Shown here in pieces: positions 1 through 62,917 of a DNA stretch of 62,917 nt. The notes under the pieces were generated by a model that did no database searches, was not told the origin of the DNA, and saw nothing but the letters and a program-made list of their open reading frames with translations. The translations under genes were made by a program, and so were the position numbers. Origin of the DNA: Methylococcaceae bacterium (GTDB lineage Bacteria > Pseudomonadota > Gammaproteobacteria > Methylococcales > Methylomonadaceae); assembly GCA_030627285.1 (NCBI GenBank), contig DAOUSJ010000001.1:1-62917 (forward strand), read 5' to 3'. Position 1 is the stretch's first letter. Each line of letters opens with the position of its first letter.

Positions 1-1451
1 CTGAATGTAATGATTTGTTTAATTTATTTAAAACTACTACTTATTATAGCCCTGAATTAATCTGGCAACGCTTTCAAATGGCTTTGGAAAAAGGCAAAAA
101 AGGCAACATTAGCTTAGCTAATTATTTACAAAAAACTTTGCCTAAATCAGATCAAGCAGCAGCAGCTTTATGGTTAAAAGTACATAAAAAGCCTACATTA
201 ATTACCAATAGCAAAAGTTGGAATAGTAAAAGTTTTAAAGCCGCAGATATTTTTGCACATGGATTAAGTAAACTATCTAGGAAAAATATTACTTTAGCGC
301 AAAAAACTTGGCGTGAACAACAACATAATTTTCAATTAAAAGATACTCAAAAAGATAAAGTTAAAAAATATTTTGGCTTGCGTTTAGCTTATCAAGGTAA
401 ATTTATTACCTCACATGATTATTTAAGCACTATAATTAAACCTGATTCTGAAGCACGTATTTGGCGAGTTCGCGTAGCATTGCGACTACAAAATTGGCGA
501 AACGTTCAAGCTGCGTTAGAAAATTTAAGTGTTGAAGAACAACAATTGGAAAACTGGCGTTATTGGCAAGCTCGGACTTGGGAGCAATTGAATCAAAATA
601 TTAAAGCACAAGCATTATTTACTGAATTAGCTCAAGAACGCAGTTATTATGGTTTTGCCGCGGCAGATAAAGTTAATTTGCCATATAAATTTAATAATGT
701 CCCTATTCCTGCAACCAGTACAGCTTTAGCCACATTTGCACAGCAACCAGCATTTCAAGTGGTTCAAGAATTACAAAATATAGGTCGTGAAACTGAAGCC
801 AAACGGCATTGGTGGTTTGCAATTAAATTAGCTGATAATGAGCAAATTAAAATGGCAGCAAAATTGGCACAACAATGGGGGCAAATTCCTACTGCAGTTT
901 TTACTGTGGCTAAGGCTAAATATTGGGATGATGTTGAATTACGTTTTCCTTTAGCATTTCAGTCAGAAATTAAATATTATGCGCAGCAACAAAATTTAAA
1001 TCCAGCGGTGGTTTTTGGTTTAATTCGACAAGAAAGTGTGTTTAATAGTCAAGCTGGATCGCACGTAGGCGCACGTGGATTAATGCAAATTATGCCAGCT
1101 ACTGGAAAGCAAATTGCTAGAGAATTAAAAGATAAATGGGGTTCTACAAGTAGCCTACACAACCCTAATACCAATATACGTTATGGAACTTATTATTATA
1201 AAAAATTGGTGAATAAGTTTGCTGGAAAATTCGCTTTAGCTGCGGCAGGTTATAATGCTGGCCCAAATAGGGTAAAACTTTGGCGACCTCAAGTGCAAAT
1301 GCCGATGGATATTTGGATAGAAACTATTCCATTTGATGAAACTAGAAAATATGTGTCAGTAGTTTTAATGAATACCATTATTTATCAAGATCGCTTGCAA
1401 CAAACGGGTTTAAAAATGCAAAATTTACTGCCTATGGTGCATCCAAAATAA
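1..1451 (+). CDS. slt: Soluble lytic murein transglycosylase (Slt70-like), 5'-truncated by the window edge
   Basis: The frame is open to position 1. The C-terminal SLT catalytic motif is present (RQESVFNSQAGSHVGARGLMQIMPATG, AGYNAGPNRV). The long superhelical N-terminal region is typical of Slt70. Confidence 0.85.
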   Translation, partial: ECNDLFNLFKTTTYYSPELIWQRFQMALEKGKKGNISLANYLQKTLPKSDQAAAALWLKVHKKPTLITNSKSWNSKSFKAADIFAHGLSKLSRKNITLAQKTWREQQHNFQLKDTQKDKVKKYFGLRLAYQGKFITSHDYLSTIIKPDSEARIWRVRVALRLQNWRNVQAALENLSVEEQQLENWRYWQARTWEQLNQNIKAQALFTELAQERSYYGFAAADKVNLPYKFNNVPIPATSTALATFAQQPAFQVVQELQNIGRETEAKRHWWFAIKLADNEQIKMAAKLAQQWGQIPTAVFTVAKAKYWDDVELRFPLAFQSEIKYYAQQQNLNPAVVFGLIRQESVFNSQAGSHVGARGLMQIMPATGKQIARELKDKWGSTSSLHNPNTNIRYGTYYYKKLVNKFAGKFALAAAGYNAGPNRVKLWRPQVQMPMDIWIETIPFDETRKYVSVVLMNTIIYQDRLQQTGLKMQNLLPMVHPK

Positions 1452-1525
1452 AATTCAGCTGATTTTTTTAAGTGTCTATATGATAATAGGCAGCTTCAAT
1501 AATAAAAACAACTAAGGTTAAGGGT

Positions 1526-2041
1526 ATGGAAAAGCAGCATCATTTTACACGTGAAGAATTATTAAAATCAGGCAGGGGCGAGTTATATGGCCCTAAAAAT
1601 GCGCAACTGCCATTACCAAATATGTTGATGATGGATAGAATTGCACATATTTCTGATGAAGGTGGAACCTTTGATAAGGGCGAAATGATTGCTGAATTAG
1701 ATATTACTCCTGATTTATGGTTTTTTGATTGTCATTTTCAAGGCGATCCTGTAATGCCAGGATGCTTAGGTTTAGATGCCATGTGGCAATTAGTGGGGTT
1801 TTATTTATGCTGGATGGGCGGTGCTGGTAAAGGACGCGCTTTGGGTGTTGGTGAAGTTAAATTTAAAGGTCAAGTTTTACCTACAGCTAAAAAAGTCACT
1901 TATCGAGTAAATTTAAAACGCGTTATTCTCAGAAAATTAGTTATGGGAATCGCAGATGCTACTATGGATGTAGATGGAAAAGTTATTTATACTGCCACCG
2001 ATCTAAGAGTGGGATTATTTACTTCAACCCAAAATTTCTAA
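1526..2041 (+). CDS. fabA: 3-hydroxydecanoyl-ACP dehydratase/isomerase
   Basis: 171 aa. FabA hot-dog fold motifs are present ([28 protein letters not shown]). It lies immediately upstream of fabB. Confidence 0.9.
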
Positions 2042-2050
2042 GAGATCAAA

Positions 2051-3274
2051 ATGAAACGAGTAGTTATAACAGGATTAGGAATTGTTTCTAGCATCGGTAA
2101 TAATCGTGATGAAGTAGTAGCTTCATTAAAATCTGGCAAGTCTGGAGTAGTATTTGCAGATACCTATGCCGAATTAGGTTTTAGAAGTCATGTACATGCA
2201 CCAATTGATATTGATTTGAAAGAGTTTATTGATCGCAAAATCAAACGTTTCATGGGTGATGGCGCTGCATTTAATTATATTGCAATGCAACAAGCAATTG
2301 ATGATTCTGGACTTCAAGCCAATGAAGTTTCAAATTTCAAAACTGGTTTAGTGGTAGGTTCTGGCGGGCCTTCAACCGCAAATTTAGTTGAAGCCGCGGA
2401 TTTACTCCGTAGTAAAGGCATTAAGCGCGTCGGCCCTTATAGAGTTACCCGCAGCATGTCCAGCACTAATACTGCCTGTTTAGCCACGCCATTTAAAATT
2501 AAAGGCGTGAATTACACTATTAGTTCTGCTTGTGCCACTAGCGCGCATTGTATTGGTCACGCGATGGAATTAATTCAATTAGGCAAACAAGATGTAGTTT
2601 TTGCTGGTGGTGGCGAAGAAGTTGATTGGACGCTATCAGTATTATTTGATGGTATGGGAGCTTTGTCATCTAAATATAATGACTCTCCAGAAACTGCATC
2701 CAGACCTTATGATACTAGTCGTGATGGCTTTGTTATTTCAGGTGGAGGCGGAGTGTTAGTAGTAGAAGAATTAGAACATGCTAAAGCACGAGGTGCTAAA
2801 ATTTATGCTGAATTAACTGGCTATGGTGCAACTTCAGATGGTTATGATATGGTGCAACCTTCTGGAGAAGGCGCGGTTAGATGTATGCAACAAGCAATGG
2901 CAACCATGACCAGTGATAAAATTGATTATATAAATGCCCACGGCACTAGCACCCCAGTTGGTGATACTAGGGAATTAGAAGCTTTACGTAGTGTTTTTGG
3001 TGATACTCAAGTACCAGCTGTAAGTTCAACCAAGTGCCTTACAGGTCATGCTTTGGGTGCAGCTGGAGTCAATGAATCAATTTATTCACTCTTAATGATG
3101 CAAGAAAACTTTTTAAGTGCTTCAGCAAATATTACCGACTTAGATCCAAATGCAATAGATATTCCAATTGTACGTACTCGAAAAGATGAAGTAACTTTAA
3201 ACACTATTATGTCTAATAGTTTTGGTTTTGGTGGCACTAATGCAACCTTAATTTTTCAACGCTATACTGACTAA
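2051..3274 (+). CDS. fabB: Beta-ketoacyl-ACP synthase I
   Basis: 407 aa. Active-site region [23 protein letters not shown] and the C-terminal [15 protein letters not shown] are present. The fabA-fabB pairing supports the call. Confidence 0.9.
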
Positions 3275-3288
3275 AACCATTCCTACCT

Positions 3289-3315
3289 AAAGTTGGCAAA
3301 TTAATTGTCAACTTT
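3289..3315 (+). terminator. Weak AT-rich hairpin downstream of fabB (possible terminator)
   Basis: The arms are aaagttggc and gtcaacttt, pairing at 8 of 9 positions around a 9-nt loop. There is no clear T-run after the stem. Confidence 0.2.
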
Positions 3316-3332
3316 AATCATGCTAATTAATA

Positions 3333-4187
3333 ATGTCCGAATCAATTAAAAAATCCAGTCTTAAATTCAACAAATTACACAAACGTTTACGCCACGGAGT
3401 CGGTGATGCAATTGCTGATTACCAAATGATTACTGCTGGCGACAAAGTCATGGTATGTTTATCAGGCGGTAAAGATTCGTATGTAATGTTAACAATTTTA
3501 TTAAATTTACAAAAAACCGCACCCATAGATTTTGAAATAATTGCGGTTAATTTAGATCAAAAGCAACCTGATTTTCCAGAGCATATTTTACCTGAATACT
3601 TAACTGAAATTGGAGTTCCATTTCATATTATTAACCATGATACTTACAGTATAGTTAAACGTATTATCCCTGAAGGCAAAACTACTTGTAGCCTCTGTTC
3701 GCGTTTACGTCGTGGAAGTTTATATGCTTATGCAGCTGCCAATGGAGTTACCAAAATTGCTTTGGGACATCATAGAGATGATATTTTAGAAACGTTTTTT
3801 TTGAATATTTTTTATGGCGGCAAATTAAAAGCCATGCCACCTAAATTACTAAGTGATGACAAAAAAAATATTGTAATTCGTCCATTGGCTTATTGTCGTG
3901 AAAAAGATATTAGCCAGTTTGCAGCCTTAAAAAAATTTCCAATAATTCCGTGTAATTTATGTGGATCACAAACTAATTTACAACGTCAAGTCATGAAATC
4001 CATGTTAGAACAATGGGATAAGCAATTTCCTGGGCGTTTAGAAACTATTTTCACCAGTTTAAAAAACATTGCACCTTCACAACTTGCAGACACAGAATTA
4101 TTTGATTTTATTAATTTACAACAGGATCTTACACATATTAATCCTGAAGCTGACACAAATTCTGGCTTGAATATTTTAGAACTTTAG
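3333..4187 (+). CDS. ttcA: tRNA 2-thiocytidine(32) synthetase
   Basis: PP-loop SGGKDS is present, with the Cys motifs [10 protein letters not shown] and CNLCGS. Length is 284 aa. Confidence 0.9.
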
Positions 4188-5296
4188 GAGCTTTTTTGAG
4201 TAAAAGTTAATCTTAAATCAGCACCAACTTGACGGGTGGATTGTAACTCCAAACATTTTTTATTTGCCATAGTATGCAATGTAGGTAAATTAAACAAACC
4301 ACGCCCATTATTACCCAAAATAACTGGTGCCATATATACAATCCATTCGTCTACCAAGCCAGATTCAAGTAACGCGCCATTTAAAGTTGCGCCAGCTTCA
4401 ACCAATACTTCATTGATTTGTTGCGTAGCTAAAAAATTAAACACCGCATTCAAATCTAAACGTCCTTGTTTTTCTGGCAGCACAAACACTTCAAAGCCAA
4501 CTTGTTCCAAAGCTCGTTGTTTATCATGATTATTACAACAAGTTAAAATCCAACTTCGTCCTGCTAATTGAGCCATTTTAATTGCTAGTGGCATTTGTAA
4601 ACTGCTATCTAAAATCACCCTTATAGGTTGTAACACCTCAATAGATAAACGCACATTTAAACTAGGGTTATCTGCCAATACAGTATTAATTCCAGTCAAA
4701 ATTACTGAACTTTCAGCTCTTAATCTTTGTACATCAGTACGTGCATCAGAACCTGTAATCCATTTGCTTTCTCCAGATGCCATTGCAGTTCTGCCATCTA
4801 AACTCATGGCCAATTTACTCCGCACAAAAGGTTTGCCTTGCGTCATTCTACTGACAAAACCACGATTCAAAGCTTGCGCTTCAGCTTCCAAAACTCCACA
4901 AATTACTTTTATACCAGCTTTCTTAAGTTTTTTTAAACCTTGCCCTGCAACCAATGGATTTGGATCTTGCATAGCTACAACCACTCTAGTAACACCAGCT
5001 TTAATTAAAGCTTTGCAACAAGGAGGAGTTTTACCCTGATGACTACAAGGCTCCAAAGTTACATATGCAGTTGCGCCTTTAGCATTATCCAACTGTTTTA
5101 AAGCAACAATTTCAGCATGATCTTGTCCAGCCTGTTGATGCCAACCAGTTGCAATAACTTGTTTATTTTTTACTATCACACAGCCAACACGCGGATTTGG
5201 ATCAGTGGTATAACGTCCTAATGCTGCTAACTCCAAAGCTTGGAGCATATAAAAGCTATCCTTTTTTGCATTCTTTGTAGCTGCTATCATATGCAT
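4184..5296 (-). CDS. ribD: Bifunctional riboflavin biosynthesis deaminase/reductase
   Basis: Deaminase zinc motifs are present ([18 protein letters not shown]). The C-terminal reductase domain is present ([11 protein letters not shown]). Confidence 0.9.
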
Positions 5297-5352
5297 AATC
5301 CTCTAAACATTATGACGACTCTAGTTGTCATTCAAATTCTCTTATAATCAAA

Positions 5353-6000
5353 ATGGCACTCAATACTGAAACTGAAGGCGTAATTAAATACCAATTGCAT
5401 CACACTATGAATAAATTACCAAATTATGCATGTATAAATGCAATTAATGCATGGCGAAAAATTCTAATTACATTAAACTTACTCGGGCAAGATCCGAATC
5501 GTTATGCAGGTTATGGTTTTGGAAATATTAGTCAACGTTTAAATGCACAGGAATTTATTATTACTGGTACTCAAACTGGTAATCTAGCCAGCTTAAAAAC
5601 TGCTGATTTTTGTGTAGTTACTCAAGCTCAACCAGAACAAAATCGCATTTATGCACTAGGAGAAACTCAACCATCATCTGAAGCTTTAACTCACGCCAGT
5701 ATTTATGCGCAAAACCCTGCAATTCAAAGTATTATCCATGTACATAGCCCTGAAATTTGGCGCAACACACACAAACTACAATTACATTTTACCCCTGCAA
5801 ATATTCCATATGGCTCTGTTCAAATGGCACATGCAGTAACAAAATTATTTAATCAATACATTCAGCAACCAGAAGCAATCTTCAGTTTATTAGGGCATGA
5901 AGACGGAATTGTTGCCTGTGCTAGTACACTAGCCAATGCAGGTGGTCTGCTGATTCAAAAACTCGCTAAAACATTAGAAATTGAATATGATTTAGTTTAA
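5353..6000 (+). CDS. Class II aldolase/adducin-family protein
   Basis: The motif QPSSEALTHASIYAQNPAIQSIIHVHSPE matches the class II aldolase signature (PSSE...H...IIHxHS). The specific function is unknown. Confidence 0.65.
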   Translation: MALNTETEGVIKYQLHHTMNKLPNYACINAINAWRKILITLNLLGQDPNRYAGYGFGNISQRLNAQEFIITGTQTGNLASLKTADFCVVTQAQPEQNRIYALGETQPSSEALTHASIYAQNPAIQSIIHVHSPEIWRNTHKLQLHFTPANIPYGSVQMAHAVTKLFNQYIQQPEAIFSLLGHEDGIVACASTLANAGGLLIQKLAKTLEIEYDLV

Positions 6001-6100
6001 ATTAACACACAAATAATTTGGATAAAAGATGCCGCTTTTCCATTAACATCTAAATAATTAAGGTGAAAGTACAGATAGTTAAATTTATTTAAAGCATGTA

Positions 6101-6129
6101 GATATTATGTTAGAATTGATATAATGTTA
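6101..6129. repeat. Tandem direct repeat upstream of the parA-like gene
   Basis: Units are gatattatgtta (6101-6112) and gatataatgtta (6118-6129), matching at 11 of 12 positions, 17 bp start to start. The second unit contains a TATAAT-like hexamer. Confidence 0.3.
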
Positions 6130-6234
6130 AGCTAAATTAAAACTGACCTAGTAACGCCAATTTGAAAGGTTAGGCACTCATGTTTTATGATAAAACTATT
6201 GACACTTAATTTATAAAAGGAAAATGTGTAAGAA

Positions 6235-7151
6235 ATGACTAAATTTATTGCGATATACAATAATAAAGGGGGCGTAGGTAAAACAACCTTATCACTATTT
6301 ATTTCTGATTTTTTATCATCTGTTACTATTAACAAAAAAAATCTAGGGTATTAGTAATTGATTTTGACCCTCAAGCATCATGCTCTAATGCAATATTAGG
6401 AATTGAAGATATAGCGGATATTAGAAGTAAAAAATTAACATTGTCTCATGCTATATTTGAAAAACATACAGAATTAAACTCTATAAATATAGATGATTAT
6501 ATTTTTTCTAGAAAAGAAAATAAAGATTTCAAAACAAGAAAAATAAAACTTGGAAACCTAGATATAATAACATCTTCCCCTGATTTAATAACAGAATTTG
6601 AAGAAATATCAACGCTAAATGATTCATTGAAATTATCGAAATGGTTAAAAAATAGCCTATCAGATAAGTATGATTTCGTATTTATAGATTTACCAGGTAA
6701 TTTATCAAAAAGAAATGGATTCCCTCTTATTGGAGCATTTTTAGCTAATTATTTTATAATTCCGACAGAGTTAAATAGAATAAATATAAATGCAATCCCA
6801 TTGACACTGCAAATACTTGATAACATTAAAGACTGGAGAGGAGAAGAAAATAAATATCAACTACTAGGATTTATACTAAATAAATTAGATAAAAGATCTA
6901 AGCAATATAAATTACACAAAGATGAGTTAGCTCAATTTGCAAATATATCTGAATGTAAAATATTTTATAATGCTCTTCCACCAACACCTAAACTTTCAAA
7001 TGCTGCCGATGATTCAATTGAATATTTTACATTATCAGATAGATATGATACATATTACAGTAGTGTTAGAAATTTAGTTTTCGAAATAGTAGAAAATTTA
7101 GGTTATATATTAAAAAATAAACCTTCTGCTAAAAAATCGGATACAAAATGA
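6235..7151 (+). pseudogene. ParA/Soj-family partition-type ATPase, frameshifted in an A8 tract
   Basis: The N-terminus MTKFIAIYNNKGGVGKTT (deviant Walker A) runs from 6235 and stops at about 6351. The continuation SRVLVIDFDPQ... is in the frame of ORF 6441..7151. An A9 or A6 tract instead of A8 (6334-6341) gives one continuous ParA of about 305 aa. Confidence 0.75.
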
Positions 7152-7165
7152 AAATTAACTCATAT

Positions 7166-7482
7166 ATGAAAAAATACTTTTTTTTACTTTGCTAATTCCA
7201 ATTGTTTCTGGGTGTGCTAATCATGTTCCAATGGATTGGCAAGCAACAGGTGGAAGTAGAGGAGATGGTACAGTTAAATTATCTATCCAATATGGAATCA
7301 ATGTAGACCCTCAGTTAAATGAACAACAAGGCTTGGATTTAGCTAAGCAAAGATGTATAGCATGGGGTTATCAAGGAGCAGAAGCATTCGGAGGAGTAAC
7401 GAAAGTTTGTAATCAATTTGATAGATACATAGGATGTCTTGATAATTATGTGACAAAAGAATATCAGTGTCTTGTGCAATAA
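7166..7482 (+). pseudogene. Small secreted lipoprotein (possibly YecR-like), signal peptide separated from the body by a T8 tract
   Basis: ATG at 7166 gives MKKYFFLLC followed by a stop. With T9 instead of T8 (7178-7185) the product reads MKKYFFFTLLIPIVSGCANHV..., a canonical lipobox signal. The TTG start at 7189 leaves only 8 residues before the lipobox Cys. Confidence 0.55.
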
Positions 7483-7531
7483 ATTAAGAAGAAAAAAACC
7501 CAGCGGACGGCTACCAATATAATAAAGTGTG

Positions 7532-7539
7532 TTGCGCAA
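7532..7539. promoter_or_regulatory. Perfect 8-bp palindrome TTGCGCAA upstream of higB (candidate HigA operator)
   Basis: It lies between a TATAAT hexamer (7518-7523) and the higB ATG (7567). A related TTGTGCAAT occurs at 7472-7480. Confidence 0.2.
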
Positions 7540-7566
7540 TATGCAAAAGTAGTTAATAATCAGCTT

Positions 7567-7845
7567 ATGATTAAATCATTTAAGCACAAAGTGCTTCAGC
7601 TATTCTTTGATAAGGAAAGTACAGCAGGAATTAATGCGGCTCATAAATCAAAATTGAAAATGAGGTTAGTAGCATTAGATACGGCGATCTCTATTGAAGA
7701 TATAAACTTACCAGGTTTTCGTTTACATTCTTTAAAAGGGAATAAAGAAGGACTTTGGGCAATTGATGTAAATAAAAATTGGCGCATTACTTTTGAGTTT
7801 AGAGAAGGCGATGCGTATATTTTAGATTATGAGGATTATCACTAA
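7567..7845 (+). CDS. higB: HigB toxin (RelE/ParE superfamily, plasmid-maintenance killer type)
   Basis: 92 aa. It reads MIKSF..., ...LHSLKGNKEGLWAIDVNKNWRITFEF. The toxin-first order and the 1-nt TAATG overlap with the antitoxin support the call. Confidence 0.85.
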   Translation: MIKSFKHKVLQLFFDKESTAGINAAHKSKLKMRLVALDTAISIEDINLPGFRLHSLKGNKEGLWAIDVNKNWRITFEFREGDAYILDYEDYH

Positions 7846-8132
7846 TGAGTATGTATAACCCACCACATCCAGGGAAGTTTATTCGTGAAATTTATCTTGA
7901 ACCATTAAAGGTAAGCTATAGAGCTGTTGCTTTAAAATTACATGTTGCTCCATCAACATTTAACCGTTTAATTCAAGGACAAAGTAACATCAGCTCTGAA
8001 ATGGCATTAAGACTTTCAAAAACATTAGGGCGTAGCCCCGAAAGTTGGTTGGCAATGCAAAGCAATTACAATCTTTGGCAAGCTAAACAACACTTGAATT
8101 TAGACGAAGTAGAACAATTAGCAATATCCTAA
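7845..8132 (+). CDS. higA: HigA antitoxin (XRE-type HTH)
   Basis: 95 aa. PHPGKFIREIYLEPLKVSYRAVALKLHVAPSTFNRLIQGQSNISSEMALRLSK is the typical HigA antidote HTH. Confidence 0.85.
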   Translation: MSMYNPPHPGKFIREIYLEPLKVSYRAVALKLHVAPSTFNRLIQGQSNISSEMALRLSKTLGRSPESWLAMQSNYNLWQAKQHLNLDEVEQLAIS

Positions 8133-8222
8133 CAAAAACTCAGTGGACACGCTAAAAGTCGTCAAAATCTGCCCAAATTTTTATTTAGAATAATATACTA
8201 AACAACAAGAGCGTACAAATTC

Positions 8223-8471
8223 ATGCCTAACATATTAATATATACCGCTAATTTATGTCCATATTGCACTATGGCAAAAAGATTATTCGATAAAAAAGGG
8301 TTATCTTATGAAGAAATTAATGTTGATTCAAAAGCTGGATTGCGCCAAGAAATGATGCAAAAAACTCAACGTAGAACCGTGCCGCAAATTTATATTGGTT
8401 CACATCATGTAGGTGGATTTGATGATTTATACGCTTTGGAACGCTCCAATAAACTTGAAAATTTATTATAA
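8223..8471 (+). CDS. grxC: Glutaredoxin 3
   Basis: 82 aa with the CPYC active site and TVPQIYIGSHHVGGFDDL. Confidence 0.85.
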   Translation: MPNILIYTANLCPYCTMAKRLFDKKGLSYEEINVDSKAGLRQEMMQKTQRRTVPQIYIGSHHVGGFDDLYALERSNKLENLL

Positions 8472-9647
8472 TCCTCGCTCCAAATCGCGTTGTATATCTA
8501 ACACATTTTCTAAACCTACAGAAATTCTGACTAAATTAGCTTTTATTCCTGCTAAAGCTCTTATTTCTGGAGCTAACCTACCATGAGTAGTGCTAGCAGG
8601 ATGAGTAATAGTGGTTTTCACATCACCTAAATTAGCCGTAATTGATAACATTTCGGTGGCATTAATTAATTGCCAAGCTTTATCTTTACCACCTTTTAAT
8701 TCAAAACTTACTACTCCACCAAAATGACTTTGTTGACGTTTAGCTAATTCATGTTGGGCATGAGATTTTAACCCAGGATAATGTACTTTTAACACTTGTG
8801 GTTGTTGTTCTAACCATTTAGCCAAGGTGAAAGCATTATCACAATGTGCTTGCATACGCACTGCTAAAGTTTCTAAACCACTAGCAAATACCCAAGCATT
8901 AAAAGCACTCATAGTTGCACCACCAGTACGCAAATATGGATAAATAAATTGGTCAATAATGTCATTGTTGGCTATTACCGCACCACCTACACATCGCCCT
9001 TGACCATCAATATATTTAGTGGCTGAATGCAAAACAATGTCTGCGCCTAGTGTTAATGGTTGTTGTAAAATTGGAGTACAAAACACATTATCTACAATCA
9101 ATAAACAATCATGCTTATGTGCAATCTTAGCTAAAGCAGCAATATCAACGATTTCAATCAATGGATTTGAGGGTGTTTCAACAAATAAAAACCTAGTATT
9201 AGGTTTAATAGCTGCTTCCCAAGCTACTAAATCAATTAAATTCACACAATCAGTGCTAACTCCAAATTTGCCAAAATAGTTTTGAAACAACAAAATTGTA
9301 TTGCCAAATACATTGCGTGAACATACAACATGATCGCCAGATTTTAATAAACCCATACCAACCGCCATAATAGCAGCCATGCCAGATGCAAATGCTACAC
9401 AACGTTCACCCTGTTCCATAAGAGCTAAACGTTGTTGAAATGCATCTACAGTTGGATTGGTAAATCTGGAATAAATATTGCCACTTTCTTGTCCAGTAAA
9501 CCTTAAAGCTGCTGCTTCTGCAGATTCAAACACATAACTAGAAGTTGCGTAAATTGGCAAACTATGTTCTTCTTCAGCACTACGTCTATGACCTACACGG
9601 ATGGCTTGAGTTTCAGGAGCATACTTATCCCAATCTATTTCCGTCAT
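8466..9647 (-). CDS. metZ: O-succinylhomoserine sulfhydrylase (Cys/Met-metabolism PLP enzyme)
   Basis: It belongs to the cystathionine gamma-synthase family (YSRFTNPTV; PLP-Lys region HSATKYIDGQG). It lies directly downstream of purF, as in pseudomonad metZ. Confidence 0.7.
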   Translation of the reverse strand: MTEIDWDKYAPETQAIRVGHRRSAEEEHSLPIYATSSYVFESAEAAALRFTGQESGNIYSRFTNPTVDAFQQRLALMEQGERCVAFASGMAAIMAVGMGLLKSGDHVVCSRNVFGNTILLFQNYFGKFGVSTDCVNLIDLVAWEAAIKPNTRFLFVETPSNPLIEIVDIAALAKIAHKHDCLLIVDNVFCTPILQQPLTLGADIVLHSATKYIDGQGRCVGGAVIANNDIIDQFIYPYLRTGGATMSAFNAWVFASGLETLAVRMQAHCDNAFTLAKWLEQQPQVLKVHYPGLKSHAQHELAKRQQSHFGGVVSFELKGGKDKAWQLINATEMLSITANLGDVKTTITHPASTTHGRLAPEIRALAGIKANLVRISVGLENVLDIQRDLERGL

Positions 9648-9675
9648 ATTAATTTCCTAAATATTATCAATTATT

Positions 9676-11172
9676 TTATATTTCTATATTAAAACTTTCA
9701 CGTTCGCGTGCTAACTGCGCCCCATCACGCCGTAAATTTTCAATATAGTCTAAATAAACTGCATCTATATCTCCAGTAATATATTCACTACTAAAACAAG
9801 AGGTATCAAAATGTTTAATTTTAGGATTTCCATGTTGCACAGCAGAAATTAAATCAGCTAAATTTTGGTAAATCATTTTATCAGCACCAATAAAAGCACT
9901 AATTTCATCTTCATTACGATTATGAGCAATCAATTCATTGGCTGCTGGCATATCAATACCATACACATTAGGGTATCTTACTGGTGGAGCGGCAGAAGCA
10001 AAATAAACTTTTTTAGCTCCAGCATCACGTGCCATTTGAATGATTTGTTTTGAAGTTGTGCCTCTAACAATAGAATCATCTACCAATAATACATTTTTGC
10101 CTTCAAATTCTAAATTAATTGCATTTAATTTTTGGCGCACGGATTTTTGGCGTTTAGTTTGTCCAGGCATAATAAAAGTACGCCCAATATAGCGATTTTT
10201 AATAAATCCTTCTCTAAATTTTACTCCAAGTTTATTTGCCATTTCTAAAGCTGAAGTACGACTAGTATCAGGAATTGGAATTACCACATCTATATCCTGT
10301 TCAGGCCAATCTTTCAGAATTTTTTCAGCTAGTTTTTCTCCCATCCGTAAACGCGCCTTATAAACTGAAATCCCATCAATCATTGAGTCAGGTCTAGCAA
10401 AATATACATATTCAAAAATACATGGGCAATGATCCACAATATCTGAACATTGTCTGGTATGTAATTTACCTGTGGATTCAATGAAAATTGCTTCACCTGG
10501 CTCTATATCACGTATTAACTTAAAATCTAACACATCTAAAGCTACATTTTCTGAAGCAATCATAAAATCAGAACCTTGCTCAGTTCTACGTTCCCCAAAT
10601 ACAATTGGACGAATCCCATGCGGATCTCTAAAACCTAAAATACCAAAACCTGCAATCATTACTACTACTGCATATGCACCTTTACAACGCTTGTGTACCG
10701 CTGCAACTGCTTGAAAAACATCTTCTGGAGTAATGCGTAATTTACCTAAACTTTGTAATTCATGCGCAAATATATTTAATAAAATTTCTGAATCTGAATC
10801 AGTATTAAGATGCCTTTGATCTTCTATAAATAACTCTTTTTTTAATACTTGAGTATTGGTCAAATTACCATTATGCGCTAGAGTTAGTCCAAAAGGTGAA
10901 TTTACATAAAATGGTTGCGCTTCGGCTGAACTTGTACATCCTGCAGTCGGATAACGCACATGTGCAATCCCCATATTGCCACGTAATTTCATCATATGGC
11001 TATCAGTAAATACATCTCTAGTTAAACCATTTTCTTTACGTAAATGCAACCTTCCATGTTCACAGGTCACAATTCCAGCAGCATCTTGCCCCCGATGTTG
11101 TAATACTGTTAACGCATCATAAAGTTCTTGATTTACATTTTGATGTGCCACAATACCTGCAATTCCACACAT
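9676..11172 (-). CDS. purF: Amidophosphoribosyltransferase
   Basis: The N-terminal MCGIAGIV (Ntn Cys) and the PRPP-binding motif [14 protein letters not shown] are present. Confidence 0.95.
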
Positions 11173-11230
11173 GTTTTTATCCTGCTATAAAATTTGAAGA
11201 GATGGAAATTATTAAAATTTAAAAACTACT

Positions 11231-11731
11231 TTAATAGCCTAAATTCTTGATATCGAAGGGTAGTATTTTTTCCAATTCCAAAGCTGCTGGATGAAAAACA
11301 GGGATCAATAATGATTGTTGCCAGATAGCATATTTATTGATTGGTGTTGATTCTATTAATAAAACACTCAATATAGTAAATAAAATCCCTCTAACTAAAC
11401 CTAAACATGTTCCAAAAAACCGATTTATTGATATTAAAGATAATTTTTCAACCCAGTAACTTAATAAATAATTTATGAAATGGCTACAAATTAAAATAAC
11501 CCCTAACACAATTACAAATGCACATATTTCTCGAACTGATGCAATTTCAATCATTGGAGCCAAAATATTAGCTAAATCATGATAATAAATCAGTCCTAAC
11601 CAAATTCCTATTATCCAACCAATTAACGATAGCATTTCTGCGACAAAACCACGCAAAAAGCCAATTAAAAGTGAAATAAAAATCACCACCATAATAGCAT
11701 AATCTATTTCATTCATATGGTTATATTCCAA
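11231..11731 (-). CDS. cvpA: Colicin V production membrane protein
   Basis: It is a four-TM protein of about 160 aa in the conserved dedD-cvpA-purF position. Confidence 0.8.
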   Translation of the reverse strand: MEYNHMNEIDYAIMVVIFISLLIGFLRGFVAEMLSLIGWIIGIWLGLIYYHDLANILAPMIEIASVREICAFVIVLGVILICSHFINYLLSYWVEKLSLISINRFFGTCLGLVRGILFTILSVLLIESTPINKYAIWQQSLLIPVFHPAALELEKILPFDIKNLGY

Positions 11732-11734
11732 TAA

Positions 11735-12415
11735 TTATTCTGGTACAGCAATGCTTTTAACATTATTTAATTGATTAATCCGACTTTGCATTATTTCTAC
11801 ACGTTGCCGATTTAACTCAGGGCCAACTTTTACTCTATAAACTTGACCTTTTTTAGTCCAACTAGAATCTACTCTAGCAGTAAAACCTTGTTGTATTAGT
11901 CTATTTTGTAACTTAATAGCATTATTTTGCTCTATAAAACTTGCAACTTGAATAAACCACCGCACTGCTTGTTGTTGCGCACTATTTTTAGGTGTATTCA
12001 AGCGTGGAGGAATAACTTGGTGTTGGACAACTTTAGGTTTATATTTTCGAGGAACTATTTTTTTATTTGTAACCTTAGTTGACTTAACAACTTCAATAGG
12101 CACAATTTTATCTTCTGGAATTATTTTAGTATTAGAATTGGGTTGAATAAGCTTTTGAACTGAAGATTCAACTTTATTCACATTAATATTAACGTTAGTG
12201 TTTTTTGAAGTATCTACTACTGCATCCAAATCTTCTGGTAACACCAAAGTTTTTAATGCCGGAGAAATATGATTTTGTGGAATTTCAAGTTCACTAATTT
12301 CTTGATTGGTTTCAATTTCTGGATCATCAAATAACATAGGTAAAAAAATAACAGCTAAAATAGTTACAACAACAGCACCAGCTACTCTGTTTTTTAACTC
12401 TTCATCTATTTCCAT
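11735..12415 (-). CDS. dedD: SPOR-domain cell-division protein (DedD-like)
   Basis: It has an N-terminal TM, a low-complexity linker and a C-terminal SPOR domain (WFIQVASF...YRVKVGP). It sits in the folC-dedD-cvpA context. Confidence 0.65.
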   Translation of the reverse strand: MEIDEELKNRVAGAVVVTILAVIFLPMLFDDPEIETNQEISELEIPQNHISPALKTLVLPEDLDAVVDTSKNTNVNINVNKVESSVQKLIQPNSNTKIIPEDKIVPIEVVKSTKVTNKKIVPRKYKPKVVQHQVIPPRLNTPKNSAQQQAVRWFIQVASFIEQNNAIKLQNRLIQQGFTARVDSSWTKKGQVYRVKVGPELNRQRVEIMQSRINQLNNVKSIAVPE

Positions 12416-12427
12416 GCTTTATGAGCC

Positions 12428-13708
12428 TTAATTATTTTTAAATTCTGTCAAGTATTCTGACACCAAAAAGAAAGAACCAAAAATCAAAATAAGCTCATCT
12501 GCCTGTGCATTGTTTTTAGCCGCAAAAAATGCCTGTTTAAAATTTTCAAATCCAACTGCAATATTATGCATGTTTTTTTGCACAAATAATTCTTGTAATT
12601 CAATTTCATTCACAGCTCTAGGAGTTTTTAATGGACTAAGAAACCAATCACAAACTAAATCTTGCATAATGTCAATAATATTACTTATATCTTTGTCTTG
12701 CATAATTGCAAACACAGCATGAATTTTTTTATTCGCAAAATCTCTCACTAAATAATCTGCTAACATTCTTACTGCTTGCGGATTATGTCCAACATCCAAT
12801 AACACTGGAATATCACTTTCAATTAACTGAAACCTGCCAGTTAATTGCGTATTGCTTAAGCCCATAGCAATTGCTTTAGGTGAAATTGGTAAATAATCCT
12901 GCATTTTTTCTACAGCCATCAACACCGTAGCAGCATTGTTAAACTGATGTTGTCCCTTTAAAGTTGGTAGTGGCAACTGCAAATATTCTTGGGTAGAACT
13001 ATGCCAATCCCAGTCGTTGTCATTGATTACATAAGCAAAATCTTTATTAACACAACTTAAACGTGTATGTTTTTCTACTGCCACCTTGTTTAATGATGCT
13101 GGCGGACTTGGATCACCAATAATAGCTGGAACATTGTTTCTAAAAATCCCTGCCTTTTCAAAACCAATAGTGTCACGGGTTCCACCTAACCAATCCACAT
13201 GATCTATACAAATACTACTAATAACACTGACATCAGCATTGATAATATTAACTGCATCCAACCTGCCACCTAAACCAACTTCTAAGAGTTGAATATCTAA
13301 ATTTGCTTGTGAAAAAATATCTATCGCGGCTAAAGTTCCAAACTCAAAATAGCTTAATGAAACATTTTCACGGACAGCATCTATTCTGCTAAAAGCAGCA
13401 CAAATTTCAGTGTTACTTACTGGTATACCATTAATTTTAATGCGTTCATTATAATTTATAATATGCGGCGAAGTATAAGTTCCAACTTTATAACCTTGCG
13501 CGGTATAGATAGCTTCTAAAAAAGCAACACAAGACCCCTTACCATTCGTGCCTCCAACTATAATAGTTAACGGCTTATTATAATTTGGATGCAACCTAGT
13601 TAAAACCTGAGCCGCTCGATCCAAGCCTAAATCAATTAATCTAGGATGAAATTGCTCCTGCCAATCTAACCAAGCTTGTAATGAATTAAACCTTGCCATA
13701 TTTAGCAC
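12428..13708 (-). CDS. folC: Bifunctional folylpolyglutamate synthase/dihydrofolate synthase
   Basis: The Mur-ligase-like P-loop VGGTNGKGS is present, and the gene lies downstream of accD. Confidence 0.9.
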   Translation of the reverse strand: MLNMARFNSLQAWLDWQEQFHPRLIDLGLDRAAQVLTRLHPNYNKPLTIIVGGTNGKGSCVAFLEAIYTAQGYKVGTYTSPHIINYNERIKINGIPVSNTEICAAFSRIDAVRENVSLSYFEFGTLAAIDIFSQANLDIQLLEVGLGGRLDAVNIINADVSVISSICIDHVDWLGGTRDTIGFEKAGIFRNNVPAIIGDPSPPASLNKVAVEKHTRLSCVNKDFAYVINDNDWDWHSSTQEYLQLPLPTLKGQHQFNNAATVLMAVEKMQDYLPISPKAIAMGLSNTQLTGRFQLIESDIPVLLDVGHNPQAVRMLADYLVRDFANKKIHAVFAIMQDKDISNIIDIMQDLVCDWFLSPLKTPRAVNEIELQELFVQKNMHNIAVGFENFKQAFFAAKNNAQADELILIFGSFFLVSEYLTEFKNN

Positions 13709-13716
13709 AATTACTG

Positions 13717-14682
13717 CTAATCATTATCTACTACAGATTCTATTACAGAATCATCCTCATTACTTGCAGCAATTATATTTTCAGGTTCAAGCTTGTCAGT
13801 TTCAAGTTGCTGTAAATTATTCCCCATTAACATAGATAATATATTATGAATTTTAGCGCGCATTTCCCTACGATCAACAATCATATCAATAGCTCCATGC
13901 TCTTGCAAAAATTCACTGCGTTGAAACCCTTCAGGTAATTTTTCCCGTACCGTTTGTTCTATTACTCTAGGACCTGCAAAACCAATTAATGCTTTAGGTT
14001 CAGCTACATTAATATCACCTAACATAGCTAAACTTGCAGAAACTCCACCCATAGTGGGATCAGTCATAAAAGAAATATATGGCAAACCTGCATCAGATAA
14101 TTTCTTTAAAACCGCACTAGTTTTTGCCATTTGAAACAATGAAAATAAAGATTCTTGCATTCTAGCACCACCAGAGGCAGTAAATACAATAAATGGGGCT
14201 TCAATTTCTAAACTTCGATTGACTCCACGCACAAAACGCTCCCCAACTACTGAACCCATAGAGCCACCCATAAAACCAAAATTAAAAACTGCTACAACTA
14301 TGGGTTCGCCAAATAAAAACCCTTGCATTACTATCAATGCATCATTTTCTTTGGTTTGTTTTTGCGCTTGTGAAATTCGATCTTTATATTTTTTACTATC
14401 TTTAAATTTCAATGGGTCAATAGGTTTTAAACCTACTGCAATTTCTTCACGCCCATCAGCATCCAAAAACAAATCCAATCTAGTCCGCGCTGAAATACGC
14501 ATGTGATGCTCACATTTAGGGCATACACTAAAATTTTTTTCTAATTCAGCATTGTATAAAATTGCATTACAATTAGGACATTTATTCCATAAACCTTCTG
14601 GAATTGCGACTTTTTTATTGGAAGAATCTGTTCTAATAGTTGCAGGGACTAATTTTTCAAACCAACTCAAACTCATTGACAA
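13717..14682 (-). CDS. accD: Acetyl-CoA carboxylase carboxyltransferase beta subunit
   Basis: The zinc ribbon CPNCNAILY...CPKCEHH and the carboxyltransferase domain ([18 protein letters not shown]) are present. Confidence 0.95.
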
Positions 14683-14689
14683 AACTCCA

Positions 14690-15493
14690 CTAGCTATCCA
14701 TCGCTTGACGCATAGATGTTAATAATTCGATAATTTCTTGCTTAGCCTTCTCGGGATTATCTAAATTAGCGGCAATTTTGCTAATTAAGGCACTTCCTAC
14801 CACCACACCATCTGCAACCTTAGCAATTGCTTGCGCTGTAACTGCATCTTTAACTCCAAAACCCACACCTATTGGCAATGCAGTATTAGCTTTAATCATC
14901 GCTAATTTAGCTTCCACATCAGCAATATCTAAATGCCCTGCACCTGTAACACCTTTCACAGATACATAATACAGATAACCACTACCAATAGTATCCATTT
15001 TTTTAACTCGCTCAGCATTGCTATTTGGAGCTAATAAAAAAATCGTATCAATATTTTTGGCTTTCAATAAGGCAGCACATTCTTCAGCTTCTTCTGGGGG
15101 CAAATCCACGGTTAAAACCCCATCAATATCAGCCGCGCCAGCTTTATCAGCAAAAGTTTGATAACCCATAATTTCAATAGGATTTAAATAACCCATTAAA
15201 ACTAAAGGTGTAGCTTGATCGGTTTGCCTAAATTCTGCCGCTATATCTAATACTTTACGCAAACCCATATGATGTTCCAAAGCGCGTTCACTAGCAGCTT
15301 GAATTACAGGTCCATCAGCCATTGGATCAGAAAATGGTACGCCTAATTCAATTATATCTACTCCAGCTGCAACCATAGCATGCATTAAAGGTAGCGTAAA
15401 TTCAGGCGTAGGATCCCCAACAGTTATAAAAGGTATTAATGCTGTGCGTTTAGCTTGTTTCAAAGCTTGCATTGTATTGGCTAAACGACTCAT
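14690..15493 (-). CDS. trpA: Tryptophan synthase alpha chain
   Basis: [17 protein letters not shown] and [10 protein letters not shown] are present. It overlaps the trpB stop. Confidence 0.95.
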
Positions 15494-16692
15494 ATTTTAA
15501 TCCCTTCAAATTCTGCCATAGTATGCATATCTTTATCCCCACGACCAGATAAACTTACAATAATAATTTCATCTTTAGGCATCGTCGGCGCAAGTTTTAA
15601 AGTGTAAGCCATCGCATGACTAGATTCTAACGCAGGAATTATGCCTTCCATTTTCGTTAATGCATAAAAACCTTCTAAAGCCTCAGTATCAGTAATATTA
15701 ACATATTCAGCCCGTCCAATATCTTTAAGCCATGCATGTTCTGGACCTACACCAGGATAATCTAAACCAGCTGAAATTGAATGGGTTTCAATAATTTCAC
15801 CATCATCATCAGACATTAAATAAGTTCTATTCCCATGCAACACTCCAGGTCTACCTGCACATAATGGTGCAGAATGCCTACCAGTTTCAATACCATCTCC
15901 AGCAGCTTCTACTCCAAACATTTTAACGTTAATATCGTCAATAAAAGGATGAAATAAACCAATTGCATTAGAACCACCACCAACACAAGCAACTAAAGCA
16001 TTGGGTAATTTACCTGCTTGGTGTAAACATTGTTGTTTAGCTTCGCGCCCAATAATAGTTTGAAAATCTCGTACCATCGCAGGATAAGGATGTGGCCCCG
16101 CAACAGTGCCAATAATATAAAAGGTATTATCTACATTCGTAACCCAATCTCTTAAAGCTTCATTTAAAGCATCTTTTAAAGTTTTAGAACCTGATTCAAC
16201 TGCAACTACTCGCGCACCTAATAATTTCATACGATAAACATTTAAAGTTTGGCGTTTAACATCCACCGCACCCATGTAAATTACGCATTCCAAACCTAAG
16301 CGGGCTGCAATTGTAGCAGTTGCAACTCCATGTTGTCCTGCACCAGTTTCAGCAATAATTCGGGTTTTGCCCATTCTTTTAGCCAATAAAGCTTGACCAA
16401 TGGTATTGTTAATTTTATGCGCACCAGTATGATTTAAATCTTCACGTTTCAAATAAATCTGCGCACCACCTAATGCTGCTGACCAACGTTGAGCATGATA
16501 CAAAGGTGACGGCCTACCCACATAGTGCTGTAAATCTGCATCTAATTCTGCAATAAATTCAGGATCTTGCAAATAATGCTGATACGCGGCATTTAATTCT
16601 TTGATCGGTTCGATTAAAGTTTCAGCTACAAACAAGCCGCCATAAGGACCAAAATGTCCGCGCTCATCTGGCATAGTATATTTTTCTGTCAT
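15490..16692 (-). CDS. trpB: Tryptophan synthase beta chain
   Basis: The PLP Lys motif [11 protein letters not shown] and GGGSNAIG are present. Confidence 0.95.
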
Positions 16693-17318
16693 TACTTATA
16701 ATTACCCTGATTAACTTCTCTAATAAAAGCAGTCATTTTAGATATTTCCTTAATACCTTGCTTAATTTCTACTCCACTGCTAACATCTAAAGCATATGGA
16801 TTGACTTGCATAATTGCTTGTTGAGCATTTTCAGGATTCAAACCACCAGCTAAAATGATCGGCACAGACGATTGTTTAGGAATTAACTTCCAATCAAAAC
16901 ATTCACCTGTCCCACCTTTTGCTTGCGGATGATATGCATCCAATAACAAACCAGCAGCATCATAATAATCTAAAGTTAATTGTTTAACATCAGTATTTTT
17001 ACGCATAGGAACTGCTTTAACATAAGCTTTATTATATAAACGACAAGCTGCAGGAGTTTCATTACCATGAAATTGTAAACAATCAATCGGTAATTGTTGC
17101 AATACTTGCTGTATTTGAGTTGTATCTGCATCCACAAATAAAGCTACCACACTAGTAAAAGCTGGTAAAGCAGCTATAATTTTTGCAGCTTGGGATATGG
17201 ATACATTTCTAGGGCTGGGTGGATAAAACACTAATCCAATCGCATCAACACCTAAATTTGCCGCATGAACAGCTTCATTTACAGTTGTAAAGCCACAAAT
17301 TTTTACGCGAGTACGCAT
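16692..17318 (-). CDS. trpF: Phosphoribosylanthranilate isomerase
   Basis: 208 aa. VKICGFT, QFHGNE and the C-terminal SSGVE motifs are present. Confidence 0.9.
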
Positions 17319-17479
17319 GGTAATATAAAACTCATTTATAAAATATCAGCCCGTTAGGATACCATAAATTTGTAGATTACAGTTTACTTAAAAGGGGAAA
17401 ATTCGTTTTAGAACTAAGAAGAATTATACCTTGATAGTGTTATACTGTTAGATTATTTATTAAAGACAGAGATTGTAAT

Positions 17480-18022
17480 ATGGAACAGTATTTTTCCAAA
17501 ATTATTGAAGCAATTGGCGAAGATACGAGTCGTGAAGGTTTAATTGATACCCCTAAAAGAGCTGCAAAAGCTTTTAAATATTTGAATAATGGTTATGAAA
17601 AAAATCTGGATGAAGTATTAAATGGTGCTATTTTTGAAGCAGATACTGAAGATATGGTAATTGTTAAAGATATTGAATTATATTCTTTATGCGAACATCA
17701 TTTATTGCCTTTTATTGGCAAGTGTCACATTGCTTATTTACCTCAAGGCAAAGTTTTAGGCTTATCCAAATTAGCACGCATTGTAGATATGTATGCTAGA
17801 CGTTTACAAATCCAAGAAAAACTTACTAAACAAATTGCTAATGCGGTAGAAATTTCGATTAATGCCCGTGGTGTAGCTGTTGTGATTGAAGCAAAACATT
17901 TGTGCATGATGATGCGCGGAGTAGAAAAACAAAATTCAGTAATGACTACCTCAGTAATGACAGGTTTTTTTAGAAAAGATATTAGCACCAGATCAGAATT
18001 CTTAACTTTGATTAAAAACTAG
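17480..18022 (+). CDS. folE: GTP cyclohydrolase I (type 1)
   Basis: [19 protein letters not shown] and HLCMMMRGV are present. Confidence 0.9.
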
Positions 18023-18024
18023 CA

Positions 18025-19011
18025 ATGATTCAAGATAATTTGCCACCTAAAAAAATTGCACTATTATTAGTTAATCTAGGTTCACCTAAAGCATTAACTG
18101 TAACTGCTGTAAGAGCTTTTTTAAAGCAATTTCTTTGGGATCGGCGAGTTGTCAATTTACCTAGATTTTTATGGTGGTTTATATTGCATCTAGTGATATT
18201 GCCTTTTCGTCCAAGAAAATCTCTAAAAAGTTATAAAAAAATTTGGTTAGATACAGGCTCACCATTAACAGTAATAACACAATCATTAGCTGAAAAAATG
18301 CAATTAGAAAATCCTAATCTAATAGTAGATTATGCTATGAGTTACGGTGAACCAACAATTGCTCACAAGTTAACGGCTTTTAAAAAACAAAATGTTAGTG
18401 AAATCATTGTGTTACCATTATATCCACAATATTCTTCCACAACTACTGCTTCGGTTTATGATGCGGTAATAGCACATTTCAAGCCCTTACGACATATACC
18501 GTCTTGGCGTTTTATTAGCGATTATCATCAACATCCAAGTTACATAACTGCAATTGCGTCCTCAATTCAACAGGCATGGCAAACTCAAGCACCAGCAACT
18601 TTGTTACTAATATCTTTTCATGGACTACCAAAACAACTTACAGCGTGGGGCGATCCTTATTATCACCAATGTTTGCAAACTGCAACCTTAATTGCACAAG
18701 AATTAGGCTTGAATTCGCAACAATGGCAGTGCGTATTCCAATCTCGTTTTGGGCGCACAGAATGGTTACAGCCTTATTGTATAGAAACTTTAATTGCTTT
18801 ACCTAAACAAGGAATTAAAGATATTGATATTGTATGCGCAGGATTTGCAGTCGATTGCTTGGAAACTTTAGAAGAAATTGCTATGACTAATAAAGATATT
18901 TTCTTGCAAGCTGGCGGTGAATCTTATCGTTATATTCCTGCACTTAATGATAGCCAACAACACTTACAAACTTTACTTGAAATTAGTAATATTAAACACA
19001 CATCTACATAA
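18025..19011 (+). CDS. hemH: Ferrochelatase
   Basis: LLVNLGSP, PLYPQYSSTTT, SFHGLP and the C-terminal LETLEEI are present. Confidence 0.9.
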   Translation: MIQDNLPPKKIALLLVNLGSPKALTVTAVRAFLKQFLWDRRVVNLPRFLWWFILHLVILPFRPRKSLKSYKKIWLDTGSPLTVITQSLAEKMQLENPNLIVDYAMSYGEPTIAHKLTAFKKQNVSEIIVLPLYPQYSSTTTASVYDAVIAHFKPLRHIPSWRFISDYHQHPSYITAIASSIQQAWQTQAPATLLLISFHGLPKQLTAWGDPYYHQCLQTATLIAQELGLNSQQWQCVFQSRFGRTEWLQPYCIETLIALPKQGIKDIDIVCAGFAVDCLETLEEIAMTNKDIFLQAGGESYRYIPALNDSQQHLQTLLEISNIKHTST

Positions 19012-19051
19012 CAATTTTGCGCGTTCATTAACAATTTAAAAGTGATACCAA

Positions 19052-20263
19052 ATGAATATAAATACTGCATTAACTCCAAAATCTACTAAAGCCTTATTGC
19101 TTGGAAGTGGAGAATTAGGTAAAGAAGTAGCTATTTCTTTACAACGTTATGGTATAGAAGTAATTGCTATAGATAGCTATCCAAATGCTCCAGCACATCA
19201 AGTTGCTCATAGAGCGCATGTTATGGATATGACAAATGCAGAACAACTTCATGCATTAATTGCTTTGGAACAACCGGATTTTATTATTCCTGAAATTGAA
19301 GCTATTGCTACTGAAGCTTTAGCAACAATTGAAGCCTTGGGGAATAGCACCGTAGTACCGAATGCACGTGCTGTACAATTGACCATGAATCGTGAGGGCA
19401 TTCGAACTTTAGCCGCAGAAACTCTAAATTTACCTACATCAGAATATGCTTTTGCAGATAATTTTAAAGCTTTAAAAACTGCAATAGTAAATAAAATTGG
19501 CTATCCATGTTTTATAAAACCTACGATGTCTTCTTCAGGTAAAGGACAATCAATGGTTAAAACTCCATCAGAACTTGAAGCTGCATGGAACATTGCCCAA
19601 ACATGTGGACGTAACAACACTGGCAAAGTTATTGTTGAAGCAAAAATTGACTTTGATTTTGAAATAACCTTACTTACCGTTAGAGCATTAAACTCTGAAG
19701 GCATTGTTACTACCTATTTTTGTGAACCTATAGGGCATAGACAAGAAGATGGCGATTATCGTGAAAGCTGGCAACCACAAGTAATGTCGGAACTATCCTT
19801 ACAAAAATCTCAATATATCGCCCAAGTTGTAACCGAAAATATCGGTGGTTTAGGTTTGTTTGGCGTAGAATTATTCATTCAAGGTGATGAAGTTTGGTTT
19901 AGCGAAGTTAGTCCAAGACCGCATGACACCGGCATGGTAACTATGGTTACACAACGACAAAGTGAATTTGATTTACATGTACGCGCAATTTTGGGATTAC
20001 CAGTATCTACAAAATTGGAATCTGCTGGAGCTAGTGCAGTAATTTTAAGTCAAATTAATAGCAAAGATATGCAATACTCAGGTTTAGCGCAAGCATTGGC
20101 GATTGATAATACCGAAATTCGCTTATTTTCCAAACCAGAAGCCCGTCCTAATAGACGCATGGGAGTAGCATTAAATTCTGCCGAAACCATAGAAATAGCT
20201 AAAATAAATGCTAAACTAGCCTCTGAAAGGATTAAAATTACAAGTTCAACCTCGGGAGATTAA
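19052..20263 (+). CDS. purT: Formate-dependent phosphoribosylglycinamide formyltransferase
   Basis: It is an ATP-grasp enzyme ([24 protein letters not shown]) of about 400 aa. Confidence 0.9.
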
Positions 20264-20264
20264 C

Positions 20265-20966
20265 ATGCACAAGATAATCATTTTTTTAGCAATTTTAGTT
20301 AGTTATAATTTTGCTTACGCTGATGTGTATAAATATGTTGATCCGCAAGGTAATACTCATTACACTGACGAACCTCCGAATAAGAAATATAAACGTATTA
20401 TTCGAACTAAAGTTATAACTAGAGTTCGCAACAAGGGTAATATTTTAGGTAAATTAGGAAAATTTAACCAACCATATATAGCTCCTCCAGCATCTAAAAA
20501 TAAATCCTATAGTTTTAGAGGCAAGACCAAACCTAGACGTTACAAAATTTCCAGAAGAGCAGCTTTTAATAAGCAAAAATATAGTCATTTAATTACTCAG
20601 GCGGCAAAAAAATTCCGTTTGAGTGAAGATCTATTGCATGCTGTGATCCAAACTGAATCTGCTTATAATCCTACTGCTGTTTCTCCAGCTGGAGCAGTAG
20701 GGTTAATGCAATTAATGCCAGCAACCGCAAGACGTTACGGAGTAAAAGCAAAGGATAGAAAAGATCCACGTCAAAGTATTAATGCAGGTGCAAATTATTT
20801 GCGGGATTTACTTAGAATGTTTAAGGGTAATAGAAATCTTGCAGTGGCAGGATACAATGCAGGCGAAGGAGCAGTAAGAAAATATAAAAACCAAATTCCA
20901 CCTTATAGAGAAACCCAAAACTATGTTAAAAAAATAAACGCTTTGCTGAGGTCACGATCTTATTAA
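20265..20966 (+). CDS. Lytic transglycosylase with an N-terminal DUF4124-like region
   Basis: A signal peptide is followed by VYKYVDPQGNTHYTDEPP (DUF4124-like). The SLT domain is present (IQTESAYNPTAVSPAGAVGLMQLMPATA, AGYNAGEGAV). Confidence 0.75.
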   Translation: MHKIIIFLAILVSYNFAYADVYKYVDPQGNTHYTDEPPNKKYKRIIRTKVITRVRNKGNILGKLGKFNQPYIAPPASKNKSYSFRGKTKPRRYKISRRAAFNKQKYSHLITQAAKKFRLSEDLLHAVIQTESAYNPTAVSPAGAVGLMQLMPATARRYGVKAKDRKDPRQSINAGANYLRDLLRMFKGNRNLAVAGYNAGEGAVRKYKNQIPPYRETQNYVKKINALLRSRSY

Positions 20967-23365
20967 GTAGCTTCGGCTTCCAACAAGCTCTGCTTTAATT
21001 CATCTAACAACTTTTCAGCCAATGATTTTTCAGCGAAATCACCTAATAACAAAGATTTTTTCAGTACTTTAATGGCAGCCTCAGGATTATTTAATTTTTG
21101 ATGTGCAACTGCCAAGTGGTATCTAAAAGTAGCTATCTTAGGTTCTTGTGCCACAATATTTTTAAATATCTGCAATACTTCTCTAGTTTGATTATTTTGC
21201 AACAACACCCAAGCATAAGTATCTAAAAAATAAGGATTTTCTGATTCTTCAAAAGTCTTAACTAAATTCAATGCTAATTTCAAATTTGCTTCTGATGGAA
21301 AATGTTCCATCAATATTGCAACTAAATTATTTGCTGCTAATTTAAGCTCAGGTTGTTGTTTAACTACATATTCATATTGCTCTACAGCTTCTTTATGCAA
21401 ATTATTTTTTTCATAAAAACCACCCAGACCAAGCCTTAAACTTATACTATTTGGTAATGCAAGTATTCCATCTTTTAAGATTTGGATTGTTTGTTCTGGT
21501 TGTTGTTGTTGGTCATATAACTGCGCTAATAATTCATAAAATTTAAACATTTTTGGGTTATTCGCAATAGCAGATTTTAATACCGCTGCAGCTTCATCAC
21601 TACGTTGAGATGCGATTAACAACTTACTTCTTAAAATAATTAAATAAGCATTATTAGGATGTTTTTCTGAAAATTCAGCCAAATATAGTAAAGATATATT
21701 TCTTTGATTTAAAGCTTCATAACAACTTATTAAAGCATTTAAAGCTTCTGATAAACTTGGCAAATCAATCAATACTTGTTTATAAGCTTCAATTGCAGCG
21801 GCATATTTATTCTGTCCCTGTAAAACCATACCTTGCAAATAACCAGCATAACTTTTTCCACCAGGCAAAGATGCAACTTTATCGACTATTTTTTGAGTAG
21901 CAACCCAATCACGTTGCAATAATTTAACTTTAGCTAATAATTTCAAGCCTCCAGCATGATTTGGAAACCCTGATAATGCTTGAAGCAAAATACTTTCAGC
22001 ACGCTTCAAATCATTCCCAGCTAACATTTGATTAACTACAGGCATTACTGCAAAAAAGTTGCTTGGATTAATATTGATTGCTTTATGAAAGTTTTCCAAG
22101 GCTAATTCTGGAGATTTATTCAAACTATAAGTTTGCGCCAACAAGACTAAAGCAGTATCTGATTTAGGATAATTACGTAAAATTGAATGTAAATTAGAAA
22201 TTACTTGCTCATAAAAACCAGCTTTAATATCCACTTCAGCCTGTAAAATAGACCCCTCTAAATGTTGTGAATCAACCTCTAAAACTTCTTTAACTAGCTG
22301 TTGCATTTTTGCAATATCATTTTCCTTCATAGCCAATTTAGCCAAAGCAATTTTAGCATCTAAAGCTGCTTGCGCATTGTCTAAATTATCCACAATCGAA
22401 ATCAAAGTTTCTTTTGCTTCAGGTAATTTATTTTGCCTAAAATATATCCTAGATAATCTAAAATGTAATCGCACTGCTTTAGGATGTATCTGCAAATAAG
22501 TTTTTATCAACTCCTCAAGTTTAGTCGATTTTTGAGATTCCATAAAATCTAACAATTGCAACTTAACTGTCACATTATCAGGATTAGCAACTATAGTTTT
22601 TTCCAAAATTGCTTGAGCTTTATCAAACCTTTTAGTTTGTGAATATATTTTTGCCAATGAATAAGCAAAATTTAACTGCTCTGGAAAACGTTGAATTAAA
22701 TCTATGTAATCCTTTTCTATAGCCACTAAATTTTTATCTCTAGCATGAATACTTAATCTAAGCAAATACAAATCCACTACATCAGCATGAGTTTTTAAAC
22801 TGTTTTCTAATAACTCTAAAGCCTGTGATGATGCATTATCTTGCACCAAAATTTGGATTTTTAATTTAATTGTCTCTAAATGTAATGGTGACTGTTGTAA
22901 AATTTGCTTAACCAATACTTCAGCATCAGAATTATTACCTTGATTAAATAAAATACTGCCTTTTAAACTTAAGGCATCAATATTAGTCGCATCTAAATCT
23001 AAAATTGCTTTAACTTGCAATAAACTTTCATCAATTTTTTTCCCAGCTAAAAACATTTTGCCTAATTTTAACCGTGCCAACACATGCTTAGGATTAAAGT
23101 TTACTGCGCGTGAATAATTAGCAAACATTTGCTTACCATTTTGTTCTTGCTCCTTAATTAAACCCAAATAATAATAAGCTTCTGCATATTTAGCATCAAT
23201 TTGTAAGGCATTTTTAAATTCTAAGGACGCTTTTTTATATGCTTTTTGATCGTATAAAGATTTTCCATTATCAATAAACGTCTGCATTTTCTCTTCAGGA
23301 TCACTGCAACCCTGTAAAGCCAGAATAAGTAACGCAATTGCAATTTTTTGTTTATGTACTGTCAT
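20963..23365 (-). CDS. prsT: PEP-CTERM/exosortase-system TPR-repeat lipoprotein (PrsT-like)
   Basis: 800 aa. It has the lipobox LALQGCS and TPR repeats throughout. It lies directly downstream of the exosortase gene. Confidence 0.7.
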   Translation of the reverse strand: MTVHKQKIAIALLILALQGCSDPEEKMQTFIDNGKSLYDQKAYKKASLEFKNALQIDAKYAEAYYYLGLIKEQEQNGKQMFANYSRAVNFNPKHVLARLKLGKMFLAGKKIDESLLQVKAILDLDATNIDALSLKGSILFNQGNNSDAEVLVKQILQQSPLHLETIKLKIQILVQDNASSQALELLENSLKTHADVVDLYLLRLSIHARDKNLVAIEKDYIDLIQRFPEQLNFAYSLAKIYSQTKRFDKAQAILEKTIVANPDNVTVKLQLLDFMESQKSTKLEELIKTYLQIHPKAVRLHFRLSRIYFRQNKLPEAKETLISIVDNLDNAQAALDAKIALAKLAMKENDIAKMQQLVKEVLEVDSQHLEGSILQAEVDIKAGFYEQVISNLHSILRNYPKSDTALVLLAQTYSLNKSPELALENFHKAININPSNFFAVMPVVNQMLAGNDLKRAESILLQALSGFPNHAGGLKLLAKVKLLQRDWVATQKIVDKVASLPGGKSYAGYLQGMVLQGQNKYAAAIEAYKQVLIDLPSLSEALNALISCYEALNQRNISLLYLAEFSEKHPNNAYLIILRSKLLIASQRSDEAAAVLKSAIANNPKMFKFYELLAQLYDQQQQPEQTIQILKDGILALPNSISLRLGLGGFYEKNNLHKEAVEQYEYVVKQQPELKLAANNLVAILMEHFPSEANLKLALNLVKTFEESENPYFLDTYAWVLLQNNQTREVLQIFKNIVAQEPKIATFRYHLAVAHQKLNNPEAAIKVLKKSLLLGDFAEKSLAEKLLDELKQSLLEAEAT

Positions 23366-23431
23366 TTATGTATGAATATATAATAGAAAATTGATATGTA
23401 ACCCATAAAATAAAACCATATTTAACCTAGG

Positions 23432-24982
23432 CTAATTAGGAATATATTCTGGCAATATAGGCAATAAATTTTGTAAAAATCCTTGCAAACGCTGGTCTGC
23501 AATTTCAATTGATTCAGTTGCTAATACTGGTGTAGTTAAACGCACTAAAGCTCCATCAGTTCGATTTAAAAATAACGCATCATTGAATAAATACCACTTC
23601 ATATAATATTCATTTGCCATCTTACGACCACGTTGCTGAAACCAGTAATAAACTAATTGTTGATAATTATCCTTTTTAATCACAATTCTATTCACTGCTA
23701 ACTTATCTAATTGTAACCTCTCTATAGCACTTATTTGCCAACCTCCACCTGGAATACAAACTCGTGGTGAATGTGGTGACACGCCTTTTCTTTGAGAAGC
23801 ATAATAAGCTACATAAAAATTTATTGGTGCAGGCTGTTCATTGGTACGATAATCAGCTGAAATATAATCAGAAACTTGCAAAATATTTAACACATTTTTT
23901 TCTAAAACTGTTTGTTTACCTTGCCATTTAGATAACTGCATTGGGAACTGTGGAAAAGTCTTCCTTTTTGGAATTATTTCGCTTCTATCATCTAATGAAA
24001 AAATTCCAATCGCAGTAAGTATCAACACCATATTAACTGCAACTAAAGGGTAAGAAATAGCTCTATATTTAATAGTTCCAACATTATTACTGGGAATATT
24101 TTCCACCAAACCAAAAACTTCCATCAAAGGCTTGGGTGTTTTAGATATTTTCACCATTAAAATCATTTCCAAAATTAAAATACACATACAAGCAACAAAT
24201 ATTATCCAACCTTCAAAATCATGTAAAAAACCCTCTGCAACCGCATTGCCCCACTGATTAACTAATAATCCAGTAATTCCAATCCGCAAGCTATTCATGA
24301 ATAACGTAATTGGTATTGTGGTTAAAAATAACAATATGCGTTTCCATAACACTACATTGAACATATACGCGCAAATAAAGCCTAAACCCATCAGCGGAAA
24401 TAAATATCTCAAACCACTGCAAGCTTCAACTACTTGCAATTGATATACACCCAAATCAATTACATTGCCTTCTAAATATACTGGTATTTGACACCAGCGA
24501 ATAAACATTACGCCTAATTCAGAGGATAATAATTGTAATTCTGCGGATAATATAGCTTCTAAAAAATATGGTAATGGAATTGCAAACACTAACAGTAATA
24601 TTGGAATTAAAACTAATTTAATTGCTTTAAAACCCATTAATGTCAGTGCTACCCCAAGTAAAACTCCAATTAAGGCATAATCAATTAAAATAAATAATGC
24701 ACTAATTTCACCAATAATGAATACTAATAATGCTAATAAAACTACTATAAAACCTATCCAAGAAGGTGAAAATTCAATCTTTTCAATTAATCCGCGTTGC
24801 TGCCAAATAAAATAGCCACTGACAAATGGTAACATATATCCATGACTATATTCTTCTTGTTTATCCCAACGCAACATTAACTCACTAACTCCGCCCCAAA
24901 AGTTAATAGTAATTAATCCAATTGCAAGTATTATCCATAGCCATTGCAACCAATTGATACGCCAAGTTATATGTGTATTCAT
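23432..24982 (-). CDS. Exosortase (XrtA-like) fused to a C-terminal EpsI-family domain
   Basis: The N-terminal polytopic domain carries the exosortase signatures EEYSHGYMLP, VVEACSGLRY (catalytic Cys), MNSLRI (Arg) and LHDFEGW (His). The C-terminal half carries the EpsI signature SPHSPRVCIPGGGW. Confidence 0.8.
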   Translation of the reverse strand: MNTHITWRINWLQWLWIILAIGLITINFWGGVSELMLRWDKQEEYSHGYMLPFVSGYFIWQQRGLIEKIEFSPSWIGFIVVLLALLVFIIGEISALFILIDYALIGVLLGVALTLMGFKAIKLVLIPILLLVFAIPLPYFLEAILSAELQLLSSELGVMFIRWCQIPVYLEGNVIDLGVYQLQVVEACSGLRYLFPLMGLGFICAYMFNVVLWKRILLFLTTIPITLFMNSLRIGITGLLVNQWGNAVAEGFLHDFEGWIIFVACMCILILEMILMVKISKTPKPLMEVFGLVENIPSNNVGTIKYRAISYPLVAVNMVLILTAIGIFSLDDRSEIIPKRKTFPQFPMQLSKWQGKQTVLEKNVLNILQVSDYISADYRTNEQPAPINFYVAYYASQRKGVSPHSPRVCIPGGGWQISAIERLQLDKLAVNRIVIKKDNYQQLVYYWFQQRGRKMANEYYMKWYLFNDALFLNRTDGALVRLTTPVLATESIEIADQRLQGFLQNLLPILPEYIPN

Positions 24983-24990
24983 AAGTTTTA

Positions 24991-26118
24991 TTATTTAATA
25001 TTCGCTAACAAAAATTCACTTTGATGCCATTTTAAAATTCTTAATATCTTAGTACTTGCATGTGTTAAAACTAAATTACAACCTGAAGCTATAACATGTT
25101 TGTATAAAATTAACACTAAGCCGATAAAAGCCCCATCAATTAAACTTGTTTTATCCAAATTAAGTTCAATATTTTTTTCACTGATAGCAGCTTGCAAAAA
25201 AATATCTCGTAACGGCTGAATTGTATCTACACAAGCAATTCCAGATAAAGATATTTCTATACTATCAGTTTCTATTTGCGTATAGATTAATTTTCTTAAC
25301 ACAGCTGAATTAAACAACCCAGTGACCTTAGTTGTTTGCATCCAAAGCCAATATGGCAACACCCGAGTAGCTAATAAACCTAAAAATTGCAATCCATCAC
25401 TATAATAACGTTGCCATAAATGTGGCTCTTGGTAAATTCGCCACAACCATTCTAAACCCCATTTTTGAAATGTTAGTGGCGCGCGGATTACTGAACCTGC
25501 AAAAAAATTAATTACCGCACCTAAATGACTAATTATTGGCGCATTTAATTGTTGTCGATTCTGTTCAATCCAAGCTTGGCCTTTTTTTGCACCTAAAGCA
25601 ACTATCAAAAAATCAATCTCGTGTTGATTAATAAATTCAATAATTTCAGGCGTACTCATAGCATCAACACTACCAAAACCCGGCACATAATGTCCAACTG
25701 CTTCAAGTCCAGAACTAGCTTGATTAATAATCTTACATGCTTTAGCTCCCATACCTTCTTCACCACCGAAAAAAAACACTTTTAAGGCTTTATCTGTGGT
25801 TTTTGCATCTAACACAGCAATTAAATCTGAGCCTGCAACTCGTTCAGGTAAGGGAATATTTAATAATTTTGCAATTAAAATTAGCGGAAAACCATCAGCT
25901 ATAGAAAGTTCACTATTAATAACTGAGTGTTTAAATTGTACATCTGCTTGTGCCGCACATAAAAAATTCAAATTTGGAGTAGATAAAAAACAACGGCGTT
26001 GATTTACCGCAGTTTCAAGAATAATTTCAACAGTTTGGGACATATCAACTGCATCAAAAGGCAACCCTAATAAACACCAAACATTGCGTGAAAAATCTTG
26101 CTTTATAATCTCATTCAT
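24991..26118 (-). CDS. WecB/TagA/CpsF-family glycosyltransferase with a C-terminal STAS-like domain
   Basis: The N-terminal 260 aa or so resemble the TagA family (PFDAV..., PNLNFL, ADGFPL, FFFGG..., GAKKGQAWI). The last 110 aa or so follow a STAS pattern (IEISLSGIACVDTIQPLRD...IELNLDKTSLIDGAFIGLVLILYKH...GCNLVLTHASTKILRILK). Confidence 0.7.
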   Translation of the reverse strand: MNEIIKQDFSRNVWCLLGLPFDAVDMSQTVEIILETAVNQRRCFLSTPNLNFLCAAQADVQFKHSVINSELSIADGFPLILIAKLLNIPLPERVAGSDLIAVLDAKTTDKALKVFFFGGEEGMGAKACKIINQASSGLEAVGHYVPGFGSVDAMSTPEIIEFINQHEIDFLIVALGAKKGQAWIEQNRQQLNAPIISHLGAVINFFAGSVIRAPLTFQKWGLEWLWRIYQEPHLWQRYYSDGLQFLGLLATRVLPYWLWMQTTKVTGLFNSAVLRKLIYTQIETDSIEISLSGIACVDTIQPLRDIFLQAAISEKNIELNLDKTSLIDGAFIGLVLILYKHVIASGCNLVLTHASTKILRILKWHQSEFLLANIK

Positions 26119-27295
26119 CTCTTTCTGTCCGTACCCATGCTGTTTGGCGTTTAAATATAAATGCTAAATAAACTGTTAATTTAGCCAAGATATATTTTGG
26201 AATACTGCATAATTCTTTAAAAGTTAATATGTCTTTACCGTAGTTTTTCCACGTCAGTATCAACATTAAACTAAAAATTAGAAAATTAAGCCCTAAAATT
26301 GCAAATACCAAAAACCCCCCAGTAAATAACATCATAATGCCACTGACACTTAAAGTACATATTACTAACAAAACTAATAATGCTAATGGTGGTACCGATA
26401 AATCCAATGCCAGCCCTAACAATTTCCAATTCTTAGTAACAATTGCTTGAGTTAATAATTTTGGCACTTGTTGTTTAATAGTCAATAAATGTCCATGTTC
26501 CCAGCGAGTACGTTGTGTTTTTTCAGCAGTCGCTTGGGCTGGAAAATAACTTGTTACTAACGCCGAATGACAAAATTTTGGAACAAAATTATTTAAGCTA
26601 CAATCTATGCCTAATTGCATATCTTCAACAATATTCGCACTACCTAATTGTACTTGATCAAATGTTTGCCATGGAAATGCCATCCCAGTACCAGTTAAAG
26701 TTATCGGTAAATTTAAATATTGCATTGCTAAAGGACGAACTTCATTTTTAACTCGCCATGCAAATCCAGCAATTTTTTGTTTAATACTCGCATTTTCTGG
26801 GAGTAGCATCATATACAATGCTTGCGCGGGCTGATTAGTTATAAGCACTTGGTTATACAAACGTTTCAATGCTAATTCTGCAGGAATACAATCAGCATCC
26901 ATAATTATTAACACCTCTAATCCAGCTACATGCTGGTGTAAATACTGAATCCCATAATCTAAAGCAAAACCTTTGCTACGTTGATGTTCATTAACACGTT
27001 CTAATACTGTAACCTTATAACTACGTGCAATTTCGGCAGTATTATCGGTGCAATTATCTGCAACCACTACAATTAATTCCGCTGGTACTTGAGTAAGCAA
27101 CGCCTGCAATGTCTTAGCAATTCCCACAGCTTCATTATGTGCTGGAATCAACACCCTAGCATTAACTATCTCTACTGGCAATTCATCAATTGATGCTTTA
27201 GGTTTGAAAATTTGTACTATCAATAATTGCAAACTCACTACCGACAATGGTATTGAGATCAAAATAACAATTATCCATAAAAAACTATTTAACAT
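26111..27295 (-). CDS. Membrane-embedded family-2 glycosyltransferase, processive synthase type
   Basis: It has an N-terminal TM, ADNCTD, a DxD motif (MDADC), a TED-like VEDMQLG and the Q-x-x-R-W motif QRTRWEHG. Several C-terminal TM helices follow. Confidence 0.8.
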   Translation of the reverse strand: MLNSFLWIIVILISIPLSVVSLQLLIVQIFKPKASIDELPVEIVNARVLIPAHNEAVGIAKTLQALLTQVPAELIVVVADNCTDNTAEIARSYKVTVLERVNEHQRSKGFALDYGIQYLHQHVAGLEVLIIMDADCIPAELALKRLYNQVLITNQPAQALYMMLLPENASIKQKIAGFAWRVKNEVRPLAMQYLNLPITLTGTGMAFPWQTFDQVQLGSANIVEDMQLGIDCSLNNFVPKFCHSALVTSYFPAQATAEKTQRTRWEHGHLLTIKQQVPKLLTQAIVTKNWKLLGLALDLSVPPLALLVLLVICTLSVSGIMMLFTGGFLVFAILGLNFLIFSLMLILTWKNYGKDILTFKELCSIPKYILAKLTVYLAFIFKRQTAWVRTERDE

Positions 27296-28499
27296 TTTCT
27301 ATCGCCGCTTTAAATAAATTAGCTAATTTTTTAGCTTCAATATCTATATTATGTTGTTGCAGTACGCGCTGAAATCCTTGCTCACTAATATTAGCTAAAG
27401 TGGTTGCATCTGCTTGTAATAACTCCTGCATTGCTAAAGTCAAAGCCATCACATCACCTGCAACCACCAACCAACCAGTATTATTTGCTTGCACTAATTC
27501 AGGAATACCTGCCACATAGGTTGAAATAACTGGTTTCTTTAAAGCCATCGCCTCCATAATAACTACTGGTAAACCTTCCGCAAAACTCGGCAAAACTAAA
27601 GCTTTAGCCTGAATTAATAATTTTTTTACTTCTGCACTGCTAATCCAACCAGTAATTTTAACTAATTCTTCCAAACCATAATTACGTATCCGCTGTTCAA
27701 TTTCAGCTCGCATTGGGCCATCACCAGCTAATACCAACTGGCAATTCACGCCTTGGAGATGTAAATTATTCAAGGCCTCAATTAATAATAATTGACCTTT
27801 TTGTTCACATAAACGCCCTACACAAATTAACTTTGTATTTTCCTGAATTTGAACTGGTTCGGTAGTAAAAAAATCTGCCTCTAAACCACAATGAATAATA
27901 TTTACCTTAGACCATTGCTCTAAAGGAATCCAACGAAATAATTGACTCCTTCCATAAGAACTAATTGCCACTACAAATTTACTATGCTGAACTTTCTCTG
28001 CCAAAGCAATAAATTGCGGTTTATCAAATTCTTCTGGACCATGCACAGTAAAACTATAACTTACTCCACCCAATAAATGCGCCAACATTACCACTGTGGT
28101 TGAATTGGTGCCAAAATGTGCATGTATATGTTCTACTTCAGTTTGTTGTTGCAACTTTAATAACACGCAACTTTCGGCTAAATAAAATAAATGCAGCAAT
28201 AAACCACGCTCAGAATGCCAACCTATTTTTAATGCCTTCAATAAAACCTTAAAAAACACCAATGGTGCCGATACAAAAACCTTTATAATGCTCGAAATTA
28301 TTGCAGTAATCGGCAAAGCTAAAATTGCTTGAGTTTTTTCAGATTCTGTCAAATCCACTGGATCTACTAGTTCGGCTTGATTAGTTCTAATTGCAAAACG
28401 TTGCACTGAATAACCTAATTTTTCCAAAGCCAAAATTTCTCTACGAATAAAACTATGACTAACTTTAGGATATTGATTAATAAAATAGGCAATTTTCAT
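27285..28499 (-). CDS. Family-4 (GT-B) glycosyltransferase
   Basis: The E-x7-E region is present (PSFAEGLPVVIMEAMALKKPVIST). The N-terminus MKIAYFINQYPKVSHSFIRRE is WcaL-like. Confidence 0.8.
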   Translation of the reverse strand: MKIAYFINQYPKVSHSFIRREILALEKLGYSVQRFAIRTNQAELVDPVDLTESEKTQAILALPITAIISSIIKVFVSAPLVFFKVLLKALKIGWHSERGLLLHLFYLAESCVLLKLQQQTEVEHIHAHFGTNSTTVVMLAHLLGGVSYSFTVHGPEEFDKPQFIALAEKVQHSKFVVAISSYGRSQLFRWIPLEQWSKVNIIHCGLEADFFTTEPVQIQENTKLICVGRLCEQKGQLLLIEALNNLHLQGVNCQLVLAGDGPMRAEIEQRIRNYGLEELVKITGWISSAEVKKLLIQAKALVLPSFAEGLPVVIMEAMALKKPVISTYVAGIPELVQANNTGWLVVAGDVMALTLAMQELLQADATTLANISEQGFQRVLQQHNIDIEAKKLANLFKAAIENVK

Positions 28500-28511
28500 A
28501 GGCTTTAAAAT

Positions 28512-29300
28512 TTAATATAGAAATGGTTCATAAGGAGTATTTTGCAAACAATCAAACACTTCTGCGTAATTAAGCACTGATGCTTCTAAACTATTAGGTG
28601 ACATTTTTTGTTGTTGGCTAGTTACATTAAATGGTTTGATTTCCAAAAATTCACATAACTTTTGATTCCACGCCTGAATTGATTCAGGACTGGCAAAATA
28701 TTGTTCATATTCAATCTTTAGTATGCTGTGATTCACTAAACTTTGTATAAAATCTTGTTCACGCTGAGTTTCTGAATAATAAATTGCCAATTTTTGCATT
28801 AAATCATTAGTATCTATTTGAATTTTTTCAAACAATGTATTATTTTTTTCATAAGATACAGATTGTTGTTTAATTTGCATTAAAACCAAGGAAATATAAC
28901 GCTTTAAAATATTTTTACGCTGCAAATAAACTATTTTTATTTGCGGATTTTGACGAATATATTCTGCAGTATTAGTTTTTTCTATGGTCACCAAAAAATC
29001 TTTAATACCAACACTTTTAACTGTATGCTGAAATTTAAAATTTATTTTTCTATTAGTTTTTAAATGTTGCCAAGCAGAATAACCTTGAGCTAAATAAAAA
29101 AACCAGCCATGTTTATAAATACAGTTTAAATAGGCCTCATAACCTTTATGTTTAAATAAATACTGATAAACTAATTTATTAGTAGTAGTCCATTCGCCTA
29201 AAACTTCGCCATAATTTACACAATTTGCACTTAAATTTAGGGTATTGGAAATATAATTACTCCCACTACGTCCACTAGTAAAAATCAGATGTTGTTGCAT
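28512..29300 (-). CDS. Sulfotransferase (Stf0-like, PAPS-dependent)
   Basis: A 5'-phosphosulfate-binding loop (FTSGRSGSNY) and a 3'-phosphate-binding-like motif (VYLQRKNILKRYISL) are present. Confidence 0.6.
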   Translation of the reverse strand: MQQHLIFTSGRSGSNYISNTLNLSANCVNYGEVLGEWTTTNKLVYQYLFKHKGYEAYLNCIYKHGWFFYLAQGYSAWQHLKTNRKINFKFQHTVKSVGIKDFLVTIEKTNTAEYIRQNPQIKIVYLQRKNILKRYISLVLMQIKQQSVSYEKNNTLFEKIQIDTNDLMQKLAIYYSETQREQDFIQSLVNHSILKIEYEQYFASPESIQAWNQKLCEFLEIKPFNVTSQQQKMSPNSLEASVLNYAEVFDCLQNTPYEPFLY

Positions 29301-29302
29301 GT

Positions 29303-30022
29303 TTATTTAAGATTCCCAGCATGTAAACCACACTCTTTTTTGGCTTCAGATTCCCACCACCAACGACCTTGCCTTTCATGTTGATTCGGTAAAATAGCCC
29401 GCGTACAAGGCTCACAACCAATACTTATAAACCCTTGTTTATGTAATGAATTATATGGTAAAGCATAAGCTTCAATATAATCCCAAACTTGTCTAGAACT
29501 CCAATTCAACAATGGATTAAATTTAATTAAATTTTGTTCAGGTATAGAAAATGCTTGATCTATTTCAACTTCAACTAAATCTTGACGTGTTTCTAAACTT
29601 TGATCTTTACGTTGTCCAGTAATCCAAGCATCTAAAGTAAATAATTTACCTTTTAGTGGCTCTACTTTTCTTAAATTGCAACACTCTTGATGCCCATCAT
29701 TATAAAAACTGAACCAACCTTTATTAGTGACTAAATCTGCAATTTCACTCGCATTAGGACTTAAACACTCAATTTTTATTCCATAATGTTCTCTTACTTT
29801 TTCAATGAAACGGTAAGTTTCAGGATGTAATCTACCTGTATCTAAAGAAAAAATTTGCATATCAGGACGTATTTGTAATGCCATATCAATTAGCACCACA
29901 TCTTCTGCACCACTAAACGATAATGCAATATTGTCAAAAGCAGCTAATGCAGCTCTGAGTATTTTACCTGGAGATTGTCCTGCTAATTCAATTTGGTGCG
30001 CTTGAATATCAAATGTAGTCAT
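29303..30022 (-). CDS. cysH: Adenylylsulfate (APS) reductase, Fe-S cluster type of the PAPS-reductase family
   Basis: The CC pair ([13 protein letters not shown]) plus CxxC (SIGCEPCT) is diagnostic of the 4Fe-4S APS reductases. The catalytic C-terminal KKECGLH is present. Confidence 0.85.
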
Positions 30023-30054
30023 GATTTTTTACTGGTTACTCCATATAATTAAAC

Positions 30055-31647
30055 TTAATGTTGCATAAAATATTGGTTTAAAAATTCATCTAAACTTAAC
30101 AGATCACTAGTCTCAAGTTCAAATTGTTGTTGCTGTGATGTTAACATCATTTGGTCAAATTGTTGCTGTAATGCAGAATTTAAAGGTGCTTGTTGAGTAA
30201 AATAATTTGCATGTTGTTTTGAAGTAGATAAACTAAAACCACTATAAGACTGTTGCTGTTTTTGCATGGCAGCTAATATTTTTGCAGATGGAGTTAAAGC
30301 AGAATTATTTACACATTGTTGTTGCCAATTTAATGCGCTTGTATACGGTTTATTAATTTTATCAGCATCTAAAACCGCACATATATCCTGCATATCCGTT
30401 AAAATCTGACTAGACCAAGCCTGTAAACTAATATTTTTCCCATGTTTATTCAGCTGCAAATTAGGCTTTCTACCTTGATATGCAACTAGTAATTGATTGT
30501 TATTATTTATTTTTTGCTCATGACTGCTTTGTAAAGGACTCTCATTTAATAAGCAATGCAATAAAAAAGCTTCGATGAAATTAGCCTGATGTTGATTAAT
30601 TCCAATTGGCTCGAAAATATTAACATCTAACGAACGAATTTCAATATATTGTACCCCACGATATTTTAAAGCTAAAGTTGGTTTTTCACCTGAAGCTGAA
30701 ATTTGTTTAGGTCTTACAGTACTATAATATTCATTTTCTATCTGCAACTGATTGGAATTAAGTTGTTGATATGCTCCATTTGACTTAATTCCAATAGCCT
30801 CATAATCAACATCAGGAGTATTCATAGCCATATTCAAACTTTCTACATAACCATTTAGGGTATTAAAATCAATTTTTAACTGGGATTGTTTATCATTTTT
30901 ATAACCTATATCACTCATTCTTAATGAGGTTGCATATGGTTGATACAATGTATGAGGATCAAATTCTTGAAAAGAATTACTTAAATTGTGCGGACGATTA
31001 TGAAAAAATTGTTTACAAATTGCTGGTGAAGCTCCAAATAAATACAACAACAACCAGCCTTGACGTTGAAAATTTCTAATTAAAGCAAAATATGCGGCTG
31101 AAATAAATTCTTCTAAACTTATCCCACTTTCATCTTGTGCATATAATTCCTGAAATAATGGCATTGGTACTGAATAATTGAAATGAACCCCCGCTATAGC
31201 CTGCATAGAACGACCATACCGATGCGATAATCCAAGCCGATAAATTTGTTTCATTTGCCCTATATTAGATTTTCCATAATCTGCAATCTTAATGCTATTT
31301 TCATTTTTAATTCCACAAGGCATACTAGTAGCTAACAAGATTTCATTATCTAAGTTTTTATAGACATGCCGATGAATATTATGCAGAAATTTTAAAGTTT
31401 CAACACTATTAACAAACGGTGGCGTAATAAACTCCAATAAAGATTCCGAATAATCAGTAGTAATATGTGGATGAGTTAAAGCTGAACCTAAAAACTTGGG
31501 GTGTGGTGTTTGCGCAATCAAACCTTGGGCTGAAATTCGCAAGCTTTCTTTTTCTATACCTTTCAAACCATTACATAATAAATCCTGTTTATTATTGGCA
31601 GTTATTTTTTGGAAATGCGCTGCAAGTTGCGTGGTCAAAGTCGTCAT
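30055..31647 (-). CDS. gshA: Glutamate-cysteine ligase (E. coli type)
   Basis: 530 aa. GIEKESLRI, THPHITTDYSESLLEFITPP and RMSDIGY are present. Confidence 0.9.
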   Translation of the reverse strand: MTTLTTQLAAHFQKITANNKQDLLCNGLKGIEKESLRISAQGLIAQTPHPKFLGSALTHPHITTDYSESLLEFITPPFVNSVETLKFLHNIHRHVYKNLDNEILLATSMPCGIKNENSIKIADYGKSNIGQMKQIYRLGLSHRYGRSMQAIAGVHFNYSVPMPLFQELYAQDESGISLEEFISAAYFALIRNFQRQGWLLLYLFGASPAICKQFFHNRPHNLSNSFQEFDPHTLYQPYATSLRMSDIGYKNDKQSQLKIDFNTLNGYVESLNMAMNTPDVDYEAIGIKSNGAYQQLNSNQLQIENEYYSTVRPKQISASGEKPTLALKYRGVQYIEIRSLDVNIFEPIGINQHQANFIEAFLLHCLLNESPLQSSHEQKINNNNQLLVAYQGRKPNLQLNKHGKNISLQAWSSQILTDMQDICAVLDADKINKPYTSALNWQQQCVNNSALTPSAKILAAMQKQQQSYSGFSLSTSKQHANYFTQQAPLNSALQQQFDQMMLTSQQQQFELETSDLLSLDEFLNQYFMQH

Positions 31648-31922
31648 ATCACCAATATTAGCCTACTTAGAATAAATATTAATCCCATATTATAAGGGCT
31701 TTACGTGTTAATAAAGCAAATTTCTCATTTTAAACCTAATACCCAATTTAAAAAATACTTTTTAAGAATGCCCATACAATTAAATTTAGATTCTGTATTT
31801 GTTAAGATTTATCGTGTAAATTACACTTATTGGGTTAATAAAAAAACCCATAAATTGATTCATAAATAATCATGTATCTCCATATATTTATTTTATAGTC
31901 AAAAATAACCAAGGGAATAATT

Positions 31923-32300
31923 ATGTCTGAACAAACTGATAAAAAAATATTGGACGTTGAAACTATTGAACAGCGTTTAAAAGCAGAATTACCAGAATGG
32001 TTTTATAAAAATGGCTGGATTCAAAGAAAATTTAAAACCAGTGGCTGGAAAGGTAGCTTAATGGTAGTAACTACTGTGGGACATTTAGCCGAAAAAGCTT
32101 GGCATCATCCAGATATGAATGTCTCATATGCGTTTGTAATTGTTAAATTAATGACTCATTCCGCAAAAGGAATTACGGAAAAAGATTTTATTTTAGCAAA
32201 AAAAATTGAAGCTGTGATTATGTGGGATGCTGCTGCTGAATCTAATAATATTTTAGAAGGTACGCCTAAAGAACAACGATTTAGTTATATTAAAAGTTAA
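31923..32300 (+). CDS. phhB: Pterin-4-alpha-carbinolamine dehydratase
   Basis: 125 aa. The PCD/DCoH motif is present (VGHLAEKAWHHPDMNVSYAFVIVKLMTH). Confidence 0.8.
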   Translation: MSEQTDKKILDVETIEQRLKAELPEWFYKNGWIQRKFKTSGWKGSLMVVTTVGHLAEKAWHHPDMNVSYAFVIVKLMTHSAKGITEKDFILAKKIEAVIMWDAAAESNNILEGTPKEQRFSYIKS

Positions 32301-33613
32301 TTCCGTCTAGGATCAAAAGCATCTCTAACGCAGTCGGAAAATAAATTTGCTGCCAATACAAAACTAAACATGAAAATGAATGCCGCGCTTAAAGACCACC
32401 ACACTACAGGTTCACGTGCCATTTCTAAGCGCGCACCATTAATCATGTTGCCCCAGCTGTAAGTTGTTGGATCTACACCGATATTAATATATGACAGCAC
32501 GGCTTCAGCTAAAACTAAGGCACTAAAATCTAATACTACTGCAATAAAAATTATATGCATTACATTAGGTAAAATATGTCGGTATAAAATTTTGCTATTA
32601 GTTACACCCAAAGCTTGCGCGGCTTGCACATAATCCATAGCTTTGAGTTTTAAAGTTTCTGCACGCAATAACCGACAAAGTCCAGTCCAACTAGTCAACC
32701 CCAAAATAAAACATAAGCCTAATAAACGCATATCTGCCCGCACTAATAAACTAGTGAATTCAGCTTGATGATTGGCAATATAAACTTGCACCATTAAAAT
32801 AGAAGCTGCAATTAATAATACGCTGGGAATTGAGTTTAAAGTCGTGTAAACATATTGAATCAAATCATCAATCCAACCTGAATAAAATCCGGCTAAAATT
32901 CCAAACACAATTGCCAACGGTAACATAATAAAAGTGGTTAAAGCCCCAATAACCAAGCCTGTACGAATGCTTTTAATGGCTTGATAAAATACATCTTCAC
33001 CAACTTTATCAGTGCCTAAAATATGATATGAACATGACAATTCAATTAAAATTGCACTAATAACAATCAAGCAACCCAGTAAACTCCAGATATGAAAATT
33101 TTTTGCAGTTACAGTTTGACTTAAGTAGTACATACAAGCCAACAATAACGCAAAAACCAACATACCTTTAATAAATCCTAAACCAGTTTTGCGGCTAATA
33201 TCACCAAGTTTTTCAGTTTCAGGATTATTTAAATTCGCACCACCATATTTCAATCTAGGATAACCCCAGATAGATTCTTGGCTGGATACTTGAATATTTT
33301 CTTTGCTAAATAAATGTGTAGCGAAAGGAGCAGAATAAGTTTTTTCAGTTTGAGTTCTTAATGGTGTAGCTACATAATCTAACAGACTAATAATTGCCTG
33401 CGTATCATTATTGCTAGCTTTAAAATGAATTGAATCTAACAAGCCAATGAGTATAAAAAACATCAATACTACCAAGGATAAAATCCCAGTTTTATTGCTA
33501 ATAATTTTTTCTAGGGGACGTTTAAATTGTACTTGCGTAGTTAAATAATAACTCCCAGAAACTAATATAAACATTAAAAAATACAACAATGCATCTGTCC
33601 ACAAAACTACCAT
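32297..33613 (-). CDS. Peptide-type ABC transporter permease (OppC/DppC/YejE-like) with an extended N-terminal region
   Basis: The binding-protein-dependent transport signature is present (VQAAQALGVTNSKILYRHILPNV). The gene is coupled to the upstream permease gene. Confidence 0.8.
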   Translation of the reverse strand: MVVLWTDALLYFLMFILVSGSYYLTTQVQFKRPLEKIISNKTGILSLVVLMFFILIGLLDSIHFKASNNDTQAIISLLDYVATPLRTQTEKTYSAPFATHLFSKENIQVSSQESIWGYPRLKYGGANLNNPETEKLGDISRKTGLGFIKGMLVFALLLACMYYLSQTVTAKNFHIWSLLGCLIVISAILIELSCSYHILGTDKVGEDVFYQAIKSIRTGLVIGALTTFIMLPLAIVFGILAGFYSGWIDDLIQYVYTTLNSIPSVLLIAASILMVQVYIANHQAEFTSLLVRADMRLLGLCFILGLTSWTGLCRLLRAETLKLKAMDYVQAAQALGVTNSKILYRHILPNVMHIIFIAVVLDFSALVLAEAVLSYINIGVDPTTYSWGNMINGARLEMAREPVVWWSLSAAFIFMFSFVLAANLFSDCVRDAFDPRRN

Positions 33614-34584
33614 TATGTCAACCTAATCCTTGGATCTACTAAGGTATATGAAATGTCAGTTAACACTAAACCCAAAATATATAACGCTGAACCTAAAAAT
33701 ACCATTGAGCGTACAATCGCAAAATCTTGGCTGTTAATTGCATCAATAGTGTAACTACCTAAACCTGGAATACTAAAGAATGCTTCGGTAATTAAACTGC
33801 CCATGAATAAAACAGGCAAAATCACTACTACTCCAGTCAAAATAGGAATTAAAGCATTTCTTAATACATGTTTGAATAATACTTGAGTTTCAGTTAAACC
33901 CTTAGCTCTTGCGGTACGAACATAATCTTTTTCAACTTCTTCTAAAAATAAACTTCGGTACCATCTAGCTCCAGAACCAATTCCTGATACCACTGCAATT
34001 AACACTGGCAAAATTAGAAATTTTAATGCATTAAAACCTGGTTCATAACCTGAAATTGGTACTAAATGTAATAACTTACTGATTAAAAATTGTCCACCTA
34101 TAATATAAAATAGCGATGAAATTGACATTAAAATTACACAGCCAACTAAACCGCCTATTTCTATATAAGTTTGCCTAAATAACACCATAAATAAGGCAAT
34201 AGAAATATTTACTCCCAAGCCCACAATTAACGATGGTAATGCTACAGCTAAACTAGGCCACATCCGTTGTTTAATATCATAAGAAATATTACGCCCACTA
34301 TCTGAAATTCCAAAATTAAAGCTAAATAAACCAACAGATTTTTGATAAAAAATAGTTTTTGTAATTGGATTACTGGCTTTAGAATTCCAAAACAATGGCA
34401 AATCATAACCGCGCTGTTGCTTCCAATTTTCAACTGCTTGTTGGGTTACATGTTTTTCACCCAATTGCATCCGCGCCATGTCATCAGGACTATTAACCAC
34501 AAAAAACAAAGTAAAAGTTAATATATTTACTCCCATTAATAATGGTATAGCATACACAAAACGGCGAATTATATATGCTAACAT
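33613..34584 (-). CDS. Peptide-type ABC transporter permease (OppB/DppB/YejB-like)
   Basis: The N-terminus MLAYIIRRFVYAIPLLMGV, the EAA-loop region YVRTARAKGLTETQVLFKHVLRNALIP and the C-terminus LVDPRIR are present. Confidence 0.8.
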   Translation of the reverse strand: MLAYIIRRFVYAIPLLMGVNILTFTLFFVVNSPDDMARMQLGEKHVTQQAVENWKQQRGYDLPLFWNSKASNPITKTIFYQKSVGLFSFNFGISDSGRNISYDIKQRMWPSLAVALPSLIVGLGVNISIALFMVLFRQTYIEIGGLVGCVILMSISSLFYIIGGQFLISKLLHLVPISGYEPGFNALKFLILPVLIAVVSGIGSGARWYRSLFLEEVEKDYVRTARAKGLTETQVLFKHVLRNALIPILTGVVVILPVLFMGSLITEAFFSIPGLGSYTIDAINSQDFAIVRSMVFLGSALYILGLVLTDISYTLVDPRIRLT

Positions 34585-34611
34585 ACTGCTACAACTCCTA
34601 GAATATCCAGC

Positions 34612-34932
34612 TTAACCAGCTGCATTTTGAAAATATGCATTTTTTTCAAAACCACTTAACTTAGCTAACAATAATAACTGCTGCGGAATATGCTGAAAGA
34701 TTAATTTCACTTGTTGTTGCTGACTATATTTAATCCATTCAATCATTAAAGCCAAGCCTGCACTATCGCAATTAGTTACTAACTTTAAATCTAAGGTTAA
34801 AGTGTTGTTGGCACATGAATTGGAAAAATCTACACACTTCACAGTTTTGGCATTAATACTGGCAAAAGTTAAATCCCCTTTAACACTTAAACATCCAGTT
34901 TGCATGGTTATTATTTCTAAATTTTGCATCAC
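34612..34932 (-). CDS. mlaB: STAS-domain phospholipid ABC transporter accessory protein
   Basis: It is a 106-aa STAS fold (LTLDLKLVTNCDSAGLALMIEW) lying directly after mlaD. Confidence 0.7.
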   Translation of the reverse strand: MMQNLEIITMQTGCLSVKGDLTFASINAKTVKCVDFSNSCANNTLTLDLKLVTNCDSAGLALMIEWIKYSQQQQVKLIFQHIPQQLLLLAKLSGFEKNAYFQNAAG

Positions 34933-35411
34933 TATTCCGCTGCTGAATCACTACTACCACGATCTTTAAATAAAAATTGCCCCATAACTTCTTCCAACAC
35001 AATTGCAGATTGAGTAATTTCAATTTGACTCTGATCTTTTAAAACCTCGTCCATTCCACCTGGCTCTAAACTCACATATTGCTCGCCTAATAAACCCGCA
35101 GTAAAAATACTTGCAGTAGTATCTTCAGGCAATTGATTATATTGAGCTTCAATTTGCATTCTGACTACGGCTTGAAACATTTTTTGATCTAATTCAATAC
35201 TCTCAACCCGACCAACCCTAACTCCACCAATTAATACTGGAGATTTTACTTTTAAACCGCCAGAATTTTCAAATGTCGCAGTAACGGTATAAGTTTCTAC
35301 AGCATTAAAACCGCCTAAATTACTCACTTGCATGGCTAAAAAAAACAATGCGCCAATGCCAGTAGCAATAAAAATACCTACTAAAGTATCTTGTGTTGCT
35401 GAATTTTGCAT
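34932..35411 (-). CDS. mlaD: Outer membrane lipid asymmetry maintenance protein, MCE domain
   Basis: An N-terminal TM is followed by an MCE domain (GGLKVKSPVLIGGVRVGRV). Confidence 0.85.
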   Translation of the reverse strand: MQNSATQDTLVGIFIATGIGALFFLAMQVSNLGGFNAVETYTVTATFENSGGLKVKSPVLIGGVRVGRVESIELDQKMFQAVVRMQIEAQYNQLPEDTTASIFTAGLLGEQYVSLEPGGMDEVLKDQSQIEITQSAIVLEEVMGQFLFKDRGSSDSAAE

Positions 35412-36193
35412 TAAATGTCTCCAAACATAAGTGCAGTTAGAATAAAATCCAAACCTAATGTAGCAAAAGCCGAATTCACTACAGTTCGCGTAGTTGCACC
35501 ACTAACTCCCTCAGAAGTTGGCACTGCGGAATAACCTTCATATAAAGCAATCCATGTCACGACAAAACCAAAAACCAAACTTTTAATCACACCATTTAAG
35601 ATGTCATCATAAAAATCCAAACTTGATTGCATTTGCATCCAATAAGAGCCTTCATCTACGCCTAACATGCCCACACCAACCAAATGCCCACCTATAATTC
35701 CTATAGCACTAAATAACATAGTTAATAATGGCACGGAAATTAATCCAGCTACAAATCTAGGCGCAACAATACGTTTTATCGGGTCAATTGCCATCATTTC
35801 CATGCCAGACAATTGTTCAGTAGCTTTCATTAAACCAATTTCAGCAGTTAAAGCTGAACCCGCGCGCCCCGCAAATAATAATGCTGTCACTACTGGGCCT
35901 AATTCACGCACTAATGAAGCTGCAACCATTACCCCTAAAGCTTCTTCAGCTCCAAAGCTTGATAAAATATAATATCCCTGTAAACTTAAAACCATGCCAA
36001 TAAACAAGCCTGAAACAGTGATAATCAAAAACGATAACACCCCTACAGAATATAATTGTTTGCTCAATAAACGTGGACGTAAAAATACATCTCCAACTCC
36101 AATTAATACCTGACCTAAAAAAAATCCACTTTTGCCAAGTTTATTAAAACTACAGCGAGTGTTTTTGCCTAATTTCGTCAAAATATTCAGCAT
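35411..36193 (-). CDS. mlaE: Phospholipid ABC transporter permease
   Basis: It is a 260-aa MlaE/YrbE-family permease (RELGPVVTALLFAGRAGSALTAEIG). Confidence 0.9.
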   Translation of the reverse strand: MLNILTKLGKNTRCSFNKLGKSGFFLGQVLIGVGDVFLRPRLLSKQLYSVGVLSFLIITVSGLFIGMVLSLQGYYILSSFGAEEALGVMVAASLVRELGPVVTALLFAGRAGSALTAEIGLMKATEQLSGMEMMAIDPIKRIVAPRFVAGLISVPLLTMLFSAIGIIGGHLVGVGMLGVDEGSYWMQMQSSLDFYDDILNGVIKSLVFGFVVTWIALYEGYSAVPTSEGVSGATTRTVVNSAFATLGLDFILTALMFGDI

Positions 36194-36195
36194 GT

Positions 36196-37008
36196 TTAAT
36201 CCTTATCAAACGTCAGCAAATCTTCAATATAATCTGGAGCTGGATAATGAAAATGCACTGGTCCTTCAGGCGCACCTTGCATAAACTGCTGTACCCATTC
36301 AGATTCAGAATTATTAATTTCCTCTGGAGTTCCCTGACCCACAATATTTCCATGTGACAACACATAAATATAATCTGCAATTGCAATAGTTTCATGCACA
36401 TCATGTGAAACTATAATACTAGTTAAACCCAAAATAGTATTTAACGATTTAATCAGTTGTACCAAAGTTGCCATTGAAATTGGATCTTGTCCAGTAAATG
36501 GCTCATCGTACATAATCATCATTGGATCTAAAGCAATTGCCCGCGCTAATGCCACTCGCCTTGCCATACCTCCAGATAATTCATTCGGCATTAAATTCCT
36601 AGCACCACGCAAACCCACTGCATGTAACTTCATTAACACCAAAGTTCGAATCATTGATTCAGTTAATTTTGTATGCTCACGTAACGGAAACGCCACATTA
36701 TCATACACATTCATATCAGTTAATAAAGCACCACTTTGAAACAACATCCCCATGCGTCTACGCAAACTATACAAATCTTTACGGGCTAATGTATGCACAT
36801 TCTGACCATTAATCTCCACAGTTCCAGCATCTGGAAAAATTTGCCCACCAATTAATTTTAATAAAGTAGTTTTTCCAGTACCACTAGGTCCCATAATCGC
36901 AGTAATTTTACCGCGCTGGATTCCTAGTGAAATATCATCGAATATTATTCTATCGCCACGCGAAAACGTCAGGTGTTGCACCGAAACTAAGTTATTATCA
37001 AAGCTCAC
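36196..37008 (-). CDS. mlaF: Phospholipid ABC transporter ATP-binding protein
   Basis: Walker A GPSGTGKTT, the signature LSGGMARRVALARA and Walker B MIMYDEP are present. Confidence 0.9.
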   Translation of the reverse strand: MSFDNNLVSVQHLTFSRGDRIIFDDISLGIQRGKITAIMGPSGTGKTTLLKLIGGQIFPDAGTVEINGQNVHTLARKDLYSLRRRMGMLFQSGALLTDMNVYDNVAFPLREHTKLTESMIRTLVLMKLHAVGLRGARNLMPNELSGGMARRVALARAIALDPMMIMYDEPFTGQDPISMATLVQLIKSLNTILGLTSIIVSHDVHETIAIADYIYVLSHGNIVGQGTPEEINNSESEWVQQFMQGAPEGPVHFHYPAPDYIEDLLTFDKD

Positions 37009-37171
37009 ATAAATCTCTAACGATTATAAAATACTCATTTTCCATGAGATAACTAGCTTAAGTCAAACAATTATATTTTATGATGCGACATAATCTATAT
37101 AATCATGGCATAATGAACGGTTTTAAAAAAGTTGGCTCATAAAATGCTAATAAAAATTCGGAATATTTGTC

Positions 37172-38152
37172 GTGCCAGCAATTAATACTCACAAAATTTG
37201 TGAATTAGCTTTAACTGTCATTGACTTAGAAGCCAAAGCAGTGGCCAATTTAGCTAAAAAAATCAACCATGATTTTGTTGCTGCATGCAGCATAATGCAA
37301 CAATGCAAAGGCAAAGTAATAGTTATAGGTATGGGAAAATCTGGACATATTGCTGGCAAAATTGCTGCAACTTTAGCCAGCACTGGCACCCCAGCATTTT
37401 TTGTGCATGCTGCCGAAGCCAGTCACGGTGATTTGGGCATGATGAGTGTGCAAGACGTAATTTTAGCAATATCTAATTCAGGTGAAACTAGTGAATTATT
37501 AACCTTACTACCATTAATAAAAAGGTTGAATATTCCATTAATTGCTATGACCGGAGCTAAAAATTCTACCTTAGCTAAATTTGCTAGCGTGCATTTAGAT
37601 GTTTCTGTAACCCAAGAAGCTTGTCCACTTGGATTAGCCCCAACATCTAGCAGCACTGTAGCTTTAGTCATGGGCGATGCATTGGCATTAGCTATTTTAG
37701 ACAGTAATGGTTTTACCCAAAATGACTTTGCTTTATCCCATCCAGGTGGCAATTTAGGCAAGCGTTTATTATTACAAGTTGATGATTTAATGCACACTGG
37801 CACCGATATTCCAATAGTAAATCCTGAAAATTTTATTAGCCAAGTTTTGTTAGAAATGACTGCAAAAAAATTAGGCATGACCGCAGTAATTAATCATGCA
37901 CATCAGGTTATGGGTGTATTTACTGATGGCGATCTCAGGCGTATGTTAGCAAAAAATTTGGATGTTCATAGTACAACAGTAGAGCAAGTTATGACTGCTC
38001 CATGCACGATGATTAAAGCAAATTTATTAGCAGCAGAAGCGATGCAAATTATGGAAAGCAAAGAAATTAACGCCTTATTAATAGTGGACACTGAACAAAA
38101 ACTTTTAGGGGCATTAAATATGCACGATTTAATCCATGCAGGCATTGTTTAA
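37172..38152 (+). CDS. kdsD: Arabinose-5-phosphate isomerase
   Basis: It has a SIS domain (GMGKSGHI) plus tandem CBS domains. It uses a GTG start and is followed by kdsC. Confidence 0.9.
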   Translation: MPAINTHKICELALTVIDLEAKAVANLAKKINHDFVAACSIMQQCKGKVIVIGMGKSGHIAGKIAATLASTGTPAFFVHAAEASHGDLGMMSVQDVILAISNSGETSELLTLLPLIKRLNIPLIAMTGAKNSTLAKFASVHLDVSVTQEACPLGLAPTSSSTVALVMGDALALAILDSNGFTQNDFALSHPGGNLGKRLLLQVDDLMHTGTDIPIVNPENFISQVLLEMTAKKLGMTAVINHAHQVMGVFTDGDLRRMLAKNLDVHSTTVEQVMTAPCTMIKANLLAAEAMQIMESKEINALLIVDTEQKLLGALNMHDLIHAGIV

Positions 38153-38154
38153 CT

Positions 38155-38697
38155 ATGCAATTCAATCAAAAATCCCAAACCTGCCTAGAAATTGCCAAAC
38201 AAATTAAATTATTAATCTTAGATGTAGACGGAGTTTTAACTGATGGCAAACTATTTTTCGATCACCAAGGTCAAGAATATAAAGCCTTTCATGCACGTGA
38301 TGGACATGGTTTAAAATTATTACAAACCACTGGGGTAATCGTTGCAATTATTTCTGGTCGCAAATCCAAATCTGTAGAATTAAGAATGCAAAACTTAGGA
38401 ATTAAACATGTTTATCAAGGACATGAAAATAAAATTGCCGCATTTGAAGGACTTATTGGTCTATTAAAACTTAGCCCTGAACAAGTAGCTTATGTAGGTG
38501 ATGACGTTTTAGATTTACCAATTATGTCACGTGTAGGTCTAGCAATTGCAGTTAATGATGCGCATTTTACTGTAAAAATTCGTGCTGCTTGTTATACTGA
38601 TATTCAAGGTGGATTAGGCGCAGTGCGTGAAGTCTGTGATTTTATTATGCAAGCACAAGGAAGTTTTGATAAGATTTTGCATACTTATTTAACTTAA
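38155..38697 (+). CDS. kdsC: KDO-8-phosphate phosphatase
   Basis: HAD motifs LDVDGVLTDG and YVGDDVLDLP are present. Confidence 0.9.
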   Translation: MQFNQKSQTCLEIAKQIKLLILDVDGVLTDGKLFFDHQGQEYKAFHARDGHGLKLLQTTGVIVAIISGRKSKSVELRMQNLGIKHVYQGHENKIAAFEGLIGLLKLSPEQVAYVGDDVLDLPIMSRVGLAIAVNDAHFTVKIRAACYTDIQGGLGAVREVCDFIMQAQGSFDKILHTYLT

Positions 38698-38713
38698 ACG
38701 GATCCGCAAGCTA

Positions 38714-39313
38714 ATGGCTGTGTTTCATCCAGATAAATTTTTTGCACATAATATTCGGGTCTATGTTTTGGCCATTGGTTTAGCTATTTTATCTTGGATT
38801 TTAGTAGCAGCTTTTGAGCCAGAACCACTAATTTTAACTACAAGCTCACAGTATAAAATTCGCAGTGTAGACTATTTTAGTACTGACTATATGAAAAAAG
38901 AGTTGGATACTGAAGGTAAACTAAAATCCATTTTACAAGCCCAAAAATTATCGCATTATAAAGAAGATGGGATAACTGAAATGCAACAACCAATAATGAC
39001 TTTGTATAATGCTAATACTCCTCCTTGGATTATTCAAGCAACTACTGGTATTTTAGCTGCTGATGGGAATACTTTACACTTAAATGGCGCAGTATCTATT
39101 GATAGGGCAGCAACTGAAAATCTGCCAGTATTAAAATTACAAACATCGGATTTAACAGTTAAAATACATGAAAATTATGCTGAAGGAAAAAAATGGGCTC
39201 AATTGCATTCAGGCAATAATTGGATCCAAGGTGTCGGCATTCAAATGGTGTTTAAACAACCAATTTCATTAAAATTGTTATCAAAAGTTAAAAGTTATTA
39301 TGAGCCTAAATAA
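38714..39313 (+). CDS. lptC: LPS export system protein LptC
   Basis: It is an N-terminally anchored protein of about 190 aa located between kdsC and lptA. Confidence 0.75.
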   Translation: MAVFHPDKFFAHNIRVYVLAIGLAILSWILVAAFEPEPLILTTSSQYKIRSVDYFSTDYMKKELDTEGKLKSILQAQKLSHYKEDGITEMQQPIMTLYNANTPPWIIQATTGILAADGNTLHLNGAVSIDRAATENLPVLKLQTSDLTVKIHENYAEGKKWAQLHSGNNWIQGVGIQMVFKQPISLKLLSKVKSYYEPK

Positions 39314-39809
39314 AACCAGCCGCAGATTTTTATTCGCAATATTTATGATGTCAATTGGTAATGTCAGCTTTGCTTTGGAAAATGATAATCAACAACCAAT
39401 TTATATTGATTCCAATACGGCCTCTTACGATCAACAACAAGAATTAAGTGTTTATACTGGCGATGTTATTTTTACCCAAGGTTCATTAATAGTTAAATCT
39501 GACAGCATGACTTTTCATCTTAAACAAGGTGAAATATCTAAAATAGTAGTGAAAGGACAACCAGCAACCTTTAAACAAACTCCAAAAAAAAATCGCAAAG
39601 ATATTAATGGGCAGGCATTAATTGGGGAATATTATCCCGCAAGTGCTAAACTACAATTAATGGGTAAAGCTGTGATTTGGCAGGGCGGCAATCAATCAAA
39701 AAGTGATTTAATTGTTTATGATACTAAGCATTCAGTAATTAGAGCGGGTGATAAAACTTCAGGCTCAAAACGAGTACATACAGTGTTTCAACCCAAAGCA
39801 AAAAAATAA
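39300..39809 (+). CDS. lptA: LPS export periplasmic protein LptA
   Basis: A signal peptide precedes an OstA-like fold (PIYIDSNTASYDQ..., GNQSKSDLIVYD). Confidence 0.8.
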   Translation: MSLNKTSRRFLFAIFMMSIGNVSFALENDNQQPIYIDSNTASYDQQQELSVYTGDVIFTQGSLIVKSDSMTFHLKQGEISKIVVKGQPATFKQTPKKNRKDINGQALIGEYYPASAKLQLMGKAVIWQGGNQSKSDLIVYDTKHSVIRAGDKTSGSKRVHTVFQPKAKK

Positions 39810-39812
39810 ATC

Positions 39813-40538
39813 ATGGCGAGCTTAACTGCAAAAAATATCATTAAAACTTACAATAAACGTCAAGTTGTTGCTGGAGTATCGTTACATATTGACACTGGTG
39901 AAATTGTAGGTTTATTGGGTCCAAATGGTGCCGGCAAGACTACTAGTTTTTATTTATTGGTGGGTTTGATTAAAGCTGAATTTGGCGAAATTTTTTTAGA
40001 TGAACGCAATATCACCAATTATCCTATGCATAAACGCGCCCAATTAGGCATTGGTTATTTACCCCAAGAACCATCAGTATTTCGTAAGTTAACCGTAGCA
40101 GAAAATTTACGCGCAGTTTTACAATTACGCCCCGATTTAAATAAACACACTATTGAAACTAAAATTCACACCTTATTAGAAGAATTTCATATTTTACATT
40201 TAGCTAATCAATCTGCTTTAGGACTTTCAGGCGGAGAACGTAGACGGGTTGAAATAGCACGGGCTTTAGCAACTAATCCAAAGTTCATTTTGTTAGATGA
40301 ACCATTTGCTGGAGTAGATCCAATTTCTGTAATTGATATTAATAAAATCATTTGTCATTTAAAAAATCGCGGCATTGGAATCTTAATTACTGAGCATAAT
40401 GTGCGTGAAACTTTGCGTATTTGTGATCGAGCTTATATTTTAAATGAGGGCAAAGTAATTACTGAAGGTGGGGCAAAGGAAATTGTAGCCAATGATGAAG
40501 TTCGAGCAGTATATTTAGGTGAGAATTTTGTTCTCTAG
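39813..40538 (+). CDS. lptB: LPS export ABC transporter ATPase
   Basis: [24 protein letters not shown] and [12 protein letters not shown] are present. Confidence 0.95.
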
Positions 40539-40559
40539 CTTAGTTAGCAAATCAACATA

Positions 40560-42002
40560 ATGAAGCAATCATTACAGCTCCATATGGGGCAACAACTTAC
40601 CATGACCCCGCAATTGCAACAGGCGATTAAGTTGTTGCAATTATCAACTTTAGATTTACAACAGGAAATTCAAAATGCATTAGATTCTAACATTATGCTG
40701 GAAGTAGATGAGGAAGTTAGCAAGCCAAATTCTGATCCATCTAATGAAACTAAAGCTGAAACTGAAGAAATAAATAGTGCAGGTTCTCAAACTGAAATAC
40801 CCACAGAATTACCAATAGATTCAAGCTGGGAAGATGTGTATGAAGGCAGCCTAAATTATACTCAAGCTTTGCATAAAACCGAATTTCCAGATTTTGAATC
40901 TCAACATAGCAAAATAGTATCTTTAAAAGATTATTTATTAAATCAATTAAAACTTTCGTTGCTTTCAGAACGCGATCAAGCAATTGCCATCACTATAATA
41001 GATTCATTAAATGAAGATGGTTATTTAAGCACTTCTTTGGAGGATGTTTATACAGCTTTATTAGATGACATGGAAGATTTAGAATTTGATGAAGTCCAAG
41101 CAGTTTTACATAGCATCCAAAATTTTGATCCTATTGGAATTGCCGCACTTGATTTAGCTGATTGTTTAAGCTTGCAACTTAAAGCTTTACCTACTTCAAA
41201 TAATACTGATATTGCCCTTACACTCATCAAAAAATATCTTGATTTACTCGCCACCCAGCAACAAAGTAAATTAATGCAAAAATTAGGCGTTTCTGAAATT
41301 AAATTGGAACAAGTAATTAGTTTAATCAGAAGTTTAGATCCAAAACCAGGTCAAAAATTACAACAATTAAAAACTGAATACGTAGTTCCTGATGTGTTTG
41401 TAACTAAAAAAAATGATATTTGGCAAGTGAATTTAAATGCTGATATTGCACCTAAATTAAGAATTAATCCATTTTATTCAAGCTTTATTAAACGTGCAGA
41501 TAATAGTCAAGATAATCTCAGCATGAAAACTCATTTACAAGAAGCCAAATGGTTTATTAAAAGTCTTTATGGTAGAAATGAAACCTTATTAAGAGTTGCC
41601 AAGTCAATTATTGCCAAACAAGTTAATTTTTTACAATATGGCGATGTAGCCATGAAACCTATGGTCTTACGTGATATTGCAGAAGAATTAGAATTACATG
41701 AATCAACTATTTCTCGAGTTACTACTAAGAAATATATGCACACTCCTAATGGAATTTTTGAATTTAAATATTTTTTTTCCAGCCATGTATCAACAACTGA
41801 AGGCGGAGATTGTTCTGCAATTGCTATTAGAGCGTTTATAAAAGAATTAATCGCAAATGAATTACCAAATAAACCTCTAAGCGATGATAAAATATCTAAA
41901 TTATTACAAGAAAAAGGCATTAACATAGCACGGCGCACTATCGCAAAATATCGTGAAACTATGTCTATTGCTTCATCTAGACAGCGTAAACGGCTTTTAT
42001 AA
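40560..42002 (+). CDS. rpoN: RNA polymerase sigma-54 factor
   Basis: Region I (LTMTPQLQQAIKLLQLSTLDLQQEI) and the C-terminal RpoN box (ARRTIAKYRE) are present. Confidence 0.95.
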   Translation: MKQSLQLHMGQQLTMTPQLQQAIKLLQLSTLDLQQEIQNALDSNIMLEVDEEVSKPNSDPSNETKAETEEINSAGSQTEIPTELPIDSSWEDVYEGSLNYTQALHKTEFPDFESQHSKIVSLKDYLLNQLKLSLLSERDQAIAITIIDSLNEDGYLSTSLEDVYTALLDDMEDLEFDEVQAVLHSIQNFDPIGIAALDLADCLSLQLKALPTSNNTDIALTLIKKYLDLLATQQQSKLMQKLGVSEIKLEQVISLIRSLDPKPGQKLQQLKTEYVVPDVFVTKKNDIWQVNLNADIAPKLRINPFYSSFIKRADNSQDNLSMKTHLQEAKWFIKSLYGRNETLLRVAKSIIAKQVNFLQYGDVAMKPMVLRDIAEELELHESTISRVTTKKYMHTPNGIFEFKYFFSSHVSTTEGGDCSAIAIRAFIKELIANELPNKPLSDDKISKLLQEKGINIARRTIAKYRETMSIASSRQRKRLL

Positions 42003-42055
42003 GTACGTTATAATCCATAATCACAACATAAATATTTTTAATTAGGAGATTATCC

Positions 42056-42349
42056 ATGCAAGTAAGTATTACTGGTCATCATGTTGACGTAACTGATTCC
42101 TTAAAATTCCACGTAGAAGAAAAAATCGGTAAATTAAAACGCCATTTTGACAATGTGACTGATGTTCATGTTATTTTAACTGTAGAAAAATTAAACCAAA
42201 AAGCTGAAGCAACTGTACAAATTAGTGGTGCTAAGTTATTCGCTGAAGACCATCAAGCAGATATGTATACCGCTATAGATCATATGGTAGATAAATTAGA
42301 TCGCCAAATTATTAAACATAAAGAAAAAACTGGTCATCATCGCGGATAA
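42056..42349 (+). CDS. hpf: Ribosome hibernation promoting factor
   Basis: It is a 97-aa member of the sigma-54 modulation protein family (MQVSITGHHVDVTDSLK...), located after rpoN. Confidence 0.9.
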   Translation: MQVSITGHHVDVTDSLKFHVEEKIGKLKRHFDNVTDVHVILTVEKLNQKAEATVQISGAKLFAEDHQADMYTAIDHMVDKLDRQIIKHKEKTGHHRG

Positions 42350-42470
42350 ATAAACACTAAGTAAATACGTCTCACGATTTAAAAAATTCATCTGAATACA
42401 TATATTTTTGTGAGACTTATCTACAACTACACCCGTTGCATCCATTTTTCATTCATAACCTACATATTTA

Positions 42471-43829
42471 ATGTCTATTACAGTGAAACAAGATCATAAT
42501 AAATACCAACTTGAGCGTGTCATAGAACTCTTAAAACAAGGTTCTACGTATGAAATGAGGAATTTTATTCACTCTATTTATCCTGCTGAAACTGCAAATA
42601 TTATCAGTGCTTTAGATATTGAAGAGCGTAAACAAATATGGGCAGTAATTCCAATCAATGTAATGGGGGAAATTTTAGTTAAACTAAACACTGAAGTTGC
42701 CGCTAGTTTAATCCAAATTACCGATAGAAATGATCTAATTCAAGCAATAGAAAAACTTGAATCAGATGATATGGTAGATTTATTACATACATTACCAGAA
42801 CCAACATTATCTAATGTATTGGAATCTATTGGAGTTACCGAACGTCGTCGTTTAGAATCAGCATTATCATTTGCTGATGACACTGCCGGCGGACTAATGT
42901 CACTAGATGTGTTAACCATAAGTCCTGATGTTTCTTTAGATGTAGTCAGTCGTTATTTACGCAAACGCGGTAAAATACCAACAGGAACTGATGGCTTATA
43001 TGTAATTGACAATAAAAATCACTTGCAAGGTATCTTACCCATAGATTGTTTATTGACAGAAGATCTAAATAAAAAAGTTTCTGCGGTCATGCAAAGCAGT
43101 GTAGATGCAGTTCCATATCAAATGCCGGCTTCGGAAGTCGCGCATTTATTTGAACAGCACAGTATGCTATCCACACCAGTATTAACCGAAACAGGCAAAC
43201 TATTAGGTAGAATAACTTTAGATGATATTATTGGTGTAATTCGTGGCGAAGAAGAACATGCAGTTATGCAACGGGTAGGCTTGGATGAAAAACAAGATTT
43301 ATTTGCCCCTGCAGTAACCAGTTCAAAAAGAAGGGGCGTATGGCTGGGAATTAATTTATTCACAGCATTCTTAGCTTCTTGGGTGATTGGTTTATTTGAA
43401 GCAACCTTAGATCAAATAGTTGCTTTAGCAGTTTTAATGCCAATAGTTGCAAGCATGGGTGGAATTGCTGGCAGCCAAACCCTAACCCTAGTAATTAGAG
43501 GTCTAGCATTAAAGCAAGTAAATATGTCGAATGCAAGCAGACTTTTAACTAAAGAGTTAGCTGTAGGTGCGGTAAATGGAGTCTTATGGGCTAGTGTTGT
43601 GGCACTGATTGCTAGTCTTTGGTTCCAAAGTGCAAGTTTAGGCATTTTACTTGGAAGTGCCATGATTATAAATCTTTTATGTGCAGCCCTAGCAGGTACA
43701 ATAATTCCATTAGCACTAGATAAAGTTGGTATTGATCCAGCACTTGCTGGTGGCGTACTTCTAACTACCGTCACTGATGTAATTGGCTTTATGGCATTTT
43801 TAGGCTTAGCAACAATATTTTTAATTTAA
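42471..43829 (+). CDS. mgtE: Magnesium transporter MgtE
   Basis: It has the MgtE N-domain, tandem CBS domains and a C-terminal 5-TM channel domain (PIVASMGGIAGSQT, TVTDVIGF). Confidence 0.9.
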   Translation: MSITVKQDHNKYQLERVIELLKQGSTYEMRNFIHSIYPAETANIISALDIEERKQIWAVIPINVMGEILVKLNTEVAASLIQITDRNDLIQAIEKLESDDMVDLLHTLPEPTLSNVLESIGVTERRRLESALSFADDTAGGLMSLDVLTISPDVSLDVVSRYLRKRGKIPTGTDGLYVIDNKNHLQGILPIDCLLTEDLNKKVSAVMQSSVDAVPYQMPASEVAHLFEQHSMLSTPVLTETGKLLGRITLDDIIGVIRGEEEHAVMQRVGLDEKQDLFAPAVTSSKRRGVWLGINLFTAFLASWVIGLFEATLDQIVALAVLMPIVASMGGIAGSQTLTLVIRGLALKQVNMSNASRLLTKELAVGAVNGVLWASVVALIASLWFQSASLGILLGSAMIINLLCAALAGTIIPLALDKVGIDPALAGGVLLTTVTDVIGFMAFLGLATIFLI

Positions 43830-43926
43830 CTGCTAAAATTAACTTTCAGTAAAAAACATTGGCAGTAATGGATTGCTATTTCAACGCTAAAATTTCCATT
43901 CTGCCTTTGACCTCAATTATTTACCC

Positions 43927-44190
43927 CTATTTAGTTAACTCATCATCTGGCAAAACTATATTCAACTCTAATGTTTCACGATCATCATCTTGTTCAAGAT
44001 TAACTGACACAGATTTCTCATCCACATTAAAATATTTCTGAATCACTGCAAGTAACTCTTGCTTTAACTTAGGTAAATATGAAAGTTGACTCCTTGAAGA
44101 ACGCTCATGAGCTACCAAAATTTGCAGTCGTTCTTTTGCAATAGCTGCTGAAGTAGGCTTAGAAGCTCTAAAATAATCCAGCAAACTCAT
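43927..44190 (-). CDS. minE: Cell division topological specificity factor
   Basis: 87 aa. MSLLDYFR... and AKERLQILVAHER are present. Confidence 0.9.
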   Translation of the reverse strand: MSLLDYFRASKPTSAAIAKERLQILVAHERSSRSQLSYLPKLKQELLAVIQKYFNVDEKSVSVNLEQDDDRETLELNIVLPDDELTK

Positions 44191-44999
44191 TATTTACTCC
44201 TAAACAAGCCACTAAATAAACCACGTTTCACTTTAATAAAACGATGCGGAACTTCTTCACCTAAATATCGATCTACAATATCTTTATACGCAGCTCCAGC
44301 ATTACTTTTTTCATCTAAAATCACTGGAACTCCTGCATTAGAAGCTTCTAATACTGACTTGGATTCTGGAATTACCCCTAACAAAGGCAAAGACAAAATT
44401 TCCTTTACATCATCCACACTTAACATGCCGCCATCTTTAACCCGTGAAGGTGAATAACGTGACAATAACAAAAATTCTTTAATTGGCTCTTGACCAGTTT
44501 CAGCTCGCTGAGATTTACTTGCTAAAATCCCCAACATTCTATCTGAGTCTCGCACTGAAGCAACTTCTGGATTAGTCACCACAAAAGCATCATCAGCAAA
44601 ATACATGGCAAAATTAGCTCCACGTTCAATTCCAGCTGGAGAATCACACAAAATATACTCAAAATCCCGCTTTAATTCTGTTAAAACCTTCTCAACCCCA
44701 TCCTTAGTTAAAGCATCTTTATCACGCGTTTGTGAAGCTGGCAAAATGTACAATTTATCACAACGTTTATCTTTAATTAAAGCCTGATTTAGAGTAGCCT
44801 CACCATTAATAACATTAATAAAATCATACACCACACGCCGTTCACAACCCATGATTAAATCTAAATTGCGCAAACCAACATCAAAATCAATTACCGCAGT
44901 TTTAAAGCCTTTCAATGCCAATCCCATAGCAATTGCAGCACTTGTGGTTGTTTTGCCTACGCCACCTTTTCCAGATGTCACAACAATAATTCTAGCCAA
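44190..44999 (-). CDS. minD: Septum site-determining ATPase MinD
   Basis: I placed the start at the TTG at 44999, giving (M)ARIIVVTSGKGGVGKTT, with AGAGGAA 7 nt upstream. The longer track ORF (to 45035) would overlap minC. Confidence 0.9.
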   Translation of the reverse strand: MARIIVVTSGKGGVGKTTTSAAIAMGLALKGFKTAVIDFDVGLRNLDLIMGCERRVVYDFINVINGEATLNQALIKDKRCDKLYILPASQTRDKDALTKDGVEKVLTELKRDFEYILCDSPAGIERGANFAMYFADDAFVVTNPEVASVRDSDRMLGILASKSQRAETGQEPIKEFLLLSRYSPSRVKDGGMLSVDDVKEILSLPLLGVIPESKSVLEASNAGVPVILDEKSNAGAAYKDIVDRYLGEEVPHRFIKVKRGLFSGLFRSK

Positions 45000-45021
45000 T
45001 GATTTTTCCTCTGATAACCCG

Positions 45022-45732
45022 TTATAATGCTTCAATAATTAAAGCTTGATCTTGTAAAAAAACTTGCACATTTTGTTTGCTTAATGAATTATCCAAACTA
45101 TCATTTAAACGATAATTCCCTGCAATAGAGACTAATTCAGCTTGCAAATCCGCACAAAAAATTCGCCGACTAATATCGCCTTGCACTCCTGCTAAAGCCC
45201 GACCACGTAAGGAAGCGTAAATATGAATATTGCCTTCAGCCATTACTTCCGCACCAGCACTAACTTGAGCTAAAATAATCAAATCTCCTTGAGCATAAAT
45301 CCTCTGACCCGAACGCACTGGTTGAGTAATTAATTTCACTTCGATTTTTTTAATTACTGGTTTTTGCACCGAATCTGGTTGAGTAATTTTTTTTACCGGC
45401 ATTGTATGTACTGGAACTCCAGCTGCAATAGCTATTTGATGCTGTGATTTACTACCGCCTTGCACACCAATGGGTAAAAACTCCAATTCTCGCAACAAAA
45501 GTATTAGTTTGGTAATATCAATAGATTGACTATGTGTCAATAAATAAGCTAAATTAATTAACAGCGGGGAATTTCTGAAAAAATCTGGTGCTTGAGCAAT
45601 TTTTTGCTGTAATTTTTCTTGAATATCATCTAATTGCGGACTAAATAAAATTAAAGTAGACACATTAATAGCACGACTTTTAAATTCTAAAACAGATTCT
45701 GTAACTAACAAGTCCTGAGTGTCTATAGGCAT
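45022..45732 (-). CDS. minC: Septum site-determining protein MinC
   Basis: The C-terminal MinC beta-helix is present (VRSGQRIYAQGDLIILAQVSAGAEVMAEGNIHIY). The likely start is the ATG at 45732 (MPIDTQD...), because the ORF-track N-extension is AT-rich read-through. Confidence 0.8.
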   Translation of the reverse strand: MPIDTQDLLVTESVLEFKSRAINVSTLILFSPQLDDIQEKLQQKIAQAPDFFRNSPLLINLAYLLTHSQSIDITKLILLLRELEFLPIGVQGGSKSQHQIAIAAGVPVHTMPVKKITQPDSVQKPVIKKIEVKLITQPVRSGQRIYAQGDLIILAQVSAGAEVMAEGNIHIYASLRGRALAGVQGDISRRIFCADLQAELVSIAGNYRLNDSLDNSLSKQNVQVFLQDQALIIEAL

Positions 45733-45821
45733 GAGAATTAAATTATTTATGAAAATATATGTGTAAATTTTAGCATTGATACTTAAAAAAATCATTGTTT
45801 GCTAATCATACTCTAAATGTT

Positions 45822-46613
45822 TTAAATTATAATCAGCATAGTTGCCATTAAAAACAATAATCCAGAAAAATATCGTTTTAAAATTTGGGCTGGAAGTTTA
45901 CCAACTAATTTAGCCCCTATAGGTGCAGTTATCATACTAGCACAAATAATGCCAAAAAAAGCCGGCAAATAAATATAGCCAAAACTTCCTGCTGGCAAAT
46001 GTTGCTGTTGCAAACCTAAAATAATATATCCAATACTTGCAGCTATAGACAACGGTAATCCACAAGCACTAGAAATAGCCACTGCATTTTTCATTGGTAT
46101 TTGACAACTTAATAAAAATGGTACATTTAGAGTTCCACCACCAATCCCTAACACGGCAGAAATTAGACCTATTACTAAGCCAACACTATAATTTACGCAT
46201 TTACTAACTTGCTGTAATTCAATATAGGGCTTAAATTGAAATGCCATTTGGCAACCCACATATAGCAAATATATAATGAATATAGTCCGCAAATAATCTG
46301 TTGGTAAACTATCAGTGATTAAAGTCCCAATAATTGCCCCCACCACAATACTAGGCATGAGTTGCAATACAATCTTCCATAATAAATTATGCTGATAATG
46401 ATGAGTGATTATACTAGCAATGGCAGTAAAAACTATAGTCGCTAATGAAGTTGCAATCGCCATTATCATCCACATGGATTCGGGCAATATAGAAAAATTA
46501 GCGAACAAAAACAATAATACTGGCACAATTACTAAACCACCTCCAATCCCCAACATACCTGACAATAAACCACTTACCATGCCCAAAACAACACTAGCTA
46601 AAAATATTGTCAT
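45822..46613 (-). CDS. TSUP (TauE/SafE) family anion exporter
   Basis: It is a polytopic membrane protein of 263 aa with duplicated GIGGG motifs (GMLGIGGGLVIVP, LGIGGGTLNVP). Confidence 0.8.
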   Translation of the reverse strand: MTIFLASVVLGMVSGLLSGMLGIGGGLVIVPVLLFLFANFSILPESMWMIMAIATSLATIVFTAIASIITHHYQHNLLWKIVLQLMPSIVVGAIIGTLITDSLPTDYLRTIFIIYLLYVGCQMAFQFKPYIELQQVSKCVNYSVGLVIGLISAVLGIGGGTLNVPFLLSCQIPMKNAVAISSACGLPLSIAASIGYIILGLQQQHLPAGSFGYIYLPAFFGIICASMITAPIGAKLVGKLPAQILKRYFSGLLFLMATMLIII

Positions 46614-46686
46614 TCTTTGCTTGCCATCAATATTGAAATTAAATATGCTATTCTACGCCGATTAATTCTCCAGCTTGAAATTAACC

Positions 46687-47931
46687 ATGAAAACTTTTTT
46701 AGTCGGCGGCGCAGTCCGCGACCAATTACTTAATTATCCGGTAACTGAAAAGGATTGGGTAGTAATTGGTGAAACTCCAGAATCCATGTTAAGCAATGAT
46801 TTTCAACAAGTTGGCAAAGATTTTCCAGTATTTTTACACCCTAAAACTCGGGAAGAATACGCATTAGCTCGCACTGAAAGAAAAACCGCTGTTGGTTACA
46901 CAGGCTTTAAAGTTTATAGTGATCCCAATGTCACTTTAGAAGCTGATTTAATTCGTCGTGATTTAACTATTAACGCCATGGCAATGGATGCAACTGGTGC
47001 GATTATTGACCCATATAACGGTCAACAAGATTTAAAACAACGCATATTTAGACATGTATCTCCAGCATTTAGCGAAGACCCAGTAAGAATTTTACGTGTT
47101 GCTAGGTTTGCCGCTAAATATGCACATTTAGGCTTTAAAATTGCTCCAGAAACCTTAGAACTAATGCGTTCTATGGTATTAGCAGGCGAAACTGCACACC
47201 TAGTTGCTGAAAGAGTCTGGGCAGAATTACATAAAGCCTTATTGTGCCTAACTCCAGTAGCATTTTTTGAAAGTTTACAAGCCTGCAACGCTTTAGCAGT
47301 AATTTTTCCAGAGATTCAACAATTATTTGGAGTACCTCAACCTGCCAAACATCACCCTGAAATTGACACGGGCATCCATAGTTTTATGTGTTTACAACAG
47401 GCTAGCAAATTATCTGCGAAAGCAGAAGTCCGCTTAGCAACTCTATTACATGACTTAGGTAAAGCAGTTACACCAGTAACAAAATTACCCAAACATCATG
47501 GGCATGAACAAGCTGGATTACCTATTTTAGCTAAATTTTGCCAACGTCTACGAATTCCAACTGAATTTACCAAATTAGCCAAACTAGTCATGCAATATCA
47601 CACCCACTGTCATACTATTATGCAATTACGCCCGCAAACTTTGGTGAATTTATTAGAAAAATTAGGCGTGTTCAGTCAACATCACAATCATTTGGACAAT
47701 TTTATAGTTGCTTGCACTGCCGATGCTCAAGGCCGTTTAGGTTATGTAAACACGGCTTATCCGCAAGCTGATTATTTAAACACCGCCGCTCAAATTGCAC
47801 AAACAATTGAAGTTCAAGCAATTCTTGCTTTAGGTTTTACTGGTAAAAACATTAGTTTAGAATTACGCCGCCAACGAATTACTGCCATCAAAAATTGGAA
47901 ATCACAACAAACTATGCAGCAAATACACTAA
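46687..47931 (+). CDS. cca: Multifunctional CCA-adding tRNA nucleotidyltransferase
   Basis: From the ATG at 46687 it reads MKTFLVGGAVRD. RDLTINA is present, and the HD domain is present (LLHDLGK). Confidence 0.9.
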   Translation: MKTFLVGGAVRDQLLNYPVTEKDWVVIGETPESMLSNDFQQVGKDFPVFLHPKTREEYALARTERKTAVGYTGFKVYSDPNVTLEADLIRRDLTINAMAMDATGAIIDPYNGQQDLKQRIFRHVSPAFSEDPVRILRVARFAAKYAHLGFKIAPETLELMRSMVLAGETAHLVAERVWAELHKALLCLTPVAFFESLQACNALAVIFPEIQQLFGVPQPAKHHPEIDTGIHSFMCLQQASKLSAKAEVRLATLLHDLGKAVTPVTKLPKHHGHEQAGLPILAKFCQRLRIPTEFTKLAKLVMQYHTHCHTIMQLRPQTLVNLLEKLGVFSQHHNHLDNFIVACTADAQGRLGYVNTAYPQADYLNTAAQIAQTIEVQAILALGFTGKNISLELRRQRITAIKNWKSQQTMQQIH

Positions 47932-50444
47932 TTCTAAGGCTTGTTTGGGAGTCATATCATCAGGTTGTTTAGCTGTTAAAGTGCTTAACAACACTGATTC
48001 TATCGTGCTTGTATCCTCGGAAATAGTTTGTAAATGCGCCTGTTGTTCTAATTCAGCCAATTTTTTCTGAGCCTGATTCAAAACCACAGTTGGTATACCT
48101 GCTAATGCCGCAACTTGCAAACCATAACTTTGCTGCGCAATTCCAGCTTTTACCTGATGCATAAACACGATTTGTTGCCCATGTTCCACCACATCTAAAT
48201 ACACATTTTGAATTTGAGGATAATTACTAACCAAGGTAGTTAATTCCACATAATGAGTCGCAAATAAAGTCCATGCCTGCGTGCTTTGCACCAAATGTTC
48301 AGCTACTCTGCCCAAGCCAATGACAAACCATCAAAAGTGCTAGTTCCACGCCCAATTTCATCCATTAAGACTAAACTATTTGCAGTAGCATTATGCAAAA
48401 TATTTGCAGTTTCCGCCATTTCTAACATAAATGTTGATTGTGCATTAGCTAAATCATCCCCAGCACCAATGCGTGTAAAAATTTTATCTATAATTCCACA
48501 TGTCATTGATTTTGCAGGCACATAACAACCTATATGCGCTAAAATCACCATCAAAGCTGTTTGGCGCATAAACACACTTTTTCCGCCCATATTAGGCCCA
48601 GTAATCATCCATAATCTGTGTTGCATATCCAACTGTAAATCATTAGCTACAAACGGAATTTTACTAGTTTGCTCAACTACTAAATGTCTGCCAGCAACAA
48701 TCTGAAGACCTTTATCTTGATTTAAAGTTGCTGGATTTAAATTTAATTTATCTGCCCGTTCTGCAAAACAACTCAATACATCTAACTCCGCTAGAGCTGT
48801 AGCTGCTTGTTGTAATGCAGTTAAACTCTGGGTAATCGTCAACAATAATTGCACATACAATTGCTTTTCAAATTGTAAAGCTTGTTCACGCGCACCTAAA
48901 ATTTTAACCTCAAATTCTTGTAATTCTGGAATCAAATACCGCTCCACAGATTTTAAAGTTTGTTTGCGCTGATAATGACTGGGAACTTTTGCGGTTTGCG
49001 TGCGTGAAATTTCAATAAAATAACCTTGCACCCGATTATATTTAACTTTTAAAGTTTGAATTCCAGTAGCTTGTTGCTCACGCTGTTCCATGTTAGATAA
49101 AAACTGTTCTGCATTAGCACTAAGATTCCGTAACCCATCTAATTCAGCATTATAACCCGTAGCAATTACGCCGCCATCACGAATTAATCCAGCTGGTTGC
49201 TCCACAATTGCTTGCTCCAACAAAGTCAAAATTGTAGCTTGAGGGAATAATTTTTGCCGCAAAGCAATTAAATATTTAGGTGCATCATGAACAATTAAAA
49301 GCTGTAATTGCGGCAATATTGTTAAAGTTTGGCGTAAAACTACTAAATCTCGCGGTCTAGCTGAATTTAATGCAATTCTAGTGCTAACACGTTCAATATC
49401 TCCAGTTTGGGCTAAACATTCGCGCACGAATACATATGCTTGCTTTGCTAATAAAAAATCCACACTAGCATAACGTTGATTTAATATACTCTGATTACGA
49501 ATTGGTCTATGCAACCAACGCCGCAAATACCTGCTACCCATAACAGTTTTGGTACTATTTAACACCCCAAAAAGAGTATATTGCAAGTCTCCGCTAGGAT
49601 GAGAATCTAATTCCAAATGTCGCCTACTAGCACTATCTAACACAATATATTCAGCCGGATTTTCCACCGCCATCGCTTGCACATGTGTAATCTCAGTTTG
49701 CTGAGTAATTTGCAAATAGCTTAATAAAGCTCCAGCAGCCGAAATTGCATACGTAAAAGTATCACAACCAAAGCCTTTTAAATCCAAAACTTGAAATTGC
49801 TGTAATAATAAACTCCTAGCATTTTTAAAATCAAAATCAGCCGCTGGACAAGTTTTTAAACCTTGATAATGTCGTAATTCTGTTGGAATTTTAACATCAG
49901 CATTCAACAATAATTCAGTTGGATTTAAACGATTTAATTCTTGTTTTAAAACCTCAAAACTAGATAGTTCTTGAACTAAAAATCGCCCACTTCCAAGTTC
50001 TAAAGTAGCAATTCCATAATTTTGCTTAAATATTGCTACTGCCACCAGTAAATTATCCTTGCCTGCATCTAACAAAGCTTCATCAGTTACAGTTGCTGGA
50101 GTCACTACCCGCACAACTTTACGTTCCACTGGTGCTTTACTTAAGCCAGCAAGACCAATTTGTTCACATAAAGCTACTGATTCACCCTGTTTTAATAAAC
50201 GCGCTAAATAATTTTCTACCGCATGATGTGGCACTCCAGCCATTGGAATTGGCAACCCTGCAAATTTACCGCGCTTAGTTAAGGTAATATCTAATAATTT
50301 AGCAGCTTTTTTAGCATCATCAAAAAACAGCTCATAAAAATCACCCATACGATAAAATACTAAAATATTAGGATAATCAGCTTTAATACCCAAGTATTGC
50401 TGCATCATTGGTGTATGTGAAGAAATATTTTTTAAGTTAGTCAT
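47902..50444 (-). pseudogene. mutS: DNA mismatch repair protein MutS, reading frame broken after the Walker B region
   Basis: ORF 48303..50444 (713 aa) runs from MutS domain I to ...[23 protein letters not shown] and then stops. ORF 47902..48315 continues in another frame with [25 protein letters not shown]...TPKQALELVYLLHSLL. Together they make about 850 aa of collinear MutS. Confidence 0.8.
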
Positions 50445-50543
50445 TTATTAATTATTTGAAATTACACACTATTAATAATGTATAAATATGTAATGATACA
50501 ATATTGTATATGCCAATTAATACTCACAAATCAAGAAGCTCCC

Positions 50544-53156
50544 ATGTCATTTATTGCCAATTTATCACTTAAAAATAAAGTCAACATCTTGCTTCTCATG
50601 CCCATAGGAGCTGCCTTCTTAATTTTGGCAATTATTTTAATCTATATAGAAAGTTATAATAATTGGAAAACCTTAAAAGATAGCATCCAAAACCAAGCCA
50701 ATATTGTAGCCGTTAAGATTACTCCAGAAATTATTTCTCCAAACAATCCCACAACAGCCACGGCAATCTTAGAAACCTTAAAATTAAATCCAGTAATATT
50801 ATCTGCTAGTATTGCCACCGCAGATAATCCATCTTATGCAATTTATCAACGACATTTAATTTCACCAATAGAAACTTGGAGTTTTACACCTAAATTTATC
50901 CCAAAAACTTATCTACTTAAAAAACCTATATCCAATAATAGCCGCATAGTCATTAAAATAAGTTTGCATACTTTATATAAACAAATATATACCAACATTG
51001 GCTTAATATTATTTTCTATGCTGTGTTGCTTTATATTAATAATAATACTATCACACTGGATAATAAAACTAATTAGCACCGAAATTTTTTCAATATCTAA
51101 AACAATTGAAAATTCTTCTAAAAATAACAATTATCATATTAAATTTAATAATTTAAATCATGATGCTATTGGTAAATTAAATACAGTTTTAAATACAATT
51201 TTCTCTGAAATAAACTCCAATACTGCATATTTATTAAAAATAAACACCCAAAACCAACAAGAATTAGAACATTTAAAAAAAACCACCAAGGAATCCAATA
51301 ATTCTAAACAAGAATTTTTAGCCAAAATAGACCATGAAATACGCATCCCTATACATGCTATTACAAACTTACATACTTTATTAACAAAAACTAATTTATC
51401 CCAACAACAACAAAATTATTTAACTAAAACTGATATTGAAATTAATATTCTGTTAGATATTATTAATAATTTATTATATTTTTCTAAAATTGAAACTAAG
51501 CAACTAGAATTAAATAATACCCCATGGAATATAGATAATTTATTAGATAATATTGCCAATACCATTGCAGTTAAAGCACATAAAAAAGGTTTAGAATTAT
51601 TTTTACATAGGAACCGACAAATTCCTAAAATATTAATCGGAGATGATAATCGTCTTAAACAAGCCATTAATAATATAATTAGCAACCTTGTAAGTCTAAC
51701 TAATAGTGGTCAAATCTGCTTAAACATTGAGTTACGTAAACAATCAAAATCTGCAGTTACTTTGTTATTTTCGATTCAAAACAGTAACATTCAAGAAATA
51801 CATGATTTAGCATTTATAAATCCTGAATTGCCTGTAAATTATACACATAATAATGGCGAACTTTTAGGTGTTAAAATAAGTCAAAATATAATTAATTCTA
51901 TGGGTGGTAATCTAGAAATTCAAAATTCCGACAAACCCAACAGTAAATTTTTCTTTACCTTAAAATTTCCTATAGATACTCAACAAAATATACCCCAGAT
52001 AAATTTAAATCCGTTAAAAACCTTAGTAATTGTAGAATCTAATAAAATTCCTATATATATCCAAAAACTATTAAGTGATTTACATTTTCCCAGCCAATAC
52101 ATATCTCATACAGAAGCATGTAAAGCCAACCTCCAAACTCAAAATTATGCCTTAATTATAATTGATTGTAACGTAGAAACAATAAATCCTGATTTAAAAA
52201 TTTGGAATAGTTTTAGTAACTTAAATATTTTATGGTTAGTAACATCTATTAACTACGAACAAACTCAACAACTTTACAATATTCCAAAAAATAATATTTT
52301 AACTAAACCTTTTAGCTTACCAAAATTAATTACTTCAATCCAAAATATTACTGACCATCAAAATCTACCAATAGTTAAATCAAATTTAAATCAAATTATT
52401 AATGATAGCCATGTATTACTAGTGGAAGATAATTATATTAATCAACAGGTTGTATGTGACATACTTAAAAATTACGTACAATATGTTAGTGTGGTTGAAA
52501 ATGGAAAACAAGCGGTGGAATTAATTAAAACTCAAAATTTTGATTTAATCTTAATGGATATTGAAATCCCAATTATGGATGGAATTCAAACTAGTATGTT
52601 AATTCGTGAAAAGAATCCTGCTAAGGAATTACCGATTATTGCTATGACTGTACATACAATGAAAAAGGATCGAGAAAAGCGTTTTGCAGCTGGTATAAAT
52701 GATTATATTATTAAGCCAGTAAATCCACATCATTTAATGCAAATTTTAGATAAATATTTACCGAAAAATAAAGCTCAAATCAAAGTAGAACCAAACAGCA
52801 ACCCTATTGCAGAAGTTGATATTAATTTTTTCAATGGCATGCATCATTTATCCAATAATAAAACTTTGTATTTAAAATTATTAAATATGTTTGTAAATAA
52901 ACATTCAAAAAGTGTAACTATTATTGAAAGTTATTTAACAAATAGTGATCTGGAAAATGCAATTTCTGAAACACATATATTAAAAGGTGTAGCTGCGAAC
53001 TTAGGTGCAAATAGTTTATCCAAAACTGCTAGTAAATTAGAATTGGATTTAAAAGGTACTGGCAATGAAAGTGAAATACAAGCTAATGTGAACCAATTAG
53101 ATTATGAATTAAAACAATTTTTGGTAGCAATAGAGAATTATTTATTAGTGAATTAA
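50544..53156 (+). CDS. Hybrid sensor histidine kinase (2 TM sensor, HAMP, HisKA, degenerate HATPase, pseudo-receiver, receiver, Hpt)
   Basis: The H-box (FLAKIDHEIRIP), N-box (AINNIISN), receiver (LLVEDNYINQ...DLILMDIEIPIMDG...AMTVH...IIKP) and Hpt (HILKGVAANLGA) are present. The likely start is the ATG at 50544 (MSFIANLS...). Confidence 0.8.
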   Translation: MSFIANLSLKNKVNILLLMPIGAAFLILAIILIYIESYNNWKTLKDSIQNQANIVAVKITPEIISPNNPTTATAILETLKLNPVILSASIATADNPSYAIYQRHLISPIETWSFTPKFIPKTYLLKKPISNNSRIVIKISLHTLYKQIYTNIGLILFSMLCCFILIIILSHWIIKLISTEIFSISKTIENSSKNNNYHIKFNNLNHDAIGKLNTVLNTIFSEINSNTAYLLKINTQNQQELEHLKKTTKESNNSKQEFLAKIDHEIRIPIHAITNLHTLLTKTNLSQQQQNYLTKTDIEINILLDIINNLLYFSKIETKQLELNNTPWNIDNLLDNIANTIAVKAHKKGLELFLHRNRQIPKILIGDDNRLKQAINNIISNLVSLTNSGQICLNIELRKQSKSAVTLLFSIQNSNIQEIHDLAFINPELPVNYTHNNGELLGVKISQNIINSMGGNLEIQNSDKPNSKFFFTLKFPIDTQQNIPQINLNPLKTLVIVESNKIPIYIQKLLSDLHFPSQYISHTEACKANLQTQNYALIIIDCNVETINPDLKIWNSFSNLNILWLVTSINYEQTQQLYNIPKNNILTKPFSLPKLITSIQNITDHQNLPIVKSNLNQIINDSHVLLVEDNYINQQVVCDILKNYVQYVSVVENGKQAVELIKTQNFDLILMDIEIPIMDGIQTSMLIREKNPAKELPIIAMTVHTMKKDREKRFAAGINDYIIKPVNPHHLMQILDKYLPKNKAQIKVEPNSNPIAEVDINFFNGMHHLSNNKTLYLKLLNMFVNKHSKSVTIIESYLTNSDLENAISETHILKGVAANLGANSLSKTASKLELDLKGTGNESEIQANVNQLDYELKQFLVAIENYLLVN

Positions 53157-53852
53157 TTATTCTTCTAAGATTTGCTTTAAAAATGGTATAGTTAATTTAC
53201 GTTGCGCCGATAAAGTTGCTTTATCTAATTGACCTAATAAAACCCATAATGAGGCTAAATCACTTGCATAATGATTTATTAAAAAATTACCTACCTTTGG
53301 AGTAATGGTAATTCCCATATAACTGGCTTTATAAATTAATGCTGCAACACTATCATCATTTGCAAAATCAGCTAATTTTAATAAAGTTCCTAGATTCAAA
53401 TACTGTTTTAAATCAGGTAGTTTAATGGCTATATTTTCTGGATTTTGACGTGCAGATAATACCCAACGATAATTATTTGCCAAATGCTGGTTTAAAAAAT
53501 TCAAAAATTCTTGTTCTAAATCTAAATGTCCTGCAATTGCATCTATATTATCAAAACAAACTAATTTAACTTGTTCTAGACCTTCAAACATTCCCAAAGT
53601 AGGTAGTGTATTCGGTTTAAATGAATAATAGAATGAATTAATTTCGTGCTGAGATGCTAATTGGCAACATGATTGTAATAAATGACTTTTTCCGTAACCA
53701 ATGCCGCCATATAAAAAAATATGTGCATCTCCAGAACCTACAACTAAATTTTTTAATGCTGTTACAATAGGCTTATTACAACCTGAATAAAAAGTTTCAA
53801 AACCTTTATTGGCTTGAAATTCAAACTGCAATGGAAACTGAATAGAATTCAT
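53157..53852 (-). CDS. hda: DnaA regulatory inactivator Hda
   Basis: It is a 231-aa DnaA-like AAA+ protein (YGGIGYGKSHLL) with an N-terminal clamp-binding-like QFPLQF. Confidence 0.85.
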   Translation of the reverse strand: MNSIQFPLQFEFQANKGFETFYSGCNKPIVTALKNLVVGSGDAHIFLYGGIGYGKSHLLQSCCQLASQHEINSFYYSFKPNTLPTLGMFEGLEQVKLVCFDNIDAIAGHLDLEQEFLNFLNQHLANNYRWVLSARQNPENIAIKLPDLKQYLNLGTLLKLADFANDDSVAALIYKASYMGITITPKVGNFLINHYASDLASLWVLLGQLDKATLSAQRKLTIPFLKQILEE

Positions 53853-54208
53853 GAATTTTCTTTTCCAATCATCCGTACATAAAAACTAGCTCCAAAAAAA
53901 GCCAATAAACTCAAAATTATTTCTAAACTTGCTAGCCAGCGTTCATCTGCATTAACTACAGCTTCTTGAGTTCCATGCACAAAATATAATAAGCTGACAT
54001 ACGCAGACCAAGCACAGGCTTTTTTTGAACCTTGAAGTAAACCTTTCAAAGGCAATAATAGCGGCGTAATCATGAATAACAAGACTAATCCTGTAGGGAA
54101 ATATTTCGATGGTGCTAAGACTATATTCCATAACATTAGCAATACAAATAAGCTTAAATACGCGCTAATTGCTAAATAATGCCAAGAAGTTGCACTGATT
54201 TTTATCAT
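53849..54208 (-). CDS. DUF2069-family membrane protein
   Basis: It is a 119-aa four-TM protein in the conserved arsC-DUF2069-hda arrangement. Confidence 0.7.
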   Translation of the reverse strand: MIKISATSWHYLAISAYLSLFVLLMLWNIVLAPSKYFPTGLVLLFMITPLLLPLKGLLQGSKKACAWSAYVSLLYFVHGTQEAVVNADERWLASLEIILSLLAFFGASFYVRMIGKENS

Positions 54209-54218
54209 TTTTTTGTTC

Positions 54219-54575
54219 TTATAAAATTGCTAAAACTGCTTCTGGAGGTCTACCAAGGGCGGCTTTATTATTTGCAAATACAATCGGACGTTCAATTAAT
54301 TTAGGATTATCCAGCATCGCTTGCAATAAAACTGCATCTGATAGAGATAAATCTTTTAAGCCTAATTCTTTATATATAGTTTCAGTTTTACGCAATAATT
54401 CACGAGCTGATTTACCTAGTTTTTGCAAAACCAATTCTAATTCAGCTTGATTTGGAGGATTTTGCAAATATTCAATTATTATAGGCTCAAACCCTTTATC
54501 TTGTAATAATTGTAAGGTTTGTCTAGATTTACTGCATCTAGGATTATGCCAAATAGTTACGCTCATGTGAAACAC
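54219..54575 (-). CDS. arsC: ArsC-family (glutaredoxin-type) reductase
   Basis: IWHNPRCSKSRQTL and ...IERPIV are present. The start may be the internal ATG at 54566. Confidence 0.8.
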   Translation of the reverse strand: MFHMSVTIWHNPRCSKSRQTLQLLQDKGFEPIIIEYLQNPPNQAELELVLQKLGKSARELLRKTETIYKELGLKDLSLSDAVLLQAMLDNPKLIERPIVFANNKAALGRPPEAVLAIL

Positions 54576-54633
54576 TCATAAGGACAAGAAACCGTTATAA
54601 TAGCATTTTGTCTTCTTAACTGCCTTGAAAGCT

Positions 54634-56064
54634 ATGAAATTACCTGATTATTCTTCCGCTCGTGTCTTGGTGGTTGGCGATTTAATGTTAGATCGCTATT
54701 GGCACGGTAATACCTCCCGCATTTCTGCTGAAGCTCCTGTTCCTATAGTGCATGTCAAAAATAATGAACAACGGGCTGGTGGTGCTGGGAATGTAGCTTT
54801 AAACCTCGCGGCTTTAGGGGCTAAAGTTACTACCATAGGTTTTGTAGGTCAAGATGAAGCTGCAATACAATTACGCAAATTAATGGAAACCGCAGGAATT
54901 ACATGTAAATTTGAGGAATTAATTAATCAACCGACAATTACTAAACTGCGAATTATGAGTCGCAATCAACAACTGATTCGGTTGGATTTTGAAGAGAGGT
55001 TTCATGATATTGATGAGAGCAGTTTATTAGCACATTTTAAAACTGAACTAGAACAAACTCAAATAGTGATATTGTCTGATTATGGTAAGGGAACTTTAAA
55101 TAATATCCAAAAATTTATCACTTTAGCTATCAAAATGCACAAACCAGTGTTAATTGATCCTAAAGGTACAAATTTTCAACGCTATCGTAACGCATCTTTA
55201 ATTACTCCAAATTTAACTGAATTTGAGGCTGTTGTTGGTACTTGTGAAACTGAAGAAGAAATTGTTTCCAAGGGATTGAATTTATTAGATGAATTGCAAT
55301 TAGAAGCATTGTTAATCACTCGTAGTAAACAAGGCATGACTTTATTAACTAAAGATAGTCCTGCGTTACATTTACCAACTCACGCCCTTGAAGTTTTTGA
55401 TGTTACTGGTGCTGGAGACACAGTTATTTCAACTCTTGCAGCCAGTTTAGCCGCACATAAAACTTTAGCAGAATCCACTAAGTTAGCTAATTTAGCTGCT
55501 GGTTCTGTAGTAGGAAAAATGGGAACGGCGACAGTAACAGCAGAAGAATTAAATTATGCTATTCATGGATCTAAAGCCCATTATCGTGGAATTGGAACTC
55601 TTGCAGAAATTTTAACCGCAATCCGTCAGGCACAAGATGATGGTGAAAAAATTGTTTTAACTAATGGCTGTTTTGATTTGTTGCATTTAGGACATATTAC
55701 TTATTTAAAACAAGCTAAAGCTTTAGGCAATCGTTTAGTCGTATTGGTGAATAGTAATGCTTCGGTACAACGTCTCAAAGGCGAAACCCGCCCAATTAAT
55801 GATTTAGAACATAGAATGGCAATGTTAGCTGCCTTAGAATGTGTAGATTGGGTAATGTCATTTGAAGCAGATACCCCACAAAACATGATTGCAAAATTAT
55901 TACCAGATATTCTAGTAAAAGGTGGTGATTATAAAGATATTTCTACTATTGTCGGTCATAAGGAAGTATTAGCTAATGGCGGTAAAGTGGAAATCTTAAA
56001 CTTTGTAGATGGACATTCAACCACTAACATAATTCAAACCATTCAAGGTACTGTCAATGACTAA
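54634..56064 (+). CDS. hldE: Bifunctional D-beta-D-heptose 7-phosphate kinase / heptose 1-phosphate adenylyltransferase
   Basis: The N-terminal ribokinase-like domain (VLVVGDLMLDRYW, DVTGAGDTV) and the C-terminal cytidylyltransferase domain (TNGCFDLLHLGH) are present. An alternative TTG start lies at 54625. Confidence 0.9.
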   Translation: MKLPDYSSARVLVVGDLMLDRYWHGNTSRISAEAPVPIVHVKNNEQRAGGAGNVALNLAALGAKVTTIGFVGQDEAAIQLRKLMETAGITCKFEELINQPTITKLRIMSRNQQLIRLDFEERFHDIDESSLLAHFKTELEQTQIVILSDYGKGTLNNIQKFITLAIKMHKPVLIDPKGTNFQRYRNASLITPNLTEFEAVVGTCETEEEIVSKGLNLLDELQLEALLITRSKQGMTLLTKDSPALHLPTHALEVFDVTGAGDTVISTLAASLAAHKTLAESTKLANLAAGSVVGKMGTATVTAEELNYAIHGSKAHYRGIGTLAEILTAIRQAQDDGEKIVLTNGCFDLLHLGHITYLKQAKALGNRLVVLVNSNASVQRLKGETRPINDLEHRMAMLAALECVDWVMSFEADTPQNMIAKLLPDILVKGGDYKDISTIVGHKEVLANGGKVEILNFVDGHSTTNIIQTIQGTVND

Positions 56065-56923
56065 AACCGAATACTTAGAACGCGCGCACCAATATTGGCT
56101 CTTAGCACGTTTTGACAAGCCAATTGGAATCTTAATTTTACTCTGGCCAACTTTATGGGCATTATGGATAGCTAGTGCCGGCAACCCTGATATGTTAGTA
56201 TTATTAGTAATAACCTCTGGAGTAGTATTAACCCGTGCTGCTGGTTGTATAATCAATGATTACGCCGATAGAAATTTTGATCCACATGTAGAGCGCACCA
56301 AACAACGCCCAATTGCAGCTGGTAAAGTAACTCCAACCGAAGCTTTAAAATTATTTGGCGTGGTTATTTCCATTACCTTATTGTCAGTCCTATTATTAAA
56401 CACCCTCACAATTTTGCTATCATTGATTGGCGCAGCTTTAATAATTAGCTACCCGTTTATGAAACGTTACACCCATTTACCCCAAGCATATTTAGGCATC
56501 GCCTTTGGCTGGGCAATCCCAATGGCATTTGCAGCGCAAACCAATAATATTCCTACAGTTGCATGGTTAATGTACCTAGCCACTGCATTATGGGCAATTG
56601 TATATGACACTATTTATGCAATGGTGGATAAAGAAGATGATTTAAAAATTGGGGTAAAATCCACGGCAATTTTATTTGGCACTAAAGTACGTGAAATAAT
56701 TGCCAGCTTACAAATAATTATCTTAGGCTTGCTAACTAGTATTGGAGTTTTGCAAGATTTAGGCGGATTTTATTATGTCAGTATTATCATTGGCGCAGGC
56801 TTATTTATTCACCAACAAAGCTTAATTTTGCAACAACATAAAGCTAATTGTTTTCAAGCATTTTTAAATAGCCATTACTTTGCACTCAGCATTTTTATAG
56901 GCATATTTATTAATTATCTATAG
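56057..56923 (+). CDS. ubiA: 4-hydroxybenzoate polyprenyltransferase
   Basis: The UbiA motifs NDYADRNFD and YDTIYAMVDKEDD are present in a polytopic membrane protein. Confidence 0.9.
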   Translation: MTKTEYLERAHQYWLLARFDKPIGILILLWPTLWALWIASAGNPDMLVLLVITSGVVLTRAAGCIINDYADRNFDPHVERTKQRPIAAGKVTPTEALKLFGVVISITLLSVLLLNTLTILLSLIGAALIISYPFMKRYTHLPQAYLGIAFGWAIPMAFAAQTNNIPTVAWLMYLATALWAIVYDTIYAMVDKEDDLKIGVKSTAILFGTKVREIIASLQIIILGLLTSIGVLQDLGGFYYVSIIIGAGLFIHQQSLILQQHKANCFQAFLNSHYFALSIFIGIFINYL

Positions 56924-56932
56924 GCAAAAAAA

Positions 56933-56958
56933 GACCACTTAGAAACATCTAAGCAGTC
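56933..56958. terminator. Imperfect hairpin between ubiA and tRNA-Leu (possible bidirectional terminator)
   Basis: The arms gaccacttag and ctaagcagtc form 3+5 bp around a 2x2 internal mismatch and a 6-nt loop. An A-run lies upstream and T-rich sequence downstream. Confidence 0.25.
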
Positions 56959-56973
56959 TATTTATAAAATTCG

Positions 56974-57058
56974 TGGTACCGAGGGTCGGAATCGAACCGA
57001 CACTCCCGAAGGAACTGGATTTTGAATCCAGCGCGTCTACCAGTTTCACCACCCCGGC
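56974..57058 (-). tRNA. tRNA-Leu (anticodon CAA), class II with a long variable arm
   Basis: The reverse complement reads GCCGGGGTGGTGAAACTGGTAGACGCGCTGGATTCAAAATCCAGTTCCTTCGGGAGTGTCGGTTCGATTCCGACCCTCGGTACCA. It folds as a cloverleaf with CTGGA/TCCAG as the anticodon stem, a TTCGATT T-loop and an encoded CCA. The acceptor stem has G1-U72 and G5-U68 wobbles. Confidence 0.9.
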
Positions 57059-57138
57059 ACGAACTCAACATTATAAATAAATATTGTTAATATAACTACT
57101 ATTTTCTAACCATTATCCCTAAATAACGCCGAAATTCT

Positions 57139-58179
57139 ATGCAAAAAAGTGATTTTAAGTATCAATTACCACCTGAACTTATTGCGCAACAACCGTTAAC
57201 AAAACGTACTGATAGCCGTTTATTAAGCATCAACAAACACACTGGTGCATATCAAGACCATGTATTTCAAGACTTTATTAATTTTTTACAACCACAAGAC
57301 TTATTAGTTTTTAACGACACCCAAGTAATTCCTGCACGCTTATTTGGGAAAAAATCTACTGGTGGCAAAGTTGAAATTTTAATTGAGCGTATTTTAAATA
57401 CTAAGCAGGCATTAGCACATATTAAAGCTAGTAAAGCTCCTAAAGCCAAGACTATAATTGAATTAACTCCGGATTATCAATGCCAAATTTTAGGACGTGA
57501 AAATGATTTATTCAAATTGGAATTTAATAGCCATGAATCTATCTTAGAAATTTTAAATGCCATTGGTCACATTCCATTACCACCATATATTACCCGTGCA
57601 GACAATGAAACCGACTTTGACCGCTACCAAACTGTATTTGCCAAACAACAAGGGGCAGTAGCAGCTCCCACCGCTGGATTACATTTTGATGCTGAATTAA
57701 TGCAAAAAATTCAACAAAAAAATATTGCTACTAGTTTTGTAACTTTGCACGTTGGTAGTGGTACTTTTCAGCCAGTACGAGTGGAAAATTTAGATGAACA
57801 CCTCATGCACACAGAATATTTTGCAGTTTCAGATGCAGTGGTTCAGCAAGTTCAAGCAACTCAAGCTAATGGTGGCAGAATTATAGCCATTGGCACTACT
57901 GCACTTAGGGCTTTAGAATCAGCTTCTAAAACTGGGCGTTTAAAACCTAGCATGGGTAATACAGATTTATTTATTCGACCCAATGGTTATCAATTCAAAA
58001 CTGTTGATGCTTTATTAACCAATTTTCATTTGCCAGAATCCACCTTATTAATGTTAATATCAGCTTTTGCCGGCTATGAAAACATCCGCGCCGCTTATCA
58101 ACATGCAATTCAAGCTAAATACCGATTTTTTAGTTATGGTGATGCCATGTTTTTAAGTAATAAAGAATCACTTGAATAA
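57139..58179 (+). CDS. queA: S-adenosylmethionine:tRNA ribosyltransferase-isomerase
   Basis: MQKSDFKYQLPPELIAQ, GHIPLPPYI, APTAGLHF and NFHLPESTLLML are present. Confidence 0.95.
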   Translation: MQKSDFKYQLPPELIAQQPLTKRTDSRLLSINKHTGAYQDHVFQDFINFLQPQDLLVFNDTQVIPARLFGKKSTGGKVEILIERILNTKQALAHIKASKAPKAKTIIELTPDYQCQILGRENDLFKLEFNSHESILEILNAIGHIPLPPYITRADNETDFDRYQTVFAKQQGAVAAPTAGLHFDAELMQKIQQKNIATSFVTLHVGSGTFQPVRVENLDEHLMHTEYFAVSDAVVQQVQATQANGGRIIAIGTTALRALESASKTGRLKPSMGNTDLFIRPNGYQFKTVDALLTNFHLPESTLLMLISAFAGYENIRAAYQHAIQAKYRFFSYGDAMFLSNKESLE

Positions 58180-58202
58180 ATTTCATGGCTGTAAATGTGG
58201 TT

Positions 58203-58545
58203 CTATATAAACTCAAAATCACTACGAATTTTTTTTGCTAAAAAATATGCCAAATTAGCTGGAACCGCATTACCAACCATTTTATAGCCTGCCAAGACTG
58301 ATTTATAATAAAAGATGTGTGTATCTGGAAAAGTTTGAATTCTAGCACATTCTCTTACGCTTAACCTTCTATACAAATGTTGTTTTGCTGGTACAAAAAT
58401 TCGCTTATTTGTTTCTATAAACTGCATTTTAGGAGCTTGTGGATGAATCGGTGCATGTCGTCCGCCAGCCTGAATAGTAAAAGAATGCTCTTTCAAAACC
58501 TAAATCAAGCCCACCAGCACCAGAAAATAAGGAAACAATTTTCAT
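58203..58545 (-). pseudogene. Internally deleted remnant of a DNA (cytosine-5) methyltransferase
   Basis: ATG at 58545 gives MKIVSLFSGAGGLDLGFERA (motif I, AdoMet binding) and then runs out of frame to a stop. The overlapping frame (58203..58496) encodes only the C-terminal part, SFTIQAGGRHAPIHP...RRLSVRECARIQTFPD...GNAVP (motifs IX-X). The catalytic PC motif IV, motifs VI-VIII and the target-recognition domain are absent. Confidence 0.75.
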
Positions 58546-58607
58546 GATAATTCCAATAATATCAACAAATTTTTCAACAATGATTGCACTGGTATTAACT
58601 TCAGAAT

Positions 58608-59336
58608 TTAATGTGCAATCAATAACGGTAAGCTAACATTATGCCGTTTACCATTAATTTTAATAGCCAAGCGTAAAGTTTGCGCAGATTTTGCTTCATC
58701 CATACCTGGAAAAAATAAATACCCATAAGCTAAAGCACCTTTATTAATGCTTTCATTTCGCAACGAATGATGCTCATTGTCTGTAGTTATGCTAGTTTCT
58801 ACAGCTGAGTTTTCAGTTACGCCACCATAAATAGCTCCAGCTGCTCCACCCAAAACTGCACCTTTAGCGGCAGCAGTACCAATATTATCGCCAGTTAAAA
58901 TTCCAATAGCCAAACCAGCTAAAGCACCCGCAGCTCCCATTAATAATGCTGGTTGTGCTGTACCCGCAATAGTTTCAGTGACTTTAACTTCATCCTGAAT
59001 TCGTGTGTTCACTTGCTCAATACTCAACAATGGCCACGCTTGCGCCTGTAAATCGACTAAAAAAGTTTGTTCGCCTAATAACCTGACTCGATGTGAACTT
59101 TGATTATCAATCACCACTCTTACAGGCAAAATACCTGCACCACGAATATCATAGCCAAAAGTAGTTTTCGCAATCTCAGGATCGACATAAGCCCGCGCCA
59201 ATAATAACACCCCTTCCACATTTACATGCTCGTTATGCATTACTGGCAATGGAACTGGTGCAACCTTACTCTGATAAGGGCTACAACTAGTTAATACCAA
59301 ACATACACTTGTAACTAAACTTAATTTTTTTAACAT
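58608..59336 (-). CDS. Lipoprotein of unknown function with a central glycine-zipper segment
   Basis: The lipobox is VLTSCS. The central stretch LLMGAAGALAGLAIGILTGDNIGTAAAKGAVLGGAAGAIYGG is glycine-rich. I recognised no named family. Confidence 0.6.
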   Translation of the reverse strand: MLKKLSLVTSVCLVLTSCSPYQSKVAPVPLPVMHNEHVNVEGVLLLARAYVDPEIAKTTFGYDIRGAGILPVRVVIDNQSSHRVRLLGEQTFLVDLQAQAWPLLSIEQVNTRIQDEVKVTETIAGTAQPALLMGAAGALAGLAIGILTGDNIGTAAAKGAVLGGAAGAIYGGVTENSAVETSITTDNEHHSLRNESINKGALAYGYLFFPGMDEAKSAQTLRLAIKINGKRHNVSLPLLIAH

Positions 59337-59558
59337 AATCTTTGCACTCCAACAAACTTATCTAGACTTTGAGACCAGACTTTAATTAAATGATGTTTAT
59401 TTATTCTAAATAATATACACCCCAACCTGCAATCATAGTTTGATTAATTATACATATTTGCCAATCTATATCTCGCTAAGATCCATTTTAAATTCTGAAT
59501 TTCAACTATTATTAACCTATAATAACTAATACAATTCTGCGCCGCCAAAAGTTCAAAT

Positions 59559-60254
59559 ATGCAAGCCACAAATTATTTTGCTGTAATCCCAGCCGCTGGA
59601 GTTGGTAAACGCATGCAAGCAAATAAACCCAAACAATACTTACCTTTAAGAGGTAAAACAGTAATCGAACAAACTTTATCACAACTATTAAATGCCAAAA
59701 TATTTACTAAACTTGCAGTCGCTATTTCAGTAGAAGACCCATATTGGGAAACTCTAGCTATTGCCAAACATCCAAATATTATTCGCGCTGATGGTGGTAA
59801 AGAACGTGCAGACTCAGTCTTATCAGCCTTAAAATCTTTACAAACCCAAGCACAAGCTGATGATTGGGTCTTAGTTCATGATGCTGCGCGTCCATGTGTC
59901 AGCACTAAAGAAATACACACTTTAATTGCTAGATTAAAGCATGAAGATTATGGTGGAATTTTAGCCTTAGCTTCACATGACACTTTGAAACAAGTTAAGC
60001 ATGATATTATTAGCTCAACCATTGATAGAACTACAATTTGGCGCGCTTTAACCCCGCAAATGTTTCGTTATGGAGTCTTAAAACAAGCTTTAGAGCAAAC
60101 TACAGGTAATCCTGCGGTCACGGATGAAGCTAGCGCAGTAGAATTAATTGGTGGGTTAGTTAAAATAGTTGCAGGTGCAAGTGAAAACATTAAAATCACT
60201 CGACCTGAAGATTTAGCATTAGCAGAATTTTATTTGGAGCAACAACATGATTAG
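59559..60254 (+). CDS. ispD: 2-C-methyl-D-erythritol 4-phosphate cytidylyltransferase
   Basis: [12 protein letters not shown] and [10 protein letters not shown] are present. Confidence 0.9.
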
Positions 60255-60723
60255 AATTGGTCAAGGCTATGATGTGCATGCTTTTCAAGCTACTGGAAAA
60301 GTTATTTTAGGCGGAGTTACAATTCCTTATACACAAGGTTTAGCCGCACATTCAGATGGTGATGTGGTGCTACATGCCTTGTGTGATGCTTTATTAGGTG
60401 CAATGGCTTTGGGTGATATTGGGAAACATTTTCCTGATACTGATGCGAAATTTAAAGGCGCAGATAGTCGAGTATTATTACGGCAGGTCTATGATTTGGT
60501 TACCGCCCAAGGTTATCAACTAGGTAATGCAGATATAACTATTATTGCGCAAGCTCCAAAAATGTCACCTTACATTCTAGCCATGTGTGAAAATATTGCT
60601 ACTGATTTAGAAACTCCAATCGAAAATATAAATGTCAAAGCCACCACTACTGAAAAACTAGGTTTCGAAGGTCGTAAAGAAGGGATTGCAGTGCAAGCAG
60701 TAGTTTTAATTTTAAAAACCTAA
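60247..60723 (+). CDS. ispF: 2-C-methyl-D-erythritol 2,4-cyclodiphosphate synthase
   Basis: [23 protein letters not shown] and [11 protein letters not shown] are present. Confidence 0.95.
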
Positions 60724-60763
60724 TATTATACTGTTTGATTATTTATTTTTGGAATGAGATTTT

Positions 60764-61372
60764 ATGAATCATGTAGCTCAATTAAACCGTATTAGCACAA
60801 TTATTTTACTTGGATTAGGCGCGGTATCCTGTGTTTCAAATCCCCAACAAACTAATTCACCAGTATATAAAAACACTGGTCAGCAATCAGGAAATAACAC
60901 ATCAGTTTATAAAAATAACCCTTTAAGTTCAGATGTATTGGTCGGCAGTAACTTAACTAATAAAGAACAAAAAAATATTTTAAGATACCACAATAAAGTA
61001 CGCAAAAATGTCAAAGTACCAGCATTGACTTGGTCGCCTAAGCTCGCAAAATATGCACAAAAATGGGCTAGAACTATAAAAAATCAAAACTGCTCTTTAA
61101 GTCATAGTCATTCTGAATATGGCGAAAATCTTTTTAAGGCTAATAAAAAATATAAAGTTGTAGATGCCGCTAAATCTTGGGAAAAAGAAAAAAAATATTA
61201 TTTGCGTGAGCCTTTAAATCAGAACAATGTCCAACGAGCTGGGCATTACACCCAAATGGTATGGCGCAATACTACTAAGTTGGGATGTGCGAAAACCATG
61301 TGTGGCAATGAAATTTTAGTAGTGTGTAATTATGATCCAGCAGGAAATTATTTAGGTCGGAAAGCTTATTAA
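60764..61372 (+). CDS. CAP/SCP/PR-1 superfamily domain lipoprotein
   Basis: The lipobox is LGAVSC. The CAP signatures are present (HNKVRKNVKVPALTWSPKLAKYAQKWA, HSHSEYGENL, GHYTQMVWRNTTKLGCA, VVCNYDPAGNYLG). Confidence 0.75.
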   Translation: MNHVAQLNRISTIILLGLGAVSCVSNPQQTNSPVYKNTGQQSGNNTSVYKNNPLSSDVLVGSNLTNKEQKNILRYHNKVRKNVKVPALTWSPKLAKYAQKWARTIKNQNCSLSHSHSEYGENLFKANKKYKVVDAAKSWEKEKKYYLREPLNQNNVQRAGHYTQMVWRNTTKLGCAKTMCGNEILVVCNYDPAGNYLGRKAY

Positions 61373-61374
61373 TA

Positions 61375-62418
61375 ATGCCAATTACGGAAAAATATTCCAT
61401 CCCAGTATGGAATTATGCTTATCCTGATACAGGTTTTACTGGCAAAATCAAAGTGTACCCACAAGATTTTATAGTCACTGAAATATTGCCATTTCAAGCC
61501 ACAGGTACTGGTGAGCATGTATTTGTGCAGATTAAAAAAACCTCGGAAAACACCGAATATGTAGCGCGTTTATTAGCTCGACATGCCAAAGTTAGATCAC
61601 GCGATATTGGCTTTGCAGGTTTAAAAGATCGACATGCAATAACCAGCCAATGGTTTAGTATTTGGTTGCCTGGCAAAGAAACTCCAAGTTGGGACGATCT
61701 AGAAACCGAAAACATTCAGGTATTACAAAGTACGCGCCATCAACGTAAACTTAAACGCGGAGTTTTGTTAGGCAATCAATTTCAAATTTTAGTACGCGAT
61801 TTTAGCGGCAATCTAACCACTTGTGAACAGCAATTAAACACTATAAAAACTCAAGGTTTTCCAAATTATTTTGGAAGTCAAAGATTTGGGCGACAAGGGC
61901 AAAATATTCAAACTGCCTTAGAATTATTTGCTGGCACTAAAAAACTCAAACGCAGCCAAAGGGGTATTTATTTATCCGCAGCTCGTGCTTATTTGTTCAA
62001 TCAAATTTTGTCCCAAAGAGTACAACAACGGCAATGGAATCAAGGCTTAGATGGCGATGCATGCATGCACTCAGATTCCAATAGTTATTTTAAAGCTGAA
62101 ACTTTAGATGCAGAATTATTGTCTCGTATTGCCAATGCTGAACTACATCCAACTGGATGTTTATATGGTCAAGGTGAATTACCAGTAACTGCTGCAACTT
62201 GGAAACTTGAAACTGAAATTCTGCAACAATACCCAGAATTAGCGGCGGGTTTAATTAAGTTTGAGCTGGAAATGGATCGACGCTCTTTACGAGTATTAGC
62301 TAAAGATTTGCACTGGCAATTTTTACCAGAGCAACAACAATTACAACTGAATTTTTTCTTGCCTGCTGGCAGTTACGCTACTGCTTTAGTGCGGGAAATT
62401 ATTCCAACTATATCTTAA
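61375..62418 (+). CDS. truD: tRNA pseudouridine(13) synthase
   Basis: The catalytic region FAGLKDRHAITSQWFS and FPNYFGSQRFG are present. Confidence 0.9.
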   Translation: MPITEKYSIPVWNYAYPDTGFTGKIKVYPQDFIVTEILPFQATGTGEHVFVQIKKTSENTEYVARLLARHAKVRSRDIGFAGLKDRHAITSQWFSIWLPGKETPSWDDLETENIQVLQSTRHQRKLKRGVLLGNQFQILVRDFSGNLTTCEQQLNTIKTQGFPNYFGSQRFGRQGQNIQTALELFAGTKKLKRSQRGIYLSAARAYLFNQILSQRVQQRQWNQGLDGDACMHSDSNSYFKAETLDAELLSRIANAELHPTGCLYGQGELPVTAATWKLETEILQQYPELAAGLIKFELEMDRRSLRVLAKDLHWQFLPEQQQLQLNFFLPAGSYATALVREIIPTIS

Positions 62419-62423
62419 AAAAT

Positions 62424-62917
62424 ATGGACATTATTCAAGCAATAACCCTCGCAATTTTACAAGGCTTAACTGAATTTTTACCTATTTCAAGTTCGGCACA
62501 TTTAATTTTATTGCCCATATTATTGGGTTGGGAAGATCAAGGTTTAGCTTTTGATGTGGCTGTACATGTAGGTACTTTGACCGCAGTAGTAGCTTTTTAT
62601 AGACGCGATTTAGTTATTATTTCTAAAGCTTGGTTTGCATCAATTTCTGGAACTACGCCTAATTCTGAGGCTAAATTGGGCTGGTATGTACTTTTAGGCA
62701 CTATACCTGTGGGCTTAGTGGGCATTTCTTTACCAGAAAAACTGGAAATTGCCCTTAGATCTCCTCTAGTAATTGCCGCCTCGACCTTGATATTCGCGCT
62801 ATTATTATGGCTAACTGCATCCAAAGCCCGTGAACAAAGAGACACAGTAACTTTACTAGATGCAATAATAGTGGGCTTATTTCAAGCCATTGCCTTAATT
62901 CCAGGCACTTCACGTTC
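62424..62917 (+). CDS. uppP: Undecaprenyl-diphosphate phosphatase, 3'-truncated by the window edge
   Basis: ATG at 62424 gives MDIIQAITLAILQGLTEFLPISSSAHLILLP... The frame is open to the end of the window. It is absent from the ORF track because there is no stop. Confidence 0.85.
   Translation, partial: MDIIQAITLAILQGLTEFLPISSSAHLILLPILLGWEDQGLAFDVAVHVGTLTAVVAFYRRDLVIISKAWFASISGTTPNSEAKLGWYVLLGTIPVGLVGISLPEKLEIALRSPLVIAASTLIFALLLWLTASKAREQRDTVTLLDAIIVGLFQAIALIPGTSR

Follow-up and report, generated by a model that had tools for sequence, protein, structure and literature searches.

Seven minus-strand ORFs occupy positions 20963–30022 of the window, the 62.9-kb stretch of DNA analysed here as a whole (Table 1). 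The ORF listing of the window confirms all seven gene calls of the first-pass annotation exactly. The genes are separated by 2 nt (cysH/sulfotransferase), 12 nt (sulfotransferase/GT4), 8 nt (TagA-like/XrtD), and 66 nt (XrtD/TPR lipoprotein), and they overlap by 11 nt (GT4/GT2) and 8 nt (GT2/TagA-like), in agreement with the dense packing described earlier. This packing had been taken as the mark of one seven-gene operon. The spacings hold, whereas the limits of the unit do not: gshA is co-directional and located only 32 nt upstream of cysH, and therefore tight spacing sets no functional limit at seven genes. The locus is flanked by cysH and gshA at one side and by a lytic transglycosylase gene at the other. 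The six ORFs from the sulfotransferase to the TPR lipoprotein, called the module below, are all of full length.

Table 1. Genes of the XrtD locus and its immediate neighbours in the window.
Feature	Coordinates	Strand	Assignment	Basis
TPR lipoprotein	20963..23365	-	800-aa all-TPR lipoprotein, PrsT-like	TPR matches, lipobox, synteny
XrtD-EpsI	23432..24982	-	VPLPA-CTERM-specific exosortase with fused C-terminal EpsI domain	TIGR04152, EpsI TIGR02914
TagA-like	24991..26118	-	GT26 (WecG/TagA/CpsF) glycosyltransferase, C-terminal STAS domain	PF03808, STAS_2
GT2	26111..27295	-	394-aa integral-membrane GT2, synthase-like (COG1215, QxxRW) class	Glyco_tranf_2_3, Glyco_trans_2_3
GT4	27285..28499	-	GT4 glycosyltransferase (EpsE/WcaL-like)	Glycos_transf_1, EpsE NF041876
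Sulfotransferase	28512..29300	-	262-aa cytoplasmic NodH-like PAPS-type sulfotransferase	profile, motifs, fold, synteny
cysH	29303..30022	-	assimilatory APS reductase, outside the module	TIGR02055
gshA	30055..31647	-	glutamate-cysteine ligase, housekeeping neighbour (context only)	TIGR01434

Elsewhere in the window, mutS is broken by a frameshift. The GC content is about 33%, and the housekeeping proteins form single-member clusters at 90% identity; FabA shares a cluster (at least 90% identity) with Methylococcales proteins.

The exosortase ORF scores 578.7 bits against the NCBIfam profile TIGR04152 (cut-off 400) and 132 bits against the EpsI profile (cut-off 42.8), and the domain search found Exosortase_EpsH and EpsI domains fused in this one ORF. 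The residues C188-x-G190, N230-x-x-R233, and H254-x-x-x-G258 show no variation in alignment A1; Cys-x-Gly, Asn-x-x-Arg, and His-x-x-x-Gly are the motifs of the EpsH family (Haft 2006, PMC1569441). The protein is 62–68% identical to the XrtD proteins found in Methylobacter, Methyloglobulus, and Methyloprofundus. VPLPA-CTERM tails are present in 20 of the XrtD loci and in the L001 locus; thus, the sorting system is real in the relatives. The XrtD/VPLPA-CTERM system (TIGR04152) was reportedly defined computationally by Haft and colleagues, and none of its members is known to us to have been characterised experimentally.

TPR families cover approximately residues 20–772 of the neighbouring lipoprotein, and a lipobox is found in its N-terminus, MTVHKQKIAIALLILALQGC. 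The top NCBIfam match is PrsT TIGR02917 (235.7 bits, under the cut-off of 312). Of the 64 loci with enough downstream DNA, 38 have a TPR homologue that begins no more than 700 nt past XrtD; the TPR lipoprotein is a conserved downstream partner of XrtD.

The membrane GT2 was said to carry DxD, a TED-like motif, and QRTRW. All three were found, as D133-A-D135, V223-E224-D225, and Q261-R-T-R-W265, and they are kept in 26 homologues: D80, D133xD135, GTGMAFPW, and QRTRW are invariant in the alignment, as is the E of VED, while its D is present in 23 of the 26 proteins. The membrane part, about three TM helices, consists of a single helix at the N-terminus and a hydrophobic block in the C-terminal part (residues 291–350). 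The top NCBIfam match is EpsU (164 bits, under the cut-off of 700). The AF2 model (pLDDT 86) gave hyaluronan synthases, BcsA, and Chs1 as top Foldseek matches, together with the non-processive PcManGT. Motifs and fold agree on the synthase-like class proposed earlier.

The other two glycosyltransferases are assigned by profile. The TagA-like protein matches PF03808 (E = 2.4e-45) and, over residues 16–238, TarA in PDB (7mpk, E = 3.9e-32); the match of its tail to STAS_2 is weak (E = 4.5e-5, under the gathering score). Its gene adjoins XrtD in 25 of 65 loci, and in a set of 18 loci, the 141 ORFs that lie upstream of XrtD include 15 with WecG and 14 with STAS. The GT4 protein matches Glycos_transf_1 (E = 5e-36) and EpsE NF041876 (215.7 bits, under the cut-off of 400).

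The sulfotransferase had been described as Stf0-like. In Pfam, it matches Sulfotransfer_3 alone, weakly (20.5 bits, under the gathering score of 27), and the Stf0 model gave no match. It belongs to a small family whose 61 members include proteins annotated as Stf0, NodH, or sulfotransferase, and others from the cyanobacteria Gloeothece, Merismopedia, Synechocystis, and Cyanobium. The family profile matches the LPS sulfotransferase NodH (PDB 9vki, E = 1.8e-6) with RSGS and R..N.L..Y.S aligned; R11-S12-G13-S14, R128, and S137 are invariant, and the top folds for the AF2 model (pLDDT 91) are TPST, Stf0, and 3-OST. The protein is a genuine PAPS-type sulfotransferase, for which NodH-like is the better description by profile. 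Since the top fold match is tyrosylprotein sulfotransferase, its acceptor may also be a protein.

The APS reductase encoded by cysH is clear from TIGR02055 (254.7 bits, cut-off 235.3) and from the CC...CxxC cysteines and C-terminal ECGLH, and gshA from TIGR01434 (582 bits, cut-off 393). The 2-nt junction between cysH and the sulfotransferase gene, where no terminator was detected, suggests that cysH is probably co-transcribed with the module. It had also been counted as a component of the pathway. This is not supported, on two grounds: 80 XrtD loci and 69 loci of the sulfotransferase family all lack cysH within 10 kb, and APS reductase consumes APS and does not yield the PAPS donor. The gshA gene is likewise missing from all 149 of these loci. 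Most likely, cysH is merely adjacent and lies outside the functional module.

The cassette GT4-GT2-TagA/STAS-XrtD-TPR occurs in the same order and strand in six loci, L005 (Methyloprofundus sedimenti), L009, L013, L015, L016, and L035, with GT4 orthologues of 59–63% identity directly upstream of GT2. It is common to several Methylococcales genomes, with a TPR lipoprotein of about 800 aa, and GT2-TagA-XrtD-TPR is also present in L007, L011, L014, L018, and L020. The five-gene core is nevertheless a minority arrangement: of the 50 loci from the genome scan that have at least 4 kb upstream, 4 contain it (GT4 at 50% identity or more), and all searches together gave six loci. In L013, it stands alone amid unrelated genes, and a second GT2 paralogue separates GT2 from TagA/STAS there; clusters of relatives are usually larger and reach more than 10 kb upstream. 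The metagenome contig L114 is the sole locus with the identical six-gene order including the sulfotransferase. In addition, it encodes Wzx, a protein with a Wzy_C domain (of the Wzy polymerase/O-antigen ligase family), and three extra sulfotransferases. Adjacency of the sulfotransferase and GT4 genes was also noted in L087 and L096. In 12 further loci, genes for other sulfotransferases are found upstream of XrtD, and 9 of the 141 upstream ORFs are sulfotransferase genes. The link between sulfotransferase, glycosyltransferases, and exosortase is therefore not due to chance. The novelty first supposed for the combination is not supported: the exosortase is a catalogued one, routinely annotated in 537 loci of GTDB species representatives, and the cassette recurs, so that the cluster is in part a known annotated type.

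The 62.9-kb window as a whole contains no gene for Wzx, Wzy, Wza, or Wzc, which supports the first-pass annotation on this point. A lack of Wza/Wzc is not supported as a special trait of the locus, since it is the norm in the 10 kb ahead of XrtD in the 18 loci; each of the four accounts there for fewer than 4 of the 141 ORFs, if it occurs at all. VPLPA-CTERM substrates, the PAPS-synthesis genes cysC/cysDN, a priming transferase, and an export component were not found in the window either, and the function of the module in the source genome is for this reason putative.

The locus is a compact copy of a catalogued, experimentally uncharacterised cluster found repeatedly in methane-oxidising bacteria and their relatives. 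With a probability of roughly 60%, we read the region as a trimmed XrtD locus of a divergent, low-GC member of Methylococcales, in which the NodH-like sulfotransferase, GT4, GT2, TagA-like GT26/STAS, XrtD-EpsI, and TPR lipoprotein form a six-gene unit beside the housekeeping genes cysH and gshA. The three glycosyltransferases would assemble a glycan on the cytoplasmic side of the membrane. The acceptors of TagA-family enzymes are undecaprenyl-PP-linked, and this reading therefore presupposes a WecA-type primer encoded at an unlinked site. The HAS/BcsA-like GT2 would lengthen the chain and may aid its crossing of the membrane, and the cytoplasmic sulfotransferase would O-sulfate it with PAPS supplied from genes outside the window; a sulfated glycan is a plausible product. 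XrtD would act as a Cys/Arg/His membrane transpeptidase that cuts VPLPA-CTERM anchors off secreted proteins encoded elsewhere, with the TPR lipoprotein as a putative periplasmic scaffold. In this model, the gene identities, catalytic motifs, folds, and cross-genome synteny are established, whereas the substrates, the target of sulfation, the route of export, and the coupling with XrtD are deduced.

The first-pass annotation proposed instead that all seven genes, cysH included, form a dedicated operon for a self-sufficient, synthase-dependent sulfated EPS coupled to the exosortase. The close spacing up to cysH with no terminator detected, the full set of processive-synthase motifs on a HAS/BcsA-like fold, the absence of Wzx/Wzy/Wza/Wzc from the window and their scarcity upstream of XrtD in the 18 loci, and the bare core in L013 fit this proposal, as does the all-TPR lipoprotein, which is similar to the TPR scaffolds known from synthase-dependent systems. 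However, gshA is as tightly placed as cysH, the latter is linked to neither family elsewhere, and self-sufficient synthase export is unsupported: L114, the closest full-length syntenic relative, has Wzx and the Wzy_C-domain protein, and L087 and L088 have Wzx; the GT2 has about three TM helices against 6–8 in solved synthases; neither an outer-membrane porin nor a c-di-GMP receptor is present in the window; and TagA-type enzymes use lipid-linked acceptors. We consider this proposal unlikely.

Quite unlikely is an explanation in which the product of GT4-GT2-TagA/STAS is not bulk EPS but a conserved, in this case sulfated, glycan or glycolipid that receives VPLPA-CTERM proteins from XrtD as their acceptor or anchor; the EPS itself would be made by the variable upstream genes of relatives. 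The core lies directly beside XrtD in a kept order while upstream gene content is highly variable, and it survives without the variable part in the window and in L013. VPLPA-CTERM genes are found inside the L005 cassette, between TagA and XrtD, and in L001 between the sulfotransferase and TPR genes. In Methylobacillus, disruption of EpsH left methanolan EPS production unaffected (PMC1569441); the exosortase is thus not an EPS-synthesis enzyme. Against this, no exosortase acceptor has direct evidence, and one would expect a universal acceptor pathway to vary less, whereas TagA is adjacent in only about 40% of XrtD loci and the whole core is present in fewer. A last explanation, that a larger XrtD EPS cluster is decaying in a shrinking genome and its remnant no longer makes a product, is very unlikely: the larger clusters of relatives, the lack of substrates in the window, the split mutS, the low GC, and the singleton proteins agree with it, but the six ORFs are full length, the catalytic and binding motifs of XrtD, GT2, and the sulfotransferase are intact, and L013 has the same bare core.

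Among known systems, the trimmed locus is comparable to other XrtD/VPLPA-CTERM loci, with which it shares an above-cut-off exosortase, the EpsI fusion, a long TPR lipoprotein next to it, and glycosyltransferase surroundings. In these relatives, nearby proteins are tailed VP[LIV]PAAxWLFGSAL...RRK, whereas the window copy, wedged among housekeeping genes, is down to three glycosyltransferases and one sulfotransferase, with no substrate gene within 62.9 kb. The XrtA/PEP-CTERM EPS loci (PMC1569441) have the EpsH-family catalytic motifs, the EpsI domain, a PrsT-type TPR protein, and EPS-gene linkage in common with it. They differ in PrsK/PrsR, the chain-length determinant, tyrosine kinase, and Wza, which the window lacks; the window exosortase falls under the XrtA cut-off (TIGR03109, 173 bits against 208), as its PrsT-like neighbour does under that of PrsT, and its relatives use VPLPA instead of PEP as the sorting signal.

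Processive GT2 synthases (hyaluronan synthase, BcsA, chitin synthase, PgaC, and NodC) share D, DxD, (T/V)ED, and QxxRW with the window GT2, are its closest structural matches in PDB, and likewise place the GT-A domain between TM helices. The window protein, whose processivity is putative, has only about three TM helices; its similarity to PgaC is marginal (E = 3e-8, 33 bits, cut-off 422), and its gene lies beside two more glycosyltransferase genes and, in L114, also beside those of Wzx and the Wzy_C-domain protein. The sulfotransferase has the 5'-PSB (RSGS) and 3'-PB (Arg...Ser) PAPS-binding motifs of NodH (9vki, by profile) and Stf0 (1tex, by fold), yet represents a distinct small family under the Pfam gathering scores. 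Dedicated sulfotransferases are also a feature of the cyanobacterial sulfated EPS cluster for synechan (xss genes), which is of the Wzx/Wzy type and has no exosortase D; the window sulfotransferase family has cyanobacterial members. The synthase-dependent O-antigen of Salmonella O:54 combines a WecA primer, the ManNAc adaptor WbbE, and the HAS-like GT2 synthase WbbF, and it lacks an exosortase, TPR lipoprotein, and sulfotransferase. Compared by description, its TagA/WecG-type or adaptor transferase acting on Und-PP-GlcNAc together with a HAS-like membrane GT2 could be the best precedent for cooperation between the TagA-like and synthase-like enzymes of the window.

The locus adds a new, trimmed member to a known system that is computationally defined and routinely annotated; the observation made in the first-pass annotation is confirmed, and its interpretation is supported in part. 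The exosortase–EpsI fusion protein reaches 578.7 bits with TIGR04152, for which the cut-off is 400; the match covers residues 37-515 and profile positions 2-486 of 486, and the C-terminal part of the protein is the fused EpsI domain. The EpsH-family motifs, defined as Cys-x-Gly, Asn-x-x-Arg, and His-x-x-x-Gly (Haft et al. 2006, PMC1569441), are represented by C188/G190, N230/R233, and H254/G258; an alignment of twelve XrtD proteins shows no variation at these residues. Judging by the profile and these motifs, the enzyme can be assigned to XrtD, the VPLPA-CTERM-specific subtype, rather than to a generic exosortase. A database search revealed about 8000 matches, the best of which show 62-68% identity; the proteins of Methylobacter, Methyloglobulus, Methyloprofundus, Methylovulum, and Methylosoma are routinely named "VPLPA-CTERM-specific exosortase XrtD". 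Among the GTDB species representatives, 537 XrtD loci were found, with a best match 66% identical to the window XrtD. One of these records (L050), a 5.3-Mb sequence labelled as a plasmid of Methylocaldum sp. GT1BB, has a size that suggests a mislabelled chromosome. Exosortase systems are widespread; we know of no experimental work on XrtD.

Positions of the genes of the exosortase locus and of other features of the window
Feature	Position	Strand	Length
Patch of 29% GC	6441-8132	plus	
Partial AAA_31/ParA-like ORF	6441-7151	plus	
YecR-like lipoprotein gene	7189-7482	plus	
HigB-like toxin/HTH antitoxin pair	7567-8132	plus	
Lytic transglycosylase (SLT) gene	20265-20966	plus	
TPR lipoprotein gene	20963-23365	minus	800 aa
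XrtD-EpsI gene	23432-24982	minus	516 aa
TagA/STAS gene	24991-26118	minus	375 aa
Membrane GT2 gene	26111-27295	minus	394 aa
GT4 gene	27285-28499	minus	404 aa
Sulfotransferase (ST) gene	28512-29300	minus	262 aa
cysH	29303-30022	minus	239 aa
gshA	30055-31647	minus	
mutS, two overlapping ORFs	47902-50444	minus	713 aa and 137 aa
Hybrid sensor kinase gene	50478-53156	plus	892 aa
tRNA-Leu(CAA)	56974-57058		
Putative restriction-modification remnant, two ORFs	58203-59336	minus	97 aa and 242 aa
CAP/SCP domain protein gene	60764-61372	plus	

The proteins encoded by the window were compared by tblastn with the best 80 of the 537 XrtD loci and with further neighbourhoods (loci of other genomes and metagenome contigs are numbered with the prefix L). 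The full core cassette, GT4–GT2–TagA/STAS–XrtD–TPR, was found in the same order and orientation, with identities of 50-63%, in L005, L009, L013, L015, L016, and L035, and GT2–TagA–XrtD–TPR in five further loci. In a Pfam census of 18 loci, covering 141 ORFs of the 10-kb region upstream of XrtD, the counts were 38 for GT2, 22 for GT1/4, 20 for membrane GT2, 15 for WecG, 14 for STAS, and 9 for sulfotransferases, while Wza, Wzc, Wzx, Wzy, and Bac_transf were outside the top 25 families. The locus indeed has no gene for Wza, Wzc, Wzx, or Wzy, and neither does the whole window according to the ORF annotation; however, given this census, the lack of Wza and Wzc is normal for XrtD loci and not the peculiarity it had been taken for.

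Sulfotransferases of other families are located upstream of XrtD in 12 loci. The closest homologues of the window sulfotransferase (ST) are encoded in large polysaccharide clusters that contain additional sulfotransferase genes; L087 and L088 among them also carry a Wzx flippase. L001 shows the order GT4–GT2–ST–VPLPA-CTERM protein–TPR. A metagenome scan with the ST profile yielded 64 more loci. One of them, L114, has exactly the six-gene order of the window, ST followed by the core cassette, with identities of 38% for ST, 55% for GT4, 47% for GT2, 44% for TagA/STAS, 47% for XrtD, and 30% for the TPR protein; the combination, which had been put forward as novel, thus recurs and contains a routinely annotated exosortase. 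The 10 kb upstream in L114 encode two Sulfotransfer_2 proteins, a Wzy_C-domain protein, a Wzx flippase, a GT4, two GT2s, a Sulfotransfer_1/3 protein, and an acyltransferase. Adjacency of ST to GT4 was also observed in L087 and L096, and about ten further contigs have ST close to GT4/GT2(/TagA) genes. L013, in turn, contains the bare core flanked by unrelated genes, namely those of a MacB-type ABC transporter and of ManC and AcrB. These comparisons of L114, L013, and the ST neighbourhoods indicate that the window locus corresponds to the conserved 3′ end of a recurrent cluster whose variable 5′ part is missing. By gene content, this cluster is an XrtD-linked, often multiply sulfated, polysaccharide cluster.

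VPLPA-type tails of the form VP[LIV]PAAxWLFGSAL…RRK were found near XrtD in 20 loci of relatives. A VPLPA-CTERM protein can be located inside the cassette, as in Methyloprofundus sedimenti (L005, 9156-9821), between TagA/STAS and XrtD, and in L001 (11171-12259), between ST and the TPR gene. No ORF with a VPLPA- or PEP-CTERM tail was detected in the 62.9-kb window using a regular expression and an HMM built from the tails of 17 relatives.

Two further proteins accompany the exosortase. The TPR lipoprotein has a lipobox at residues 17-20 (LQGC, within …ALQGC) and an architecture consisting entirely of TPRs, which reach residue ~772. Its best family is PrsT (TIGR02917), with 235.7 bits, under the equivalog cut-off of 312.2, and in 38 of 64 loci the gene directly following XrtD encodes a homologue; the protein is a PrsT-like paralogue specific to XrtD loci. 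The TagA/STAS protein combines a WecG/TagA (GT26) domain, which matches the TarA structure 7mpk (E=3.9e-32), with a STAS tail, and its gene directly precedes XrtD in 25 of 65 loci. In the cultured strain Methylobacter luteus (L004/L019, 7915-9978), a DDE transposase inserted in the gene just upstream of XrtD breaks this fusion, splitting WecG (335 aa) from STAS (131 aa). The fifth gene product is a GT4.

The ST matches Sulfotransfer_3 alone in Pfam, with 20.5 bits, under the gathering score of 27, and no match to the Pfam Stf0 model or to NCBIfam models was found; some of its homologues pass PF13469 or PF00685. The family is small (61 proteins, at most 51% identical, in a database search), and some members are named sulfotransferase, Stf0-domain, or NodH. 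R11-S12-G13-S14 of the 5′-phosphosulfate loop and R128 and S137 of the 3′-phosphate site are invariant in an alignment of 30 sequences. The family profile matches 9vki, annotated as "LPS sulfotransferase NodH" (E=1.8e-6), with both PAPS motifs aligned. PAPS-dependent sulfotransferases account for eight of the nine best PDB matches of the AlphaFold (AF2) model (pLDDT 91.4), with TM-scores of 0.39-0.45; the fold matches include TPST1/2, Stf0, the Alicyclobacillus sulfotransferase, and 3-OST. By its motifs, family profile, and fold, the protein is a real PAPS-type sulfotransferase, as suggested earlier; however, it is NodH-like rather than Stf0, the profile match being to NodH. It has neither a signal peptide nor a TM segment and thus acts in the cytoplasm. 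The top fold match of the model, a tyrosylprotein sulfotransferase, may hint at a protein acceptor, while the position of the gene among those of glycosyltransferases speaks for a carbohydrate.

Taken together, the TagA-like protein, GT4, and membrane GT2 would assemble a glycan at the cytoplasmic face on a lipid-linked primer made elsewhere; no priming transferase was found in the window, in which essentially every ORF of at least 90 aa was annotated. The NodH-like ST would O-sulfate this glycan with PAPS from unlinked genes, and export would be either GT2-assisted or via unlinked Wzx/Wzy. XrtD would cleave VPLPA-CTERM anchors off proteins encoded elsewhere, with the TPR lipoprotein as a putative scaffold. 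Possibly, though we regard it as unlikely, the conserved GT4–GT2–TagA/STAS core beside XrtD is devoted to a glycan or glycolipid, sulfated in this case, and this product is the long-sought acceptor for the cleaved exosortase substrates; the window locus would then be a minimal protein-to-glycan anchoring machine, not an EPS factory.

Another rival is the proposal of the first-pass annotation, a seven-gene self-sufficient synthase system that includes the membrane GT2 and cysH. As described there, the GT2 carries DxD, a TED-like motif, QRTRW, and TM helices. D80, D133-x-D135, G202TGMAFPW, and Q261RTRW265 are invariant in 26 homologues; the Glu of V223-E224-D225 never varies, and 23 of the 26 have its Asp. 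The top Foldseek matches of the AlphaFold model (pLDDT 86.4) are HAS (E=7.7e-11) and BcsA (E=2e-9), and the best matches comprise the Chlorella-virus and Xenopus hyaluronan synthases, BcsA, and yeast Chs1. The model also matches the non-processive membrane mannosyltransferase PcManGT, and a comparison with PDB sequences gave only a marginal match to chondroitin synthase. One N-terminal and two or three C-terminal TM helices (304-325, 329-353, and a short one at 290-299) were identified; synthases of solved structure have six to eight. No PgaD- or BcsB-like partner was found in the locus, and no outer-membrane porin, PilZ, or GIL domain in the locus or window. The GT2 is synthase-like in class, with a putative role as a translocase. 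The small number of TM helices and the presence of Wzx and a Wzy_C-domain protein in L114 speak against self-sufficiency. In L013 (6165-8699), the synthase-like GT2 (398 aa) is present as two paralogues in tandem between GT4 and TagA/STAS.

As for the seven genes, the ORF listing reproduced their coordinates and junctions: a 2-nt gap between cysH and ST, an 11-nt overlap between GT4 and GT2, and an 8-nt overlap between GT2 and TagA. The packing is tight; however, gshA, omitted earlier, lies 32 nt upstream of cysH on the same strand, so close spacing is no proof of a seven-gene functional unit. A consensus scan of 20-32.5 kb for promoters and terminators, of little weight in this AT-rich DNA, gave fewer matches than in shuffled sequence and found no terminator-like sites between gshA, cysH, and ST. 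In this genome, cysH probably shares a transcript with the module, whose expression might thereby be tied to sulfur status. The encoded protein scores 254.7 bits with TIGR02055 (thioredoxin-dependent APS reductase; cut-off 235.3) and has the Fe–S cysteines CC...CxxC (ECCNLRK, GCEPCT). APS reductase turns APS into sulfite, vies with APS kinase for this substrate, and is no source of PAPS. Neither cysH nor gshA was found within 10 kb in 80 XrtD loci and 69 ST-family loci. A supply of sulfate donor by cysH was rejected, since the enzyme reduces APS to sulfite and the linkage is not conserved; cysH is most likely not part of the module and shows no sign of a dedicated role in it. The genes cysC and cysDN were not found among the annotated window ORFs.

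The last rival, a decaying remnant, has to be set beside the bare core cassette of L013 and the invariant XrtD, ST, and GT2 motifs.

The locus is surrounded by housekeeping genes: lytic transglycosylase, purT, hemH, folE, trpFBA, accD, and folC downstream of the TPR gene, and gshA, pterin dehydratase, opp permeases, mlaFEDB, kdsDC, lptCAB, and rpoN upstream of cysH. The lytic transglycosylase gene converges on the TPR gene, their 3′ ends overlapping by 4 nt; this gene was found beside XrtD in none of 80 loci. A horizontal-transfer island was considered and rejected, as the GC content of the locus (0.31-0.35) is the same as that of its flanks. The window has a GC content of about 33%; FabA clusters at no less than 90% identity with Methylococcales and Methylobacter proteins, while at this level four of five housekeeping proteins (TrpB, LptB, CysH, and FolE) remain singletons. 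The host can be placed at the order level, as a divergent, low-GC representative of the Methylococcales.

Several other features of the window can be noted. One ORF of mutS encodes domains I-IV and the first half of domain V, and the other the rest of domain V; the break near 48303-48315 reflects either a frameshift pseudogene, implying a mutator or a reductive genome, or a sequencing error. The 29% GC patch with the toxin/antitoxin pair probably represents a small insert, mobile or accessory, among housekeeping genes. Near tRNA-Leu(CAA), an ORF of 97 aa, whose match to C-5 cytosine DNA methylases is confined to their C-terminal quarter (profile 243-323 of 324), is followed by an ORF of 242 aa without a Pfam match, which looks like a degraded restriction-modification remnant. 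The hybrid sensor kinase (HisKA, HATPase, receiver, Hpt) is encoded where the GC content of the window is lowest, about 28%, and the CAP/SCP (cysteine-rich secretory protein family) gene lies between ispF and truD.

Taken singly, the window locus is an ordinary member of its class, and the cysH link behind its special look fails. What recurs in XrtD loci is the set of GT4, synthase-like GT2, TagA/STAS, and TPR lipoprotein, with sulfotransferases as common extras. The frequency of these accessories suggests that methanotrophs and sulfur oxidisers have sulfated glycans on their surface, and the pattern of a glycosyltransferase cassette with a synthase-like GT2, a STAS-tailed TagA, and frequent sulfotransferases may merit a separate study. 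The six-gene version, like L013, is small and well delimited, which makes it handy for heterologous expression, and such a compact unit also suits mutagenesis in culturable relatives, e.g., Methylobacter luteus and Methyloprofundus sedimenti.

Compared with a Wzx/Wzy-dependent EPS locus, the window lacks Wzx, Wzy, the PCP (Wzc), the OPX (Wza), and a priming transferase. Synthase-dependent EPS secretion comprises a synthase, a periplasmic TPR scaffold, an outer-membrane beta-barrel porin, and usually a c-di-GMP receptor; the window has the synthase-like GT2 and the TPR lipoprotein but neither the porin nor the receptor. Unlike the processive synthases BcsA, HAS, and PgaC, the GT2 has no channel of at least six helices and no partner subunit to complete it, while it shares with them the D, DxD, TED-like, and QxxRW motifs and the GT-A fold. 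As for PrsT of the XrtA/PEP-CTERM system, its equivalog score is not reached by the TPR lipoprotein; however, the lipoprotein signal, the all-TPR build, and the linkage to an exosortase are common to both.
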